64,000 nucleotides of DNA from Macrostomum lignano (taxonomy: Eukaryota): contig NIVC01001505.1 in the NCBI GenBank assembly GCA_002269645.1, positions 124,001 through 188,000 of the forward strand, in the 5' to 3' direction. The translations under genes were made by a program, and so were the position numbers. Every line of letters starts with the position of its first letter. Within the stretch, counting starts at the first letter, position 1. Shown here piece after piece: positions 1 to 64,000 of the stretch. The notes beneath the pieces were generated by a model. It worked only from the letters and a program-made list of their open reading frames with translations. It did not search any database and was not told the DNA's origin.

Positions 1-95
1 AAAATACTCTACGGAGATAGAGTTTTCAGTTTTTCAGCACAAAAATTTTTATTTCTTTCGCCAGGAAGCAAACCTAATGTTGTGCCTTTCATAGC

Positions 96-554
96 CAGGG
101 GCGTCGCCATGGATTTTATGGTGTGGGGAGGGGACAAAGCCAAGAATTCAACATGTACATGTACATAACTAAATTCCTACATTTTCCATTATTTTGAGAA
201 TCGTGTTGTCAGCGCTCATTTAGCGCCGCAGGCACTCTTTTAGCGCCGAAGGCACTCTTTAGCGCCGCAGGCACTCACATTAGCGCCGAATACATTCCAG
301 CTTTCGGCACCGCAGGCATTCCTTTTGTTGGCGCCGCGGGCAATTTTTTAGCGCCACAAGCATTCCTTTTAGCGCCGCAGGCTATAGGCACTCCTTTTGG
401 CGCCGAATGCGCTATATTTTGCGCTCTGGAGAAAAATTGTTGATTACAACGGGTCACAAAGTGGGGTGGGGGGGACAAAGCATTGGCAGTCCCCCCATAG
501 CTTTTACTGGGGGGGACATGTCCCCCCTGCCCCCCCCCGGTGGCGACGCGCCTG
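96..554. mobile_element. Small non-autonomous DNA element (MITE-like) with 14-bp terminal inverted repeats
   Basis: caggggcgtcgcca at 96-109 and tggcgacgcgcctg at 541-554 are reverse complements with 1 mismatch. Internal degenerate ~20-bp ttagcgccg repeat at ~218-400. No clear TSD; superfamily not assignable. Confidence 0.55.
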
Positions 555-796
555 CAATTATAGCAGCTTTTATGATATTTATAAAGCTTTTCGCTTAAAA
601 GATTAGAATTCTATGGTAATTTTTATTCTACGTACCTTTCTTGTACCTAAAAACAATGTAATGCAATCACAGCTCGACTCTGGTTTTATAAATCCTTTTT
701 TTTCATCTCGAGCTGTTACACCTGTTAATCTTACACACAGTCAGCTATAGTACTAAAATGATAAAATTTATTAAAAAATTTTAATTATTTTTATAG

Positions 797-2020
797 GCTT
801 AGGCCTGGCCACGTCGTACGTGGCACAGTGACGCAGATCCTGGCCCTCCGCCACATCATCGAGGAATAGCGCATCCACTATAGTCAAGCCTATAGTTTTC
901 ATCTGTTGACTTCCTCAAGGCTTTCGACTCGGTGACCCGCGGTTGCCTCACGTGCTCCGTGCCTTACAACGTACTGCAGCAGCTGATCTCCGTCATCATT
1001 GTGTACCAGGACACCACCGCTGCGGAAGCGACACCAGACGGACCGTTGGACCTGTTTAGCGCAAGCTCCGCGGAGTGCTGCAGAGTGACATTGGCGCCCT
1101 TCCTCTTTGTTTTGCTGATGGACTGGGTGCTCAGGACCGGCCTGCCGACCGCAGAGGACGGCTTTTTTCTACTGCAAAGGCGCACCAGTCGGCGACACCC
1201 GGGGAAGAGAGGCTGTCCCTCCTCGGCTACGCGGACGACCTCGCCCTGCTGTCCACGACGGCCGAGGCGCCCAACGGCTGCTGGATGGCCTGACTGTGGC
1301 GGCTTCGAGGGTGGCCTCGTCATCAACGCCAAAAAGACCGAGGTGCTGCCGTGGTGCCCCACGATCTACTCGCCGAGATTCGACTCAGAGACGGCGATGG
1401 CCCTGGGACGGTGCTCCCGAGGTGCCGTCAGTTCCTCTACCTCGACGGGTTGGTGCCGGACGTGAGCGACAAGGCCTGGCCCGCCTTTCGATCTGTTCGG
1501 GCGGTGCTACTCTCGGAGGCCCTGTCGGACAGTGCCAGGTCCCAGCTGTTCCAGGCTGTTGTTGAGACCGCCCTCCTGTAAAATACTGAGACCTGGACGC
1601 TGACCGAGGCGCTCGAGAGGCGACTCGACGCGGCGCATGCGGCTCTGGTTCGTGCTGCTTACGGCGCCCGCGCCGCGGCCCCGGCAGCGAGACGACCGAC
1701 TCCCTGTACCAGCGAGCGCGTCTAACGCGGCCTTCTGTCCTGCGGCTTGCCGGGTATGTCATCCGGGCCGAAGCCTACTGCCCAGAGCGGCTGCAGGACG
1801 TCCTAATGTGAACTCCGCAGGGACCACGCGCAGGCGCGGACAGGGACGAGCTGCTCGCTACATTGACCGTCTTTTCAATAATGCGCGAGCCCCCAGCCAG
1901 GCAGCCGGCGTGAAGCACGTCAAGGACCTTGACCTGAAGCGCGCGATTTGACGCCCCCCCCCCTTTGGCCACTTGTATGGTCGGCGCGGGGCGTGAAATT
2001 ATTATTCGTAATATTATAAT
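797..2020 (+). mobile_element. 5'-truncated, degenerate RTE-like non-LTR retrotransposon (RT domain and 3' end)
   Basis: RT motifs across shifted frames: QILALRHIIEE, KAFDSV (~915), LAPFLFVLLMDWVLR, LGYADDLALLS (YADD), GLVINAKKTEV, ETWTLT..LERRLDAAHA. Stops and frameshifts; short ATT-rich tail near 1998-2020. Confidence 0.85.
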
Positions 2021-3294
2021 TAGGCCCAGCGCATGTACAATTGAATTGTTTCCGGAATAAACTGCCTTCTAAAATTTTCTAAGAAACGAGATAGGTTTTC
2101 CGTACGTTCTACATGTACTAAAGTTAAGTATACTCGTAGTATAGGCGTTGGGTTTTCTTATATTTTCAGTCAGATATAATTACTTACGTATATTATAAGA
2201 AAGCCAGTGAGGAATAAATGGATTGCTAACGCCATGACGCCCCGCGAACTCACACGAGTCAACAATAACGACAATAAAGACCGAAGATCTACTCCGTCAA
2301 TTTATTTTACAATGTATTTTGTAATGTTATATTATATTGTAATATCATAATATTATAATATATTACAATATTACATCTACTTTCAGCTGCAAGTCTTTTA
2401 ATTTAACTGTTATATCCATTCAATTAGTTTTAAACTTCCATTCTTCACCGCGGCGCCACTAAATGGATTTCCACTGTGGTGCCCTTTAGCTAGCTTTATT
2501 TGGTCCATTTTTCTGCTTTACATGTACGTACTCGCAAAACTTCTAATTCTCAGCTACGTGAAGGATATTGGGCAGCATATCGTTAATTTTCATTTGATAA
2601 AGTCTCCTAGCTCGACCTCGAACCCTAGCAGCAGTAGGATACTCGTAAATTTTGTTTCACGAGCTAATATCTCCTTTATAGTTGATCCATTACTTCTTGG
2701 AACTTGGTTGACTTTTTGGAACTGTCCCATTGGGCCCTAGTCGATCATGTATCAAACGTGCCCTCCAGAATGCTTATATACATACATGTACGATAAGGAC
2801 TACTTTTAGTAAGAGGACCCAACGTCTCAAAATAGTAGAAATTAATTTTAAGATCCAATGTTGTGTACAATGCACATTTATTGTTCATATGCTTGAGAAG
2901 CACGTGCATTTTGCTATAGAAGCAAAATTAATTAAGCCAAAGATGAATGACACTAATAAATACATATAAATAAGTTAAAACATGAGTAACTGAGTGTTAA
3001 ACTATAAATTCACTTCAGAAGTTGCACTCGCAAGCGAATCGATACGAGCTCAGTGTATGCATAGCGGGGTCACGTGATGAATCAAGGCCGAGGAAACAGC
3101 AGCTGTTAGTTCTTATTTTGTCAATTTTTTTACTCTTAAATTAATCGTCACAGGCTGGGGAGCCTCACAAAAATGAAGGGGAAATTATAAAGCAGAAGGA
3201 TAAATGTTGATAAAGCAGTCATCATTTTCATGGACACGAACTGTAGGATACGGAAGGACGTTTTTGTAACAAATTAATTTTCATTTACAAGATT

Positions 3295-6200
3295 TCAAAT
3301 TGTCGACTCTCGAATCGTGATCTCCGTAAATGTCTTGCCGTTCTGCGTCGGTCGCGGAGGCGACTGCGGCGATGACGGAGGTGAAGAGCCGGGGGCGGCT
3401 TCAGCTGCAGCTTCGTCTCCAGCCGCCTCGGTCAGCTCGTCACCCGACAATGCCTCCGGCGACGTGAGCGGCGCCGTCTCGCTTATCGCAACAGCCGTGC
3501 CACTCGTCTCCGACGTGTTCAGGCGCCGGCGACGAAGATGGCCGGCGACAATGTTGCCACCGGAGGCGGCCAGGCTGGCGTTGGACCGAGTGAGCGACAT
3601 CACGCTGGGCGCCTTCTGCCAGATGCCGTCCGGGTCGGTCAGCGCTTCGTCGTAGGCTGAGGGTAGTGAGAGAGGGGAGGCAGCTGCTGCAGGGCCGTTG
3701 CTGGGTTCGCGGTTCTGGGGATCTCTCACCCTTTCTCACCCTCTCTCACCCTCTCTAACCCTCTCTCACCCTCTCTCACCCTCTCTCACCCTCTTTCACC
3801 CTCTCTCACCCTCTCTCACCATCTCTCACCCTCTCTCACCCTCTCGGCCTCTCTCACCCTCTCTCACCATCTCTAACCCTCTCTCATCCTCTCCTACCCT
3901 CTGTCACCCTCTGTCACCTTCTCTCACCCTCTCTCACCATCTCTCACCCTCTCTCACCCTCTCTCACCCTCTCTCATCTTTTCTCATCCTCTCTCACCCT
4001 CTCTCACCCTCTCTCACCCTCTCTCATCTTTTCTCACCCTCTCTCACCCTCTCTCACCCTCTCTCACCCTCTCTAACCCTCTCTCATCCTCTCTCACCCT
4101 CTGTAACCCTCTGTCACCCTCTGTCACCCTCTCTCACCCTCTTTCATCTTTTCTCACCCCCTCTCACCCTCTCTCACCCTCTCTCACCCTCTCTAACCCT
4201 CTCTCATCCTCTCTCACCCTCTGTCACCCTCTGTCACCCTCTGTCACCCTCTCTCATCCTCTCACCCTCTCTCACCCTCTCTCACCCTCTGTCACCCTCT
4301 GTCACCCTCTCTCACCCTCTCTCACCCTCCCTCAGCCTTCCTCAGCCTCACTTACCCTTTTCAACCTCTCCCCTCTGTTTCCTCGCTCCCCCTCTTCCGC
4401 CATCTCTCCCTACATCTGCTTATCTGCCCGCCTATCTCTAAATATCTGTAATTTAAGACACGAATTGCATAAGTCCACAAAGAAGACGCCTCGTGGAAAG
4501 CTGTCGTTATCAGCAGTTACTCACCTTGAATATCCAAATTCGACTTTGTCATCTGGTCGAAGTCTTCAGCCACTGTAGCTGCCGGATATGCCTGTTGCAA
4601 AAGAAATAATATTACTGTGAATAGTAAACTAAAAATCTTACCTTCTACTATATGTTATACGCAGTTCTTAGCTCCGTAATTCCTGATGAAGAAGCCCCCC
4701 TTGATATAGACCGGTTTGGCTGCTCAGGAAGGGGCGAGGGAGGGAGGCCCGGCCTGGATAGGGGTTGGTGGCTGGAGAGTCTGGGGGATGGTCAGTCAGG
4801 GGATGCAGGAGGGCGGGGACTGCAGCGTACATTCAGCTGGAAGACTGTAGAGAAATCCGCTATCAAGAAAAAGGGAAGGACGGAAGCCAAGGCCAGCTGG
4901 GAGATGTGCGCGATAAACACTAACTAACTGGTTCGAGCTGTCCTTTTTTAATGCCCTGGATAAGACCGGAGGGCAGGGACAACTGCACCGGATGTCCCGG
5001 CTTGAAGAGTGGCTCTTGTACTAGTAGAATTCATTGATACAATAGCAGCGAAAAATTAACTCAATTTTTTATATTTAAAGTACTTTCGCGAGTGCTATAT
5101 CGATTTAGCATGATTTGAAAATCGATCCCCAAGTCAAGAGACATGCAGGATGAGCAGAGGTCAATACACCACAGTAAAACAAACCAAATACATTTTTTAG
5201 ACTGTGGTGACTCAATCTGTTGCGAGGGAGCGGAAATGAGATCTTTTTAGCGCCAGTGAAATCTATTTGGCGCCACTGAGATCTATTTAGCGCCAATGAG
5301 ATCTATTTAGCGCTAATGAGATCTATTTAGCGCTAATGAGATCTTTTTAGCGCCACTGAGATCTATTTGGCGCCAATGAGATTTATTTAGTCACACTGAG
5401 ATCTATTTGGCGCCAATGAGATCTATTTAGCGCCAATGAGATCTATTTAGCGCTAATGAGATCTATTTAGCGCTAATGAGATCTTTTTAGCGCCACTGAG
5501 ATCTATTTGGCGCCAATGAGATTTATTTAGTCACACTGAGATCTATTTGGCGCCAATGAGATCTATTTAGCGCCAATGAGATCTATTTAGCGCTAATGAG
5601 ATCTATTTAGCGCTAATGAGATCTTTTTAGCGCCACTGAGATCTATTTGGCGCCAATGAGATTTATTTAGTCACACTGAGATCTATTTGGCGCCAATGAG
5701 ATCTATTTAGCGCTAATGAGATCTTTTTAGCGCCACTGAGATCTATTTGGCGCCAATGAGATTTATTTAGTCACACTGAGATCTATTTAGCGCTAATGAG
5801 ATCTTTTTAGCGCCACTGAGATCTATTTGGCGCCAATGAGATTTATTTAGTCACACTGAGATCTATTTGGCGCCAATGAGATCTATTTAGCGCCAATTAG
5901 ATCGATTTAGCGCCAATGAGATCTATTTAGCGCCACTGGACTGATGCAGCTAGAGATTCTGGGCAGCTGTCAATCAAACCGCGCTGCAAACTACTCAGAA
6001 ATTCTTGAGTGAACAGCAGAATTAAAGGTTATTCTTGGGAAAAATTATCAAATGTACTTTTACACATTACCACCCCTTTCTCACCTGCTTTGTTGGCGGA
6101 ATGAAGAACATGACGAGGCTACCAATAATGGGAGACGCCCCCGATATGTAGAACGGCAGGTCCCAGCGACCGGTGCAGTCGTTGATGTAGCCTGGGAAAG

Positions 6201-9200
6201 TAGGAAAAGTAAGTAAGCAGAGAGTAAGAAAAACAAAAGCAGAGAAGGAGTAAACCTAAACAACAGCACGTAAAAGTGGTGTGGTTGCCGATTTAGAAAC
6301 ATATTTCTTGTCAGGGGCAAAGTGGACATTGCAGAAAAAGAGGGGAGCAGGAAGATACATCAGAGAGAGGTAGGAGAGAGAAGGGAGAGAGAGGGGGGAA
6401 GAGAAGGGAGAGAGAGAGGGGAGAGAGGGAAGAGAGGGGAGGGAGAGGAGAGAGGGGAGAGTGGGAAGAGAGTGGGAAGAGAGGGAAGAGAGGAGAGAGA
6501 GGGAAGAGAGAGAAGAGAGGGGGAGGAGGGAGAGAGAGAAGAGAGGGATGGGATAAAGGCGAGAAAGAAGAGAGAGAGAAGAGCGAGAGAAGAGAAGGGG
6601 GGAAATGGATAGTGGAGGCAGGAGTGAGCCGATATAAGAGCACAGAGATAAAAGTGCAAGCAATACACTGGCAGAGGCCACTAAACGAGCCAAAGGCGCA
6701 CCAGTGATGAGCGGGCCGGTGGTGGTGGGTATGGAGATCATCTGCAGCAAGAAGCCGATGGCCTGCGAGGCGCCGGTCGGGCCAACCAAGTCGAAGGCGA
6801 TGGGGCCGATCATGCAGACGAAGGTGCCGTCGCAGGCGCCGAACAGCAGCGCCAGCAGGATCATGGGCACCCGGTGGCTGCACAGCGGGAACAGGCAGAT
6901 GCTGACGCCAAGGATGCAGAAGGCGGCCTGCTGCAGGCGGACGCGGTTGACGCAGCGAAAATCTGCCAGACGGCCGGTGACGATTCTGCAGACTCCGCTG
7001 GCCACGTTGATGCAGATGAGCAGCACGGCGGAGTCTGTCTGGGCCTGCTCCTGGACAGCCAGGATCGCTGCGGCGGCTTCGGCTGCTCCTGCGGAGGTCG
7101 CGTTGCTGGCTGAGGCAGCGAGGGCCGTGTCGATGTCGGCGAGGGTCAGGTTGGCCAGCTCCAGGGCCCGCTCCTGCACGAAGTTGGGCTGCGGGATGGC
7201 GGGGGACGGGAGGCTGCATGATAGGGTGCTGCGCTGGGTGACCGGGCTCGGGTGAAGGGAGAGAGTTGAGAGAGGATGGAGGCAGAGGGTGCAGACGGAG
7301 GATGGAGTCAGGGGGTGGAGGGAGACAGCGGGGTAGACGGAGAGGTGGACAGTGGGGTAGACGGAGAGGTGGACAGTGGGGTAGACGGAGAGGTGGACAG
7401 TGGGCTGGACGGAGAGGTGGACAGTGGGGTAGACGGAGAGGTGGACAGTGGGGTAGACGGAGAGGTGGACAGTGGGGTAGACGGAGAGGTGGACAGTGGG
7501 TAGACAGAGAGGTGGAAAATGGGGTAGACGGAGAGAGTTGGTGAACAGTAATATGTAAAGAATATATGAAGACAAGAACAACGCCAGCTAATGACAATAA
7601 CTGTGCAGTGAGCCAATTAGATTAGAAACTCTTCACAGACCTGCCACAAAAGTAAAACTCATTACCAGCACACCATTGTTTACGAATGACTGGAGTTGGG
7701 GTTAGGGTTGGGGAAAATTAAGTTAGGGAACTTCAGAGTGGGCAGTGAGGAAGTCTAACTATTGATAGAATAACTTGGGGCACCCGGTGACCCAAGCAGC
7801 AGTAAATGCTTCTGTCTGAGCGTAGCAGACTTCCTTTTAATAAAAAAAACGTCGAAGAGAGATAGAGTAAGAGAGAGGGGAGAGAGGGAGGGAGATAGAG
7901 GGAGAGGTAGAGGGAGAGAGAGGGAGGGAGACAGAGGGAGAGGCAGAGGGAAGGAGGGAGGGAGACAGAGGGAGAAGCAGAGGGAGAGAGGGAGATAGGG
8001 AGAGGAGGTAGAGTCGGAGACACGGAAAAGCCGCAGGGCTCACCAGAAACATGAAGGGCACAGAGGGGAGGGGAGACACGGAAAAGCCGCAGGGCTCACC
8101 AGAAACATGAAGGGCACAGAGGGGAGGGGAGACACGGAAAAGCCGCGGGGCTCACCAGAAACATGAAGGGCACAGAGGGGAGGGGAGACACGGAAAAGCC
8201 GCGGGCTCACCAGAAACATGAAGGGCACAGAGGGGAGGGGAGACACGGAAAAGCCGCGGAGCTCACCAGAAACATGAAGGGCACAAAGTAGCCAAACAGG
8301 GCGAACGGGCAGCCGACAATCCAGATCAAGAAGCCGCGATTTCGCCAGATGCTGACGTTGAGAAACTTGGTAAGAAAAGCTCGCACACCGGCCAAGCGCT
8401 CGGTGAGGGACGCCTGCGACAGGTAGTGATCCAGCTCTGCGTGCCTGACAGGTCTCAGCGGTTTCCAGGTGAATGAGTACACCAGCATGAAGGCCGCCAT
8501 GCCGCAGTACACTCTGAAGGTGTTGTGCACCCCGATGCGATCGAGGAGCAGCGGCTTGAGCGATCGGGACAGCACCACGGAGAAGACGCCGCTGCCCAGG
8601 GTGACGATGCCGTTCGCCAGGCCCAGCCGCTTGTCGAAATGGTGCCCGAGGATCACCAGGCTGGGGGTGTACACCAGGGCTGCGCCGAAGCCGAACAGGC
8701 AGCTGTGGGTGAAGAACAGGACGGTGGCGTTCTCTGGCGGCACGAAGGAGCTCGCCATGAAGCTGCAAACGGCGATGAGGCCGCCGGCGAAGGCGCAGCG
8801 GCGGAGGCCGACCCGGTCCATCACGATGCTGCCGAGGAAGGAGAAGAAGAACACGCAGCCGATGGTGGCCGAGCCGATCGAGCCTGCGGTTGGGTAGGTT
8901 GGGTAGGTTGGGTAGGTAGGGTAGGTAGGGTAGGTTGGATTTGTTGGGCAGGTTGGGTAGGTTGGGTTGGTTGGGTAGGTTTGGTAGGTAGGGTAGGTTG
9001 GATTTGTTGGGCAGGTTGGGTAGGTTGGGTTGGTTGGGTAGGTTCGAGTAGGTTTGGTAGGTAGGGTAGGTTTGAGTAAGTTGGGTAGGTTGGGTAGGCT
9101 GAGCAGATTGGGTATATTGGGTAGATTGGGTAGATTGGGTAGGTTTAGGAAGATTTGGTAGGGTTGGCTAGATAAAGTAGGTTGGGTATGTTGGGTAGGT

Positions 9201-11386
9201 TGGGTAGCTTATGAAGGTTGGGTAGGTTGGGTTGATTGAGTAGGATGGATTGATTGAGTAGGTTGAATTGGTTGAGTAGGTTGGATTGGTTGAGTAGGTT
9301 GAGTAGGTTGGATTGGTTGAGTAGGTTGGATTGGTTGAGTAGGTTGGATTGGTTGAGTAGGTTGAGTAGGTTGGATTGGTTGAGTAGGTTGGATTGGTTG
9401 AGTAGGTTGGATTGGTTGAGTAGGTTGGATTGGTTGAGTAGGTTGGATTGGTTGAGTAGGTTGGATTGGTTGAGTAGGTTGGATTGGTTGAGTAGGTTGG
9501 ATTGGTTGAGTAGGTTGGATTGGTTGAGTAGGTTGGATTGGTTGAGTAGGTTGGATTGGTTGAGTAGGTTGAGTAGGTTGGATTGGTTGAGTAGGTTGGA
9601 TTGGTTGAGTAGGTTGGATTGGTTGAGTAGGTTGGATTGGTTGAGTAGGTTGGATTGGTTGAGTAGGTTGGATTGGTTGAGTAGGTTGGATTGGTTGAGT
9701 AGGTTGGATTGGTTGAGTAGGTTGGGTAGGTTGAGTAGGTTGGATTGGTTGAGTAGGTTGGGTAGGTTGAGTAGGTTGGATTGGTTGAGTAGGTTGGGTA
9801 GGTTGTGGTGGCTTTTTGGACAGAAAATGTCTATTTGATAGCAATTGTACAAGCATAAAATAATTTGTAAAAAAACTTTAAAAACGTTTTGTCGTAGCGG
9901 ACACATGTACTTTTGACAGAGCCAGCCACTTCCTGCTCAAACTGTCTATGGCCCAAATATACTAGAGCCGTAACAGGCCCAGCCGCAGCACTTTATTAAA
10001 GGACAAGCGGTCTTCATGTCGCCGCACGCGAGCCGCTTCATTGTAATATTTTCATGGTTGTTAACCCCTTAGAGTTCTCTAAGATGCAAAAATTAAATTT
10101 ATCAACCACTGTTATCTACTCAAAAGCAACGTTTTGCACTTTTGAAAGAAAGCAAGTTTCTCAGTCTACTGTATTTCTTCAGCTTCTTGTTCACACAACT
10201 TAGGCGTGGAGCCGCCGTCCACCTCGCTGAGGCTTGTGACGAAACTCTGCTGCACTTAAAAGAGTGCAGAGAGGCCAATGCTCTGGGGCAGACAAACTCT
10301 GAGTCAAGTGGTGAGAATTTTATGCGCACTGTACTATGTGGTCTCAAAACAATTGATGCTAAATATAGAACATTGGATGGATGGTTTGAGGGGGCCCGCG
10401 GATTCGGTACTGGAAAATCCCTGGAAAATTTTGGAAATGCTTTTAAAATGTGCTCGGAGTTTTGTTAGACTGCTTTGGTGGGTATATTGTGTTGGGTGGG
10501 CTTGCAAGTGTAAGTAGACTGAGTATGTTGAGTAGACCTAAATACTGTAGGTTGGTTGTTATACGGTCAGTACATGTAGGTATAGGATAGGCAGGGTAGG
10601 TCGAGCATAGGTAGGCAGAATGGACAGAGTAGATAGAGTGGTCAGGGTAGAGTAGGTAGACCAGGTAGGGTAGGCAGGGTGGGTTGGATAGGTAGGCAGG
10701 TAGGCTGAATAGGTAGGGTAGGCAGGTAGGCTGAATAGGTAGGGTAGGCAGGGTAGGTTGGATAGGTAGGGTAGGCAGGGTAGGCTGAATAGGTAGGGTA
10801 GCAGGGTAGGTTGGATAGGTAGGGTAGGCAGGGTAGGCTGAATAGGTAGGGTAGCAGGGTAGGTTGGATAGGTAGGGTAGGCAGGGTAGGTTGGATAGGT
10901 AGGGTAGGCAGGGTAGGTTGGATAGGTAGGGTAGGCAGGGTAGGTTGGATAGGTAGGGTAGGTAGGGTAGGCAGGGTAGACAGGGTAGGTTGGATATAGG
11001 TAGAGTAGGCAGAGTACGTAAGGTAGGCATGGTAGGCAGTTTAGGTAGGGTAGATAAAGAAAGGTAGGAAGGATTCCATGCACTTTAACAGCTCGCTCAC
11101 CCGCCACGGACTTCGAGATGCCCCTGGTGGTGATCAGCCAGTCGCTGATGATGCCGAAGCTGTTGATGATGGAGAAGATGGTGCCGTTGGTGCAGAAGGA
11201 TGTGAAACACACCAGCCAGGCTCGCAGCCCGCCATCCGCTGGCACGAACTCCAGCAGCTCCGCCTCGACATCCGGGACAGCTTCCGCGTCCTCATCCTTG
11301 ACACCGTTGCAGCCGTTACTGTTGTTGTTATTGCCATTCGCGTTGCCATTGGCAACGTTGGCTTTTTGAAGCGCCTTAGACGCCAT
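3295..11386 (-). CDS. Monocarboxylate transporter family (SLC16, MCT10/MCT8-like) MFS transporter, ~641 aa
   Basis: Exons (minus): 11101-11386, 8267-8883, 6702-7188, 6085-6191, 4525-4591, 3295-3656. All GT-AG with consistent phases, 1926 nt in total. Motifs: [21 protein letters not shown] (SLC16 PDGGW-type motif), [53 protein letters not shown]. The last two exons (C-terminal tail) are less certain. Confidence 0.9.
3722..4330. repeat. 10-bp minisatellite (ctctctcacc)n in MCT intron 5
   Basis: Direct tandem repetition visible. Confidence 0.95.
5239..5935. repeat. 20-bp minisatellite (gagatctatttagcgccaat)n in MCT intron 4
   Basis: Direct tandem repetition with higher-order variant blocks. 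Confidence 0.95.
6340..6600. repeat. GA-rich low-complexity tract in MCT intron 3
   Basis: Purine-only gagagagg-type run. Confidence 0.85.
7320..7540. repeat. 24-bp minisatellite (gggtagacggagaggtggacagtg)n in MCT intron 2
   Basis: Direct tandem repetition. Confidence 0.95.
8015..8285. repeat. 56-bp tandem repeat spanning the MCT exon 2/intron 2 junction
   Basis: The ctcac (antisense GTGAG) donor recurs at 8039, 8095, 8151, 8206 and 8262, each copy carrying ~19 nt of the exon end. Confidence 0.95.
8890..9800. repeat. 9/18-bp minisatellite (gggtaggtt / ttggattggttgagtagg)n in MCT intron 1
   Basis: Direct tandem repetition; source of the spurious QPT/NQSNLL ORFs. Confidence 0.95.
10570..11060. 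repeat. ~27-bp minisatellite (gggtaggcagggtaggttggataggta)n in MCT intron 1
   Basis: Direct tandem repetition. Confidence 0.9.
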
Positions 11387-12265
11387 AGCTAATTATGTTT
11401 CATAAATGTTTAAGCGAAGTCAGCAGCCAGGCTGCATCTATCTAAGACCGGAGACTGTGGCTCTGTAAGAAAATTCCCTCCAGCTCGGGATAAAAGACAG
11501 CCAATAACAGCTGACTGAGGTGCGTCATTTCGGTCTGAAAAATGGTCCTTTTATATGGCTGCCGCCACTGTCTGTCTCTCCATTATACTCGCTCACCCCA
11601 CCTCCTGTGCACTGCAGACAGTCTTAGCGGAGAGGCCGGGGCCCAGGCATTTGAGCACACAAGGGCCTGGAGTCCAAGGCATAGACAGATAAGTAACAAT
11701 TATAAACAGTTTACAGCCTTAGCGCTCAGAAACAATTGAGCCTTTGTGCCGAGTGGCGTAGCAGAGTCTGCCGGCACAGATTGTTAATCATTTTGTTCAA
11801 TTACGATTAACAAGCCCTGAAGTGGGCTGCGGGCCACGGCGGCCCAGCATGACACGGGGAATTTCGGGGTCAACCGGAGCGCAAGTGTGAAACACAATTT
11901 AGCCCTTATCAGCTGGTGCAAGTCTTCGCTTCCTACTAGCCTGACCTCTTAGCAACTGCCAACTGTAGAGCCGTCTCCAATCTGTTGCTATGTGTTTATA
12001 TGTGTGTTTACAGTCAGACTTTGTTTCGACAGGCGATAATTACTTCAATTAAAATTAGGCATTCCCCAGGCAACAAAACTATACTCATGCAAATTATAAA
12101 TCTCCATTTTTCCCTATACTAGTTGGGTTCAAAGGTTAAAAATGAAGTGCTGACACAATGACCCACATGTAGCGATAGTTTTATCTAAATAAGATTGCTC
12201 TTTAACAGGTTGGGTGTCTGTCAGGCTTTGGGGTTCTTTAACTCGGAAATCTTTACCAGTCCTAG

Positions 12266-12745
12266 GACTGAGGATCTGGGAGGCTGCATGGCCCAGCAAC
12301 TGAGGATCTGGGAGGCTGGCCCAGCAACTGAGGATCTGGGAGGCTGCATGGCCCAGCAACTGAGGGTCTGGGAGGCTGGCCCAGCAACTAAGGACCTGAG
12401 AGGCTGAATGGCCCAGCAACTGAGGGTCTGGGAGGCTGGCCCAGCAACTAAGGACCTGAGAGGCTGAATGGTCCAGCAACTGAGGATCTGGGAGGCTGGC
12501 CCAGCAACTAAGGACCTGAGAGGCTGAATGGCCCAGCAACTGAGGGTCTGGGAGGCTGGCCCAGCAACTAAGGACCTGAGAGGCTGAATGGCCCAGCAAC
12601 TGAGGATCTGGGAGGCTGGCCCAACAGCTGAGGATCTGGGAGGCTGGCCCAGCAACTGAGGATCTGGGAGGCAGGCCCAGCAACTGAGGATCTGGGAGGC
12701 TGGCCCAGCAACTGAGGATCTGGGAGGCTGGCCCAGCAACTGAGG
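12266..12745. repeat. ~28-bp minisatellite (actgaggatctgggaggctggcccagca)n in the NNT-MCT spacer
   Basis: Direct tandem repetition; same unit as 40340-40970. Confidence 0.95.
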
Positions 12746-13584
12746 GATAGGGCATAGGAATCATCTGCAAGCGGTGGAATAATAACAAACCCAAATAAGC
12801 AATACAGAAGAAACACAGCAAATGTATTGTTATGGATTTCAAGTCTTCCATTTTCTAACTTAGCCAGGTGATGACGAGAGCCCAGCAATGACAGGGATTA
12901 GTGTAATTGAACTGAAGTGCCTATCTGATAGTTAGAGCAGGAAGCAGAGAAATTAGAGAGTTAATAAGGCCAAGCCAAGTTTATTTCATCATTTGGATAA
13001 ATAGAAACACGTACACTATTTTTCTATACGCAGACGTAGAATTTGAAAGCTACTTACAGTAGCGTGAAAAAACCAGAGAAAATTTTTGCTTCATAATTTA
13101 AATTTTTGTTTAACAGCCGAACGAATCAATGGTTTTTTTGAGTGCTTGATTCTGAGATACAAAAGCACATTGAATTAATAAATTTGCTATCTTGATATTT
13201 TGGGCAAATTCGAACACGCCTAACTATAAATAAAAAACATCTAAAAATAAGCTAAAGCAAGTGAAACACACACTTGAACAATACTAATTATTAATAAATA
13301 TAGTATGATCTGACAGACAGCACGATTTTACTGGGTTTATCATAAACAAACAGGGAAAGGGACAGAGTTCAGAGACCCAGATATGAGAACATTAGAACCA
13401 TAGAAAATGAGCCTATCTAAGTGTCTACTAAACTAGCGGCACCTTGAACACGTGTTACAATTTAACCGGCTTATCATACAACAAAAAAACAGTTTTCAGA
13501 ACTTCAGGTGCCAATCAATTCTAGACCCTGTTGATAGAGAACGTCTGGCAGCGAATAGGGGCAAAGTTCAGCCACAGCTGTGTG

Positions 13585-14035
13585 GATTTTAGAGCGATTC
13601 TCAGGGTGAGATTTGGAGCGATTGTCAGGGTGAGATTTAGAGCGGTTGTCAGGGTGAGATTTAGGGCGATTGTCAGGGTGAGATTTAGGGCGATTGTCAG
13701 GGTGAGATTTAGAGCGATTGTCAGGGTGAGTTTTAAGGCGATTCTCAGGGTGAGATTTGAGGCGATTCTCAGAGTGAAATTGGGGCGATTCTCAGGTTGG
13801 ATTCGGGGCGATTCTCAGGGTGAGATTAGGGCGATTCTCAGGTTGGATTCGGGGCGATTCTCAGGGCGAGATTTTGGGTGATTCTCAGGGTGAGATTTAG
13901 GGTGATTGTCAGGTTGGATTAGGGGCGTTTCTCAGGGTAAGATTTGGGGCGATTCTCAGAGTGAAATTAGGGCAATTCTCAGGGTGAGATTTAGGGCGAT
14001 TCTCAGGGTGAGATTTAGGGCGATTCTCAGGGTGG
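13585..14035. repeat. ~21-bp minisatellite (gcgattctcagggtgagatttag)n just downstream of the NNT stop
   Basis: Direct tandem repetition; related to 28550-29175. Confidence 0.9.
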
Positions 14036-14125
14036 CAACCGATAAAATCCGAAACCGAAGTCCCCAGCAGCAAACGGCAGCACAGGTCAGACGGTATCCC
14101 CACCCCCAAAGCGCAGTCCAAGAGC

Positions 14126-17100
14126 TCAGTTGTCGCCATAGTACTCCTTGACCTTGGACAGCAGGCCGTCGCACATCTTCTTGGCGTCGCCGAGCAGCAT
14201 GACGGTGTTCTCCTTGAAGAAAATCGGGTTGTCCACGGCGGCGTAGCCAACGCCAAGGGTGCGCTTGACGACCACCACCTGCTTGGAGTTCCACACGCGA
14301 AGCACCGGCATGCCTGAGTGTGGGTGGCGGGTTAATGGGGTGCAGGTTAGGCATTGTACTGACTTATGGTCGCCAACACTTTTTACGTTCCTACGCTGTA
14401 CACAAAATTGTATATCCTACAGTGTACATATTTTACATTCCTACACTGTACACTTGCGAGTGCCACGGAGTGCAAATTAATGCACTGACAGTCAGGGCTC
14501 ACCCGCAATGATGCTGTTGGGATCCTCCTCAGCGGCTGAGTTCACCGTGTCGTTGGCGCCGATGACCAGCACCAGGTCGGTCTCCGGGAAGTCGTGATTG
14601 ATCTCGTCCATCTCCAGCACAATGTCGTAGGGGACGCCGGCCTCGGCCAGCAGCACGTTGAGCTGTCCGGGCATGCGGCCGGCCACCGGGTGGATTCCAA
14701 AGCGAACGTTGACGCCCTTCTTGCGCAGCAGGGTGACCAACTCGGCCAGGGGGTACTGGGCCTTGGCCACGCACAGGCCATAGCCGGGAGTGATGATCAC
14801 GTTGCGAGCGTTCACCGCCCAGTCGGCCACTTGGTCGACGTTAACCTGATGACAACCGGCGATAATATAATAAGGGTCATTTAGGGTCATTCGGGTTACA
14901 AAAGATCGATTATACCAGCATAGTCGTACCAAGGACTTCTAGACTAACAGGACGTAAAACTCAAAGATCGTGCAATTTTTTGGAGGCCACGATTTCCTGG
15001 AAAAAATACACTGCGAAGATAGGAAAAAATCAGTTTTTCGTCACAAAATCTGTGATTGTATTTGATCTGGGGCAGTGAAGACTACCATTCTTTTAATTTA
15101 ACATGCACAATATGTTACTCTATTATATTTTCATATAGCTGTGTAGTGAAGTTTTCATTTTCATATTGTTTTCACTTTATTTCATAAGCCCAAAGTTGCA
15201 AACTCACAAGTGGCATTAGCCAAACTTTTTGTGTTGTTCTTTTTAAAATAAAGTATAAAAACATTGCATGTAGGTACTCTTAGTCTTAAGCTATTATTGT
15301 AGGTTTAGTAACTATACTAATTCCTAGGCCTACTAGAACTAGACCTATCACTACACTATCTAGCCTAATAAGTAATTAAAATTAAATTTAGACAATGACT
15401 TAAAGATTAGTATATTTAGATTTTTTTATTATATATAGATTACCAATAAATAGTTTCATATGGTTGGTTACCTAGGCTTGAGAAAGCTGTATTATCAGTT
15501 TTTAAGCAAGCCTATATTTAGGACTAAGATTTAAGAAGAATAGACTTAATCACAAAAATAGGCCCTAACCATTTTTACTAGGTATCTATAAGAAAAAACA
15601 TTGATTAGTCCTTTTATAACTTTTATTTTAAAGGCTAAAAATATTATTATATTACAAATTTGAATAGCTTTTCTTTTCTTGAATTTGATATTTGGCTAAT
15701 GCCACTTGTGAGTTTGCAACTTTGGGCTTATGAAATAAAGTGAAAACAATATGAAAGTGAAAACTTCACTACACAGCTATTTGAAAATATAATAGAGTAA
15801 CATATTGTGCATGTTAAATTAAAAGAATGGTAGTCTTCACTGCCCCAGATCAAATACAATCACAGATTTTGTGACGAAAAACTGATTTTTTCCTATCTTC
15901 GCAGTGTATTTTTTCCAGGAAATCGTGGCCTCCAAAAAATTGCACGATCGTTGAGTTTTACGTCCTGTTAGTCTAGAAGTCCTTGAGTCGTACTTTGTTA
16001 CCAAGTAACAAGTAACTTTGAGGCTCAAGTCAAGATTGGCTATTTGAGATGAAATTGAGTCAAAAGGTCAAGGTTGGTTTTTTGAGGTCAAATTGGGTCA
16101 TTTGGGGTCAATGTGGGTCATTTGAGGTCAAAGTATGTCATTTAAAGCTACACTGGGTTCTTTGAAATCAAATGGATTATTTGAGTTCAAACTAGATTTA
16201 AGGTCAAAATGGGTGATTTAAGGTCAAAATGGCTTATTAGAGGTCAAAGTGGGTCATTTGAGGTCAAAGTATGTCATCTTAAGCCACTGGGCTCTTTGAA
16301 GTCAAAGGGGTCATTTAAGGTCAAAATGGCTTATTAGAGGTCAAAGTGGGTCATTTGAGGTCAAAGTATGTCATCTTAAGCCACTGGGCTCTTTGAAGTC
16401 AAAGGGGTCATTTAAGGTCAAAATAGGTGATTTAAGGTCAAAGTGGGTAATTTGAGATCAAAGCGGGTCATTCGAGGTCAAAGAACTCTGTGACAAGACA
16501 AGAATCGCCTCACCTCAGTATGAGTACCGGTGATCTCCATAGCTTTGCCGCCGGCATAAGAGCTAGTGCCGTAGCCGCCGAAGATGACATTAGGCAGGCT
16601 GCGGTTCATTGCCTTGCACATGATGTAGGACAGGATGGCACCGCTGGACCCGATGAGGGCGCCAACCACGGTCATCAGGTTGTTGTCCAGCATGAAGCCT
16701 TCGGCGCACAGGGCCCAGCCAGAGTAGGAGTTCAGCACCGTGATCACGACGGGCATGTCCGCGCCTGCGGTGCAGTGGCGACGAGGGGAATCGGGTCAGA
16801 CTTCCAATGCTCACTGATCTTTCCGTAGACCTTTAGTAGGCTACCCCGATCCTTTAGTAGGCTACCCCTGATCCTTCAGTAGGCTACCCCGATCCTTCAG
16901 TAGGCTACCCCGATCCTTCAGTAGGCTACCCCGATCCTTCAGTAGGCTACGCCCGATCCTTCAGTAGGCTACCCCCGATCCTTCAGTAGGCTACCCCCGA
17001 TCCTTCAGTAGGCTACGCCCGATCCTTCAGTAGGCTACCCCCGATCCTTCAGTAGGCTACCCCCGATCTTTCAGTAGGCTACCCTGATCCTTCAGTAGGC

Positions 17101-20100
17101 TACCCCCGATCTTTCAGTAGGCTACCCTGATCCTTCAGTAGGCTACGCCCGATCCTTCAGTAGGCTACCCCCGATCCTTCAGTAGGCTACCCCTGATCCT
17201 TCAGTAGGCTACCCCCGATCCTTCAGTAGGCTACCCCTGATCCTTCAGTAGGCTACCCCTGATCCTTTAGTAGGCTACCCCTGATCCTTCAGTAGGCTAC
17301 CCCTGATCCTTCAGTAGGCTACCCCTGATCCTTCAGTAGGCTACCCCTGATCCTTCAGTAGGCTACCCCTGATCCTTCAGTAGGCTACCCCTGATCCTTC
17401 AGTAGGCTACCCCTGATCCTTCAGTAGGCTACCCCTGATCCTTCAGTAGGCTACCCCTGATCCTTCAGTAGGCTACCCCGATCCTTCAGTAGGCTACCCC
17501 TGATCCTTCAGTAGGCTACCCCTGATCCTTCAGTAGGCTATCCCCGATCCTTCAGTAGGCTACCCCTGATCCTTCAGTAGGCTATCCCTGATCCTTCAGT
17601 AGGCTACCCCCGATCCTTCAGTAGGCTACCCCTGATCCTTTAGTAGGCTATCCCTGATCCTTCAGTAGGCTACGAGGGGTATGCAATAAGCTTCCGGAGG
17701 CACAAATTGGGAAGGAGATGTATACAATTCGGCATAGCAGGTATTATGTACAATTATCTTGTGATTATAGTTGTGCAATTTCAGACAAATTCACTCTATA
17801 AAGCCTGCGCTGCTGTTTAAGGCAATCAGAAGAGCTTTGAGGAACTTTAAGCTTTGGAACTTTGGTAATGAAGCACCTTCCAGGTCCACAGTTTTTGAGT
17901 GGTTTGCTGAATTTCGACATGGCCGACGGAGTCTGGATGATGATGACTGCAGAAGCAAGGGATGAGAATGTTGCTGCTATTCGGGCCATGATTGAGGATG
18001 ATGCCAGGGCAACTGTGGCCCAGATAGAGGCAGAAGCGGCATCTCATCGGCAGCCATCCGCACGATTCCTGCACTCAAGGCTCAACCTGAGCAAGATTTC
18101 TGCACGCTGGGTGCCTCATCACCTGACGGAGGAGCAAAAGGAGGCTCGGGTGGCTTGGTGCCATGCCATGCTCTACAGATTCGACGATGGCCGCTCAAAC
18201 TCGGTCTGGGAAATCGTCAGTGGTGACGAATCCTGGATCTACAGTTTTGACCCAGAGACCAAGCAGCAGTCGGCCCAGTGGACACCAGTTGGAGGCGCCC
18301 CATCATTGAAGCTGCAGTGGGAGCGCAGTGTTGCAAAGCAGATGTTGGCCGTTTTTGTGACGAAAGCTGATCATCTACATGTATTGCGACCGTCCCACTT
18401 GTGCAGCAGCGCAGTCAGTGGCAACTGGTGTACCGACTACTGCCTGCCAGAAGTTCTGAGTGCTCTCCCCAGTTGCCGCCCATTTAAAAAACGATGAAAG
18501 TCGAACTGAATCTTGAGTTGTGTTGATCCGTTTTTTATCCGTGTTTCTCCGAATTTGATCAAATTATAAAGATGATGAATGTTGAACTTAATTTCGAGTT
18601 GTGTTACTTTGTTTTTTTATCGACTACGGTTAAATAAGTTGGTAGTTGGGTAACGTAGGTGTCCATTGCATTCCTGTATAAAAGTCGGCACTTAGATTGT
18701 TGCGTAATATAATTTATTTTTTAATTATGATGCAACATTACTCCTCAATACCTTTAGCTTCAGTGATGCCACAGACGAACAGAAAGCGGCAAAATGCGAC
18801 TCAGGGAATCTAAAAAGAAAATGAAGCAGCAGTCTAGAGATGACGCCGCCGCCAATGATGAGCAGCAGCCCCCTATCAGCGATGACTCTGACGCCAATCA
18901 TGAGCAGCAGCTCCCCATCAGCGATGAGTCCAGCGATGACTCCGACGCCAATCATGAGCAGCAGCCCCCCATCAGCGATGAGTCCAGCGATGACTCTGAC
19001 GCCAATCATGAGCAGCAGCCCCCTATCAGCGATGAGTCCAGCGATGACTCTGACGCCAATCATGAGCAGCAGCCCCCCATCAGCGATGAGTCCAGCGATG
19101 ACTCCGACGCCAATCATGAGCAGCAGCCCCCCATCAGCGATGAGTCCAGCGATGACTCCGACGCCAATCATGAGCAGCAGCCCCCTATCAGCGATGACTC
19201 TGACGCCAATCATGAGCAGCAGCTCCCCATCAGCGATGAGTCCAGCGATGACTCCGACGCCAATCATGAGCAGCAGCCCCCCATCAGCGATGAGTCCAGC
19301 GATGACTCTGACGCCAATCATGAGCAGCAGCCCCCCATCAGCGATGAGTCCAGCGATGAATCCGACGCCAATCATGAGCAAGCCCCCCATTAGCGATATT
19401 GAGTCCAACGCTGACGAATCCGAGACTGATGACTCCAACCATGAATCGGATGACGATGCCATGCTGCTAGAGAATCCAATTTTTTGGGTGCCTGTCTAAG
19501 CATTAAGCAGGCTGCTAACGAGATTGAAGAATTCGCCATAAAAAGCAAGTTGCGCCGAGAACCAAAAAAGCGATTGCTTGATCTGTTGCAACGTCTTCTG
19601 ACCAGGGCAAACTCCGTCCCCATAAGTCTGCGCCAACTTGATCAAGTTATCGGAATTCAACCTTGCAAAAGCCTATTTCGTCCGAAGAATGCTACGTGCG
19701 ACTTTGTGTGTAGTACGTGTAATGTGAGCCGCGTTGAAGTAGTAGCAGCTGACGAGTGCTGTCCAGATTGTCATTCGGCGGTTGTTAAGTTTTGGGTTCT
19801 GGACGTTCGCGCGCAATTGCTTACGATGATCAAAGAATATAATATGCTGCGGTTTGTAACATTTCCTTGCGATCTAGTGTACAAGCCTGGTTGTCTAAGT
19901 TTTGCTGGAAGCATAGCATATTAGCGGTTTCTGCAGACAATTCAACCGCAAGACCGCCGCGATTTAAGTTACACTTTGTGTACGGACGGTTTCTCTATTT
20001 CGAGGACATCCCCTGCCGAAGTCTGTCCCGTTATATTGTCATAAACAAAGTTAATGACAAATTTAAAATGCGCTTTGTCGTACTCTGCGGTTTGTGGACG

Positions 20101-23100
20101 GGAAAACGTAAACTAAAAGCTTCGCAATTTCTCCAGATGGTTGTTCCTGTGCTAAACGATTTGCGCGAGGTGGGAATTACAGTTGTTGACGAAAACGGAC
20201 CACCGCGGCGTATGCATTTGCATCCGTTGATCGCAATTTTTGATGCCCCAGTTCGCGCCGATGTAATCGGAGTGAAGCGTTACAACGCCACCTATGGCTG
20301 CGATAAATGTTATGTACAAACGAAGCCGCAACCGACTGCAGGAGGCCGCTACTATTCTGTTCAAGTCACCGACAGCGTGAAGCGGGCAGCACAGCGAGCT
20401 GGTTGCACTTCACCCGGTGTTCGCACCAAAAGAGACACACTTCAATTAGCCGCTAATATTCCCGCACACAGGAGCGATTTGTTAGGCGTGAGTTCCTTAA
20501 TTAAATTATGCATTTTATTGAGCTTTTCGCCCTAGCTTTATATTTTTTTAAAGTTTCCTCTTTGAAATTTGTTACAGGTGTATGCCGTATCACCTTTTAA
20601 GCAGTTAAACGGCTTCGATTTCACTGCTGGATGCCCTCCCTGCTTCCTGCACGAGTTCGACGGTGGCATCTGCAAGTGGCTTTTGCGGAAGCTTTTCTGC
20701 CAAAAGCAAGACCGTCCAGATTAAAAAATTGAGTCACCAAATTTATATCAGCGCCTGTCAGATATACGCGCTGCCATGGCCTCAATTGTCGTGCCGCATA
20801 GCGTTCAACGTCGTGCTCTGCGCACCCCGAAAGAGATTGCTCGTTTCAGAGGTCACGAGTTTGAGGTCTGGGTCTTGGCTCTGGCCCCGATGCTCCTGAA
20901 AGACTTTTTAAGTGAACCGGACAATGTCGATTATTATCTTCACCTTCTACTACTTAGTTCAGCTATCTTCTGGCTCTGCTTTGATAGCGCATCGCTCGTA
21001 GAAGTTATGCGGGCTCAGACTTCCTTGGACCACGTGCTTAAGTGAGAAAATTGGAACTCATTTTCTTAAGGATTTTCTTCTAACTAAATAGCTAAATGTA
21101 GCTCTTGTATTTATTATAATCTGAGACCTAATTCGTTTCATCATTTTAGGTATTTGCCTGTGCTGTATTCAACAAGAGCATTGACGTACAACGCTCACTA
21201 AGTCTGTTTGCACATGGTGTCTGCGGCCATTCAATTCGGGCCGATGTACCGGATTTCAGCGTCGCTATTCGAAGCCACGCACTTCCGTCTGCGTAGCTTT
21301 ATTCACGGTTCGCGTCGGCAGGAAATTGAAGTGCTGAAAGCTGTCAGCCGCCACATTGACAGACTTCGCATAAACAGTGCCGAGAACCACGATCATGACC
21401 TGTCTGCCGGCAGTGCAAATGTTGGAGGCATTAAACTTCAAAGTCGACAGCTTCCCGGTGCAAACAGCGAAAAAACATCCTGGAGACTGTAAGATAGCGC
21501 CACTTTAAGTGCCCGACCCGCATCGACCCAGGCCGTCAATATCCAGTACTTATGGCTAGTCGTCGTTGAAGTACCCGCTTTTCAAGGCTTCGGCGCGGCA
21601 CGTTGCCGTGGAAACGGAGGAATTGGTTTCAAAGGCTTCGATGCGGCATGTTGCCGTGGGAACCAGTGATGGGCCTATTGCGCTTGCCCTCTGTCCACAA
21701 TTCCAACGGTCGGAGAACACAGATGCTGAGGCCGTGAAACCTGTAGACACTGGTGACACCGAGAACGTAACCAGCGCTGAAGAGGACAAGCGGCTGGAGT
21801 CCATCTGCACTGCTGCCTTTGCAGAAGCGGAGGCAGCATTGGAAGTTGCCCAGAAGGCGTTGGATAACCTGTTAGAGCACAGGAAGAAATTGAATTTCGT
21901 GTTTTCAGTCCTACACTACAACTAAAAATGTCCGCAGACAACCGTGCTGGTACGTATTGGATTGTACAATTCACGTCTGGCAAGAAGGAATGTATGGTTG
22001 TGAGCGACAGCGACGTCCACGATGATTCCACCGACATCGACGACGAAGTTCGATGCGTTGGTCAAGAAGTGACCGTCGTCATTGCACGAAATAAGAGGAC
22101 TGGCACTCGCCACCCCGCCAAAATTGTCAAGGGCCCGTACGGAACGGGCAAAGCAAAGAAAATGCTTAAACTTTGCCAAACCACTTCCGACGGTCCTGAC
22201 AAGCCGACGTCCCTGGAAGTGCCAGACGATCGGGAGCCGTGCCAGGACTGTCCAAAAAAGGAAGACAGCTTACGCCGGCTGAAAAGTGAGCTGCTAGCTG
22301 TGCGCCAAGAGCGAAATGAGCTCACTGAGCAGGTTTCAGGATTGCAGCAGCAGCTGAGGCAGCAAGAAGAAAAAGAAAATCTTATGCGCGAAAGCCTCAC
22401 TGACTTGAAAACCAAGGCTGCCCAAGCAAGGTGCAAGACCCTGCTGTCGATCGCGGCAGCTATAACGGCATCAGCCGACGACGAAGGCGACAGCGAGGGC
22501 GACGGCGACAATCACGACGAGGGTGGCAACGGAGGACCACAGCGCGGTTTTTCGAAGCGCCTTTCAGCGCCCACGGTAGACAATTTTCTCGTGCCACTAT
22601 CCGAGAGCTTGTCTGGCGTGCACGTGCGCTCGGTAGATCGCAACACGCTGTCGAAGAACATCAAGGAATATAAAGAGGCTCACGGCGCTGATACGAAAGC
22701 AAAGAAAATGGGCTAGCTTCTACGTGGCTTTATTCGAATGCTTTCACTACAACGGGGACGAGATCCGCCATGCCGCAGATGAAGTTAAAATTGACATAAT
22801 AATTAGTAATCTGACCAACAACGGAATTGAGATTGCGCGAAAAGACCTTGGCATCGCTTTCGCACGCTGCGTTGACGCTATTTCACAGCGTCGAAAGCGA
22901 CAGCAGAAAGCCAAGTCGCCGGCAACCGCAAAGCGGGGCAGACCAAGCAGCGGCGCTGATTGCTAGTTTTGCTTACTAAACTTTTTATATCCATGTATTA
23001 GCAAGCGATGCAATTCTTTTTAGCAGTTATCGTTCTAGCGTTTATTCAGCAGTTACAATTGTTTATAAAACTACTTTGCTCAATAATTTTTTCTATAGCT

Positions 23101-26100
23101 GTTCATGTATTTGCAATTCATGTAAAAGCACAGTTATTGCTTTTATACGGCACTTACGAACGTACAGTAAATACACTCAGTTCGCCTATATTATTCTACG
23201 TAACGCAAGTCCATGCGTTTAGACTTCTTTGTATAAAGAAAGCAGTTCTTCATGTCCGGTCTCATTTTATTTTCGAAAAAAAGTTGAAATTTGGTCCTTC
23301 ATTTGCGGAGAAAAGCGGGGCAAAAACGCTTCATTTTTTCGGCACGATTTTCTACAGATGAAAGTCGGAGTTCTGACGAGTAAATATCTGAGTTGTCGTT
23401 ACGGTTTACCCTTAAAATCGTTGAATTACGTACAAAAAATGATTTGATTTGAAAAAATCGGTCGACTAAAACAGATAAAAGTCGTATGACGACTGTTATC
23501 GTTTAGAATTTCATCTGGTTTGTTTGTTTGTGTGTGTTAAATTTTCAGTTAAAAATCGATCAGATTATGGCGTCCTTCTGAGACGATGAAATTTGGTTGA
23601 ATATTGGTCCGAGTTACCGCTTTTGTTGTCGATCGAGTGACTGGGCGCCCACAAGTCCAGGCAAGTGGTCGAATTCCTGGCTACAGAACACATTCAAGAA
23701 CTCGGCCCCGTGCGACTTCTTTTAGTTTCCGCAAATCAAGCGGAAGATGCGTGGCATTCGCTATTCATCGCCGGAAGCTGCAGTCAAGGCCTTCATCAAG
23801 CATGTCAATGGGGTCAAGTGCCAAGTTCAGAGTGGTCCGGCTGCATATAGACTCTTCTGGAGAGTACCTTGAAAAAATGACTGTCAGTTGCTCTCTAACT
23901 ATTTCTTTACACATCCGGAAACTTATTGCACACCCCTTGTACATCGCACATTGCACAAGCTAAATGATAATTCACAAGTCTCAAATTAACGACAGGACGC
24001 GCCAGGAATCGAACCCTGGGATGCCCTTGGATCCCCAGACTCACCTCCGATGGCCGCGGTGAGGGTGACGCCCATCACGGAGGACAGGCCAGTCGTGGCG
24101 GCCAGGGCAGCCAGGCCGGAGCTCATCTCGGGCAGGGCCACCAGAGCGCCGCCAGAAGCCAGGCTGGCGCCGAACATGGAGGCATTCAGGGCGTTGCGAC
24201 CGGGCAGCATCAGCGGCTCGGACTTCAGCAGACCTTGCAGCTTGCCGAATGCCACCAGGGAGCCGGTAAAGGTCACGCCGCCAATGTAGGTACCAAGAAA
24301 GGCGACAGTCTTCAACAGGTTGGCAGCGGCGGTGTCGCCAGCGGCAAAGTGCGGCTGCTCGTGAATGTAGGTGGCCACGCAGGTGATGACAGCGGCGGCG
24401 CCCACCAGGCTGTGGAACAGGGCCACCATCTGCGGCAGGTCCGTCACCTCCATCCGCTTGGCCATGACTCCGCCGATGCTGGCGCCGGTCAGGCAGACGG
24501 CGCCCATCTGGGCCAGCACGGACGGCTCGGGCTGCAGGATGCCAAGGGTGGCCGTCACTCCGCCAGACACGCCGATCATGCCGAGTGCGTTGCCTGCGGG
24601 TGGGGTGGGAGCGGGGTGTTAGGGCTTGCTTGCAGACTGCCAATCTGAACTAGCGTACCTGTCAATCAACCATCCATACCTGTCAATCAACCATCCATAC
24701 CTGTCAATCAACCACCTGTCAATCAACTATCCCTACATGCCAATTAATCATTCCTATCTGTCAATCAATCATCCCTATCTATCAATTCATCAATTCTCTA
24801 CTTGTCAATCAGCCATTCCCTACCTGTCAATCAACCATTCTCTACCCGTCAATCAGCCATTCCCTACCTGTCAATCAACCATTCTCTACCCGTCAATCAG
24901 CCATTCCCTACCCGTCAATCAGCCATTCCCTACCTGTCAATCAACCATTCCCTACCCGTCAATCAACCATTCTCTACCCGTCAATCAGCCATTCCCTACC
25001 TGTCAATCAACCATTCTCTACCCGTCAATCAGCCATTCCCTACCTGTCAATCAACCATTCTCTACCCGTCAATCAGCCATTCCCTACCTGTCAATCAACT
25101 ATTCCCTACCCGTCAATCAGCCATTCCCTACCTGCCAACAGATCAACAGCAACCCCGCTCACCCAGGCGGCAGGTCTTCTGCGAGCTCAGTCCGGTCAGC
25201 GCCCCAACGCAGCAGAGCGAGGAGCCCAGATAAGCCAGCTGGTGCAGGTCGTGACCGCCGCCCTGGTACAGCAGAGCGCCGTAGCCGCCAACCAGCGTGG
25301 CCCCGGGCACCAGGTACAAATAGTTGAACTCGGGCGGATCAGTAGGCCGCTTGAACATGTCCAACATTCGCTGGGTAACCAAGAAGCCGCCGCCGATGTT
25401 GATGCTGGAGATGAAGGCAGCCACTGCGCCGAGCGACTGCGGCACATTCGATGGCGTCAGGCCGCCGCCCATCAGCAGGAGGCCGCCAACTGCCGTGATG
25501 CCGGAAACGGCGTTGGTCACGCTCATCAGGGGGCTGTGCAGGGCCGGGGTGACGCCCCAGACAGTGTGGTAGCCAACGATGGTCGACAGCGAGAATGTGG
25601 TCAGCTGAGGCGAAATTGAAGAAAGTTTTGGCGCTTTTTAATTGACGTTTAGTGACTACTTATAAGTAGAAATGCAAGAGTATTTTTGTATATAATTTAA
25701 GTATAACACTAATTAATTTTTTTAAACTTCAGGGAAACATAACTTCAGGGACACTGATAACTTCAGGGACACTGGTAACTTCAGAGGACACTGGTAACTT
25801 CAGGGACACTGATAACTTCAGAGGACACTGATAACTTCAGGGACACTGATAACTTCAGAGGACACTGGTAACTTCAGGGACACTGATAACTTCAGGGATA
25901 CTGGTAACTTCAGGGACACTGAAAACTTCAGGACACTGATAACTTCAGGGACACTGGTAACTTTAGGGACACTGAAAACATCAGGAACACTGAAAACTTC
26001 AGGACACTGGTAACTTCAGGGACACTGATAACTTCAGGGACACTGAAAACATCAGGAACACTGAAAACTTCAGGACACTGGTAACTTCAGGGACACTGAT

Positions 26101-29100
26101 AACTTCAGGGACACTGAAAACTTCAGGGACAAAGCTAGTGAAAAACCCTTCTAACCGACTCACCATTCCAGAGAAGGCGGCATTGGGTGACACGTAGCCC
26201 AGACCGAGCAGGGTGCCCAATCCAGCACCGTAGGCGCTTGCACTCTTCAACGTGTCGCCAAAATAGTCGGGCTCCTTGGCTTCCAGCTCCTTCGGTGTGG
26301 GCGCCTTGGCTGCTGGAGCTGCAGCGCCAGCGGGCGGAGCCGGCGGCGGCGGCGGCGGCCAGATGAGCTTGCCGGAGTCGATGACGCAGGAGCCGCGGAC
26401 AACTTCGTCGTTCATGTCCAAATAAAAGTGGTCCTTGGCTCCCATGGACAGCAGCAGTTTGGACACGTTGTTGGCGTACAGAGTGCTGGCCTGAGCAATA
26501 GGGGAATTAGGGATTTCAATTCGAGTCCAGGGGTTGCATTTATCATCATCTTTGGGATTGAGATTGAGCTAAGGATTAGTACCCTAAGCTTAGGGATTAT
26601 AACATTCTGAGCTTAGCGATCAGCATTATGAGGTTAGTGATTAGTTTCTGAGCTTAGAGATTAGCTACGATTCTGAACATAGGAATCAGCATTCTGAGCA
26701 TAGGTGATCATGATACTGAACATAGTGATCAGGATTCTGAGCATAGGAATTAGGCTTCTGAGCAAAGGGATTAGGATTCTGAGCACAGGGATTAGGATTC
26801 TGAGCAAAGGGATTAGGATTCTGAGCAAAGGGATTAGGATTCTGAGCAAAGGGATTAGGATTCTGAGCAAAGGGATAAGCATTCTGAGCAAAGGGATTAG
26901 GATTCTGAGCAAAGGGATTAGGATTCTGAGCAAAGGGATTAGGATTCTGAGCAGAGGGCTTAGGATTCTGAGCAAGGGGATTGGGATTCTGAGCACAGGG
27001 ATTAGCATTCTATCAGTAAAGAAACCTGAGTGGGCAGACGAGACGGCAGGTCGGTGTAGCCGATGTGCACCACATCCTTGTACTTGTACAGTTCGCCAGG
27101 CTTCGTAGTCTCGATGTTGCCGCCGGCCTCGGAGGCCAGGTCCACCACGACGGAGCCGGGCTTCATGGACTCGACCATCTCGCGGGAGATGAGCTTGGGA
27201 GCCGGCTTGCCGGGAATCAGAGCAGTGGTGATGAGGATGTCGATTTCGCGGCACTGCTTGGCGAACAGCTCCATCTCGGCTTTGATGAACTCCGGTGACA
27301 TCTCCTTGGCGTAGCCGCCCGTGCCTTCGCCCGACTCCTTCAGCGACACCTCCAGAAACTGCGCGCCGAATGACTCGACCTGCGGGGAATGGGTTAGTTT
27401 TAGTTGCAAAAAATCATCATTCGACCTGTACAAATCCCTAATAAACTGTACAAATCCCCACTCAAACTGTACAAATCCCCATTCAAACTGTACAAATCCC
27501 CACTCAAACTGTACAAATCCCCACTAAACCTGTAAAAATCCTCATTCAAACTGTACAAATCCCATTCGACCTGTACAAATCCCTATTAAAACTGTACAAA
27601 TCCCCATTCAAACTGTACAAATCCTTATCCAAACTGCACTAATCCCCATTCAAACTGTAAAATCCTCATTCAAACTGTAAAAATCCTCATTCAAACTGTA
27701 CAAATCTCCAGTCAAACTGTACAAATCCCCATTCAAACTGTACAAATCCCCATTCAAACTGTACAAATCCCCATTTAAACTGTAAAAATCCTCATTCAAA
27801 CTGTACAAATCTCCAGTCAAACTGTACAAATCTCCAGTCAAACTGTACAAATCTTCATTCAAACTGTACAAATCTCCAGTCAAACTGTACAAATATCCAT
27901 TCAAACTGTACAAATCTCTATTCAAACTGTACAAATCTCCAGTCAAACTGTACAAATCTCCAGTCAAACTGTACAAATCCCCATTCAAACTGTACAAATC
28001 TCCAGTCAAACTGTACAAATCTCCAGTCAAACTGTACAAATCCCCATTCAAACTGTACAAATCTCCAGTCAAACTGTACAAATCTTCATTCAAACTGTAC
28101 AAATCTCCAGTCAAACTGTACAAATATCCATTCAAACTGTACAAATCCCCATTCAAACTGTACAAATGCCCATCCAAACTGTACAAATCCTCATTCAAAT
28201 TGTACAAATCCCCATTTAAACAGTAAAAATCCTCATTCAAACTGTACAAATCCCTATTTGAACTACGAATATTGCCAACAATTTTTTTTACCTACACACA
28301 ACATAACATACCCCAAGACAATACAAACGCACCTGCTCTTTAACGGCAGCCCTGGTGTCGAAGGCCCTGACAATGGCCCCCATATTTTTGGCCGCGCCAA
28401 TGGATGACAAGCCGGCCACGCCGCCGCCAATGACCAGCACTTTGGCCGGCGGGATCTTGCCAGCCGCAGTGATCTGGCCGGCGAAAAATCGGCCGAAATT
28501 GTTGGCGGCGAGGACGACCGCCTTGTAGCCTGCGTGGGATAAGAGGTAACGATTTAGTGGTGATTCTCAGGTAGGAGTAGTGACGATACTCAGGTAGGTT
28601 TGGGTCAATTCTCAGATAGATTTGGGAGGCGATTCTCAGGTGGGTTTAGTGACGATGCTCATGTAGGTTTGGGGGCGATTCTCGGGTAGGTTTGGAGGCG
28701 ACTCTCAGGTAGAATTGGGGGCGATTCTCAGGTAGAATTGGGGCGACTCTCAGGTAGAATTGGGGGCGATTCTCAGGTAGAATTGGGGCGATTCTCAGGT
28801 AGAATTGGGGGCGATTCTCAGGTAGGTTTGGAGGCGACTCTCAGGTAGAATTGGGGGCGATTCTCAGGTAGAATTGGGGCGACTCTCAGGTAGAATTGGG
28901 GGCGATTCTCAGGTAGAATTGGGGGCGATTCTCAGGTAGGTTTGGAGGCGAATCTCAGGTAGAATTGGGGGCGATTCTCAGGTAGGTTTGGAGGCGACTC
29001 TCAGGTAGAATTGGGGGCGATTCTCAGGTAGAATTGGGGGCGATTTTCGGGTAGGTTTGGAGGCGACTCTCAGGTAGAATTGGGGGCGATTCTCAGGTAG

Positions 29101-32095
29101 GTTTGGAGGCGACTCTCAGGTAGAATTGGGGGCGATTCTCAGGTAGAATTGGGGGCGATTCTCAAGTAGAATTGGGGCCAATATAATCCGCACAGCTCTC
29201 ACCGGCAATGTTGGCCATGGAGGACAGGGCGTCGAACACCTGGGCTCGGGAGATCCTGGGCACGCAGTCCATGGCGATGACGTTGCCGCCTTTGGTCTGC
29301 AGCGCCTTGATCAGGTCCGTATTCTGTGCCGGGTACAGAAATGAAACCAGAGTGTTGCCCGGCTTCAGCAAGTCGACCTCAGAGGTTGACGGAGCCCTAA
29401 CCTTCAGCACAATGTCCGATTGGAAAGCGGCCATCTGGTCGACGATGCTGGCGCCGTTCTGTTGAAAGTCGGTGTCGAGAAATTCGGCGCCAACTCCGGC
29501 GCCTTTCTCCACGTTGATGCGAAAGCCTTTTTTAGACAGCAGCTGGCGGGCAGGGGTCAAGAAGCGACTTTTTAAGGACTGAGATGCACTTTAGGTCATA
29601 ACAAGCATTAAGATAACGCTGGTTAAACGGCGACTGCTAGAGTGATTTTGAATATGCTCTTAAGATCGATTCTCAATAAACTTTTGAAGGCCGATTTATA
29701 ATGAAGTTTTGTAGGCCGGTTCTTAATGAAGTTTTGAAGGCCGGTTCTTGATGAAGTTTTGAAGGCCGGTTCTTGATGAAGTTTTGAAGGCCGGTTCTTA
29801 ATGAAGTTTTGAAGGCCGGTTTTTTATGAAGTTTTGAAGGCCGGTTCTTAATGAAGTTTTGAAGGCCGGTTCTTAATGAAGTTTTGAAGGCCGGTTCTTA
29901 ATGAAGTTTTGAAGGCCGGTTTTTTATGAAGTTTTGAAGGCCGGTTCTTAATGAAGTTTTGAAGGCCGGTTTTTTATGAAGTTTTGAAGGCCGGTTCTTA
30001 ATGAAGTTTTGAAGGCCGGTTCTTAATGAAGTTTTGAAGGCCGGTTTTTTATGAAGTTTTGAAGGCCGGTTCTTAATGAAGTTTTGAAGGCCGGTTTTTT
30101 ATGAAGTTTTGAAGGCCGGTTCTTAATGAAGTTTTGAAGGCCGGTTCTTAATGAAGTTTTGAAGGCCGGTTCTTAATGAAGTTTTGAAGGCCGGTTCTTG
30201 ATGAAGTTTTGAAGGCCGGTTCTTAATGAAGTTTTGAAGGCCGGTTCTTGATGAAGTTTTGAAGGCCGGTTCTTAATGAAGTTTTGAAGGCCGGTTCTTG
30301 ATGAAGTTTTGAAGGCCGGTTCTTGATGAAGTTTTGAAGGCCGGTTCTTAATGAAGTTTTGAAGGCCGGTTCTTAATGAAGTTTTGAAGGCCGGTTCTTG
30401 ATGAAGTTTTGAAGGCCGGTTCTTAATGGAGTTTTGAAGGCCGGTTCTTAATGGAGTTTTGAAGGCCGGTTCTTGATGAAGTTTTGAAGGCCAGTTCTTA
30501 ATGGAGTTTTGAAGGCCGGTTCTTGATGAAGTTTTGAAGGCCGGTTCTTAATGAAGTTTTGAAGGCCGGTTCTTGATGAAGTTTTGAAGGCCGGTTCTTA
30601 ATGGAGTTTTGATGGCCGGTTCTTAATGAAGTTTTGAAGGCCGGTTCTTAATGGAGTTTTGATGGCCGGTTCTTGATGAAGCTTTGAAGGCCAGTTCTTG
30701 ATGAATTTTTGAAGGCCGGTTCTTGATGAAGTTTTGAAGGCCGGTTCTTGATGAAGTTTTGAAGGCCGGTTCTTGATGAAGTTTTGAAGGCCGGTTCTTG
30801 ATGAAGTTTTGAAGGCCGGTTCTTGATGAAGTTTTGAAGGCCGGTTTTTTATGAAGTTTTGAAGGCCGGTTCTTAATGAAGTTTTGAAGGCCGGTTCTTG
30901 ATGAAGTTTTGAAGGCCGGTTCTTAATGGAGTTTTTATGGCCGGTTCTTAATGGAGTTTTTATGGCAGATTCTTAATGGAGTTTTGATGGCCGGTTCTTA
31001 ATGGAGTTTTGAAGGCCGGTTCTTAATGGAGTTTTTATGGCAGATTCTTAATGGAGTTTTGAAGGCCGGTTCTTAATGAAGTTTTTATGGCAGGTTCTTA
31101 ATGGAGTTTTGAAGGCCGGTTTTTTATGAAGTTTTGAAGGCAGGTTCTTAATGGAGTTTTTATGGCCGGTTCTTAATGGAGTTTTTATGGCAGGTTCTTA
31201 ATGGAGTTTTGATGGCCGGTTCTTAATGGAGTTTGAGGGCCGGTTCTCAATAAGCTTTTGAAGGCCGGTTCTCAATAAACTTTTAAAGGCCAGTTCCTAA
31301 TGAAGTTTTGAAGGCCGGTTCTCAATAAACTTTTAAAGGCCAGTTCCTAATGAAGTTTTGAAGGCCGGTTATCAATAAACTTTTGAACGCCGGCTCTTAA
31401 TGAAGTTTTGAAGGCTGGTTCTCAGCAAGCCTTTAAAGACCGGTTCTTAATACACTGTTGAATGTTATTGAAGAACAATTATCAAGATTATTAACCAACT
31501 CGAACAATTTGTGTCCTTGAGCAAGACACTTAACTCTGCATTACTTTAGTTCACCCAGCTGTAAAATGGGTTCCAGCATTAGATAGGGTAATTGAGGGTG
31601 TGTGTGTCTATGTTTGCATGGACTGAACAGCCGTAAGCAGCCTTCAGATGCACCGCGCAATAGCTGCGGCTGAGCTGTCGGTTGCACATCTGGCCATTAG
31701 GGCAGGTGTTCTAACACCCATAAAAGGTGATTATTAAAACAGCACAATATTCACGGGTAATTCCTAGAAAACTGCATAAAAGAATATCGCAGATCAACGC
31801 AGAGCTAATAAAACCTGCGGCAACTCCCCACCTGGACAGCGGCGGGGCTCAGCGCCACCCGGCGCTCATTCTGCCAGGACTCCTTGGGCACGCCGATGGT
31901 CAGCTGGCTGTAGGCGATACCGCGGACCGGCTCGGCGGCTGCCTGCAGAGCGGCGTCGGCAGCGGCGGCGGGCGGCCGATGCAAAGGCGCAGACGTTGTC
32001 AGCAGGCGAAAGGTGAGCGCGCTGGCTCGAACAGCGGCGTCGGGTTTGAGTAGAGACAACATTGCTGCTGGCCACTGACCAGCAGGTTGTGCCAT
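14126..32095 (-). CDS. NNT: Mitochondrial NAD(P) transhydrogenase, ~1084 aa, domain order dI-dII-dIII
   Basis: 10 exons (minus): 31832-32095, 29203-29542, 28333-28529, 27026-27379, 26164-26490, 25163-25604, 24045-24593, 16514-16764, 14503-14845, 14126-14313. All GT-AG, 3255 nt in frame. Motifs: [104 protein letters not shown]. Start could be the Met at 32062. Confidence 0.98.
14930..15985. mobile_element. Non-autonomous foldback DNA transposon, 1056 bp, 295-bp TIRs, 8-bp TSD (hAT or P superfamily-like)
   Basis: TIR 14930-15224 is nearly identical to the reverse complement of 15691-15985; ends CAAGG...CCTTG. TSD AGTCGTAC at 14922-14929 and 15986-15993. Lies in NNT intron 8. Confidence 0.92.
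16030..16480. repeat. Degenerate ~20-bp repeat (tttgaggtcaaagtgggtca)n in NNT intron 8
   Basis: Recurrent aggtcaaa core. Confidence 0.8.
16830..17670. repeat. 21-22-bp minisatellite (gatccttcagtaggctacccc)n in NNT intron 7
   Basis: Direct tandem repetition, ending at the TA where the mariner begins. Confidence 0.95.
18794..21490 (+). pseudogene. Frameshifted, intron-containing EnSpm-like transposase
   Basis: Acidic 54/42-bp coding repeats ([18 protein letters not shown]), then [84 protein letters not shown]. These match the En/Spm transposase motif series. Apparent introns near 20489-20577 and 21041-21149. Confidence 0.8.
21928..22966 (+). CDS. Accessory ORF2 of the CACTA-like element (coiled coil, acidic linker, possible helical DNA-binding C-terminus), interrupted near 22716
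   Basis: 262-aa ORF 21928-22716 with a heptad stretch [36 protein letters not shown], followed by ORF 22724-22966 in another frame. Lies inside the element ends. Confidence 0.55.
24650..25135. repeat. 20-bp minisatellite (tcaatcaaccattctctacc)n in NNT intron 6
   Basis: Direct tandem repetition. Confidence 0.93.
25725..26128. repeat. 18-bp minisatellite (aacttcagggacactgat)n in NNT intron 5
   Basis: Direct tandem repetition. Confidence 0.93.
26600..27010. repeat. 21-bp minisatellite (attaggattctgagcaaaggg)n in NNT intron 4
   Basis: Direct tandem repetition. Confidence 0.93.
27425..28255. repeat. 21-bp minisatellite (caaactgtacaaatccccatt)n in NNT intron 3
   Basis: Direct tandem repetition. 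Confidence 0.95.
28550..29175. repeat. ~22-bp minisatellite (gggcgattctcaggtagaattg)n in NNT intron 2
   Basis: Direct tandem repetition. Confidence 0.95.
29690..31430. repeat. 25-bp minisatellite (aatgaagttttgaaggccggttctt)n in NNT intron 1
   Basis: Direct tandem repetition over ~1.7 kb. Confidence 0.97.
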
Positions 32096-32209
32096 TTGCC
32101 ATTTATAATGGTAAAGATGGACATCGAGATTGCGATTAATGAGCTAAATAGGTTAGAATTGGGAGGGGCTTTTCTAATAGAAAGACCTAACAAAAGGGGA
32201 TGAATAGGC

Positions 32210-33080
32210 TAAGATAGAGGGGCAGGGTAGAGGGACAGAGGGATAGAGGGGCAGGGGTAGAAGGGACAGAGGGATAGAGGGGGAGGGGTAGAGGGACAGA
32301 GGGATAGAGGGGCAGGGGTAGAAGGGACAGAGGGATAGAGGGGCAGGGGTAGAGGGACAGAGGGATAGAGGGGCAGGGTAGAAGGGACAGAGGGATAGAG
32401 GGGGAGGGGTAGAGGGACAGAGGGGTAGAGGGGCAGGGGTAGAAGAGACAGAGGGATAGAGGGGGAGGGGTAGAGAGACAGAGGGATAGAAGGGCAGGGG
32501 GTAGAGGGACAGAGGGATAGAAGGGGAGGGGTAGAGGGACAGAGGGATGGAAGGGCAGGGGGTAGAGGGACAGAGGGATAGAGGGGCAGGGGTAGAGGGA
32601 CAGAGGGATAGAAGGGCAGGGGGTAGAGGGACAGAGGGATAGAGGAGGAGGGGTAGAGGGACAGAGGGATAGAAGGGGAGGGGTAGAGGGACAGAGGGAT
32701 AGAAGGGCAGGGGGTAGAGGGACAGAGGGATAGAAGGGCAGGGGGTAGAGGGACAGAGAGATAGAGGAGGGGGGTAGAGGGACAGAGAGATAGAGGAGGG
32801 GGGTAGAGGGACAGAGGGATAGAAGGGCAGGGGGTAGAGGGACAGAGGGATAGAAGGGCAGGGGGTAGAGGGACAGAGGGATAGAGGAGGGGGGTAGAGG
32901 GACAGAGGGATAGAAGGGGAGGGACAGAGGGACAGAAGGGGAGGGGTAGAGGGGCAGGGGTAGAGGGATAGAGGGATAGAAGGGCAGGGGGTAGAGGGAC
33001 AGAGGGATAGAAGGGGAGGGGTAGAGGGACAGAGGGATAGAGAGGCAGGGGTAGAGGGACAGAGAAATAGAGGGGCAGAG
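32210..33080. repeat. GA-rich ~26-bp minisatellite (gtagagggacagagggatagaggggc)n upstream of NNT
   Basis: Direct tandem repetition. Confidence 0.93.
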
Positions 33081-33759
33081 AGACGGGACAGAGCCTGAGA
33101 ACTCTATAATCAATGACCTGCATGATAATTAAAACGAACAATGAACACGCACGCCAAAACTTCAGTTCAGATGTTGGACTGTATTAATAGAGAAAACCTG
33201 CTAAGTGTATATGGTAAAGATTTATATATTTTTCGGCAAAAAACTAAAGGTGCTTGCTTGTCTTAGCAGAAAAAATTACCACTAATATAGAAGTTGTGCC
33301 TCAGTACTTTTAGAAGCTAGTCAGTGCACTGAATGCGGCGCTGCACCAGCTGCTGTAAACTAAAGAAAAGTACCGTAACTCGCACGGGCACACAAAACTC
33401 AAAAAAAGAACTTGGTGAACGCATATAGCAAGCCAATGTTACTACAAACTGGGACAGCACCCTAGGCAAAAATATTCTAATAATAATTGAACCAATTGTC
33501 GAGGATCTTAGCGCGTAAACGCTTCCATGACAACCGTATCCTTTACGCGTCAGCAAAATTACATACTCAAGCACGAAAGTATGTGTTACTACAACTTTTT
33601 TTACCAAATTATAAATAATTCTAGACTCTTTCTTAATCTATTTCTATTTATACTAGAAAACAAAAATTCGAAAAATGAGTAGTGCATTATTCTAAGCGTT
33701 GCTGCTACTGCTGAAATGATGGTTCAGTGAAGAATATTGTATTCAAAATTTCATATTCA

Positions 33760-34300
33760 AAATGGCACCTCAATTTACGCAAAATGGCACCCTAATTGAA
33801 TTCAAATGGCACCTCAATTTACGCAAAATGGCACCCTAATTGAATTCAAATGGCACCTCAATTTACGCAAAATGGCACCCTAATTGAATTCAAATGGCAC
33901 CTCAATTTACGCAAAATGGCACCCTAATTGAATTCAAAATGGCACCTCAATTTACGCAAAATGGCACCCTAATTGAATTCAAAATGGCACCTCAATTTAC
34001 GCAAAATGGCACCCTAATTGAATTCAAATGGCAACTCAATTTACGCTAAATGGCACCTCAATTTACGCAAAATGGCACCCTAATTGAATTCAAAATGGCA
34101 CCTCAATTTACGCAAAATGACACCTTAATTGAATTCAAATGGCACCTCAATTTACGCAAAATGGCCCACTAATTGAATTCAAAATGGCACTTCAATTTAC
34201 GCAAAATGGCCCCCTAATTGAATTCAAAATGGCACTTCAATTTACGCAAAATGGCCCCCTAATTGAATTCAAAATGGCACCTCAATTTACGCAAAATGAG
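33760..34300. repeat. 44-45-bp minisatellite (aaatggcacctcaatttacgcaaaatggcaccctaattgaattc)n
   Basis: Direct tandem repetition in the SLC25-NNT spacer. Confidence 0.93.
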
Positions 34301-34941
34301 ACAATGTCCTCAGTTTATCAAACTACCAATCTACCATTAACAAAAGCAGTGCAGGCAAAGCGCATTTTTTAAGTCAAAAAGTGGCAATAAACACAAAAAA
34401 TGGGGGACAAGGTCTGTTTTTTAGATTTCTATTTTGCTAATCCTACCATAAGGACAGGCAGACAGGAGAAGCAGCAAAAAAATAAGAAAACGAATTGTTG
34501 CAGACTAACATGCCACAAGTTATGAAGTTGGTTCTGCGTCCAAATGAAATGTCTACTAACAAGTAGTAATTATAGTAATATTTAAAGTTCCTAAATTGAG
34601 TGCATGTGCTAAGAGTGTTCTAGCAACTAGCAAACCAATGATAAGGCAGTAGCAGTTCGGAGGCCACACTTCGAAGAACAAGTTTTAAATTTTGTCATTT
34701 ATTTTGAATGAAATATTCTACCAATACTACTATAATGATCTGACTTCTGTCTGGTCTGGTCATTGAGCGAGAAATTGTTTAAAATACATTAGCCAAAATG
34801 TTTATGTAAAGAAAATATGATTAATCAATCTTATGTATGATTGCAAACAGAAGCGCTCCAAGCCCTACTATAAAAAGGTTTGCATAGATTCCAATAGGAA
34901 TATAGAAGCCACTATATAGAAGCCATATAAAAGCCATTAAA

Positions 34942-35680
34942 AATGGAATTCCCTACGGATGGGGTATTCTCCGACAGAACGGAATTCCCTAACGATTGGG
35001 TATTCTCCGAAAGAACGGAATTCCCAAGCGATGGGGTATTCTCCGAAAGAACGGAATTCCCTAACGATGGGGTATTCTCCGACAGAACGGAATTCCCTGA
35101 CGATGGGGTATTCTCCGACAGAACTGAATACCCAAGCGATGGGATATTCTCCGACAGAACGGAATTCCCTAGCGCTAGGGGTGTTCTCCGATAGAACGGA
35201 ATTTCCTAGCGATAGGGGTGTTCTCCGATAGAACGGAATTCCCTAGCGAAAGGGGTGTTCTCCGATAGAACGGAATTCCCTAGCGATAGGGTTATTCTCT
35301 GACAGAACGGAATTCCCAAGCGATGGGGTATTCTCCGACAGAACGGAATTCCCTAGCGCTAGGGGTGTTCTCCGATAGAACGGAATTTCCTAGCGATAGG
35401 GGTATTCTCCGACAGAACGGAATTCCCAAGCGATGGGGTATTCTCCGACAGAACGGAATTCCCAAGCGATGGGGTATTTTCCGACAGAACGAAATTCCCT
35501 AGCGATAGGGGTATTCTCCGACAGAACGGGATTCCCAAGCGATGGGGTGTTCTCCGATAGAACGGAATTCCCTAGCGCTAGGGGTGTTCTCCGATAGAAC
35601 GGAATTTCCTAGCGATAGGGGTATTTTCCGACAGAACGAAATTCCCTAGCGATAGGGGTATTCTGCGACAAAAAGAAATT
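34942..35680. repeat. 36-bp minisatellite (ggaattccctagcgataggggtattctccgacagaac)n
   Basis: Direct tandem repetition just downstream of the SLC25 stop. Confidence 0.93.
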
Positions 35681-35961
35681 TCCTTTCCCTGCCAATAGGG
35701 TATATTTTTAAGAGGGAATTCCCCAGTTTTTGGAAGGAGGAATTATTTTTGAAGCCTAATACTTAACTACAGATACTCGTACTAAACTACGGATAAATGA
35801 TAATTCACACTCTTATCAAAGTCTGAAACTAATACACATTCTTTAGTATTACTACATATAGATTAGTATTATAAAATTCCATTTTAAAAGGCGATCTGCA
35901 TAATAAAGGTCAAATATGACAGACGTGCAGCTCCCGGCAGTGAAGTCGCTCATCAGTTCAC

Positions 35962-38900
35962 TCAGCCGCTGCCAGACCCGGCGGCAATCTTGTACTTGGG
36001 CAGGCACAGGCCGAATCGCGACTCCAATTCATCGAACGACAGGGTGGCGATTTTGTAACCGCCAATGTGATCCGGGTTGGTTGGCATGGCCTCCTCGGGT
36101 CGCTTGAGAATGTTCGAGCCAGATGGCTTGCTGCGGAGTGCAATAATTGGGAGCAGGTTAGCCTCTTGTGGGAAACTTGTAGGGGAATTTTAGGCAGCGG
36201 TTCAAATGAATTTAAGAAAGTTTCATATGAATTTTTAGAGAATTGTTTAGGGGAATTTTAATGGTTAGGGAAATTTTGGAAAACAGGTTGGGGGATTTTA
36301 GGAAACTCGTTGGGGAAGTTTTAGGAGATTGGTTGGGGAAGTTTTAGGAGACTGGTTGGGGAAATTTTAGGAAACTGGTTGGGGAAATTTTAGGAAACTG
36401 GTTGGGGAAATTTTAGGAAACTGGTTGGGGAAATTTTAGGAGATTGGTTCGGGGAATTTTAGGAGACTGGTTTGGGAAATTTTAGGAAATTGGTTGGGGA
36501 AATTTTAGGAGACTGGTTGGGGAAATTTTAGGAGACTGGTTTGGGAAATTTTAGGAAATTGGTTGGGGAAATTTTAGGAGACTGGTTGGGGAAATTTTAG
36601 GAGACTGGTTTGGGAAATTTTAGGAAATTGGTTGGGGAAATTTTAGGACTGGTTGGGGAACTTTTAGGAGACTGGTTGGGGAAATTTTAGGAGACTGGTT
36701 GGGGAAATTTTAGGAGACTGGTTGGGGAAATTTTAGGAGACTGGTTTGGGAAATTTTAGGAGACTGGTTTGGGAAATTTTATGAGACTGGTTTGGGAAAT
36801 TTTAGGAGACTGGTTGTGGAAATTTTAGGATTCAATTTCAGGCATTCAGGCTTTAGACTGAAATACCGGTCGGATCTAAGAGATTTAGTATATTGTCATA
36901 GAGGATGAGTCTGGGGCATTCAGAGGTTGCAAGATAATGACCCACCTGCCGCCAAAGTCAATATAGAAAGCCCGTTGCAGCATCTCGTAGGTGAGGAGGG
37001 TGACGCCGAACTGCGGACTCGAACGGAACACCCTGGCCATGGAGCCTTTCCAGAAGGCCCGGGGTCCCTCCTCGCGAAGGATCTTGCCGAATGCGTCAAA
37101 CACACCGGTGTAAGTAGTCTGGCCAGATCGGGCCACCACCTGCCGGGGGAGATGCAGTTGTAACAATATATACACTCGTGAATGAAAGGCTGCTATTGGA
37201 CCATTACAAGAGGGTAGACAATTAGACAGATAGAACAATTAATTAGGGAGACAGGGTACATAATTAGGGAGACAGGGTAGATAACTAGGGAGACAAGGTA
37301 GATAATTAGGGAGACCGGGTAGATAACTAGGGAGACAAGGTAGATAATTAGGGAGACAGGGTAGATAATTAGGGAGACAAGGTAGATAACTAGGGAGATA
37401 AGGGTACATAATTAGGGAGACAGGGTAGATAACTAGGGAGACAAGGTAGATAATTAGGGAGACAAGGTAGATAATTAGGGAGACAGGGTAGATAACTAGG
37501 GAGACAAGGTAGATAATTAGGGAGACAGGGTAGATAACTAGGGAGACAAGGTAGATAATTAGGGAGACGGTAAATAATTAGAGAAACAAGGTAGATAACT
37601 AAGGAGACAACGTAATTTAAGGAAACAGGGTGGATAATTAGGGAGACAAGGTAGAAAATAAGTAAATGATTAATTCAAAGATAATTAGGGAGATACCTGA
37701 AGCCTACAATAAACAGCTCAAATAACTCTAACCCGCCGCCGGGTGTAAAGTCTAGTGCTACTCACCTGCAGCCTAGTCTTAATCACATCCGCAGGCGTTG
37801 TCAGACCGGCGGCTGGGGCGCCAGACAGAGTGGCGGCAAGCAGCAGTGAGCCGGGATTATTGTAGCCTTCGCTATCGGCGAATCGCATCTTCAGATGATT
37901 GTAGGCGGTGAAGTAGATCGCCGAGAATGGTATGTCGCGCAGGAAGCAAGCCTTGGCGCCTTTGTACAAGCCAAAGAAGCCGAGGTCGCGAATCACCTGG
38001 GGGAGAGCGGGTATTATAATTCATTTGTTTATTAATATCTCACCTGTTTATCAGCCTTCTTCTCTATGGCCGTTAATGAGTCCCTTTATGACTGCGCATG
38101 ACTCATCTTACGCCTGTGCATGACTCATCTTATGCCCTGTGCATGGCTCATCTTATGCCCTGTGCATGGCTCATCTTATGCCCTGTGCATGACTCATCTT
38201 ATGCCCTGTGCATGACTCATCTTATGCCCTGTGCATGACTCATCTTATGTCGGTGTATGACTCCTTTTGTGTCTGTGTATGACTCCTTTTGTGCCTGTGT
38301 ATGACTCCTCTTATGACTGTGTATGACTCCTCCAAGAATCTTCTATAACGTAGAGCAACCTTCCAAGGAGTTTCTATTCACGAACTGAGACCAGTCATCT
38401 CAACCTGTCAATCAAATTCACCCTCCCACGCCAGAAACTCACATGCAGCGCGGAGACCCTCTGTGCGGTGGCGATCTCGCCCGCCACCTGCAGCCGGATC
38501 TTCACAATCTCGAGCGGGTTGGTGAAAATCACCTGGGAGCCGCCGGCGCAGCCGCCAGCAAGAATCTCCGCCCACAGGGGTATGAAGCCGGTCTTCTTGT
38601 CGCGGAACTGATCCTTGACCAAGTCGTTCATGGTCAGCTTGATGGCCTTCTCAGGCGCCACGCCTACCAGCTGAGGCACCAGGCCTGGGGGGGGCAAAAA
38701 TGGGTTTTGATGAGAAGCGGTGAAGGCTACTGCTGTTAGTAGGATGGACAGACCATGCAAATTATTTGGGATTTGAAACACGAGCACACAAATGCGGGTC
38801 GCTTTCACAAGCCCTAAATTTCACAACGTCGCAAGACACAAACTTTCACAAGCTCTAAATTTCACAAGCTCTAAATTTCACAAGCTCTAAATTTCACAAC

Positions 38901-41900
38901 GTCGAAAACAAAATTTGCATCAGACTGCATAAACTATAAATTTCACAAGCCCTAAATTTCACAAGCCATACTTTTCATAAGACCTAATTTTCACAACGTC
39001 GAAAAGTTGTGCACAGAATTTCACAAGCTCTAAAAACACTATGGAGATACAATCTTTCAGACGTGCTTTTAGACGTTGTGAAATTTAGGTCTTGTGAAAG
39101 ATTGTATCTCCATAGTGTTTTTAGGCGTTGTGAAATTTAGGTCTTGTGAAAGATTGTATCTCCATAGTGTTTTTAGGCGTTGTGAAATTTAGGTCTTGTG
39201 AAAGATTGTATCTCCATAGTGTTTTTAGGCGTTGTGAAATTTAGGTCTTGTGAAAGATTGTATCTCCATAGTGTTTTTAGGCGTTGTGAAATTTAGGTCT
39301 TGTGAAAGATTGTATCTCCATAGTGTTTTTAGGCGTTGTGAAATTTAGGGCTTGTGAAAGATTGTATCTCCATAGTGTTTTTAGGCGTTGTGAAATTTAG
39401 GGCTTGTGAAAGATTGTATCTCCATAGTGTTTTTAGGAGTTGTGAAATTTAGGTCTTGTGAAAGATTGTATCTCCATAGTGTTTTTAGGCGTTGTGAAAT
39501 TTAGGGCTTGTGAAAGATTGTATCTCCATAGTGTTTTTAGGCGTTGTGAAATTTAGGGCTTGTGAAAGATTGTATCTCCATAGTGTTTTTAGGCGTTGTG
39601 AAATTTAGGGCTTGTGAAAGATTGTATCTCCATAGTGTTTTTAGGCGTTGTGAAATTTAGGGCTTGTGAAAGATTGTATCTCCATAGTGTTTTTAGGCGT
39701 TGTGAAATTTAGGGCTTGTGAAAGATTGTATCTCCATAGTGTTTTTAGGCGTTGTGAAATTTAGGGCTTGTGAAAGATTGTATCTCCATAGTGTTTTTAG
39801 GCGTTGTGAAATTTAGGTCTTGTGAAAGATTGTATCTCCATAGTGTTTTTAGGCGTTGTGAAATTTAGGGCTTGTGAAAGATTGTATCTCCATAGTGTTT
39901 TTAGGCGTTGTGAAATTTAGAGCTTGCGAAATTTAGAGCTTCTGAAAATAGAAGCAAATTTAATTTTCGACGTTGTGATATTTAGGGTTTGTGAAATTTA
40001 GGGTTTGTGAAATTTAGAGATAGTGAAATTTAGGGCTTTTGAAATTCTGTGCATGCCTTTTAGGTGTTATGAAATTTAGGGCTTGTGAAATTTAGGTCTT
40101 GTGAAATCTGCTGCATTGCTTATTTTCGACGTTGTGAAAATAAGGGTTTATGAAATATAGGTCTTATGAAAGGTTCTGGTTTCGACGTTGTGAAAATTAG
40201 GGTTTATGAAATATAGGTCTTATGAAAGGTTCTGGCTTCGACGTTGTGAAAATTAGGGTTTGTGAAACGACCCTACAAATGCTAGTAGAGAAATATAGGA
40301 AGATTACATATTTAATTAAAGATCTATGGTTAGCTAAGACTGGCCCAGCTACTGGGGATCTGGGAGGCTGGCCCAGAAACTGAGGATCTGGGAGGCTGGC
40401 CCAGCAACTGGGGATCTGGGAGGCTGGCCCAGCAACTGAGGATCTGGGAGGCTGGCCCAGCAACTGACACTCTGGGAGGCTGGCCGAGCAACTGAGGATC
40501 TGGGAGGCTGAATGGCCCAGCAACTGAGGATCTGGGAGGCTGGCTCAGCAACTGAGGATCTGGAAGGGTGGCCCAGCAACTGAGGATCTGGGAGGCTGGC
40601 CCAGCAAATGAGGATCTGGGAGGCTGGCCCAGCAACTGAGGATCTGGGAGGCTGGCCCAGCAACTGAGGATCTGGAAGGGTGGCCCAGCAACTGAGGATC
40701 TGGGAGGCTGGCCCAGCAACTGAGGATCTGGAAGGGTGGCCCAGCAACTGAGGATCTGGGAGGCTGACTGATCTGGGAGGCTGGCCCAGCAACTGAGGAT
40801 CTGGGAGGCTGGCCCAGCAACTGAGGATCTGGGAGGCTGGCCTAGCAACTGAGGACCTGGGAGGCTGGCTCAGCAACTGAGGATCTGGGAGGCTGGCTCA
40901 GCAACTGAGGATCTGGGAGGCTGGCTCAGCAACTGAGGATCTGGAAGGGTGGCCCAGCAACTGAGGATCTCCATGAGGGAGGATCTCCCATCACTCACCT
41001 CGGTAGAGTCCGAACACGCCCTCGAAGCGGATGACCTTCTTGAAGCAGTCCCAGGAGTTGCGGTACAGCACCTCGCCAACCGTGGAGGTGCGCTGGTTTT
41101 GCATCCGGGTCTTCACCAGATCGATGGGATACACGGCCGTGGCTCCGATGGCGCCCGCGATGGCGCCCAGCGAGAAGCGGTACACCTGCTCCAGTATGGA
41201 CAGCAGGAATGTCCGGCCGCGGCCCTCAGCCCGGGTCTCCACAGCGTCCTGCACCCGGCGGGCGGCGGTGTCCGGGGCGTACTTGCTGGTGTACTCATCG
41301 AATGGCGCCATCCGCTTCACGTCGTAGTAGGAGATGCAGTCGTCTTCGCGAAGAAACTTGGCGAGTTGGAACAGGATGTCCACCTCCAGCGGAGTGAGCT
41401 GATTGTAGCTCATGGCATCGTTGGTGAGCTCCTCGCGAGTGACCGGGGCGTGTACATCGTTGCCAGTGCGGGCTTGGATAAGTTTCTTCAATAGCTCCAT
41501 GTTGTTGAGCAGCGAGATGAACGCATTGAAATAGGAGAAGCTGATGTGGCTGCCGTGCTCGGCGCCGAACACCACCTAAAACGATTGTGGGGTGGGTGAG
41601 GACTTGGGTGTAGTTGGGTGGGGTGTACATGGGTTTTTGTGAGACCGAGTGTATTCTGGAGTGCGTGGGGAGTGTACGTTGGGGTAAATAGGGGGGTGTA
41701 TATTAGGTGAATAGATGGGTGTACATTGGAGTGGATAGGGGGAGTGTACATTGGGGTGGAAAGGGGGAGTGTAAATTGGGGTGGATAGGAGGGAATGTAC
41801 ATTGGGGTGGATAGGAGGGAATGTACATTGGGGTGAATATGAGGAGGGTTATTAGGGTGGATAGGGGGAGTGTACATTGGGGCGGATAGGAGGGAATGTA

Positions 41901-44900
41901 CATTGGGGTGGATAGGGGTGTGTACATTGGGGTGGATAGGGGCTGTGTACATTGGGGTGGATAGGGGGAGTGTAAATTGGGGTGTATAGGAGGGAATGTA
42001 CATTGGGGTGGATAGGAGGGAATGTACATTGGGGTGGATATGAGGAGTGTACATTAGGGTGGATATGAGGAGTGTACATTAGGGTGGATAGGGGGAGTGT
42101 ACATTAGGGTGGATAGGGGGAGTGTACATTGGGGAGTGTACATTGGGATTATGTAGTGATGAAAGATGGAGAAAAGTTACTAAGAAGTCGCAACAAACCC
42201 CAGAGATCTCAATTCACCTGCATGAGATGGTCGCGCAGGAACGGAGTCAGCAGATTGGATTTCAGCTGCACCATAATGTTGACAAAGTCCATAGCGCGAA
42301 TTTTGCCCTCGTTGCGTTTGTCGCTGCGTTGAAAAGCTTGCAAAGCGTGCTCTTCGTGAAAGTCCTGGATAGTTTACGCGTTGTGTCCATTAAGTCTAAT
42401 GCTAAAAGATATTGTTGTAACTTTATAAATATACATAGCCTCGATAAGAAATACTCACGTGGATGAGCTGGGTGAACTCCTCATAACTGACAATCTGATC
42501 GCGAGCTTTTCCAAAGTGCAAATCAATAAAATCGCAATCGAAATTAAACGGATATTGCCGATGCAGCGTGGTGACCGTGATGACCGATTTGAATTCGGCT
42601 GAAAGTATTTTTGTTAAAAATGTGTTTTATGTACTTCTTACAAGTATTTTTAGTTAAAGCAGGAAGTAACCTGGAGAGAGGGGACAATCTAAGGTAAGGG
42701 CGGACAGCAACTTGAAGAGGCAGACAGCAACCTGAAGAAGGGGCAGACAGCAACCTGAGGAAGGGGCAGACAGCAACCTGAGGAAGGGGCAGACAGCAAC
42801 CTGAGGAAGGGGCAGACAGCGACCTGAGGAAGGGACGGACAGCAACCTGAGGAAGGGGCAGACAGCAACCTGAGGAAGGGGCGGACAGCAACCTGAGGAA
42901 GGGGCGGACAGCAACCTGAGGAAGGGGCAGACAGCAACCTGAGGAAGGGGCAGACAGCAACCTGAGGAAGGGGCAGACAGCGACCTGAGGAAGGGACGGA
43001 CAGCAACCTGAGGAAGGGGCAGACAGCAACCTGAGGAAGGGGCAGACAGCGACCTGAGGAAGGGACGGACAGCAACCTGAGGAAGGGGCAGACAGCAACC
43101 TGAGGAAGGGGCAGACAGCAACCTGAGGAAGGGACGGACAGCAACCTGAGGAAGGGACGGACAGCAACCTGAGGTAGGGGCGGACAGCAACCTGAGGTAG
43201 GGGCGGACAGCAACCTGAGGTAGGGGCGGACATCAACCTGAGGTAGGGGCGGACATCAACCTGAGGTAGGGGCGGACAGCAACCTGAGGTAGGGGCGGAC
43301 AGCAACCTGAGGTAGGGGCGGACAGCAAGCTGAGGAAGGGGCGGACAGCAACCTGAGGAAGGGGCGGACAGCAACCTGAGGAAGGGGCAGACAGCAACCT
43401 GAGGAAGGGACGGACAGCAACCTGAGGTAGGGGCGGACAGCAACCTGAGGTAGGGGCGGACAGCAACCTGAGGTAGGGGCGGACAGCAACCTGAGGTAGG
43501 GGCGGACATCAACCTGAGGTAGGGGCGGACAGCAACCTGAGGTAGGGGCGGACAGCAACCTGAGGTAGGGGCGGACAGCAAGCTGAGGAAGGGGCGGACA
43601 GCAACCTGAGGAAGGGGCAGACAGCAACCTGAGGAAGGGGCAGACAGCAACCTGAGGAAGGGACGGACAGCAACCTGAGGTAGGGGCGGACAGCAACCTG
43701 AGGTAGGGGCGGACAGCAACCTGAGGTAGGGGCGGACAGCAACCTGAGGTAGGGGCAGACAGCAACCTGAGGTAGGGGCGGACAGCAACCTGAGGTAGGG
43801 GCGGACAGCAACCTGAGGTAGGGGCGGACAGCAAGCTGAGGTAGGGGCGGACAGCAAGCATGCGAATCTCAAACAAAACACTAACAGAAAGAGACGTATC
43901 CATTGCCGTTAACATCGAACAGATCGAATGCAATTCTGTATGCGTGATCGGGCAAGGAAAGCAAGCCTTCGAATGTTTCGAACTCTTCGAAGCTGATTAA
44001 GCCGTCTTTGTCGTAGTCTGCGATGGTGCCAAGCTGTTTGACGGTGTCCTCGTTGGCATTCTCGAAACAGTAGAGGCCAAGAAACTTCTGTACGAAGTCC
44101 GGATAGGTCATGTACAGGGAGCCGCTCTTGTGCACGCTGGCGAACTGTAAGGCATGGGAGGGCGATTCTTAATGCGATTCTTGAGCGACAGCTGAGGGCA
44201 GATTCTGACAAGATTCTCACCGACAGCTGAGGGCAGATTCTGACAAGATTCTCACCGACAGCTGAGGGCAGATTCTGACAAGATTCTCACCGACAGCTGA
44301 GGGCAGATTCTGACAAGATTCTCACCGACAGCTGAGGGCAGATTCTGACAAGATTCTTGAGGGACAGCTGAGGGCAGATTCTGACAAGATTCTCACCGAC
44401 AGCTGAGGGCAGATTCTGACAAGATTCTCACCGACAGCTGAGGGCAGATTCTGACAAGATTCTCACCGACAGCTGAGGGCAGATTCTGACAAGATTCTTG
44501 AGGGACAGCTGAGGGCAGATTCTGACAAGATTCTCAGGGACAGCTGAAGGCAGATTCTGACAAGATTCTTGAGGGACAGCTGAGGGCAGATTCTGACAAT
44601 ATCCTCAGGGGCAGATTCTGACAAGATTCTCATGGACAGCTGAGGGCAGATTCTGACAAGATTCTCACCGACAGCTGAGGGCAGATTCTGACAAGATTCT
44701 CAGGGACAGCTGAAGGCAGATTCTGACAAGATTCTCAGGGACAGCTGAGCGCAGATTCTGACAAGATCCTCAGGGGCAGATTCTGACAAGATTCTCATGG
44801 ACAGCTGAGGGCAGATTCTGACAAGATTCTCACCGACAGCTGAGGGCAGATTCTGACAAGATTCTCAGGGACAGCTGAAGGCAGATTCTGACAAGATTCT

Positions 44901-45862
44901 CAGGGACAGCTGAGCGCAGATTCTGACAAGATTCTCACCGACAGCTGAGGGCAGATTCTGACAAGATTCTCAGGGACAGCTGAAGGCAGATTCTGACAAG
45001 ATTCTCAGGGACAGCCGAGGGCAGATTCTGACAAGATTCTCACCGACAGCTGAGGGCAGATTCTGACAAGATTCTCATGGACAGCTGAGGGCAGATTCTG
45101 ACAAGATTCTCATGGACAGCTGAGGGCAGATTCTGACAAGATTCTCATGGACAGCTGAGGGCAGATTCTGACAAGATTCTCATGGACAGCTGAGGGCAGA
45201 TTCTGACAAGATTCTTGAGGGACAGCTGAGGGCAGATTCTGACAAGATCCTCAGGGGCAGATTCTGACAAGATCCTTAGGGACAGCTGAGGGCAGATTCT
45301 GACAAGATCCTCAGGGGCAGATTCTGACAAGATCCTTAGAGACAGCTGAGGGCAGATTCTGACAAGATCCTCAGGGGCAGATTCTGACAAGATCCTTAGG
45401 GACAGCTGAGGGCAGATTCTGACAAGATCCTCAGGGGCAAATTCTGACAAGATCCTTAGGGACAGCTGAGGGCAGATTCTGACAAGATTCTTAGGGACAG
45501 CTGAGGGCAGATTCTGACAAGATTCTCAGGGACAGCTGAGGGAAGATTCTGACAAGATTCTTAGGGACAGCTGAGGGCAGATTCTGACAAGCTATGTGAA
45601 TTGAAAAGATCATAAAAATATTGCAAAGACCCAGCATTACCTTCTGAAAAACATACTCCAAGTTTTCTCGATCTGCTCGCTTTGTTGAGAACTAAAATAT
45701 GAGAAGTTGAGAAACACAATCAGCTAAAAATTCAATAAGGATAATTGAGCAATTGGGCACCTGTTAATGACTTACCTTCTTAGCCGATTCACAGTGCACA
45801 TGTGCAGCACTAAACAATGGCATGCGGCTGCTTAGCCTACGAATGTTGAATATGTCAGCCAT
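35962..45862 (-). CDS. SLC25A12: Calcium-binding mitochondrial aspartate/glutamate carrier (aralar/citrin, SLC25A12/13 ortholog), ~698 aa
   Basis: 10 exons (minus): 45776-45862 (alternative ATG 45823), 45641-45691, 43886-44144, 42459-42598, 42218-42364, 40999-41575, 38443-38684, 37766-37996, 36946-37139, 35962-36130. 2097 nt in frame. EF-hands ([23 protein letters not shown]), carrier motifs ([35 protein letters not shown]) and C-terminal NPDHIGGYK. The invertebrate gene is co-orthologous to SLC25A12 and SLC25A13. Confidence 0.96.
36280..36830. repeat. 23-bp minisatellite (ggaaattttaggagactggttgg)n in SLC25 intron 9
   Basis: Direct tandem repetition. Confidence 0.93.
37245..37700. repeat. 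21-bp minisatellite (gggagacaaggtagataatta)n in SLC25 intron 8
   Basis: Direct tandem repetition. Confidence 0.93.
38090..38300. repeat. 23-bp minisatellite (tgcatgactcatcttatgccctg)n in SLC25 intron 7
   Basis: Direct tandem repetition. Confidence 0.9.
38810..40260. repeat. ~50-bp minisatellite with an inverted segment at its left end, SLC25 intron 6
   Basis: Unit gcgttgtgaaatttagggcttgtgaaagattgtatctccatagtgtttttag repeated over 39075-39920; reverse-complement copies at 38810-39060. Confidence 0.92.
40340..40970. repeat. ~28-bp minisatellite (actgaggatctgggaggctggcccagca)n in SLC25 intron 6
   Basis: Direct tandem repetition; same unit as 12266-12745. Confidence 0.95.
41620..42140. repeat. 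~25-bp minisatellite (gggggagtgtacattggggtggata)n in SLC25 intron 5
   Basis: Direct tandem repetition. Confidence 0.92.
42700..43860. repeat. 23-bp minisatellite (agcaacctgaggaaggggcagac)n in SLC25 intron 3
   Basis: Direct tandem repetition; source of the LSAPSSGCC ORFs. Confidence 0.96.
44180..45590. repeat. 33-bp minisatellite (gacagctgagggcagattctgacaagattctca)n in SLC25 intron 2
   Basis: Direct tandem repetition. Confidence 0.96.
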
Positions 45863-48800
45863 GAATATTGTGAAATAAATTTATATTATGGTACTTGTAG
45901 TGACATTAATCTTTTTTCTTAATGATATTTTCATGCTAATTTAGAATGGTTAAAAAATAGCTATTTACTTCAAATGGTTTGTATGGTTTTGAATTTGAAC
46001 TAGTGATAACTTTACTAAGCTTTAATAAATTTTACTATACTGATCTCCCAAAAATTAGTTTCCATGGCAATTATATAGAGCTTGAAGTTCTGTTTTTGAC
46101 GCAACCTAAAAATATATTTTATTGCTATCAAACCTAATGATGCATCCTGTTTGCAGTTTGCTCAAAATTAAACTTCCTATTAGAAATTTCAATGAGACAA
46201 ATATTCAAAGATACATATATACCTATATCTTTAAATTACATAATTACCATTTTGGCCAAAATGCTAAATAGCTAAATTGGTTTAGGGGTAAAATGGACTA
46301 TGGATAAAATTATCTAAGGTGAAATATCATCCATGGCTAAAATAGTTTGAAGGCAAAACAATAAAATTTATTATATTATAGTCAATCTAGATTAAAACAA
46401 ATTATAAATTTAGACTGAAAAAAATTATAAAACAAAAGTGCATTACCATTAGGCCTAGATAGAACAGAAGAGACCCAAGAGCCAAATCATTTATTTTCAA
46501 TGTCTAATAGGTTAAATTAAATAGGTTTAAACTAAAAAATATTAATTTCTTAAAAGTGATCTAAATTTATTCTTAAACTAGGCCTGGTCCTATGATTGTT
46601 AAATTTAAAGATTATTTTTCTGTCTTATAATTTTGAGTTTTTATTACTTGGGAGGCCTTCTTCTTTCATCTCATAAATCTCTAGCAAGGGCTGCTAGGCC
46701 CTAGGCTGAATCTAACCTGCTTAAAGGGCTAATTCTAAACTAGAATCTAGAGCTTTAGATTTACAAAGTTGTCATTTTATCCAAGGATCCCAGGTTTATA
46801 AATTAGGCCTATACAATGGGATCCTAGACCTAGGAATTCAAAGCATCAAGATGAAGATTTTGATTGTCATCTTAATATCCTAGGCCTATCCTATCACTAT
46901 CTCAAAAATTATGACAGCAGCTGAAGATACAGATAGGCCCTATTTCCTTTAAATTTTATAATTCATATAATATGGCCTAGGCCTACTGACAACGTCATAT
47001 GTAATATTTTGTGACAGACAAAATGATTATCGATATTGTATTGTATTTTTGTAAATGAAAGAGTGGAAGACGAACTAGCAGCAGTCGAAAACGATCTTCA
47101 ACATCAACTGTTGAACCTACATTGTACTATTGTAGATTGTCATGTCACGGGGCAGCCATGTCACGGTGCCATTTGCAACAAAAACATGGATTCTGTTTGA
47201 AAAAACAACTATAATAGGTCCATAGGTTCCAAGTTTTGATGCAAACTAGAATAAAAATCAGCTGTGTGGAAATAGATTAATGGAAACCACCTTGACCCTT
47301 GTCTAAGGCGAGCCCCCGGCGCAAGACCTGATATCACGCACTTTGAGAGTGATTTACTAGAAATGAGAATGAGCATGAAGTGAACTAGGGCCTATAAACA
47401 CCCAGTTTTTACTTCTGGTTCATCTTTATCAGTTGCAGCACTTTTGCGGACATTTAAAACAATTAGGCCCCCTAGGTGTAGTAAGAACTGATATAATATT
47501 AGCATAATTACAAATTGTTTAAACTGTCATTCCCAGGAAAGGTTTCTGCATATTTAAATTTTAACTATGGCATTTTTTGATTGGCTAAAAGTGTCTAGTA
47601 TAGTCTAGTATTCCCCAGAAAAAATAATTGCGCACACTTTTATAAATGTATATATTGGCCTAATATAAAGCTTTAAGTTCTGAGCATTCTTATGAATTAT
47701 GCCATACCGAAGCTGGGCAATAGGCTTCCTTAATTCTAAGTAAGTGATAGGCATATGTAAACATAAAAGCAAAACCAAAAGATTTTAAACAAAGATTTGC
47801 TTATTTATAAATTAATTATTTATGTATTAGCAAAAAAATTGTAGCCAACTGATAATTTTTATTAGTGCCATTGTAATTTTCAACTAATCATAATTTGCTA
47901 CTAGGCCTATCTTTTATTGTTTTGATCTGTTAGGCCCCTATCAATAACTCATTTTTGTTGCTATTCTAAGAAATATTGCCAACTTAGCAAGCTAAATATA
48001 TTGCTTTCTTAGTCTACATGCATTCTGTTCTGTTGAGTGCCAAGGTGGTAACCAGTCATTTCGCCCATAAACCATTTTGACCATGGACATTTTGCCCCAG
48101 ACCATTTTGCCCAGACTATTTCACCCATATATATAGACAATTTTGGCCATGGACCATCTTGCCTCCAATTGCCCTAGTTTGGCCAAGGTGTTGCCCAAAC
48201 TTGGAGAAAAGTAACTTAAAAGTAAAAGAAAAGAGAATTTTAATGACAATATATTTTATTATTGACTGACTTAGAAATAATTATATATGTATTATACTGT
48301 ATTGTAACTTCAGTCTTTAATTTAATTCAATTCATTCCAGGCCAAACCCTTTCTCTTTTTTACCCTCTAATTATTTAAGTTGGCTTTAATTGAAGGAATG
48401 ACTTTTAAAAAACTCATAATAATTCACAATTATAACAAACAAAATCACAATAAATTAATAATGCAATAACACAATTGTTGTAGCAACAATTTTGATCATA
48501 TTTTATTAGACATGAAAACTAAAAATTAGCATTGAAAAAAAGAAAATAAAGATACATATATGGCTATATCTTTAAATTACACAATCACCATTTTGGTCGA
48601 AATGCCTAGGCCTAGTACCCATTTTCATATTCATGAGTTTATTAGTAAATGAATATTTGAATTAATTTTTGAATTTGAATTAATGACCAGATAAACAATA
48701 CATTTAAACAATAAAAAGATATATAAAAGGCATAGAAAAATTAATAGTTGAGCAAAAAACATAGAATATAAGCTTACAGTAGTTTAGTCTAATCAGTGAG

Positions 48801-49900
48801 TACAATGTATAACCTCAAAGTATAGTTGCAGTTAAACCAATAATTGTTGCTATGCCATTACACAAAAAACACTGAGCAACACATAGAGCTATGGCTCCTA
48901 CTAAGGTTGTTGCTATGGCTGCTTTTTACTAGACTCAACTCAAAATACATATAGGCCTAGTTAAAAATATACTATAGATAGCAGGTTTTTTTAATTTAAT
49001 GCCATGGCATTTTATACGTAGATACAGATGTCTATGGCTGCTCTGTAGGGTCTAAAGCCTTTCTTTATTTTCTATATTGTTATTTATTATAATATGGCTA
49101 TTTTATACCATGTTATATCATAAGCTAGTCAAAGTGGTCTTTGCCAAAGAACATTCAGATTTATAAAGGAGTCCTTAGTGCACATGCATAAGGTATATAT
49201 ACTAGGGATATTAGGGTCCATAGTATATATTAATAAATAGATAAAAGGGGTTTGAGAGTTTTGTGTCTATTTGAATAGTACATATTAAGGTTCTCAAAGG
49301 TGTATAATAGGTATAGACCTATGCAACTTTGCTAGCATAAGCTATATGACTCTAAAAATTATATAAACTTTGTTATGAAGCATACTTATTTGTTAATCTA
49401 TTAATTTTAATAAAATTTTGGCTCAGATTTTGCCTTAGCTAAGCTACAATCCTAATGATTAATAAATCTAGCTATCAACTTTATCAATCTCATTTTGCCT
49501 TCTCAAAGTATCAGTAAAGTATAGCTGGCTCTTAGATGGCCACTAGATTCTTTTGTACATAGGTCATGTGATTTAGTGGCTCATTTGATAGCAGTGTGAA
49601 TAGGCTTTAACTATACGGCAGTTTTCAAGCTGCTAGGCCAGGGGTCAAAAACTCCAACCCATGGACTACATGGGCCTGCAAAGCTTTTCTACAATATTAA
49701 CCTGGCCTGCTCAAGGTTTGTGTCTATTCTCAGCTCTCTTTCCTTTGTTCCCTCTTCTCTTTTCTCTTTCTCCCCTTCTTAGCTCATCTCATTTTATCTT
49801 CTCTCTCCTCTATCCCCTCCCATCTGGCACACAGCTGTGAGCTAGATAGATAACCATCTATAGAGCATATAATTGAAGCATGAGATGAATTATAAATCAC
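45863..49900. promoter_or_regulatory. AT-rich divergent intergenic region, candidate bidirectional promoter
   Basis: Lies between the head-to-head 5' ends of SLC25 (minus) and LIPT2 (plus). AT-rich, no ORFs in the track, no long tandem array. No specific promoter element identified. Confidence 0.4.
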
Positions 49901-49927
49901 TAATATGTTAGCCCACCCTGCTTGCAG

Positions 49928-51102
49928 TCAGCTGCTGCTGGCCCCAGTCCCAGGAGGCTGATCCGGGCCATCTGGCACGGCCGCCTCAGCTACAAGGAAG
50001 GCCTATTATTGCAACGCTTTCACTCAGCTTTGCTGCGCAGTCGGCCCCTGAAAGCAGACTGTCTGCTATTGCTCGAGCATCGCCCAGTGTACACCGTCGG
50101 CATTCGCGGCGTCGATCCGGCAAATTCGGCCGACGGCGACACCGACCAGCTGGCGGCTCGGCTGCGCTCAATTGGCGCCGAGTTTCATCGCGCCGACCGC
50201 GGCGGCCTGCTGACATTCCACGGGCCCGGCCAGCTGGTGGCCTACCCGATGCTGGACCTGAGGAACCACGGCCGCAGTCTCAGGGACTACGTGTGCCGGC
50301 TGCAGCGAACTGTTGTGGATCTGTGCGCCAGGGGCTACGGGCTTGGGGACGCGCGCACTACTGAGGATGTGGGCGTGTGGATTGCCGACCGGAAGGTGAG
50401 CTGTGGTTGTAGTTTTTATTTTGCTGCTTTCACTTTTCTGTATTTGGACCATCTTTCTTTGACTTCCCATTGTCTCTAGATTAGATTCACCACGATCACA
50501 GCTTCCTAATGTTATAGAATCTGCCTGACCCTCGATTCTCCATGACCTTAGATTCTTCCCTAACCCTCGATTCTTCCTGACCTTCGATTCTTCCTAACCC
50601 TCGATTCTCCCTAACCCTCGGTTCTCCCTGACCTTCGATTCTTCCCTAACACTCGATTCTCCCTGACCTTCGATTCTTCCCTAACCCTCGATTCTCCCTG
50701 ACCTTCGATTCTTCCCTAACACTCGATTCTCCCTGACCTTCGATTCTCCCTGACCCTCGATCCCCCTGATCCTCGATTCTGCCTGATACTTAGTTATTGA
50801 GATGATTCCCAGTTCCCATGATGCCACTCCCCAATCCTCAGGTAGCAGCACTAGGAGTTCACGCGGCCAATTACCTCACCTCGCACGGTGTGGCCATCAA
50901 TTGCAACGTAGACCTGGCCTGGTTCCAACATATCGTTCCCTGCGGCCTGCTAGGCAAGTCCGTGACCTCGCTAACCAACGAGCTGGGCCGCGACGTGTCA
51001 GTAGAGTCGGTGTTGCCAGAGTTTTTAGATTCGTTTAGCGCCGAGTTCAATTGCGAAGTGCAGCTGACTAGAGCTGCTACTGCTGACTTCTGTGTGGAAT
51101 GA
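49928..51102 (+). CDS. LIPT2: Mitochondrial octanoyltransferase (LipB/LIPT2), ~243 aa; start codon not found in cis
   Basis: Exons 49928-50395 and 50842-51102 (phase 0, GT-AG). LipB motifs LLLEHRPVYTVG, DRGGLLTFHGPGQLVAYP, GVWIADRKVAALG, HGVAINCNVDLAWFQHIVPCGL. In-frame TAA at 49901-49903, with no ATG before the conserved region. Confidence 0.93.
50525..50790. repeat. ~18-bp minisatellite (cctcgattctccctaac)n in the LIPT2 intron
   Basis: Direct tandem repetition. Confidence 0.9.
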
Positions 51103-51344
51103 TTGATTGGTTTAGAATTATTTCATCTACTAGTTATTTTTATCTGTCTTTCTGTAGCTGTATCAGGTTTACACTTGTAATGATTGTGTCTACCAAATAT
51201 AAAGTTGAAAGCTTTACTGTTCTTACAGTATGGCATTAGTAGTCTTGATCTTGAATGTCTACCTATTCAAATACTTTGCTAGAATATTATTTTTGCAAAT
51301 ATATCTTTTTGTTCTGTTACGTGCTTGTATGCAGTTTTTTATAT

Positions 51345-51870
51345 GCTTGGTTGGACAGATTCTGGCATTTGTTGTGAGCTGGGTTTGGCAGATTCTGACA
51401 GTTGCTTGTGAGCTGGGTTTGACAGATTCTGACATTTGTTGTGAGCTGGGTTTGGCAGATTCTGACAGTTGCTTGTGAGCTGGGTTTGGCAGATTCTGAC
51501 ATTTGTTGTGAGCTGGGTTTGGCAGATTCTAATAGATGTTTGTGAGCTGGGTTTGGCAGATTCTGACAGTTGTTTGTGAGCTGGGTTTGGCAGATTCTGG
51601 CAGATGCTTGTGAGCTGGGTTTGGCAGATTCTGGCAGATGCTTGTGAGATGAGTTTGGCAGATTCTGGAATTTGTTGTGAGCTGGGTTTGGCAGATTCTA
51701 ATAGATGTTTGTGAGCTGGGTTTGGCAGATTCTGGCAGTTGTTTGTGAGCTGGGTTTGGCAGATTCTGGCAGATGCTTGTGAGCTGAGTTTGGCAGATTC
51801 TGACAGATGTTTGTGAGCTGGGTTTGGCAGATTCTGACAGTTGTTGATGAGCTGGGTTTGGCAGATTCTG
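51345..51870. repeat. 34-bp minisatellite (tttgtgagctgggtttggcagattctgacagttg)n in the LIPT2-MRPL39 spacer
   Basis: Direct tandem repetition. Confidence 0.94.
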
Positions 51871-51925
51871 ACGGCTACTCGTGCATTCAATTTCAGCAGT
51901 TATTTGTTCAAAGCTTTGATTAAAA

Positions 51926-54900
51926 ATGTCGTTACCAGTAACATTGCATCGGCAACTACCTACAGTAAAGAAACTACTGCTACAAACTCAGCCTTGGAGA
52001 CCAGGTAGTAGCGCTGTGGCTTCCTTAGCAACCAACAAAGAGCAGCGTCAGCATCGCTTGTCAGTCTTCTTAGCCGAGCAAGAGCGTCAGAGAAGTGCCA
52101 AGACTGCGACAACTGAGGCTGCTATTGAAGTATCCACGGCTGAAAAGTTGTCAAAGTCGGTCTCTTTGAAGTTGAACGCCGCGTCAACGCCTTTGGATGT
52201 TGCCAAGCAGTTGGATGAGGCTGCTCAGGATGGAGGCGGTGGTAACTTAGTGCGCGACTCGGCCCTGGCAGTTGTTGACGAGCAGTACTATTGGAGTATG
52301 CGCAGGCCGCTGAAAAAGTCCTGCCTTCTGAGATTTATTCCACTGATGAGGGGCAGCCCAGCTAGTCGGCAAGAGGCTGTTGGTGGGTTCATGAGCAGTG
52401 TGTTTAATAATAACATACATTAGTCCGCTGACCTCTGAGCAGACGGCATCGTTGAATTCAGCCCTTTGAAAATGTTACCGTGACAAGAATCGCTAGAGTC
52501 ATTGCAAATAACCCACTGGTGAATCTATAGTGACTCTTGTGACTTTTTAACGACTCAAGCAATTGTAATGCGGCGTAGAGACGACTGTTAAGTCAAGAGT
52601 GCATCGCGTGATTTGTAGAATCGTAAAAGACTCACGAAAAAGTCGTCCAAGAGTCTTGTTAGTGCTTAAACTTTCTACTAACTCGAGTAGACTAAATAGA
52701 GTTGTCATAAATGTAAATGCGATTGAAATTCATTAAGTTACACAGATGCACTTTAGACACGCCTTATGTACAACTCTCTGATGCCACTGGGTCGTTTCAG
52801 AGTCACAGACGATAAAATGCGTCAAATTGACTTTTAGGCAACTTATTGGTGACATCTGACGTGACATCTCGTTGTTTTAGAGACGTCTAAAAACGTTTTA
52901 GAGTCACTTCTCCTTTTTACCGGTTACCTGCAACGACTCTGGTACGCTTCTTGGCCTAGGTACCGGTAATATAGGGGCCGCAGAGAGTAAAGCAGCGCGG
53001 TTGGTAGGCATAGCCACTTGGGCAAAATTAAGCCGAGCTGCAGTCGTTTAGCACTTGTGCACCCTGATATCCTGGCATCCTCCCTTTCTAAACCGAACAG
53101 ACATGAAAGCGGGTAACAACGCCCTGTGGCGCTCCGGAGCAATGCTACTCGGCTCCGTGTTCGAGACCGCATTCAAGGAGGAGTACAGAGTGCAACTCGT
53201 TAGCAGTCCGCCACCTCACTTCTCAACTGGAAGCTTTGTGTACGACTGTCGGGTTAGTACACCTTGAGCATGTCCGTATTCGATGGTGGGACACTTTGAG
53301 CATGCCAATATTCGATGATGTGACACTTTGAGCATGTCAATATTCGATGATGTGACACTTTGAGCATGCCAATATTCGATTATGTGACACTTTGAGCATG
53401 CCAATATTCGATTATGTGACACTTTGAGCATGCCAATATTCGATTATGTGACACTTTAAGCATGCCAATATTCGATTATGTGACACTTTGAGCATGCCAA
53501 TATTCGATTATGTGACACTTTGAGCATGTCAATATTCGATGATGTGACTGACACTTTGAGCATGTCAATATTCGATGATGTGACACTTTAAGCATGTCAA
53601 TATTCGATGATGTGACACTTTAAGCATGTCAATATTCGATGGTGTGACACTTTGAGCATCTCAATATTCCATGGTGTGACACTTTGAGCATTTCAGTATT
53701 CGATGATGTGACACTTTGAGCATGTCAGTATTCGATAATGTGACACTTTGAGCATGTCAGTATTCGATGATGTGACACTTTGAGCATGTCAGTATTCGAT
53801 GGTGTGACACTTTGAGCATGTCAATATTCGATGATGTGACACTTTGAGCATGTCAATATTCGATGATGTGACACTTTGAGCATGCCAATATTCGATGATG
53901 TGACACTTTGAGCATGCCAATATTCGATGATGTGACACTTTGAGCATGCCAATATTCGATGATGTGACACTTTGAGCATGTCAATATTCGATGATGTGAC
54001 TGACACTTTGAGCATGTCAATATTCGATGGTGTGACACTTTGAGCATCTCAATATTCCATGGTGTGACACTTTGAGCATTTCAGTATTCGATGATGTGAC
54101 ACTTTGAGCATGTCATTATTCGATAATGTGACACTTTGAGCATGCCAATATTCGATGATGTGACACTTTGAGCATGTCAATATTCGATGATGTGACTGAC
54201 ACTTTGAGCATGTCAATATTCGATAATGTGACACTTTGAGCATGTCAGTATTCGATGATGTGACACTTTGAGCATGTCAATATTCCATGGTGTGACACTT
54301 TGAGCATGTCAATATTCGATGATGTGACACTTTGGACATGTCAATATTCGATGATGTGACACTTTGAGCATGTCAGTATTCGATGATGTGACACTTTGAG
54401 CATGTCAATATTCAGTGATGTGACACTTTGAGCATGTCAATATTCGATGATGTGACACTTTGAGCATGTCAGTATTCGATGATGTGACACTTTGAGCATG
54501 TCAGTATTCGATGGTGTGACACTTTGAGGATGTCAGTATTCGATGGTGTGACACTTTGAGGATGTCAGTATTCGATGATGTGACACTTTGAGCATGTCAG
54601 TATTCGATGATGTGACACTTTGAGCATGTCAATATTCAGTGATGTGACACTTTGAGCATGTCAATATTCGATAATGTGACACTTTTAGCATGTCAGTATT
54701 CGATGATGTGACACTTTGAGCATGTCAATATTCGATGATGTGACTGACACTTTGAGCATGTCAATATTCGATGATGTGACACTTTGAGCATGCCAATATT
54801 CGATGATGTGACACTTTGAGCATGTCAATATTCCATGGTGTGACACTTTGAGCATGTCAATATTCGATGATGTGACACTTTGGACATGTCAGTATTCGAT

Positions 54901-56935
54901 GATGTGACACTTTGAGCATGTCAGTATTCGATGATGTGACACTTTGAGCATGTCAATATTCAGTGATGTGACACTTTGAGCATGTCAATATTCGATGATG
55001 TGACACTTTGAGCATGTCAGTATTCGATGGTGTGACACTTTGAGGATGTCAGTATTCGATGGTGTGACACTTTGAGGATGTCAGTATTCGATGATGTGAC
55101 ACTTTGAGCATGTCAGTATTCGATGATGTGACACTTTGAGCATGTCAATATTCAGTGATGTGACACTTTGAGCATGTCAATATTCGATGATGTGACACTT
55201 TTAGCATGTCAGTATTCGATGGTGTGACACTGAGCATGTCAGTATTCGATGGTGTGACACTTTGAGGATGTCAGTATTCGATGGTGTGACACTTTGAGGA
55301 TGTCAGTATTCGATGGTGTGACACTTTGAGGATGTCAGTATTCGATGGTGTGACACTTTGAGGATGTCAGTATTCGATGGTGTGACACTTTGAGCATGTC
55401 AGTATTCGATGATGTGACACTTTTAGCATGTCAATATTCAATATGTGACACTTTGAGCATGTCAATATTCAGTGATGTGACACTTTGAGCATGTCAATAT
55501 TCAGTGATGTGACACTTTGAGCATGTCAGTATTCAATGATGTGACACTTTGAGCATGTCAGTATTCGATTGTGTGACACTTTGAGCATGTCAGTATTCGA
55601 TGATGTGACACTTTGAGCATCTCAAACAAGGGATTAACTATGTAACAACCCCTACCCGGCCTGCTCAGGTAACAAAGGACCAAGCCCTGCAGCACAGCGT
55701 ACTGCAGCTCACTGGCGGTCACTGCCTCTCCGCCTGGGCGCCGAGTCGCGCCGAACTGCGCGCCCTGAGCCGCGCCGCCCTGCCGCTGCTGTCAGCGGAT
55801 GCGCCGTTCGAATGGCTGGAGCTGCCGCTGCCTGTCGCCCTTGACATGTTCAAGCACAATCCGTTCAAGCTGGCCGCCGCCAAGAGGGCCGCCAGCGCTT
55901 CCGCTGGTGGGTTTTTAAATTCTCTGCTGTTGTGCGATATGGGAGACTTTCCATCGATTGGGATTTCTGAGCGATGTCCCCCAATGAACTATTTAGCCAT
56001 TTTAAGCGATCCCTCATTTATCCTTTGCTAATCTGAGCAGTTCCCCATTGAGTAATTAGCAGTTTGAGCAGTTCCCCATTGAGTAATTAGCAGTTTGAGC
56101 AGTTCCCCATTGAGTAATTAGCAGTTTGAGCAGTTCCCCATTGAGTAATTAACAGTTTGAGCAGTTCCCCATTGAGTAACTAACAGTTTGAGCAGTTCCC
56201 CATTGAGTAATTAACAGTTTGAGCAATTCCCCATTGAGTAATTATCAGTTTAAGCAGTTCCCCATTGAGTAATTAGCAGTTTGAGCAGTTCCCCATTGAG
56301 TAATTAACAGTTTGAGCAGTTCCCCATTGAGTAATTAACAGTTTGAGCAATTCCCCATTGAGTAATTATCAGTTTAAGCAGTTCCCCATTGAGTAATTAG
56401 CAGTTTGAGCAGTTCCCCATTGAGTAATTAACAGTTTGAGCAGTTCCCCATTGAGTAATTATCAGTTTGAGCAATTCCCCATTGAGTAATTAGCAGTTTG
56501 AGCAGTTCCCCATTGAGTAATTATCAGTTTGAGTAATTTGCATGCATGCTCCATCCAAACTCTTGTCTTTCTGCAGCTGCCGCTCACTCGGTCAGCGGAC
56601 CCCAGCGTCAGCAGCAGCCAGCAGCCTCAGTCGCGGTGTACAAAGTCGGCGACTTCGTAGACCTGCTTGGCCAAGGACCCCTTCTGAGTCGCACTGGCCA
56701 GATCGCCAGCCTGCTGTTCGCGGCTGTGCACCGGATTGAGTCTGCAGATTATGGCAGCCTTGCTCGGGTGCAGGGCATCGCCACTGCCGCCGGCATGTCG
56801 CCAGCTGAGGTGGCCGACTGGGCTGATGCCGCTTTGGAGAAGGCGTCCGAGCTCAACTCCACCTTCCCGCCGTCTGAGCAGCCGCAGATTGGGGCAGCGG
56901 CTTCGAAACCTGCTGCTGCTGCTGCTGCGCGTTGA
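51926..56935 (+). CDS. MRPL39: Mitochondrial ribosomal protein mL39 (ThrRS TGS/editing-domain-like), ~401 aa
   Basis: Exons 51926-52382, 53101-53252, 55669-55906, 56577-56935; 1206 nt in frame. Motifs STPLDVAKQL, YWSMRRPLKKSC.LRF, ALWRSGAMLLGSVFETAFKEEYRVQLV, GSFVYD, PFEWLEL..VALDMFKHNPFK, VYKVGDFVDL..GPL match MRPL39 as I recall it. Confidence 0.88.
53270..55620. repeat. ~32-bp minisatellite (gatgtgacactttgagcatgtcaatattcgat)n, ~2.3 kb, MRPL39 intron 2
   Basis: Direct tandem repetition filling almost the entire intron. Confidence 0.97.
56030..56535. repeat. 31-bp minisatellite (ttgagcagttccccattgagtaattagcagt)n, MRPL39 intron 3
   Basis: Direct tandem repetition. Confidence 0.95.
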
Positions 56936-56939
56936 AATG

Positions 56940-57970
56940 ACTAGTGTGAGATTTCCAGTGTTCTAGTGTGAGATTTCCAGTGTTCTAGTGTGAGATTTCC
57001 AGTGTTCTAGTGTGAGATTTCCAGTATTCTAGTGTGGGATTTCCAGTGTTCTAGTGTGAGATTTCCAGTGTTCTAGTGTGAGATTTCCAGTGTTCTAGTG
57101 TGAGATATCGTGTGTTCTAGTGTGAGATTTCCAGTGTTCTAGTGTGAGATTTCCAGTGTTCTAGTGTGAGATTTGTGTGTTCTAGTGTGAGATTTCCAGT
57201 GTTCTAGTGTGAGATTTCGTGTGTTCTAGTGTGAGATTTCGTGTGTTCTAGTGTGAGATTTCGTGTGTTCTAGTGTGAGATTTCCAGTGTTCTAGTGTGA
57301 GATTTGTGTGTTCTAGTGTGAGATTTCCAGTGTTCTAGTGTGAGATTTCGTGTGTTCTAGTGTGAGATTTCCAGTGTTCTAGTGTGAGATTTCCAGTGTT
57401 CTAGTGTGAGATTTCCAGTATTCTAGTGTGGGATTTCCAGTGTTCTAGTGTGAGATTTCCAGTGTTCTAGTGTGAGATTTCCAGTGTTCTAGTGTGAGAT
57501 ATCGTGTGTTCTAGTGTGAGATTTCCAGTGTTCTAGTGTGAGATTTCCAGTGTTCTAGTGTGAGATTTGTGTGTTCTAGTGTGAGATTTCGCGTGTTCTA
57601 GTGTGAGATTTCGTGTGTTCTAGTGTGAGATTTCGCGTGTTCTAGTGTGAGATTTCGTGTGTTCTAGTGTGAGATTTCGTGTGTTCTAGTGTGAGATTTC
57701 GTGTGTTCTAGTGTGAGATTTCGTGTGTTCTAGTGTGAGATTTCGTGTGTTCTAGTGTGAGATTTCGTGTGTTCTAGTGTGAGATTTCGTGTGTTCTAGT
57801 GTGAGATTTCATATGTGTTCTAGTGTGAGATTTTGTGTGTTCTAGTGTGAGATTTCGTGTGTTCTATTGTGAGATTTCATATGTGTTCTAGTGTGAGATT
57901 TTGTGTGTTCTAGTGTGAGATTTCGTGTGTTCTAGTGTGAGATTTCATATGTGTTCTAGTGTGAGATTTC
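56940..57970. repeat. 22-bp minisatellite (ctagtgtgagatttccagtgtt)n immediately after the MRPL39 stop
   Basis: Direct tandem repetition. Confidence 0.96.
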
Positions 57971-59384
57971 TAGTAATAGATCTAATCTGTAATTCAAGCT
58001 AAGCAACTACAAATCTTTGTGCATTTTTGATATTTAGTGTGCACCAGTTTTCATTATTAATGCTAAATGCGTGTTTTGTTTGAAAATAAATAAATAATTA
58101 TTCACGAAAACGTCAGCCAATCGGTTTCTGACAAATTCTCAGAAAAAAAACTGACAAAAGCAACGGCACTGGATGGTCCTTAGGGTGCTTCTTCAAATTC
58201 CAAACTGACAGCTGTTACAGTCTGCACTTGACTAAAAATGAGGCTCTGGCCATATTTTCACAGTGCGCTCTGTTCCAGAACTTTTTAAGGCAAACATTTC
58301 TGTTCTACTGCTGTCCATGAACAGTATTGTTTGAGAAAACACGGACAATAGAGAGCACTGTTGAAATAATTTCGTTCATTAATCAGAATCCTCATGATTT
58401 TTGATATTCAGCTAACGCTTTTCTTGTTCAAAGTTCTCATAAATTTGTCTACACAAGTTAGTTGCGTCTCTGACGAACGAACTAAGACTTGATTATGGCG
58501 GGCTGCTCGTACACAGTCATAAAGTAAGAACCACCGCAGATCTGCTTTTGATTGCCAGGACACTTGTAATCACATAATATTGTGAACTGACTTTACGTCC
58601 AATTGCTTCCTGATCTTTGCAGTGGCATTCTGTTCGATCTAACCCAAAAGTAGCGAGTAGTAGTGACACTGCAGTCCTTCTGGCATCAGAAAGCGAACTG
58701 CTCATGGTCGGTGTACCCAAGGATGAAGCAGTGCACAATATTTATATCATTTGTGTGTTGAGGTTGATGGCACAGGTGGTGCGCAGAGTCTACTCAGACT
58801 CAGATGCTCAGATTAACTCAAAAGATCGAGAGCAGCCTGACGCTCCAGTGCAGCCTGGCCCGTCGTTTGCCTGTCGGACTTGTGGAATTCAAGAGCATCT
58901 TGAGTGAGCTGCGTTATTTCTAAGAGGGTTGGAGGTTCGTACTCTATTGTCTTCTTAGGGACGGGTCGAGATCTTCCGTACAGAGTTAGAAGTGGATCCG
59001 GCCAGAGGACTGCTGAAGGTGCCTTGAGCTCTCGTGCTCTGACGCTCATTGGGTTAATTTAGGAGTGAGTAAGATCGGTTTCTGTCATTGTCCCAACATC
59101 AGTGCGAATTTACCGAATATTCAAAAAGTTGGAATAAAGCTTTTGCACTTTAAATACCCCGACAGAAATGAGGTGGGGTGGGGCAGGCCGGCAGCGGGGT
59201 TGGTCAATATCACAAATATTGACTGTCTTAGCGGTTCAGCAATCACTTGAAGTACATAAAGCAGACAATTAAAATTGTTTACGCTGGTACTTTATATCAT
59301 TTAGCTAGTGAAAAAAAGCAGTTGAGCGCCAATACGGTGAAATGCGCAATCACCGTCGCGGGACCCGAAAACCTGTAGCTGTAG

Positions 59385-59870
59385 CTGGCTGTAGCTTAGC
59401 TGTACCTGGCTGTAGCTTGGCTGTAGATTGTAACTTTGGCTGTAGATTGGCTGTAGCTTGTAGTTTTCGATGTAGCTTGGCTGTAGCTTGGCTGTAGCTT
59501 GGCTGTAGCTTGGCTGTAGCTTGGCTGTAGCTTGGCTTTAGCTTGGCTGTAGCTTGCTCTAGCTTGGCTGTAGCTGGCTGTAGCTTAGCTGTAGCTTGGC
59601 TGTAGTTTGCTGTAGCTTGGCTGTAGCTAGTTGTAGCTTGGCTGTAGCTTATCTGTACCTGACTGTACCTGACTGTAGCTTGGCTGTAGATTGGCTGTAG
59701 CTTGCTGTAGGATGTTGTAGCTTGGCTGTACCTGACTGTAGCTTGGCTGTACCTGACTGTAGCTTGGCTGTACCTGACTGTAGCTTGGCTGTACCTGGCT
59801 GTAGCTTGGCTGTACCTGGCTGTAGCTAGGCTGTACCTGGCTATTGCTCGGCTGTAGCTTGGCTGTACAT
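59385..59870. repeat. 10-bp minisatellite (gctgtagctt)n
   Basis: Direct tandem repetition. Confidence 0.93.
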
Positions 59871-60480
59871 TACATCACTTTTCAGTTTTCCAAGTTTATC
59901 CAACAATGAGAAGAACAGTTACGGTTTTCAACAAATACGCAATCATCGCCCAGTTGGAGGTTCAAAAATTCGTTTCCACAAAAGCTCAAAAATAAATTAG
60001 CAATTTTTCGTCTTTTAATTAATTAAAAGAATTAAACAGCTAGCAGATGTGTAGAGACAAACACCTGCAATTTTTATTCAATCTTTTTTTTCGTATTCGA
60101 TACAGGACGCTCGTAGTGTGATATGCACGGAAACAGAAATTCTATCTGAAGCCGGAAATTGTTATTAAAGACATCTTCAAGGGCAGAAGTAGAGCTGTCT
60201 TGATGTCTTGATTTTTCCTAATTTAGACATGTACACTCGTAATTTCGTTGTTAGTATATTTAAAATATTTATCTACTCAAAATTAGTGACTCAGAGTTTT
60301 GTGCAATCAATTTAATTTTTTTTAAATCTAAAATCTACATAAGCATTGTGGGACCTGCATGTACCGGCATAAGTTGAGATTACAGGCGGAGCAATGGATT
60401 TTCAGTCTGTTCTCCAAGCAATTCGTTGAATTAAAAAAATACATGAATCATGTACGATGTTTAGACAGTCAAGTGTGGAG

Positions 60481-61110
60481 TCAGCACTGCTCAGCGTGAG
60501 CAGCCAGCCGACCGCTCATCAGCCTCACGAAGTTGATGCGGAACCGATCGCCCCACGAGTTCTCCAGCATCAGCAGCGGCAGCTGCAGGGACGACTCGTC
60601 GCCTCCCTTGACGGTTGACGCCGGCAGCTCGACAACTCCGAGGACGTCGACTCGAGTCACCCTCGGGTCCGACACGACGTCGCCGAGCGGACGGCCGGAC
60701 GACGGCTCGACGGAGTCGTCGCGGAGCACCGGCTTCCAGCAGTCGAAAGTCAAGTCTCCGTCAGCGGCTCCGAGAACGATCCAGCCGACCGGACCGAGGG
60801 CCAGTCCGCCTGCTGTGGCAGCCCCGGCTGCGCCAGCTGCACTCGAGGACACGCCGGCAGCGCCAGCGCCTCCCACAGCGGCCCCTACGGCCGCTCCTTC
60901 AAGAGTTCCAGCAGCGGCAGCGCCTGTCAGCGCACCGCTCGCAATGCCAGCAGCCGTGCTTCCTGCGGTGGAAGCTGCAGCTGACGCCCCTGCAACTGAC
61001 GCACCTGCTCCGATTCCTCCGCTAGCAGTGGCCGCACCGGCTCCAGCTGCCGCAGCGGCGCCACCTGTGGCAACGATGGCTCCGACAGCAACGGCAGTGG
61101 CAGCCACCAT
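60481..61110 (-). CDS. Uncharacterised Gly/Ala-rich hydrophobic protein with FDCWKP domain, copy A (209 aa from this Met)
   Basis: Intact GC-rich ORF; three paralogs nearby share GP.GW...FDCWKP..RD.S.EPS.GR.L.D...DPR...N.WG..F....L...R.AAHAE. Splice acceptor at 61127-61129 suggests a further N-terminal exon. Confidence 0.75.
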   Translation of the reverse strand: MVAATAVAVGAIVATGGAAAAAGAGAATASGGIGAGASVAGASAAASTAGSTAAGIASGALTGAAAAGTLEGAAVGAAVGGAGAAGVSSSAAGAAGAATAGGLALGPVGWIVLGAADGDLTFDCWKPVLRDDSVEPSSGRPLGDVVSDPRVTRVDVLGVVELPASTVKGGDESSLQLPLLMLENSWGDRFRINFVRLMSGRLAAHAEQC

Positions 61111-61332
61111 GGTTAAACCCGCTTGGCTGCAATTGTAGAAGATTAAACCTACTTATATCTCAGGTTAGATCCAGAACTGATGCCTAACTGAAAATCCAAT
61201 ACAATGGGCCTGGTTGAGTAATAAAAATGAGCCAACAAAGACAGCCCAATTAAAGTATTAAGTCGATGTATAATTTAAATTGAAGCGGACCAAACCGTCC
61301 CACAGCAAAATGGCTCAGCAAGTGTCTGAAAG

Positions 61333-61899
61333 TCACTCCAGCAACGGCTCGGCGTGCGCCGCCACCCGACTGCCAGGCAGCTCGATGAGTCGCAGGCCGA
61401 ACGCCTCGCCCCAGACGTTGCGCAGGCGGATCTGCGGCGACGCTCCGACAGCCCTGACGGCCACCTCGGCGATCCTCGGGTCGGCGGCGAGGTCCCGCAG
61501 CAGCCGGCCGGCTGACGGCTCGGCCGAGAGGTCGCGCACCAGCGGCTTCCAACAGTCGAAGCTGACTGAACCTGCGGCGGCTGCGGCGGTGTCGGTCGAG
61601 CAGCCGACCAGCAACCAACCGAGCGGGCCCGACATCAGCGCCGGCGATGCCACCGCCCAGGAGGCCGGCAGCGACGCCGCGCCGCCCGCCACCGCCGACG
61701 AGACGTCGCCTCCGATGGCCGCTCCGAGGATGGCCGCAGCCGAGGCGGCCCCGGCCGCTGCGCCGGCGGCTCCGGCGGCTCCCGAGCCGGCCAGCTGCGC
61801 CCCGGCGCCCAGACCGGCGCCCGTCGCCAGTCCCACCAGGGCCGCGCTGGCCGCTCCCGAGGTGAGCCAGGCTCCGCTGAGTGCTCCGATGATCAGCAT
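61333..61899 (-). CDS. Uncharacterised Gly/Ala-rich hydrophobic protein with FDCWKP domain, copy B (188 aa from this Met)
   Basis: Intact ORF, diverged from A but keeping GPLGWLLVG, SFDCWKPLVRD, EPSAGRLLRD, DPRI, NVWGEAF, AAHAE. Branch point and acceptor (ctgacctgcag) just upstream. Confidence 0.72.
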   Translation of the reverse strand: MLIIGALSGAWLTSGAASAALVGLATGAGLGAGAQLAGSGAAGAAGAAAGAASAAAILGAAIGGDVSSAVAGGAASLPASWAVASPALMSGPLGWLLVGCSTDTAAAAAGSVSFDCWKPLVRDLSAEPSAGRLLRDLAADPRIAEVAVRAVGASPQIRLRNVWGEAFGLRLIELPGSRVAAHAEPLLE

Positions 61900-62266
61900 G
61901 CTGCTGCAGGTCAGTTTGTGCTCTGCTTGCTTCTTGATTCTTTATGGGCTGAGAAGTCTTGCAAAATTGTCCGTCCGGCAGCCTCGTATTTATGCTGTCT
62001 CTGGTTCCTTGTAAGTCCAAAACAGGTCAATAAAAGCCCTCAATGGGCTCCCATTGTGCTTTTGTTGCAAAACGAAAAATGGAAAATGAAAATTGCTGCT
62101 TAGCTTGTACTTCGCAGAGCAACAGGTACAACCGTGTTATTCTGGCAATTGTTCTTATTGTTAGATAATCGAAAATTGAAAACTGAAAAATGGTGCACAA
62201 TGTAGTAGCCTAGTGAGTTGAAGAGTTTTTCCGCCAGGTTTCACAACTTACAAAAAGGCAGTGGCG

Positions 62267-62947
62267 ATGCTGAATGACCTACAAGGAACAACTGGCAGCA
62301 GCAGCAGCATAAATAGGGCAGAGTGAGTTGAAAATTTCTTTCAAGACAGCTTCAGAGCTTCCAGAAAAGGATTTAAAGTTCTTCAGCCAAGCTACAGCCA
62401 TGGTTCTCGGCACTGCTGCTGCCATCGGAGCGGTTGTCGCCACGGGTGGCGCCGCGGCCCGATCGCTGGTGGAGCGGCGTCGGCCGCCTCTGGAATCGCT
62501 GGCGGCGCTGCGACTGGCGCGGCCGCTGCCGGCGCGGCTGAGGGAGCGGCCATCGGGGCGGCTCTGGGAGGCGCTGGGGCTGCAGGGGCGTCTTCCACAG
62601 CGGCTGGCGCAGCCGCCACAACAGTGGCCCTCGGTCCCGTCGGCTGGATTGTTCTCGGAGCCGCTGACGGAGACTTGACTTTCGACTGCTGGAAGCCGGT
62701 GCTCCGCGACGACTCCGTCGAGCCGTCGTCCGGCCGTCCGCTCGGCGACGTCGTGTCGGACCCGAGGGTGACTCGAGTCGACGTCCTCGGAGTTGTCGAG
62801 CTGCCGGCGTCAACCTTCAAGGCAGGCGACGAGTCGTCCCTGCGGCTGCCGCTGCTGATGCTGGAGAACTCGTGGGGCGATCGGTTCCGCATCGACTTCG
62901 TGAGGCTGAGGAGCGGTCGGCTGGCTGCTCACGCTGAGCAGTGCTGA
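62267..62947 (+). pseudogene. FDCWKP-family copy C, with a frameshift in the Gly/Ala region
   Basis: Exon 62267-62322 (MLNDLQGTTGSSSSINRA), 64-nt GT-AG intron 62323-62386, then QATAMVLGTAAAIGAVVATGGAAA. The frame shifts near 62460; the C-terminal ~105 aa are near-identical to copy A. Could be an assembly indel. Confidence 0.65.
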
Positions 62948-63479
62948 CTGATACGCATCTGACCGCTCAGTGATGATTGCTGGTGTTTCATAGGCAACTT
63001 TTTAGTCGTATTGTTTGATTACAAATTTATTCCTTAATTGGTTTGCGCTTTACTCGTAAGAAGTTGAACATTTTCTAATGAATAAATCAGTAGCCGATCA
63101 AACATTTTAGACTAGAATTTTTTCTCATTTGGTTTCACTTTATCCATTTGAGCTTTGAACACTTCCAGAGACAACCACTCCGTGTCAATTAGTCCAATGT
63201 CTAAATTTGAGCATGATGAGTCGTAAAGTGTCTCTGAAACACCAGCATCGATTCCATCTGGCAACTTTGCAGGCTCGAAACTTGACTTCCCCAGTTTCAA
63301 CGGCAGAGAATTTGATTAACTTACAAACTATTACGGCAATGAAAAATTGTGGATCCGCCACATTCATTAAAGACAAGATAGATAGATAAGTGCAATGCAT
63401 ATATTTAACTTGGGTTCGTCTCGCTTATTGCATCATTTCACGCGAACAATTTTGCTATGAATACTTAAGCGACAGGTAA

Positions 63480-63762
63480 GCAATATGAGACAACACATTA
63501 GCCTACGAGCCTGAAATGTATCTCCATCGGACTGATCAAACAAGCAGGCATGCAAGGCGCTTAAACCCCGAACGGATATCTTTAAAAGAGGCTTAATCAT
63601 ATTGAAAATGATGCAAAAATGACTTTTGGCATTGCAGTCAACACAGCCGGTGGTTCGGACGACGGCTCCACGTCCGGAATCGTTGCGGAGCACCGGCTTC
63701 CAGCAGTCGAAGGTCATGCCATCATCGTTGCTCAAATAGTTGTTCTCAGCGCCGATTGGCAT
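63480..63762 (-). pseudogene. Degenerate FDCWKP-family fragment, copy D
   Basis: GMTFDCWKPVLRNDS, then a 4-nt insertion (ggac) relative to copies A and C before gtggagccgtcgtcc. No Gly/Ala region visible immediately upstream. Confidence 0.6.
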
Positions 63763-64000
63763 GCAAAGTCAATGCTTTCATAAAGTTCACAGTCACCTTC
63801 TCACTAGACTGAAATTCAGTCCTACCTGATTTTCAGTGGGTAGATGGCCCTAATTTTACCAGGTAAGTGGTAACCTTGTTGAGGGATCTGTTTTGAAACG
63901 ATTTTTTTATAGCATGCCTTTCCTACATGTACGCATTTGATTTCAATACACATCAATACAGATCAGCTGTTGTCATGCGTCACGACTTAGAACTAACATA

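Follow-up and report, generated by a model that had tools for sequence, protein, structure and literature searches.

The four related genes found in a window of 64,000 nucleotides on contig NIVC01001505.1 of the Macrostomum lignano genome (Mlig_3_7, GCA_002269645.1) belong to a protein family of protostome invertebrates that is real, unnamed and undescribed. We give about even chances to the reading that these are conserved endogenous proteins, associated with membranes and built of two modules, a glycine-zipper N-region and a thiol-based domain, which possibly form oligomers of the clustered paralogues and are not secreted toxins. The original prediction had presented the cluster as an unrecognised family and as a candidate defence or toxin system. 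Since the family matches no housekeeping family, B-like and C gene models are derived from transcripts, and the cluster lacks flanking transposon features, the finding survives as an undescribed family and not as a defence system. The novelty thus lies in the family and its domain; a new biological system is not demonstrated.

Exactly four copies are present in the window, with the positions and strands that had been predicted (A, B and D on the minus strand, C on the plus strand), according to both the list of open reading frames and tblastn; no fifth copy was found by tblastn with A and B as queries in the window and the 9 kb past its end. Copy A (60481..61110, minus strand) is an intact ATG-to-stop ORF of 209 aa, which comprises the N-region (60799-61110, residues 1-104), the C-terminal domain (60484-60798, residues 105-209; HMM E=1.5e-31) and the stop codon (60481-60483). 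Its start codon lies in ACCATGG, and 16 nt upstream stands 'ttgcag', which resembles an AG acceptor; a gene model for this copy was found in no database. Copy B (61333..61899, minus strand) is an intact ORF of 188 aa, with the N-region at 61630-61899, the domain at 61336-61629 and 'ctgcag' 4 nt upstream of the ATG; it lacks a 15-aa insert that is present in A and C between two strands of the domain. At an overall identity of 43%, A and B have the motifs FDCWKP, EPS.GR.L.D, DPR, N.WG..F and AAHAE in common, as had been noticed. Copy C (62401..62947, plus strand, divergent from B) runs from the ATG at 62401 through one frame change near 62457 to the stop codon at 62945-62947, and its domain (62633-62944) lies within the ORF 62624-62947; tblastn gives two segments in different frames, and, compared with A, its indels add up to a length that is not divisible by 3. 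Copy D (63640..63726, minus strand) is a relic of about 29 (~30) codons that retains only the start of the domain (MTFDCWKPVLRNDSG...) inside a chance ORF (63433-63762). It is recognised by tblastn at 55% identity across 29 aa, by HMM positions 14-40 only, and by a 42-nt repeat that is 93% identical to A and C.

The spacer between the divergent genes B and C (61900..62400, 501 bp) has a GC content of 0.43, versus 0.67-0.79 in the coding parts, and is a putative shared promoter region. On the minus strand, 222 bp (61111..61332) separate the stop codon of B from the ATG of A, ending in 'ttgcag'. M. lignano is known to produce polycistronic precursors that are cut by trans-splicing (PMC5730564); judging from the arrangement of the two genes, B and A may share one precursor transcript that is resolved in this way. 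A B-like GenBank protein of at least 90% identity (PAA82373.1) is encoded by BOX15_Mlig026522g2, the suffix 'g2' of which fits a multi-gene transcriptional unit, and a gene for the copy B protein is also annotated at L010, a duplicate of this locus within the assembly. Because the GenBank annotation of this species was built from RNA-seq transcripts (PMC5730564), the B-like and C gene models are transcript-derived, the C model being that of the duplicate loci.

An exhaustive search of 1.84 billion proteins with a profile HMM of the C-terminal domain, along the lines that had been suggested, yielded 376 clusters formed at 50% identity, of which 279 reached E<=1e-10, a family far beyond chance. 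All cluster representatives are 90-250 aa long and the domain is always C-terminal. The named hosts are all protostomes (rotifers, the flatworm, snails, bivalves, Daphnia, two nematodes and one fly, with Biomphalaria, Toxocara, Panagrolaimus and Mytilus among them), identity is 35-50% across at least five protostome phyla, and the spread is patchy within nematodes and insects. One further homologue is located on a giant-virus (NCLDV-type) contig. No member was found among named vertebrate, fungal, plant or bacterial sequences, and a motif scan of 185,579 prokaryotic species genomes and of IMG/VR detected no relative. Genomes carry few copies (2-4). Biomphalaria glabrata has 3 copies in 19 kb, Daphnia pulex a tandem pair, and 11 of the 21 metagenome loci contain 2-3 copies; small clusters of two or three paralogues are the normal state of the family in other phyla.

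Database names for the members include 'protein FAM71B' (Biomphalaria), 'Golgi-associated RAB2B interactor protein 3-like' (Mytilus), 'fibroin heavy chain-like' (Daphnia) and 'GPI-anchored protein 23'. The names of close paralogues are mutually inconsistent, which is typical of low-complexity best hits. Orthology to vertebrate FAM71B/GARIN3, a Golgi RAB2B interactor, is suggested by the names on the Biomphalaria and Mytilus members, but we give it practically no credence, because of these conflicts and because the mollusc proteins so named match no Pfam family at E<=10, the GARIN domains included.

The conserved domain extends over about 95 aa from a hinge, GP(V/I)GWxxLG, to the C-terminus, and the distance from hinge to end is tightly kept at 90-104 aa. 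Across 214 domains three residues are 100% invariant: the Cys in DCWK, which is single and unpaired, the Asn in NxW.E.F and the His in AHA. A further seven (D122, W124, K125, S136, G138, G113 and A205) are conserved in at least 97%. The family had been called unrecognised, and indeed Pfam gave no match for A, B, C, D or 38 aligned members at E<=1, NCBIfam no family match, and the PDB sequences 0 matches to the domain profile at E<=10. AlphaFold predicts with confidence a compact alpha/beta domain (pLDDT 84.8, pTM 0.75), in which Cys25 immediately precedes a helix of 5 residues (26-30) as its N-cap, and His106 is placed in strand 103-109, the last of four antiparallel strands. With this model Foldseek found no relative in PDB and BFVD, the nearest neighbours being at noise level (E >= 0.6, probability <= 0.18, TM-score <= 0.34); the predicted fold is without a recognisable relative.

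The N-region begins at the first Met and measures 43-133 aa family-wide and 80-105 aa in this cluster. It had been described as made of Gly, Ala and Ser with GxxxG spacing. The spacing stands, and the composition is broader (A 33%, G 19%, T 12%, V 12%, S 8%), with a median of one charged residue and a GRAVY of 1.18. In 112 N-regions, compared with 200 within-sequence shuffles, the Gly-Gly autocorrelation peaks at lag 4 (z=+12) and lag 8 (z=+8), values that are inflated because the sequences are related, and lags 1-3 are depleted. The GxxxG spacing exceeds what composition would give and is real; 12-nt repeats made by slippage could account for part of the period of 4. No charged n-region precedes the hydrophobic stretch, which begins at residue 2, and the Kyte-Doolittle maximum over 19 residues (1.7-2.1) is found at the N-terminus. 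Free energies of insertion, summed simply on a translocon scale (Hessa et al. 2005), are marginal for the first 19-residue window (+1 to +3 kcal/mol) and unfavourable in the middle of the N-region (+4 to +7).

These unfavourable values, and an N-region pLDDT <50 in the AlphaFold model of copy A, in which the domain reaches ~90, would also fit a soluble low-complexity structural or phase-separating protein, comparable to silks, elastomers or stress protectants, with an Ala/Gly tract that is disordered or forms amyloid. The 'fibroin heavy chain-like' name given by one source to the Daphnia member points the same way, as does the occurrence in desiccation-tolerant rotifers and in Panagrolaimus. 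We nevertheless regard such a function as distinctly unlikely: the glycine period of 4, not 2, indicates helices rather than beta-silk, an N-region with virtually no charge should by itself be insoluble, and the short tract leads into a conserved hinge followed by a globular domain.

The proposal that local duplication and inversion shaped the cluster is borne out by the repeat comparison. A and C share an inverted repeat of 325 nt with 98% identity, with one arm (60479..60803) covering the domain of A plus 2 nt past its stop codon and the other (62625..62949) the domain of C. Identity begins at the LALGPVGW codons and stops 2 nt beyond the stop codon. Outside this tract the 3' flanks are unalignable, on the 5' side only some 35 nt of acceptor and 5'-UTR before the ATG are alike, and the N-regions are about 75% identical, with indels. 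The cluster originated by local duplication with one inversion; gene conversion has homogenised the A and C domains and keeps them alike, and D is a dead fragment.

Gene decay had been proposed as well. This holds for D, which is broken, A and B being intact as described. For C it comes down to a single one-base indel, the sole coding difference from L010, where the 3.3-kb cluster is 99.9% identical. An intact copy C is present at L010 and at L011 (P0254, PAA90474.1/PAA90476.1, BOX15_Mlig005449g1), and the lesions of C differ between duplicate loci; because the indel is absent at L010, the break may stem from the assembly or have occurred very recently. Copy D recurs unchanged at L010, and L037 carries it as well.

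Could the genes be mobile or foreign? Transposon cargo, or recent horizontal transfer from a giant virus or bacterium, would explain the patchy spread and the GC-rich islands (coding GC3 0.82-0.88; flank GC 0.33-0.43), and would be in line with the homologue on the NCLDV-type contig and with an integrase gene that lies 2.3 kb from a rotifer copy. We consider it very improbable. No terminal repeats or transposase were detected at the cluster, where the only repeats are the A/C coding inverted repeat and unrelated minisatellites, and no TE domain was found in nearby ORFs; the prokaryotic genomes and IMG/VR hold no relatives by motif scan. The tree is broadly congruent with the taxa, animal sequences grouping by taxon and the viral sequence forming the outermost and longest branch. 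Moreover, the genes in the rotifer and in Daphnia contain introns or span longer stretches, and in M. lignano the whole locus has been duplicated, together with a Rel-homology neighbour, as ordinary host DNA.

Purifying selection acts on the tandem paralogues of other taxa (omega 0.11-0.37), and family-wide dN/dS is below 1. In the window, the dN/dS comparison that had been proposed gives an omega of about 0.6 for A versus B, and the A/C tract contains 7 differences (5 nonsynonymous, 2 synonymous), an omega of about 1 that equals the neutral expectation. Together these two values suggest that the flatworm copies are less constrained than the family average.

The omega of A versus B is one argument for the view that these are membrane-inserting, pore-forming defence or toxin proteins, with the zipper half as the pore, that undergo birth-and-death evolution in a host-pathogen conflict. 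The genuine GxxxG spacing agrees with this interpretation, glycine zippers reportedly occurring in channel- and pore-forming helices (Kim et al. 2005 PNAS); so does the occurrence, in this and other taxa, of small clusters with inversion and partial decay, as well as the copy in a giant virus. Still, the proteins show no charged n-region such as a classical signal peptide would have, they have a single invariant Cys and retain 35-50% identity and an invariant Cys/Asn/His across phyla, and the low omega of the other tandem pairs and the 2-4 copies per genome also speak against it. In addition, structure searches of PDB and BFVD matched the domain to no pore-former or toxin, the N-region has too little hydrophobicity by the insertion scale, and the break in copy C may be an assembly error. 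The toxin or defence interpretation of the original prediction is therefore unsupported, and we judge it unlikely.

In the membrane-associated two-module protein that we favour, the small-residue helices of the N-region would pack together in or on the membrane, so that the protein would oligomerise, possibly as homo- or hetero-oligomers among the clustered paralogues. The invariant Cys, Asn and His would make up a putative thiol-based site, catalytic or ligand-binding, that faces the cytoplasm. The absence of a charged N-terminal region and the single unpaired Cys speak more for a domain in the cytoplasm than for a secreted one; membrane association, oligomerisation, topology and the role of the three residues are all inferred.

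The invariant Cys is preceded by Asp (98.6%), with Thr or Ser at position -3, and stands at the very start of the folded core. It might therefore mark a self-processing precursor, in which an N-to-S acyl shift, aided by the invariant His and Asn (Hint/Ntn-type), would cleave between Asp and Cys and free a hydrophobic glycine-zipper peptide of about 120 aa from the small domain. This would be pure inference from residue identity, and we think it improbable to a high degree, because the domain has no similarity to Hint, Ntn or other self-cleaving folds and because conservation extends upstream of the Cys to the hinge GPVGWxxLG, which the model includes in the domain. There is likewise only a slim chance that protostomes and at least one giant virus share a new class of small two-part proteins with a hitherto unseen Cys/His/Asn mini-fold, either a membrane-tethered thiol enzyme or one in which Asp-Cys self-cleavage frees a membrane-active glycine-zipper peptide. 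If self-cleavage were true, it would define a new self-activating pore or channel precursor.

Should the favoured membrane-associated arrangement hold, it would add a new domain of about 95 residues, with an unmatched predicted fold and an invariant Cys/Asn/His, and a new kind of coupling between such a domain and an extended glycine zipper. Members occur widely among invertebrates of fresh water, soil and sea, for example in Biomphalaria, the snail vector of schistosomes; the family is wholly unstudied and misleadingly named in the databases. The recurring clusters of 2-3 genes and the gene conversion hint that paralogues work together. With transgenesis and RNAi at hand in M. lignano, function is directly testable.

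Among known systems, the ISG12 proteins (IFI6-IFI27, PF06140), small Gly/Ala-rich hydrophobic animal proteins encoded in tandem gene clusters, share with this family the small size, the absence of an evident signal peptide, the uncharged Gly/Ala-rich helices and the local clusters of paralogues. They are best known from vertebrates, whereas the family described here is protostome-only among named matches, and they have no C-terminal Cys/Asn/His domain. Membership of ISG12 is not supported, as none of 38 members matched PF06140 at E<=1. The bacterial Gly-zipper families (PF05433 and relatives) gave no Pfam or NCBIfam match either, and the motif scan found no relative in the 185,579 prokaryotic species genomes.

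For the domain, a likeness in logic only exists to papain-like, transglutaminase-like and NlpC-P60 enzymes, with the Cys predicted at a helix N-terminus and followed by Trp ('CW'), the 'NxW' motif and the His on a modelled beta-strand. Unlike in papain-like enzymes, the order is Cys-Asn-His and not Cys-His-Asn/Asp, the helix has 5 residues and the domain about 85 aa. These folds showed no similarity by Foldseek (best E 0.6), Pfam or PDB sequences; given the order of the three residues and the absence of a Foldseek match, no known thiol-enzyme fold is supported. The membrane-tethered PLAAT (LRAT/PLAAT) acyltransferases are alike, again in logic only, in joining a tiny Cys/His domain to a hydrophobic anchor, which is N-terminal here and not C-terminal. 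The nearest Foldseek neighbours, a designed protein (9ded), the NTF2-like 3ecf and 1zo2 and the PAS-like 7yrt, have in common with the model a generic arrangement of short helices on a 4-stranded antiparallel sheet.

Finally, transmembrane glycine zippers are said to follow the pattern (G/A/S)xxxGxxxG; examples are the channel-lining helices of MscL and KcsA, the N-terminal segment of the H. pylori VacA toxin and the oligomerisation motif of Mic10. They are a motif class and not a homologous family. Unlike the classical transmembrane zippers, the tract in this family is 43-133 aa long, far less hydrophobic and fused to a conserved globular domain. The likeness consists in the period-4 glycine on small-residue helices, for which tight packing and oligomerisation are expected.

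The window contains exactly four related stretches, as the original prediction had claimed on inspection, and both the ORF table and tblastn with copies A and B agree on this number. A (60481-61110, 209 aa) and B (61333-61899, 188 aa) are intact ORFs on the minus strand, C runs on the plus strand from an ATG at 62401 to a stop at 62947 in two frames, with the change near 62457, and D (63640-63726, minus strand, detected by tblastn) is the start of the C-terminal domain only, some 29 codons lying within a chance ORF. A fifth copy was found by tblastn with A and B neither in the window nor in the 9 kb past its end. The start context is strong at A and C (ACCATGG/GCCATGG), and an AG acceptor-like 'cag' lies 4-16 nt before the ATG in each of A, B and C. 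That the copies themselves are chance ORFs of GC-rich low-complexity DNA was rejected because the family is conserved; the real artefacts are the antisense ORFs that overlap them, e.g. 60533-61138 (+) and 61250-62020 (-), which over A and B result from coding DNA that is GC-rich and of low complexity.

The remainder of the window is dominated by repeats. Between 3700 and 59900 more than 40 distinct minisatellite arrays were found, whose periods range from 10 to 60 nt and whose lengths range from 0.3 to 2.4 kb (e.g. 71 units of 25 nt at 29670-31451, 74 units of 32 nt at 53259-55625 and 51 units of 23 nt at 42698-43857), many with a strong G/C strand skew. This richness accords with the published 15% share of simple and tandem repeats in the M. 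lignano genome (PMC5730564). All ORFs above 150 aa outside the cluster lie in or beside such arrays and none has a credible Pfam domain; they are minisatellite read-throughs. One of them (9145-9906, minus strand) spans an array of GGTTGGGTA, and its sub-threshold match to the Pfam 'LED repeat' (it scores 40 bits, where the cut-off is 59) is taken to be a repeat artefact. The 28-nt unit CTGGCCCAGCAACTGAGGATCTGGGAGG forms two arrays 28 kb apart (12267-12745 and 40340-40970), and a related core, GATTCTCAGG, recurs in arrays at 13588, 28562 and 44187. It seems that the minisatellites are families that have dispersed, not arrays that expanded independently of one another. At 59378-59867, about 0.6 kb past the 3' end of A, there is an 11/21-nt satellite, GCTGTAGCTTG, which is unrelated to the genes.

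The four copies belong to one protein family. A alone retrieved 36 relatives and a word-indexed search with a profile of the C-terminal region (alignment A2) 156. When 1.84 billion representatives were searched exhaustively by HMM, 376 clusters were obtained at E<=1e-3, with 279 at E<=1e-10 and 39 at E<=1e-30. All members are 90-250 aa long and end in the domain; 'hits' of greater length proved to be merged gene predictions. The named sources are protostomes without exception: rotifers (three species of Rotaria, and Adineta), the flatworm M. lignano, the snails Biomphalaria glabrata and B. pfeifferi, the bivalves Mytilus and Mercenaria, four species of Daphnia, the nematodes Toxocara and Panagrolaimus, and the fly Bradysia. 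In three rotifer assemblies (L007, L008 and L009) the family member has an integrase-core (rve) gene 2.3 kb upstream of it (at 4113-5720 in L007, from Rotaria socialis); the rotifer family gene spans 685 nt for 194 aa and therefore contains an intron. No relative was found in IMG/VR or in the prokaryotic species genomes by motif-seeded scans, which require an exact DCWK or GPVGW and which divergent relatives could escape.

The prediction that the family had no name was confirmed, and the family is undescribed. Pfam gave no match for the four copies or for 38 members, NCBIfam gave noise matches only, and a profile search of the PDB sequences at E<=10 gave no hits. The names that members carry in the databases ('FAM71B', 'GARIN3-like', 'fibroin heavy chain-like', 'GPI-anchored protein 23') contradict one another, and no Pfam domain match stands behind any. 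Orthology to GARIN3 was contradicted directly, in that the mollusc proteins labelled FAM71B/GARIN3 have no Pfam match even at E<=10. The gene and LOC identifiers of the family and its motif strings were not found in the literature, nor was 'fibroin heavy chain-like' paired with Daphnia.

A full-architecture homologue of 233 aa (P0036) is encoded at 1589-2290 of a 12.9-kb metagenome contig (JGI Ga0392329_0001439; locus L002). This contig has 30% GC and dense ORFs without introns, among them genes for the NCLDV minor capsid protein P8 (E=7e-35), a type IIA topoisomerase and an HMG box protein, and it is of the giant-virus type. It also encodes a thioredoxin and a glycosyltransferase, and the P0036 gene is present on two more short contigs. 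A divergent member, at 128-844 of a 59%-GC marine contig (JGI Ga0163180_10005957; locus L032), sits among compact, dense, intron-free ORFs that include a TBP-like gene and an 868-aa ORFan; the contig is that of a virus or else of a picoeukaryote, and it hints that the family extends past animals. In a neighbour-joining tree, which is weak since it has only 100 columns, the members cluster by taxon and the giant-virus homologue forms the outermost and longest branch. This topology favours an ancient, vertically inherited family with losses over a recent transfer, as far as so short an alignment can speak.

Clustering is not confined to M. lignano. In B. glabrata three members of mixed orientation lie within 19 kb, in D. 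pulex the members of a tandem pair are separated by 1.45 kb, and two or three copies at distances of about 0.85-1.1 kb occur at 11 of 21 metagenome loci, as well as at L005 and L013. Between clustered neighbours the domain omega is 0.11-0.37 (unsaturated dS only). Clustering and purifying selection thus appear to be traits of the family as a whole.

In the window itself A and C form an inverted repeat of 325 nt, 98% identical, that begins at the LALGPVGW codons and ends 2 nt past the stop. Beyond it the 3' flanks cannot be aligned, and upstream of the ATG the two copies resemble each other only over some 35 nt of acceptor and 5'-UTR; their N-regions share about 75% identity, interrupted by several indels. 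Such a pattern is the mark of gene conversion restricted to the domain. The seven differences within the tract (five nonsynonymous, two synonymous) equal the neutral expectation. A and B share 43% identity, and their domains give dN 0.45, dS 0.72 and omega of about 0.6, a comparison of limited value because dS is high, near saturation (0.7 to >2), and GC3 is 0.83-0.88.

The assembly carries further copies of the whole locus: L010 (NIVC01000109.1), where A, B and D are identical to those of the window and C is intact; L011, 21.5 kb away, with an intact C and fragments resembling B; and L037 (NIVC01000475.1), with all four elements and an extra fragment, where B departs from that of the window in a single residue and an indel of two Ala, and C is broken at another position than in the window. 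Over the 3.3-kb cluster, a single substitution and two indels of one base separate the window from L010; the flanks show 9-20 substitutions per kb. Both indels, at 62457 and 63127, are single-base deletions in the window, and one of them is the frame break of C. Two single-base deletions as the only indels relative to a 99.9%-identical duplicate are a pattern typical of long-read consensus errors. The published assembly holds 180 Mb of duplicated blocks at least 95% identical (PMC5730564). The frameshift thus goes back either to a lesion of very recent origin or to an indel error of long-read sequencing. Copy C had been described as frameshifted and the cluster as decaying; the break is present, but it amounts to one base, and intact C copies occur naturally in L010 and L011. 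At all four loci a gene for a Rel-homology-domain protein (NF-kB/NFAT-type) has been duplicated with the cluster and lies directly next to the D fragment (L001, about 0.7 kb past the end of the window, 12377-17476; L010, 12387-18018; L011, 13280-19723; L037, 1931-7118); this linkage may be plain segmental duplication.

The called product of C is recorded on contig NIVC01001505.1 (276,480 bp) in Mlig_3_7 (GCA_002269645.1), an assembly of the free-living flatworm Macrostomum lignano. C corresponds to the GenBank gene model PAA90474.1/PAA90476.1 (BOX15_Mlig005449g1) and a B-like protein to PAA82373.1 (BOX15_Mlig026522g2); no gene model for A was found in the databases. The GenBank annotation was built on a genome-guided RNA-seq transcriptome in which genes were delimited by the sites of trans-splicing and poly(A) addition (PMC5730564), and B and C are therefore transcribed somewhere in the genome. 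In the supplements of published M. lignano papers Mlig005449 is not listed, Mlig026522 is absent from one of them, and no tissue or condition expression was found. For the closest relatives, two Logan contigs appear genomic rather than transcript-derived and so lend expression no support.

The N-region has 43-133 aa (mode 90-105) and consists largely of small residues (A 33%, G 19%, T 12%, V 12%, S 8%). Charged residues number one in the median, GRAVY is 1.18, and the region starts with the consensus MV..T...V..(V/I)ATGGAA.P. The glycine-zipper spacing proposed earlier proved real and not an effect of composition, since Gly-Gly pairs exceed shuffles at lag 4 (z=+12) and lag 8 (z=+8), values inflated by the relatedness of the sequences, and lags 1-3 are avoided. 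By Kyte-Doolittle the N-region is transmembrane-like in its first 20 or so residues only; on a translocon scale the summed free energy is marginal at the start and unfavourable in the middle, and AlphaFold gives pLDDT <50.

It was also proposed that the copies are pore-forming, toxin-like defence genes under birth-and-death evolution. We consider this unlikely: its testable specific predictions all failed or were neutral, no export signal is evident, similarity to pore-formers was found neither by sequence nor by Foldseek (PDB, BFVD), selection is purifying across the family, copies per genome are few, and the apparent 'decay' is mainly one base. The undescribed family therefore stands; the defence system is unsupported. 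Transposon cargo and a recent horizontal transfer were contradicted by direct tests. We favour, at roughly even odds, a conserved endogenous protein: the small-residue N-region would self-associate, most plausibly at a membrane, and the C-terminal domain would carry a thiol-based site.

Finally, the domain, from the hinge GP(V/I)GWxxLG to the C-terminus, varies narrowly in length (90-104 aa) and is modelled confidently by AlphaFold (pLDDT 84.8, pTM 0.75) as a small hairpin, two short helices (the first a 5-residue helix) and an antiparallel sheet of four strands. The Cys of DCWK, the Asn of N.W.E.F and the His of AHA are invariant (100%) across 214 domains, in which seven more positions are at least 97% conserved; in the model the Cys caps the N-terminus of the 5-residue helix and the His lies in the last strand of the sheet. 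Foldseek with the full-length and domain models against PDB, and with the domain model against BFVD, returned nothing better than E=0.26 and TM <=0.34, and by sequence and predicted fold the domain appears to lie outside all families compared (Pfam, NCBIfam, PDB, BFVD). The 'CW' and 'NxW' of the domain bring to mind the motifs of papain and transglutaminase, but its residues follow the order Cys-Asn-His and the fold search lends the likeness no support, so that the resemblance to these enzymes is best regarded as an analogy at the level of logic only.
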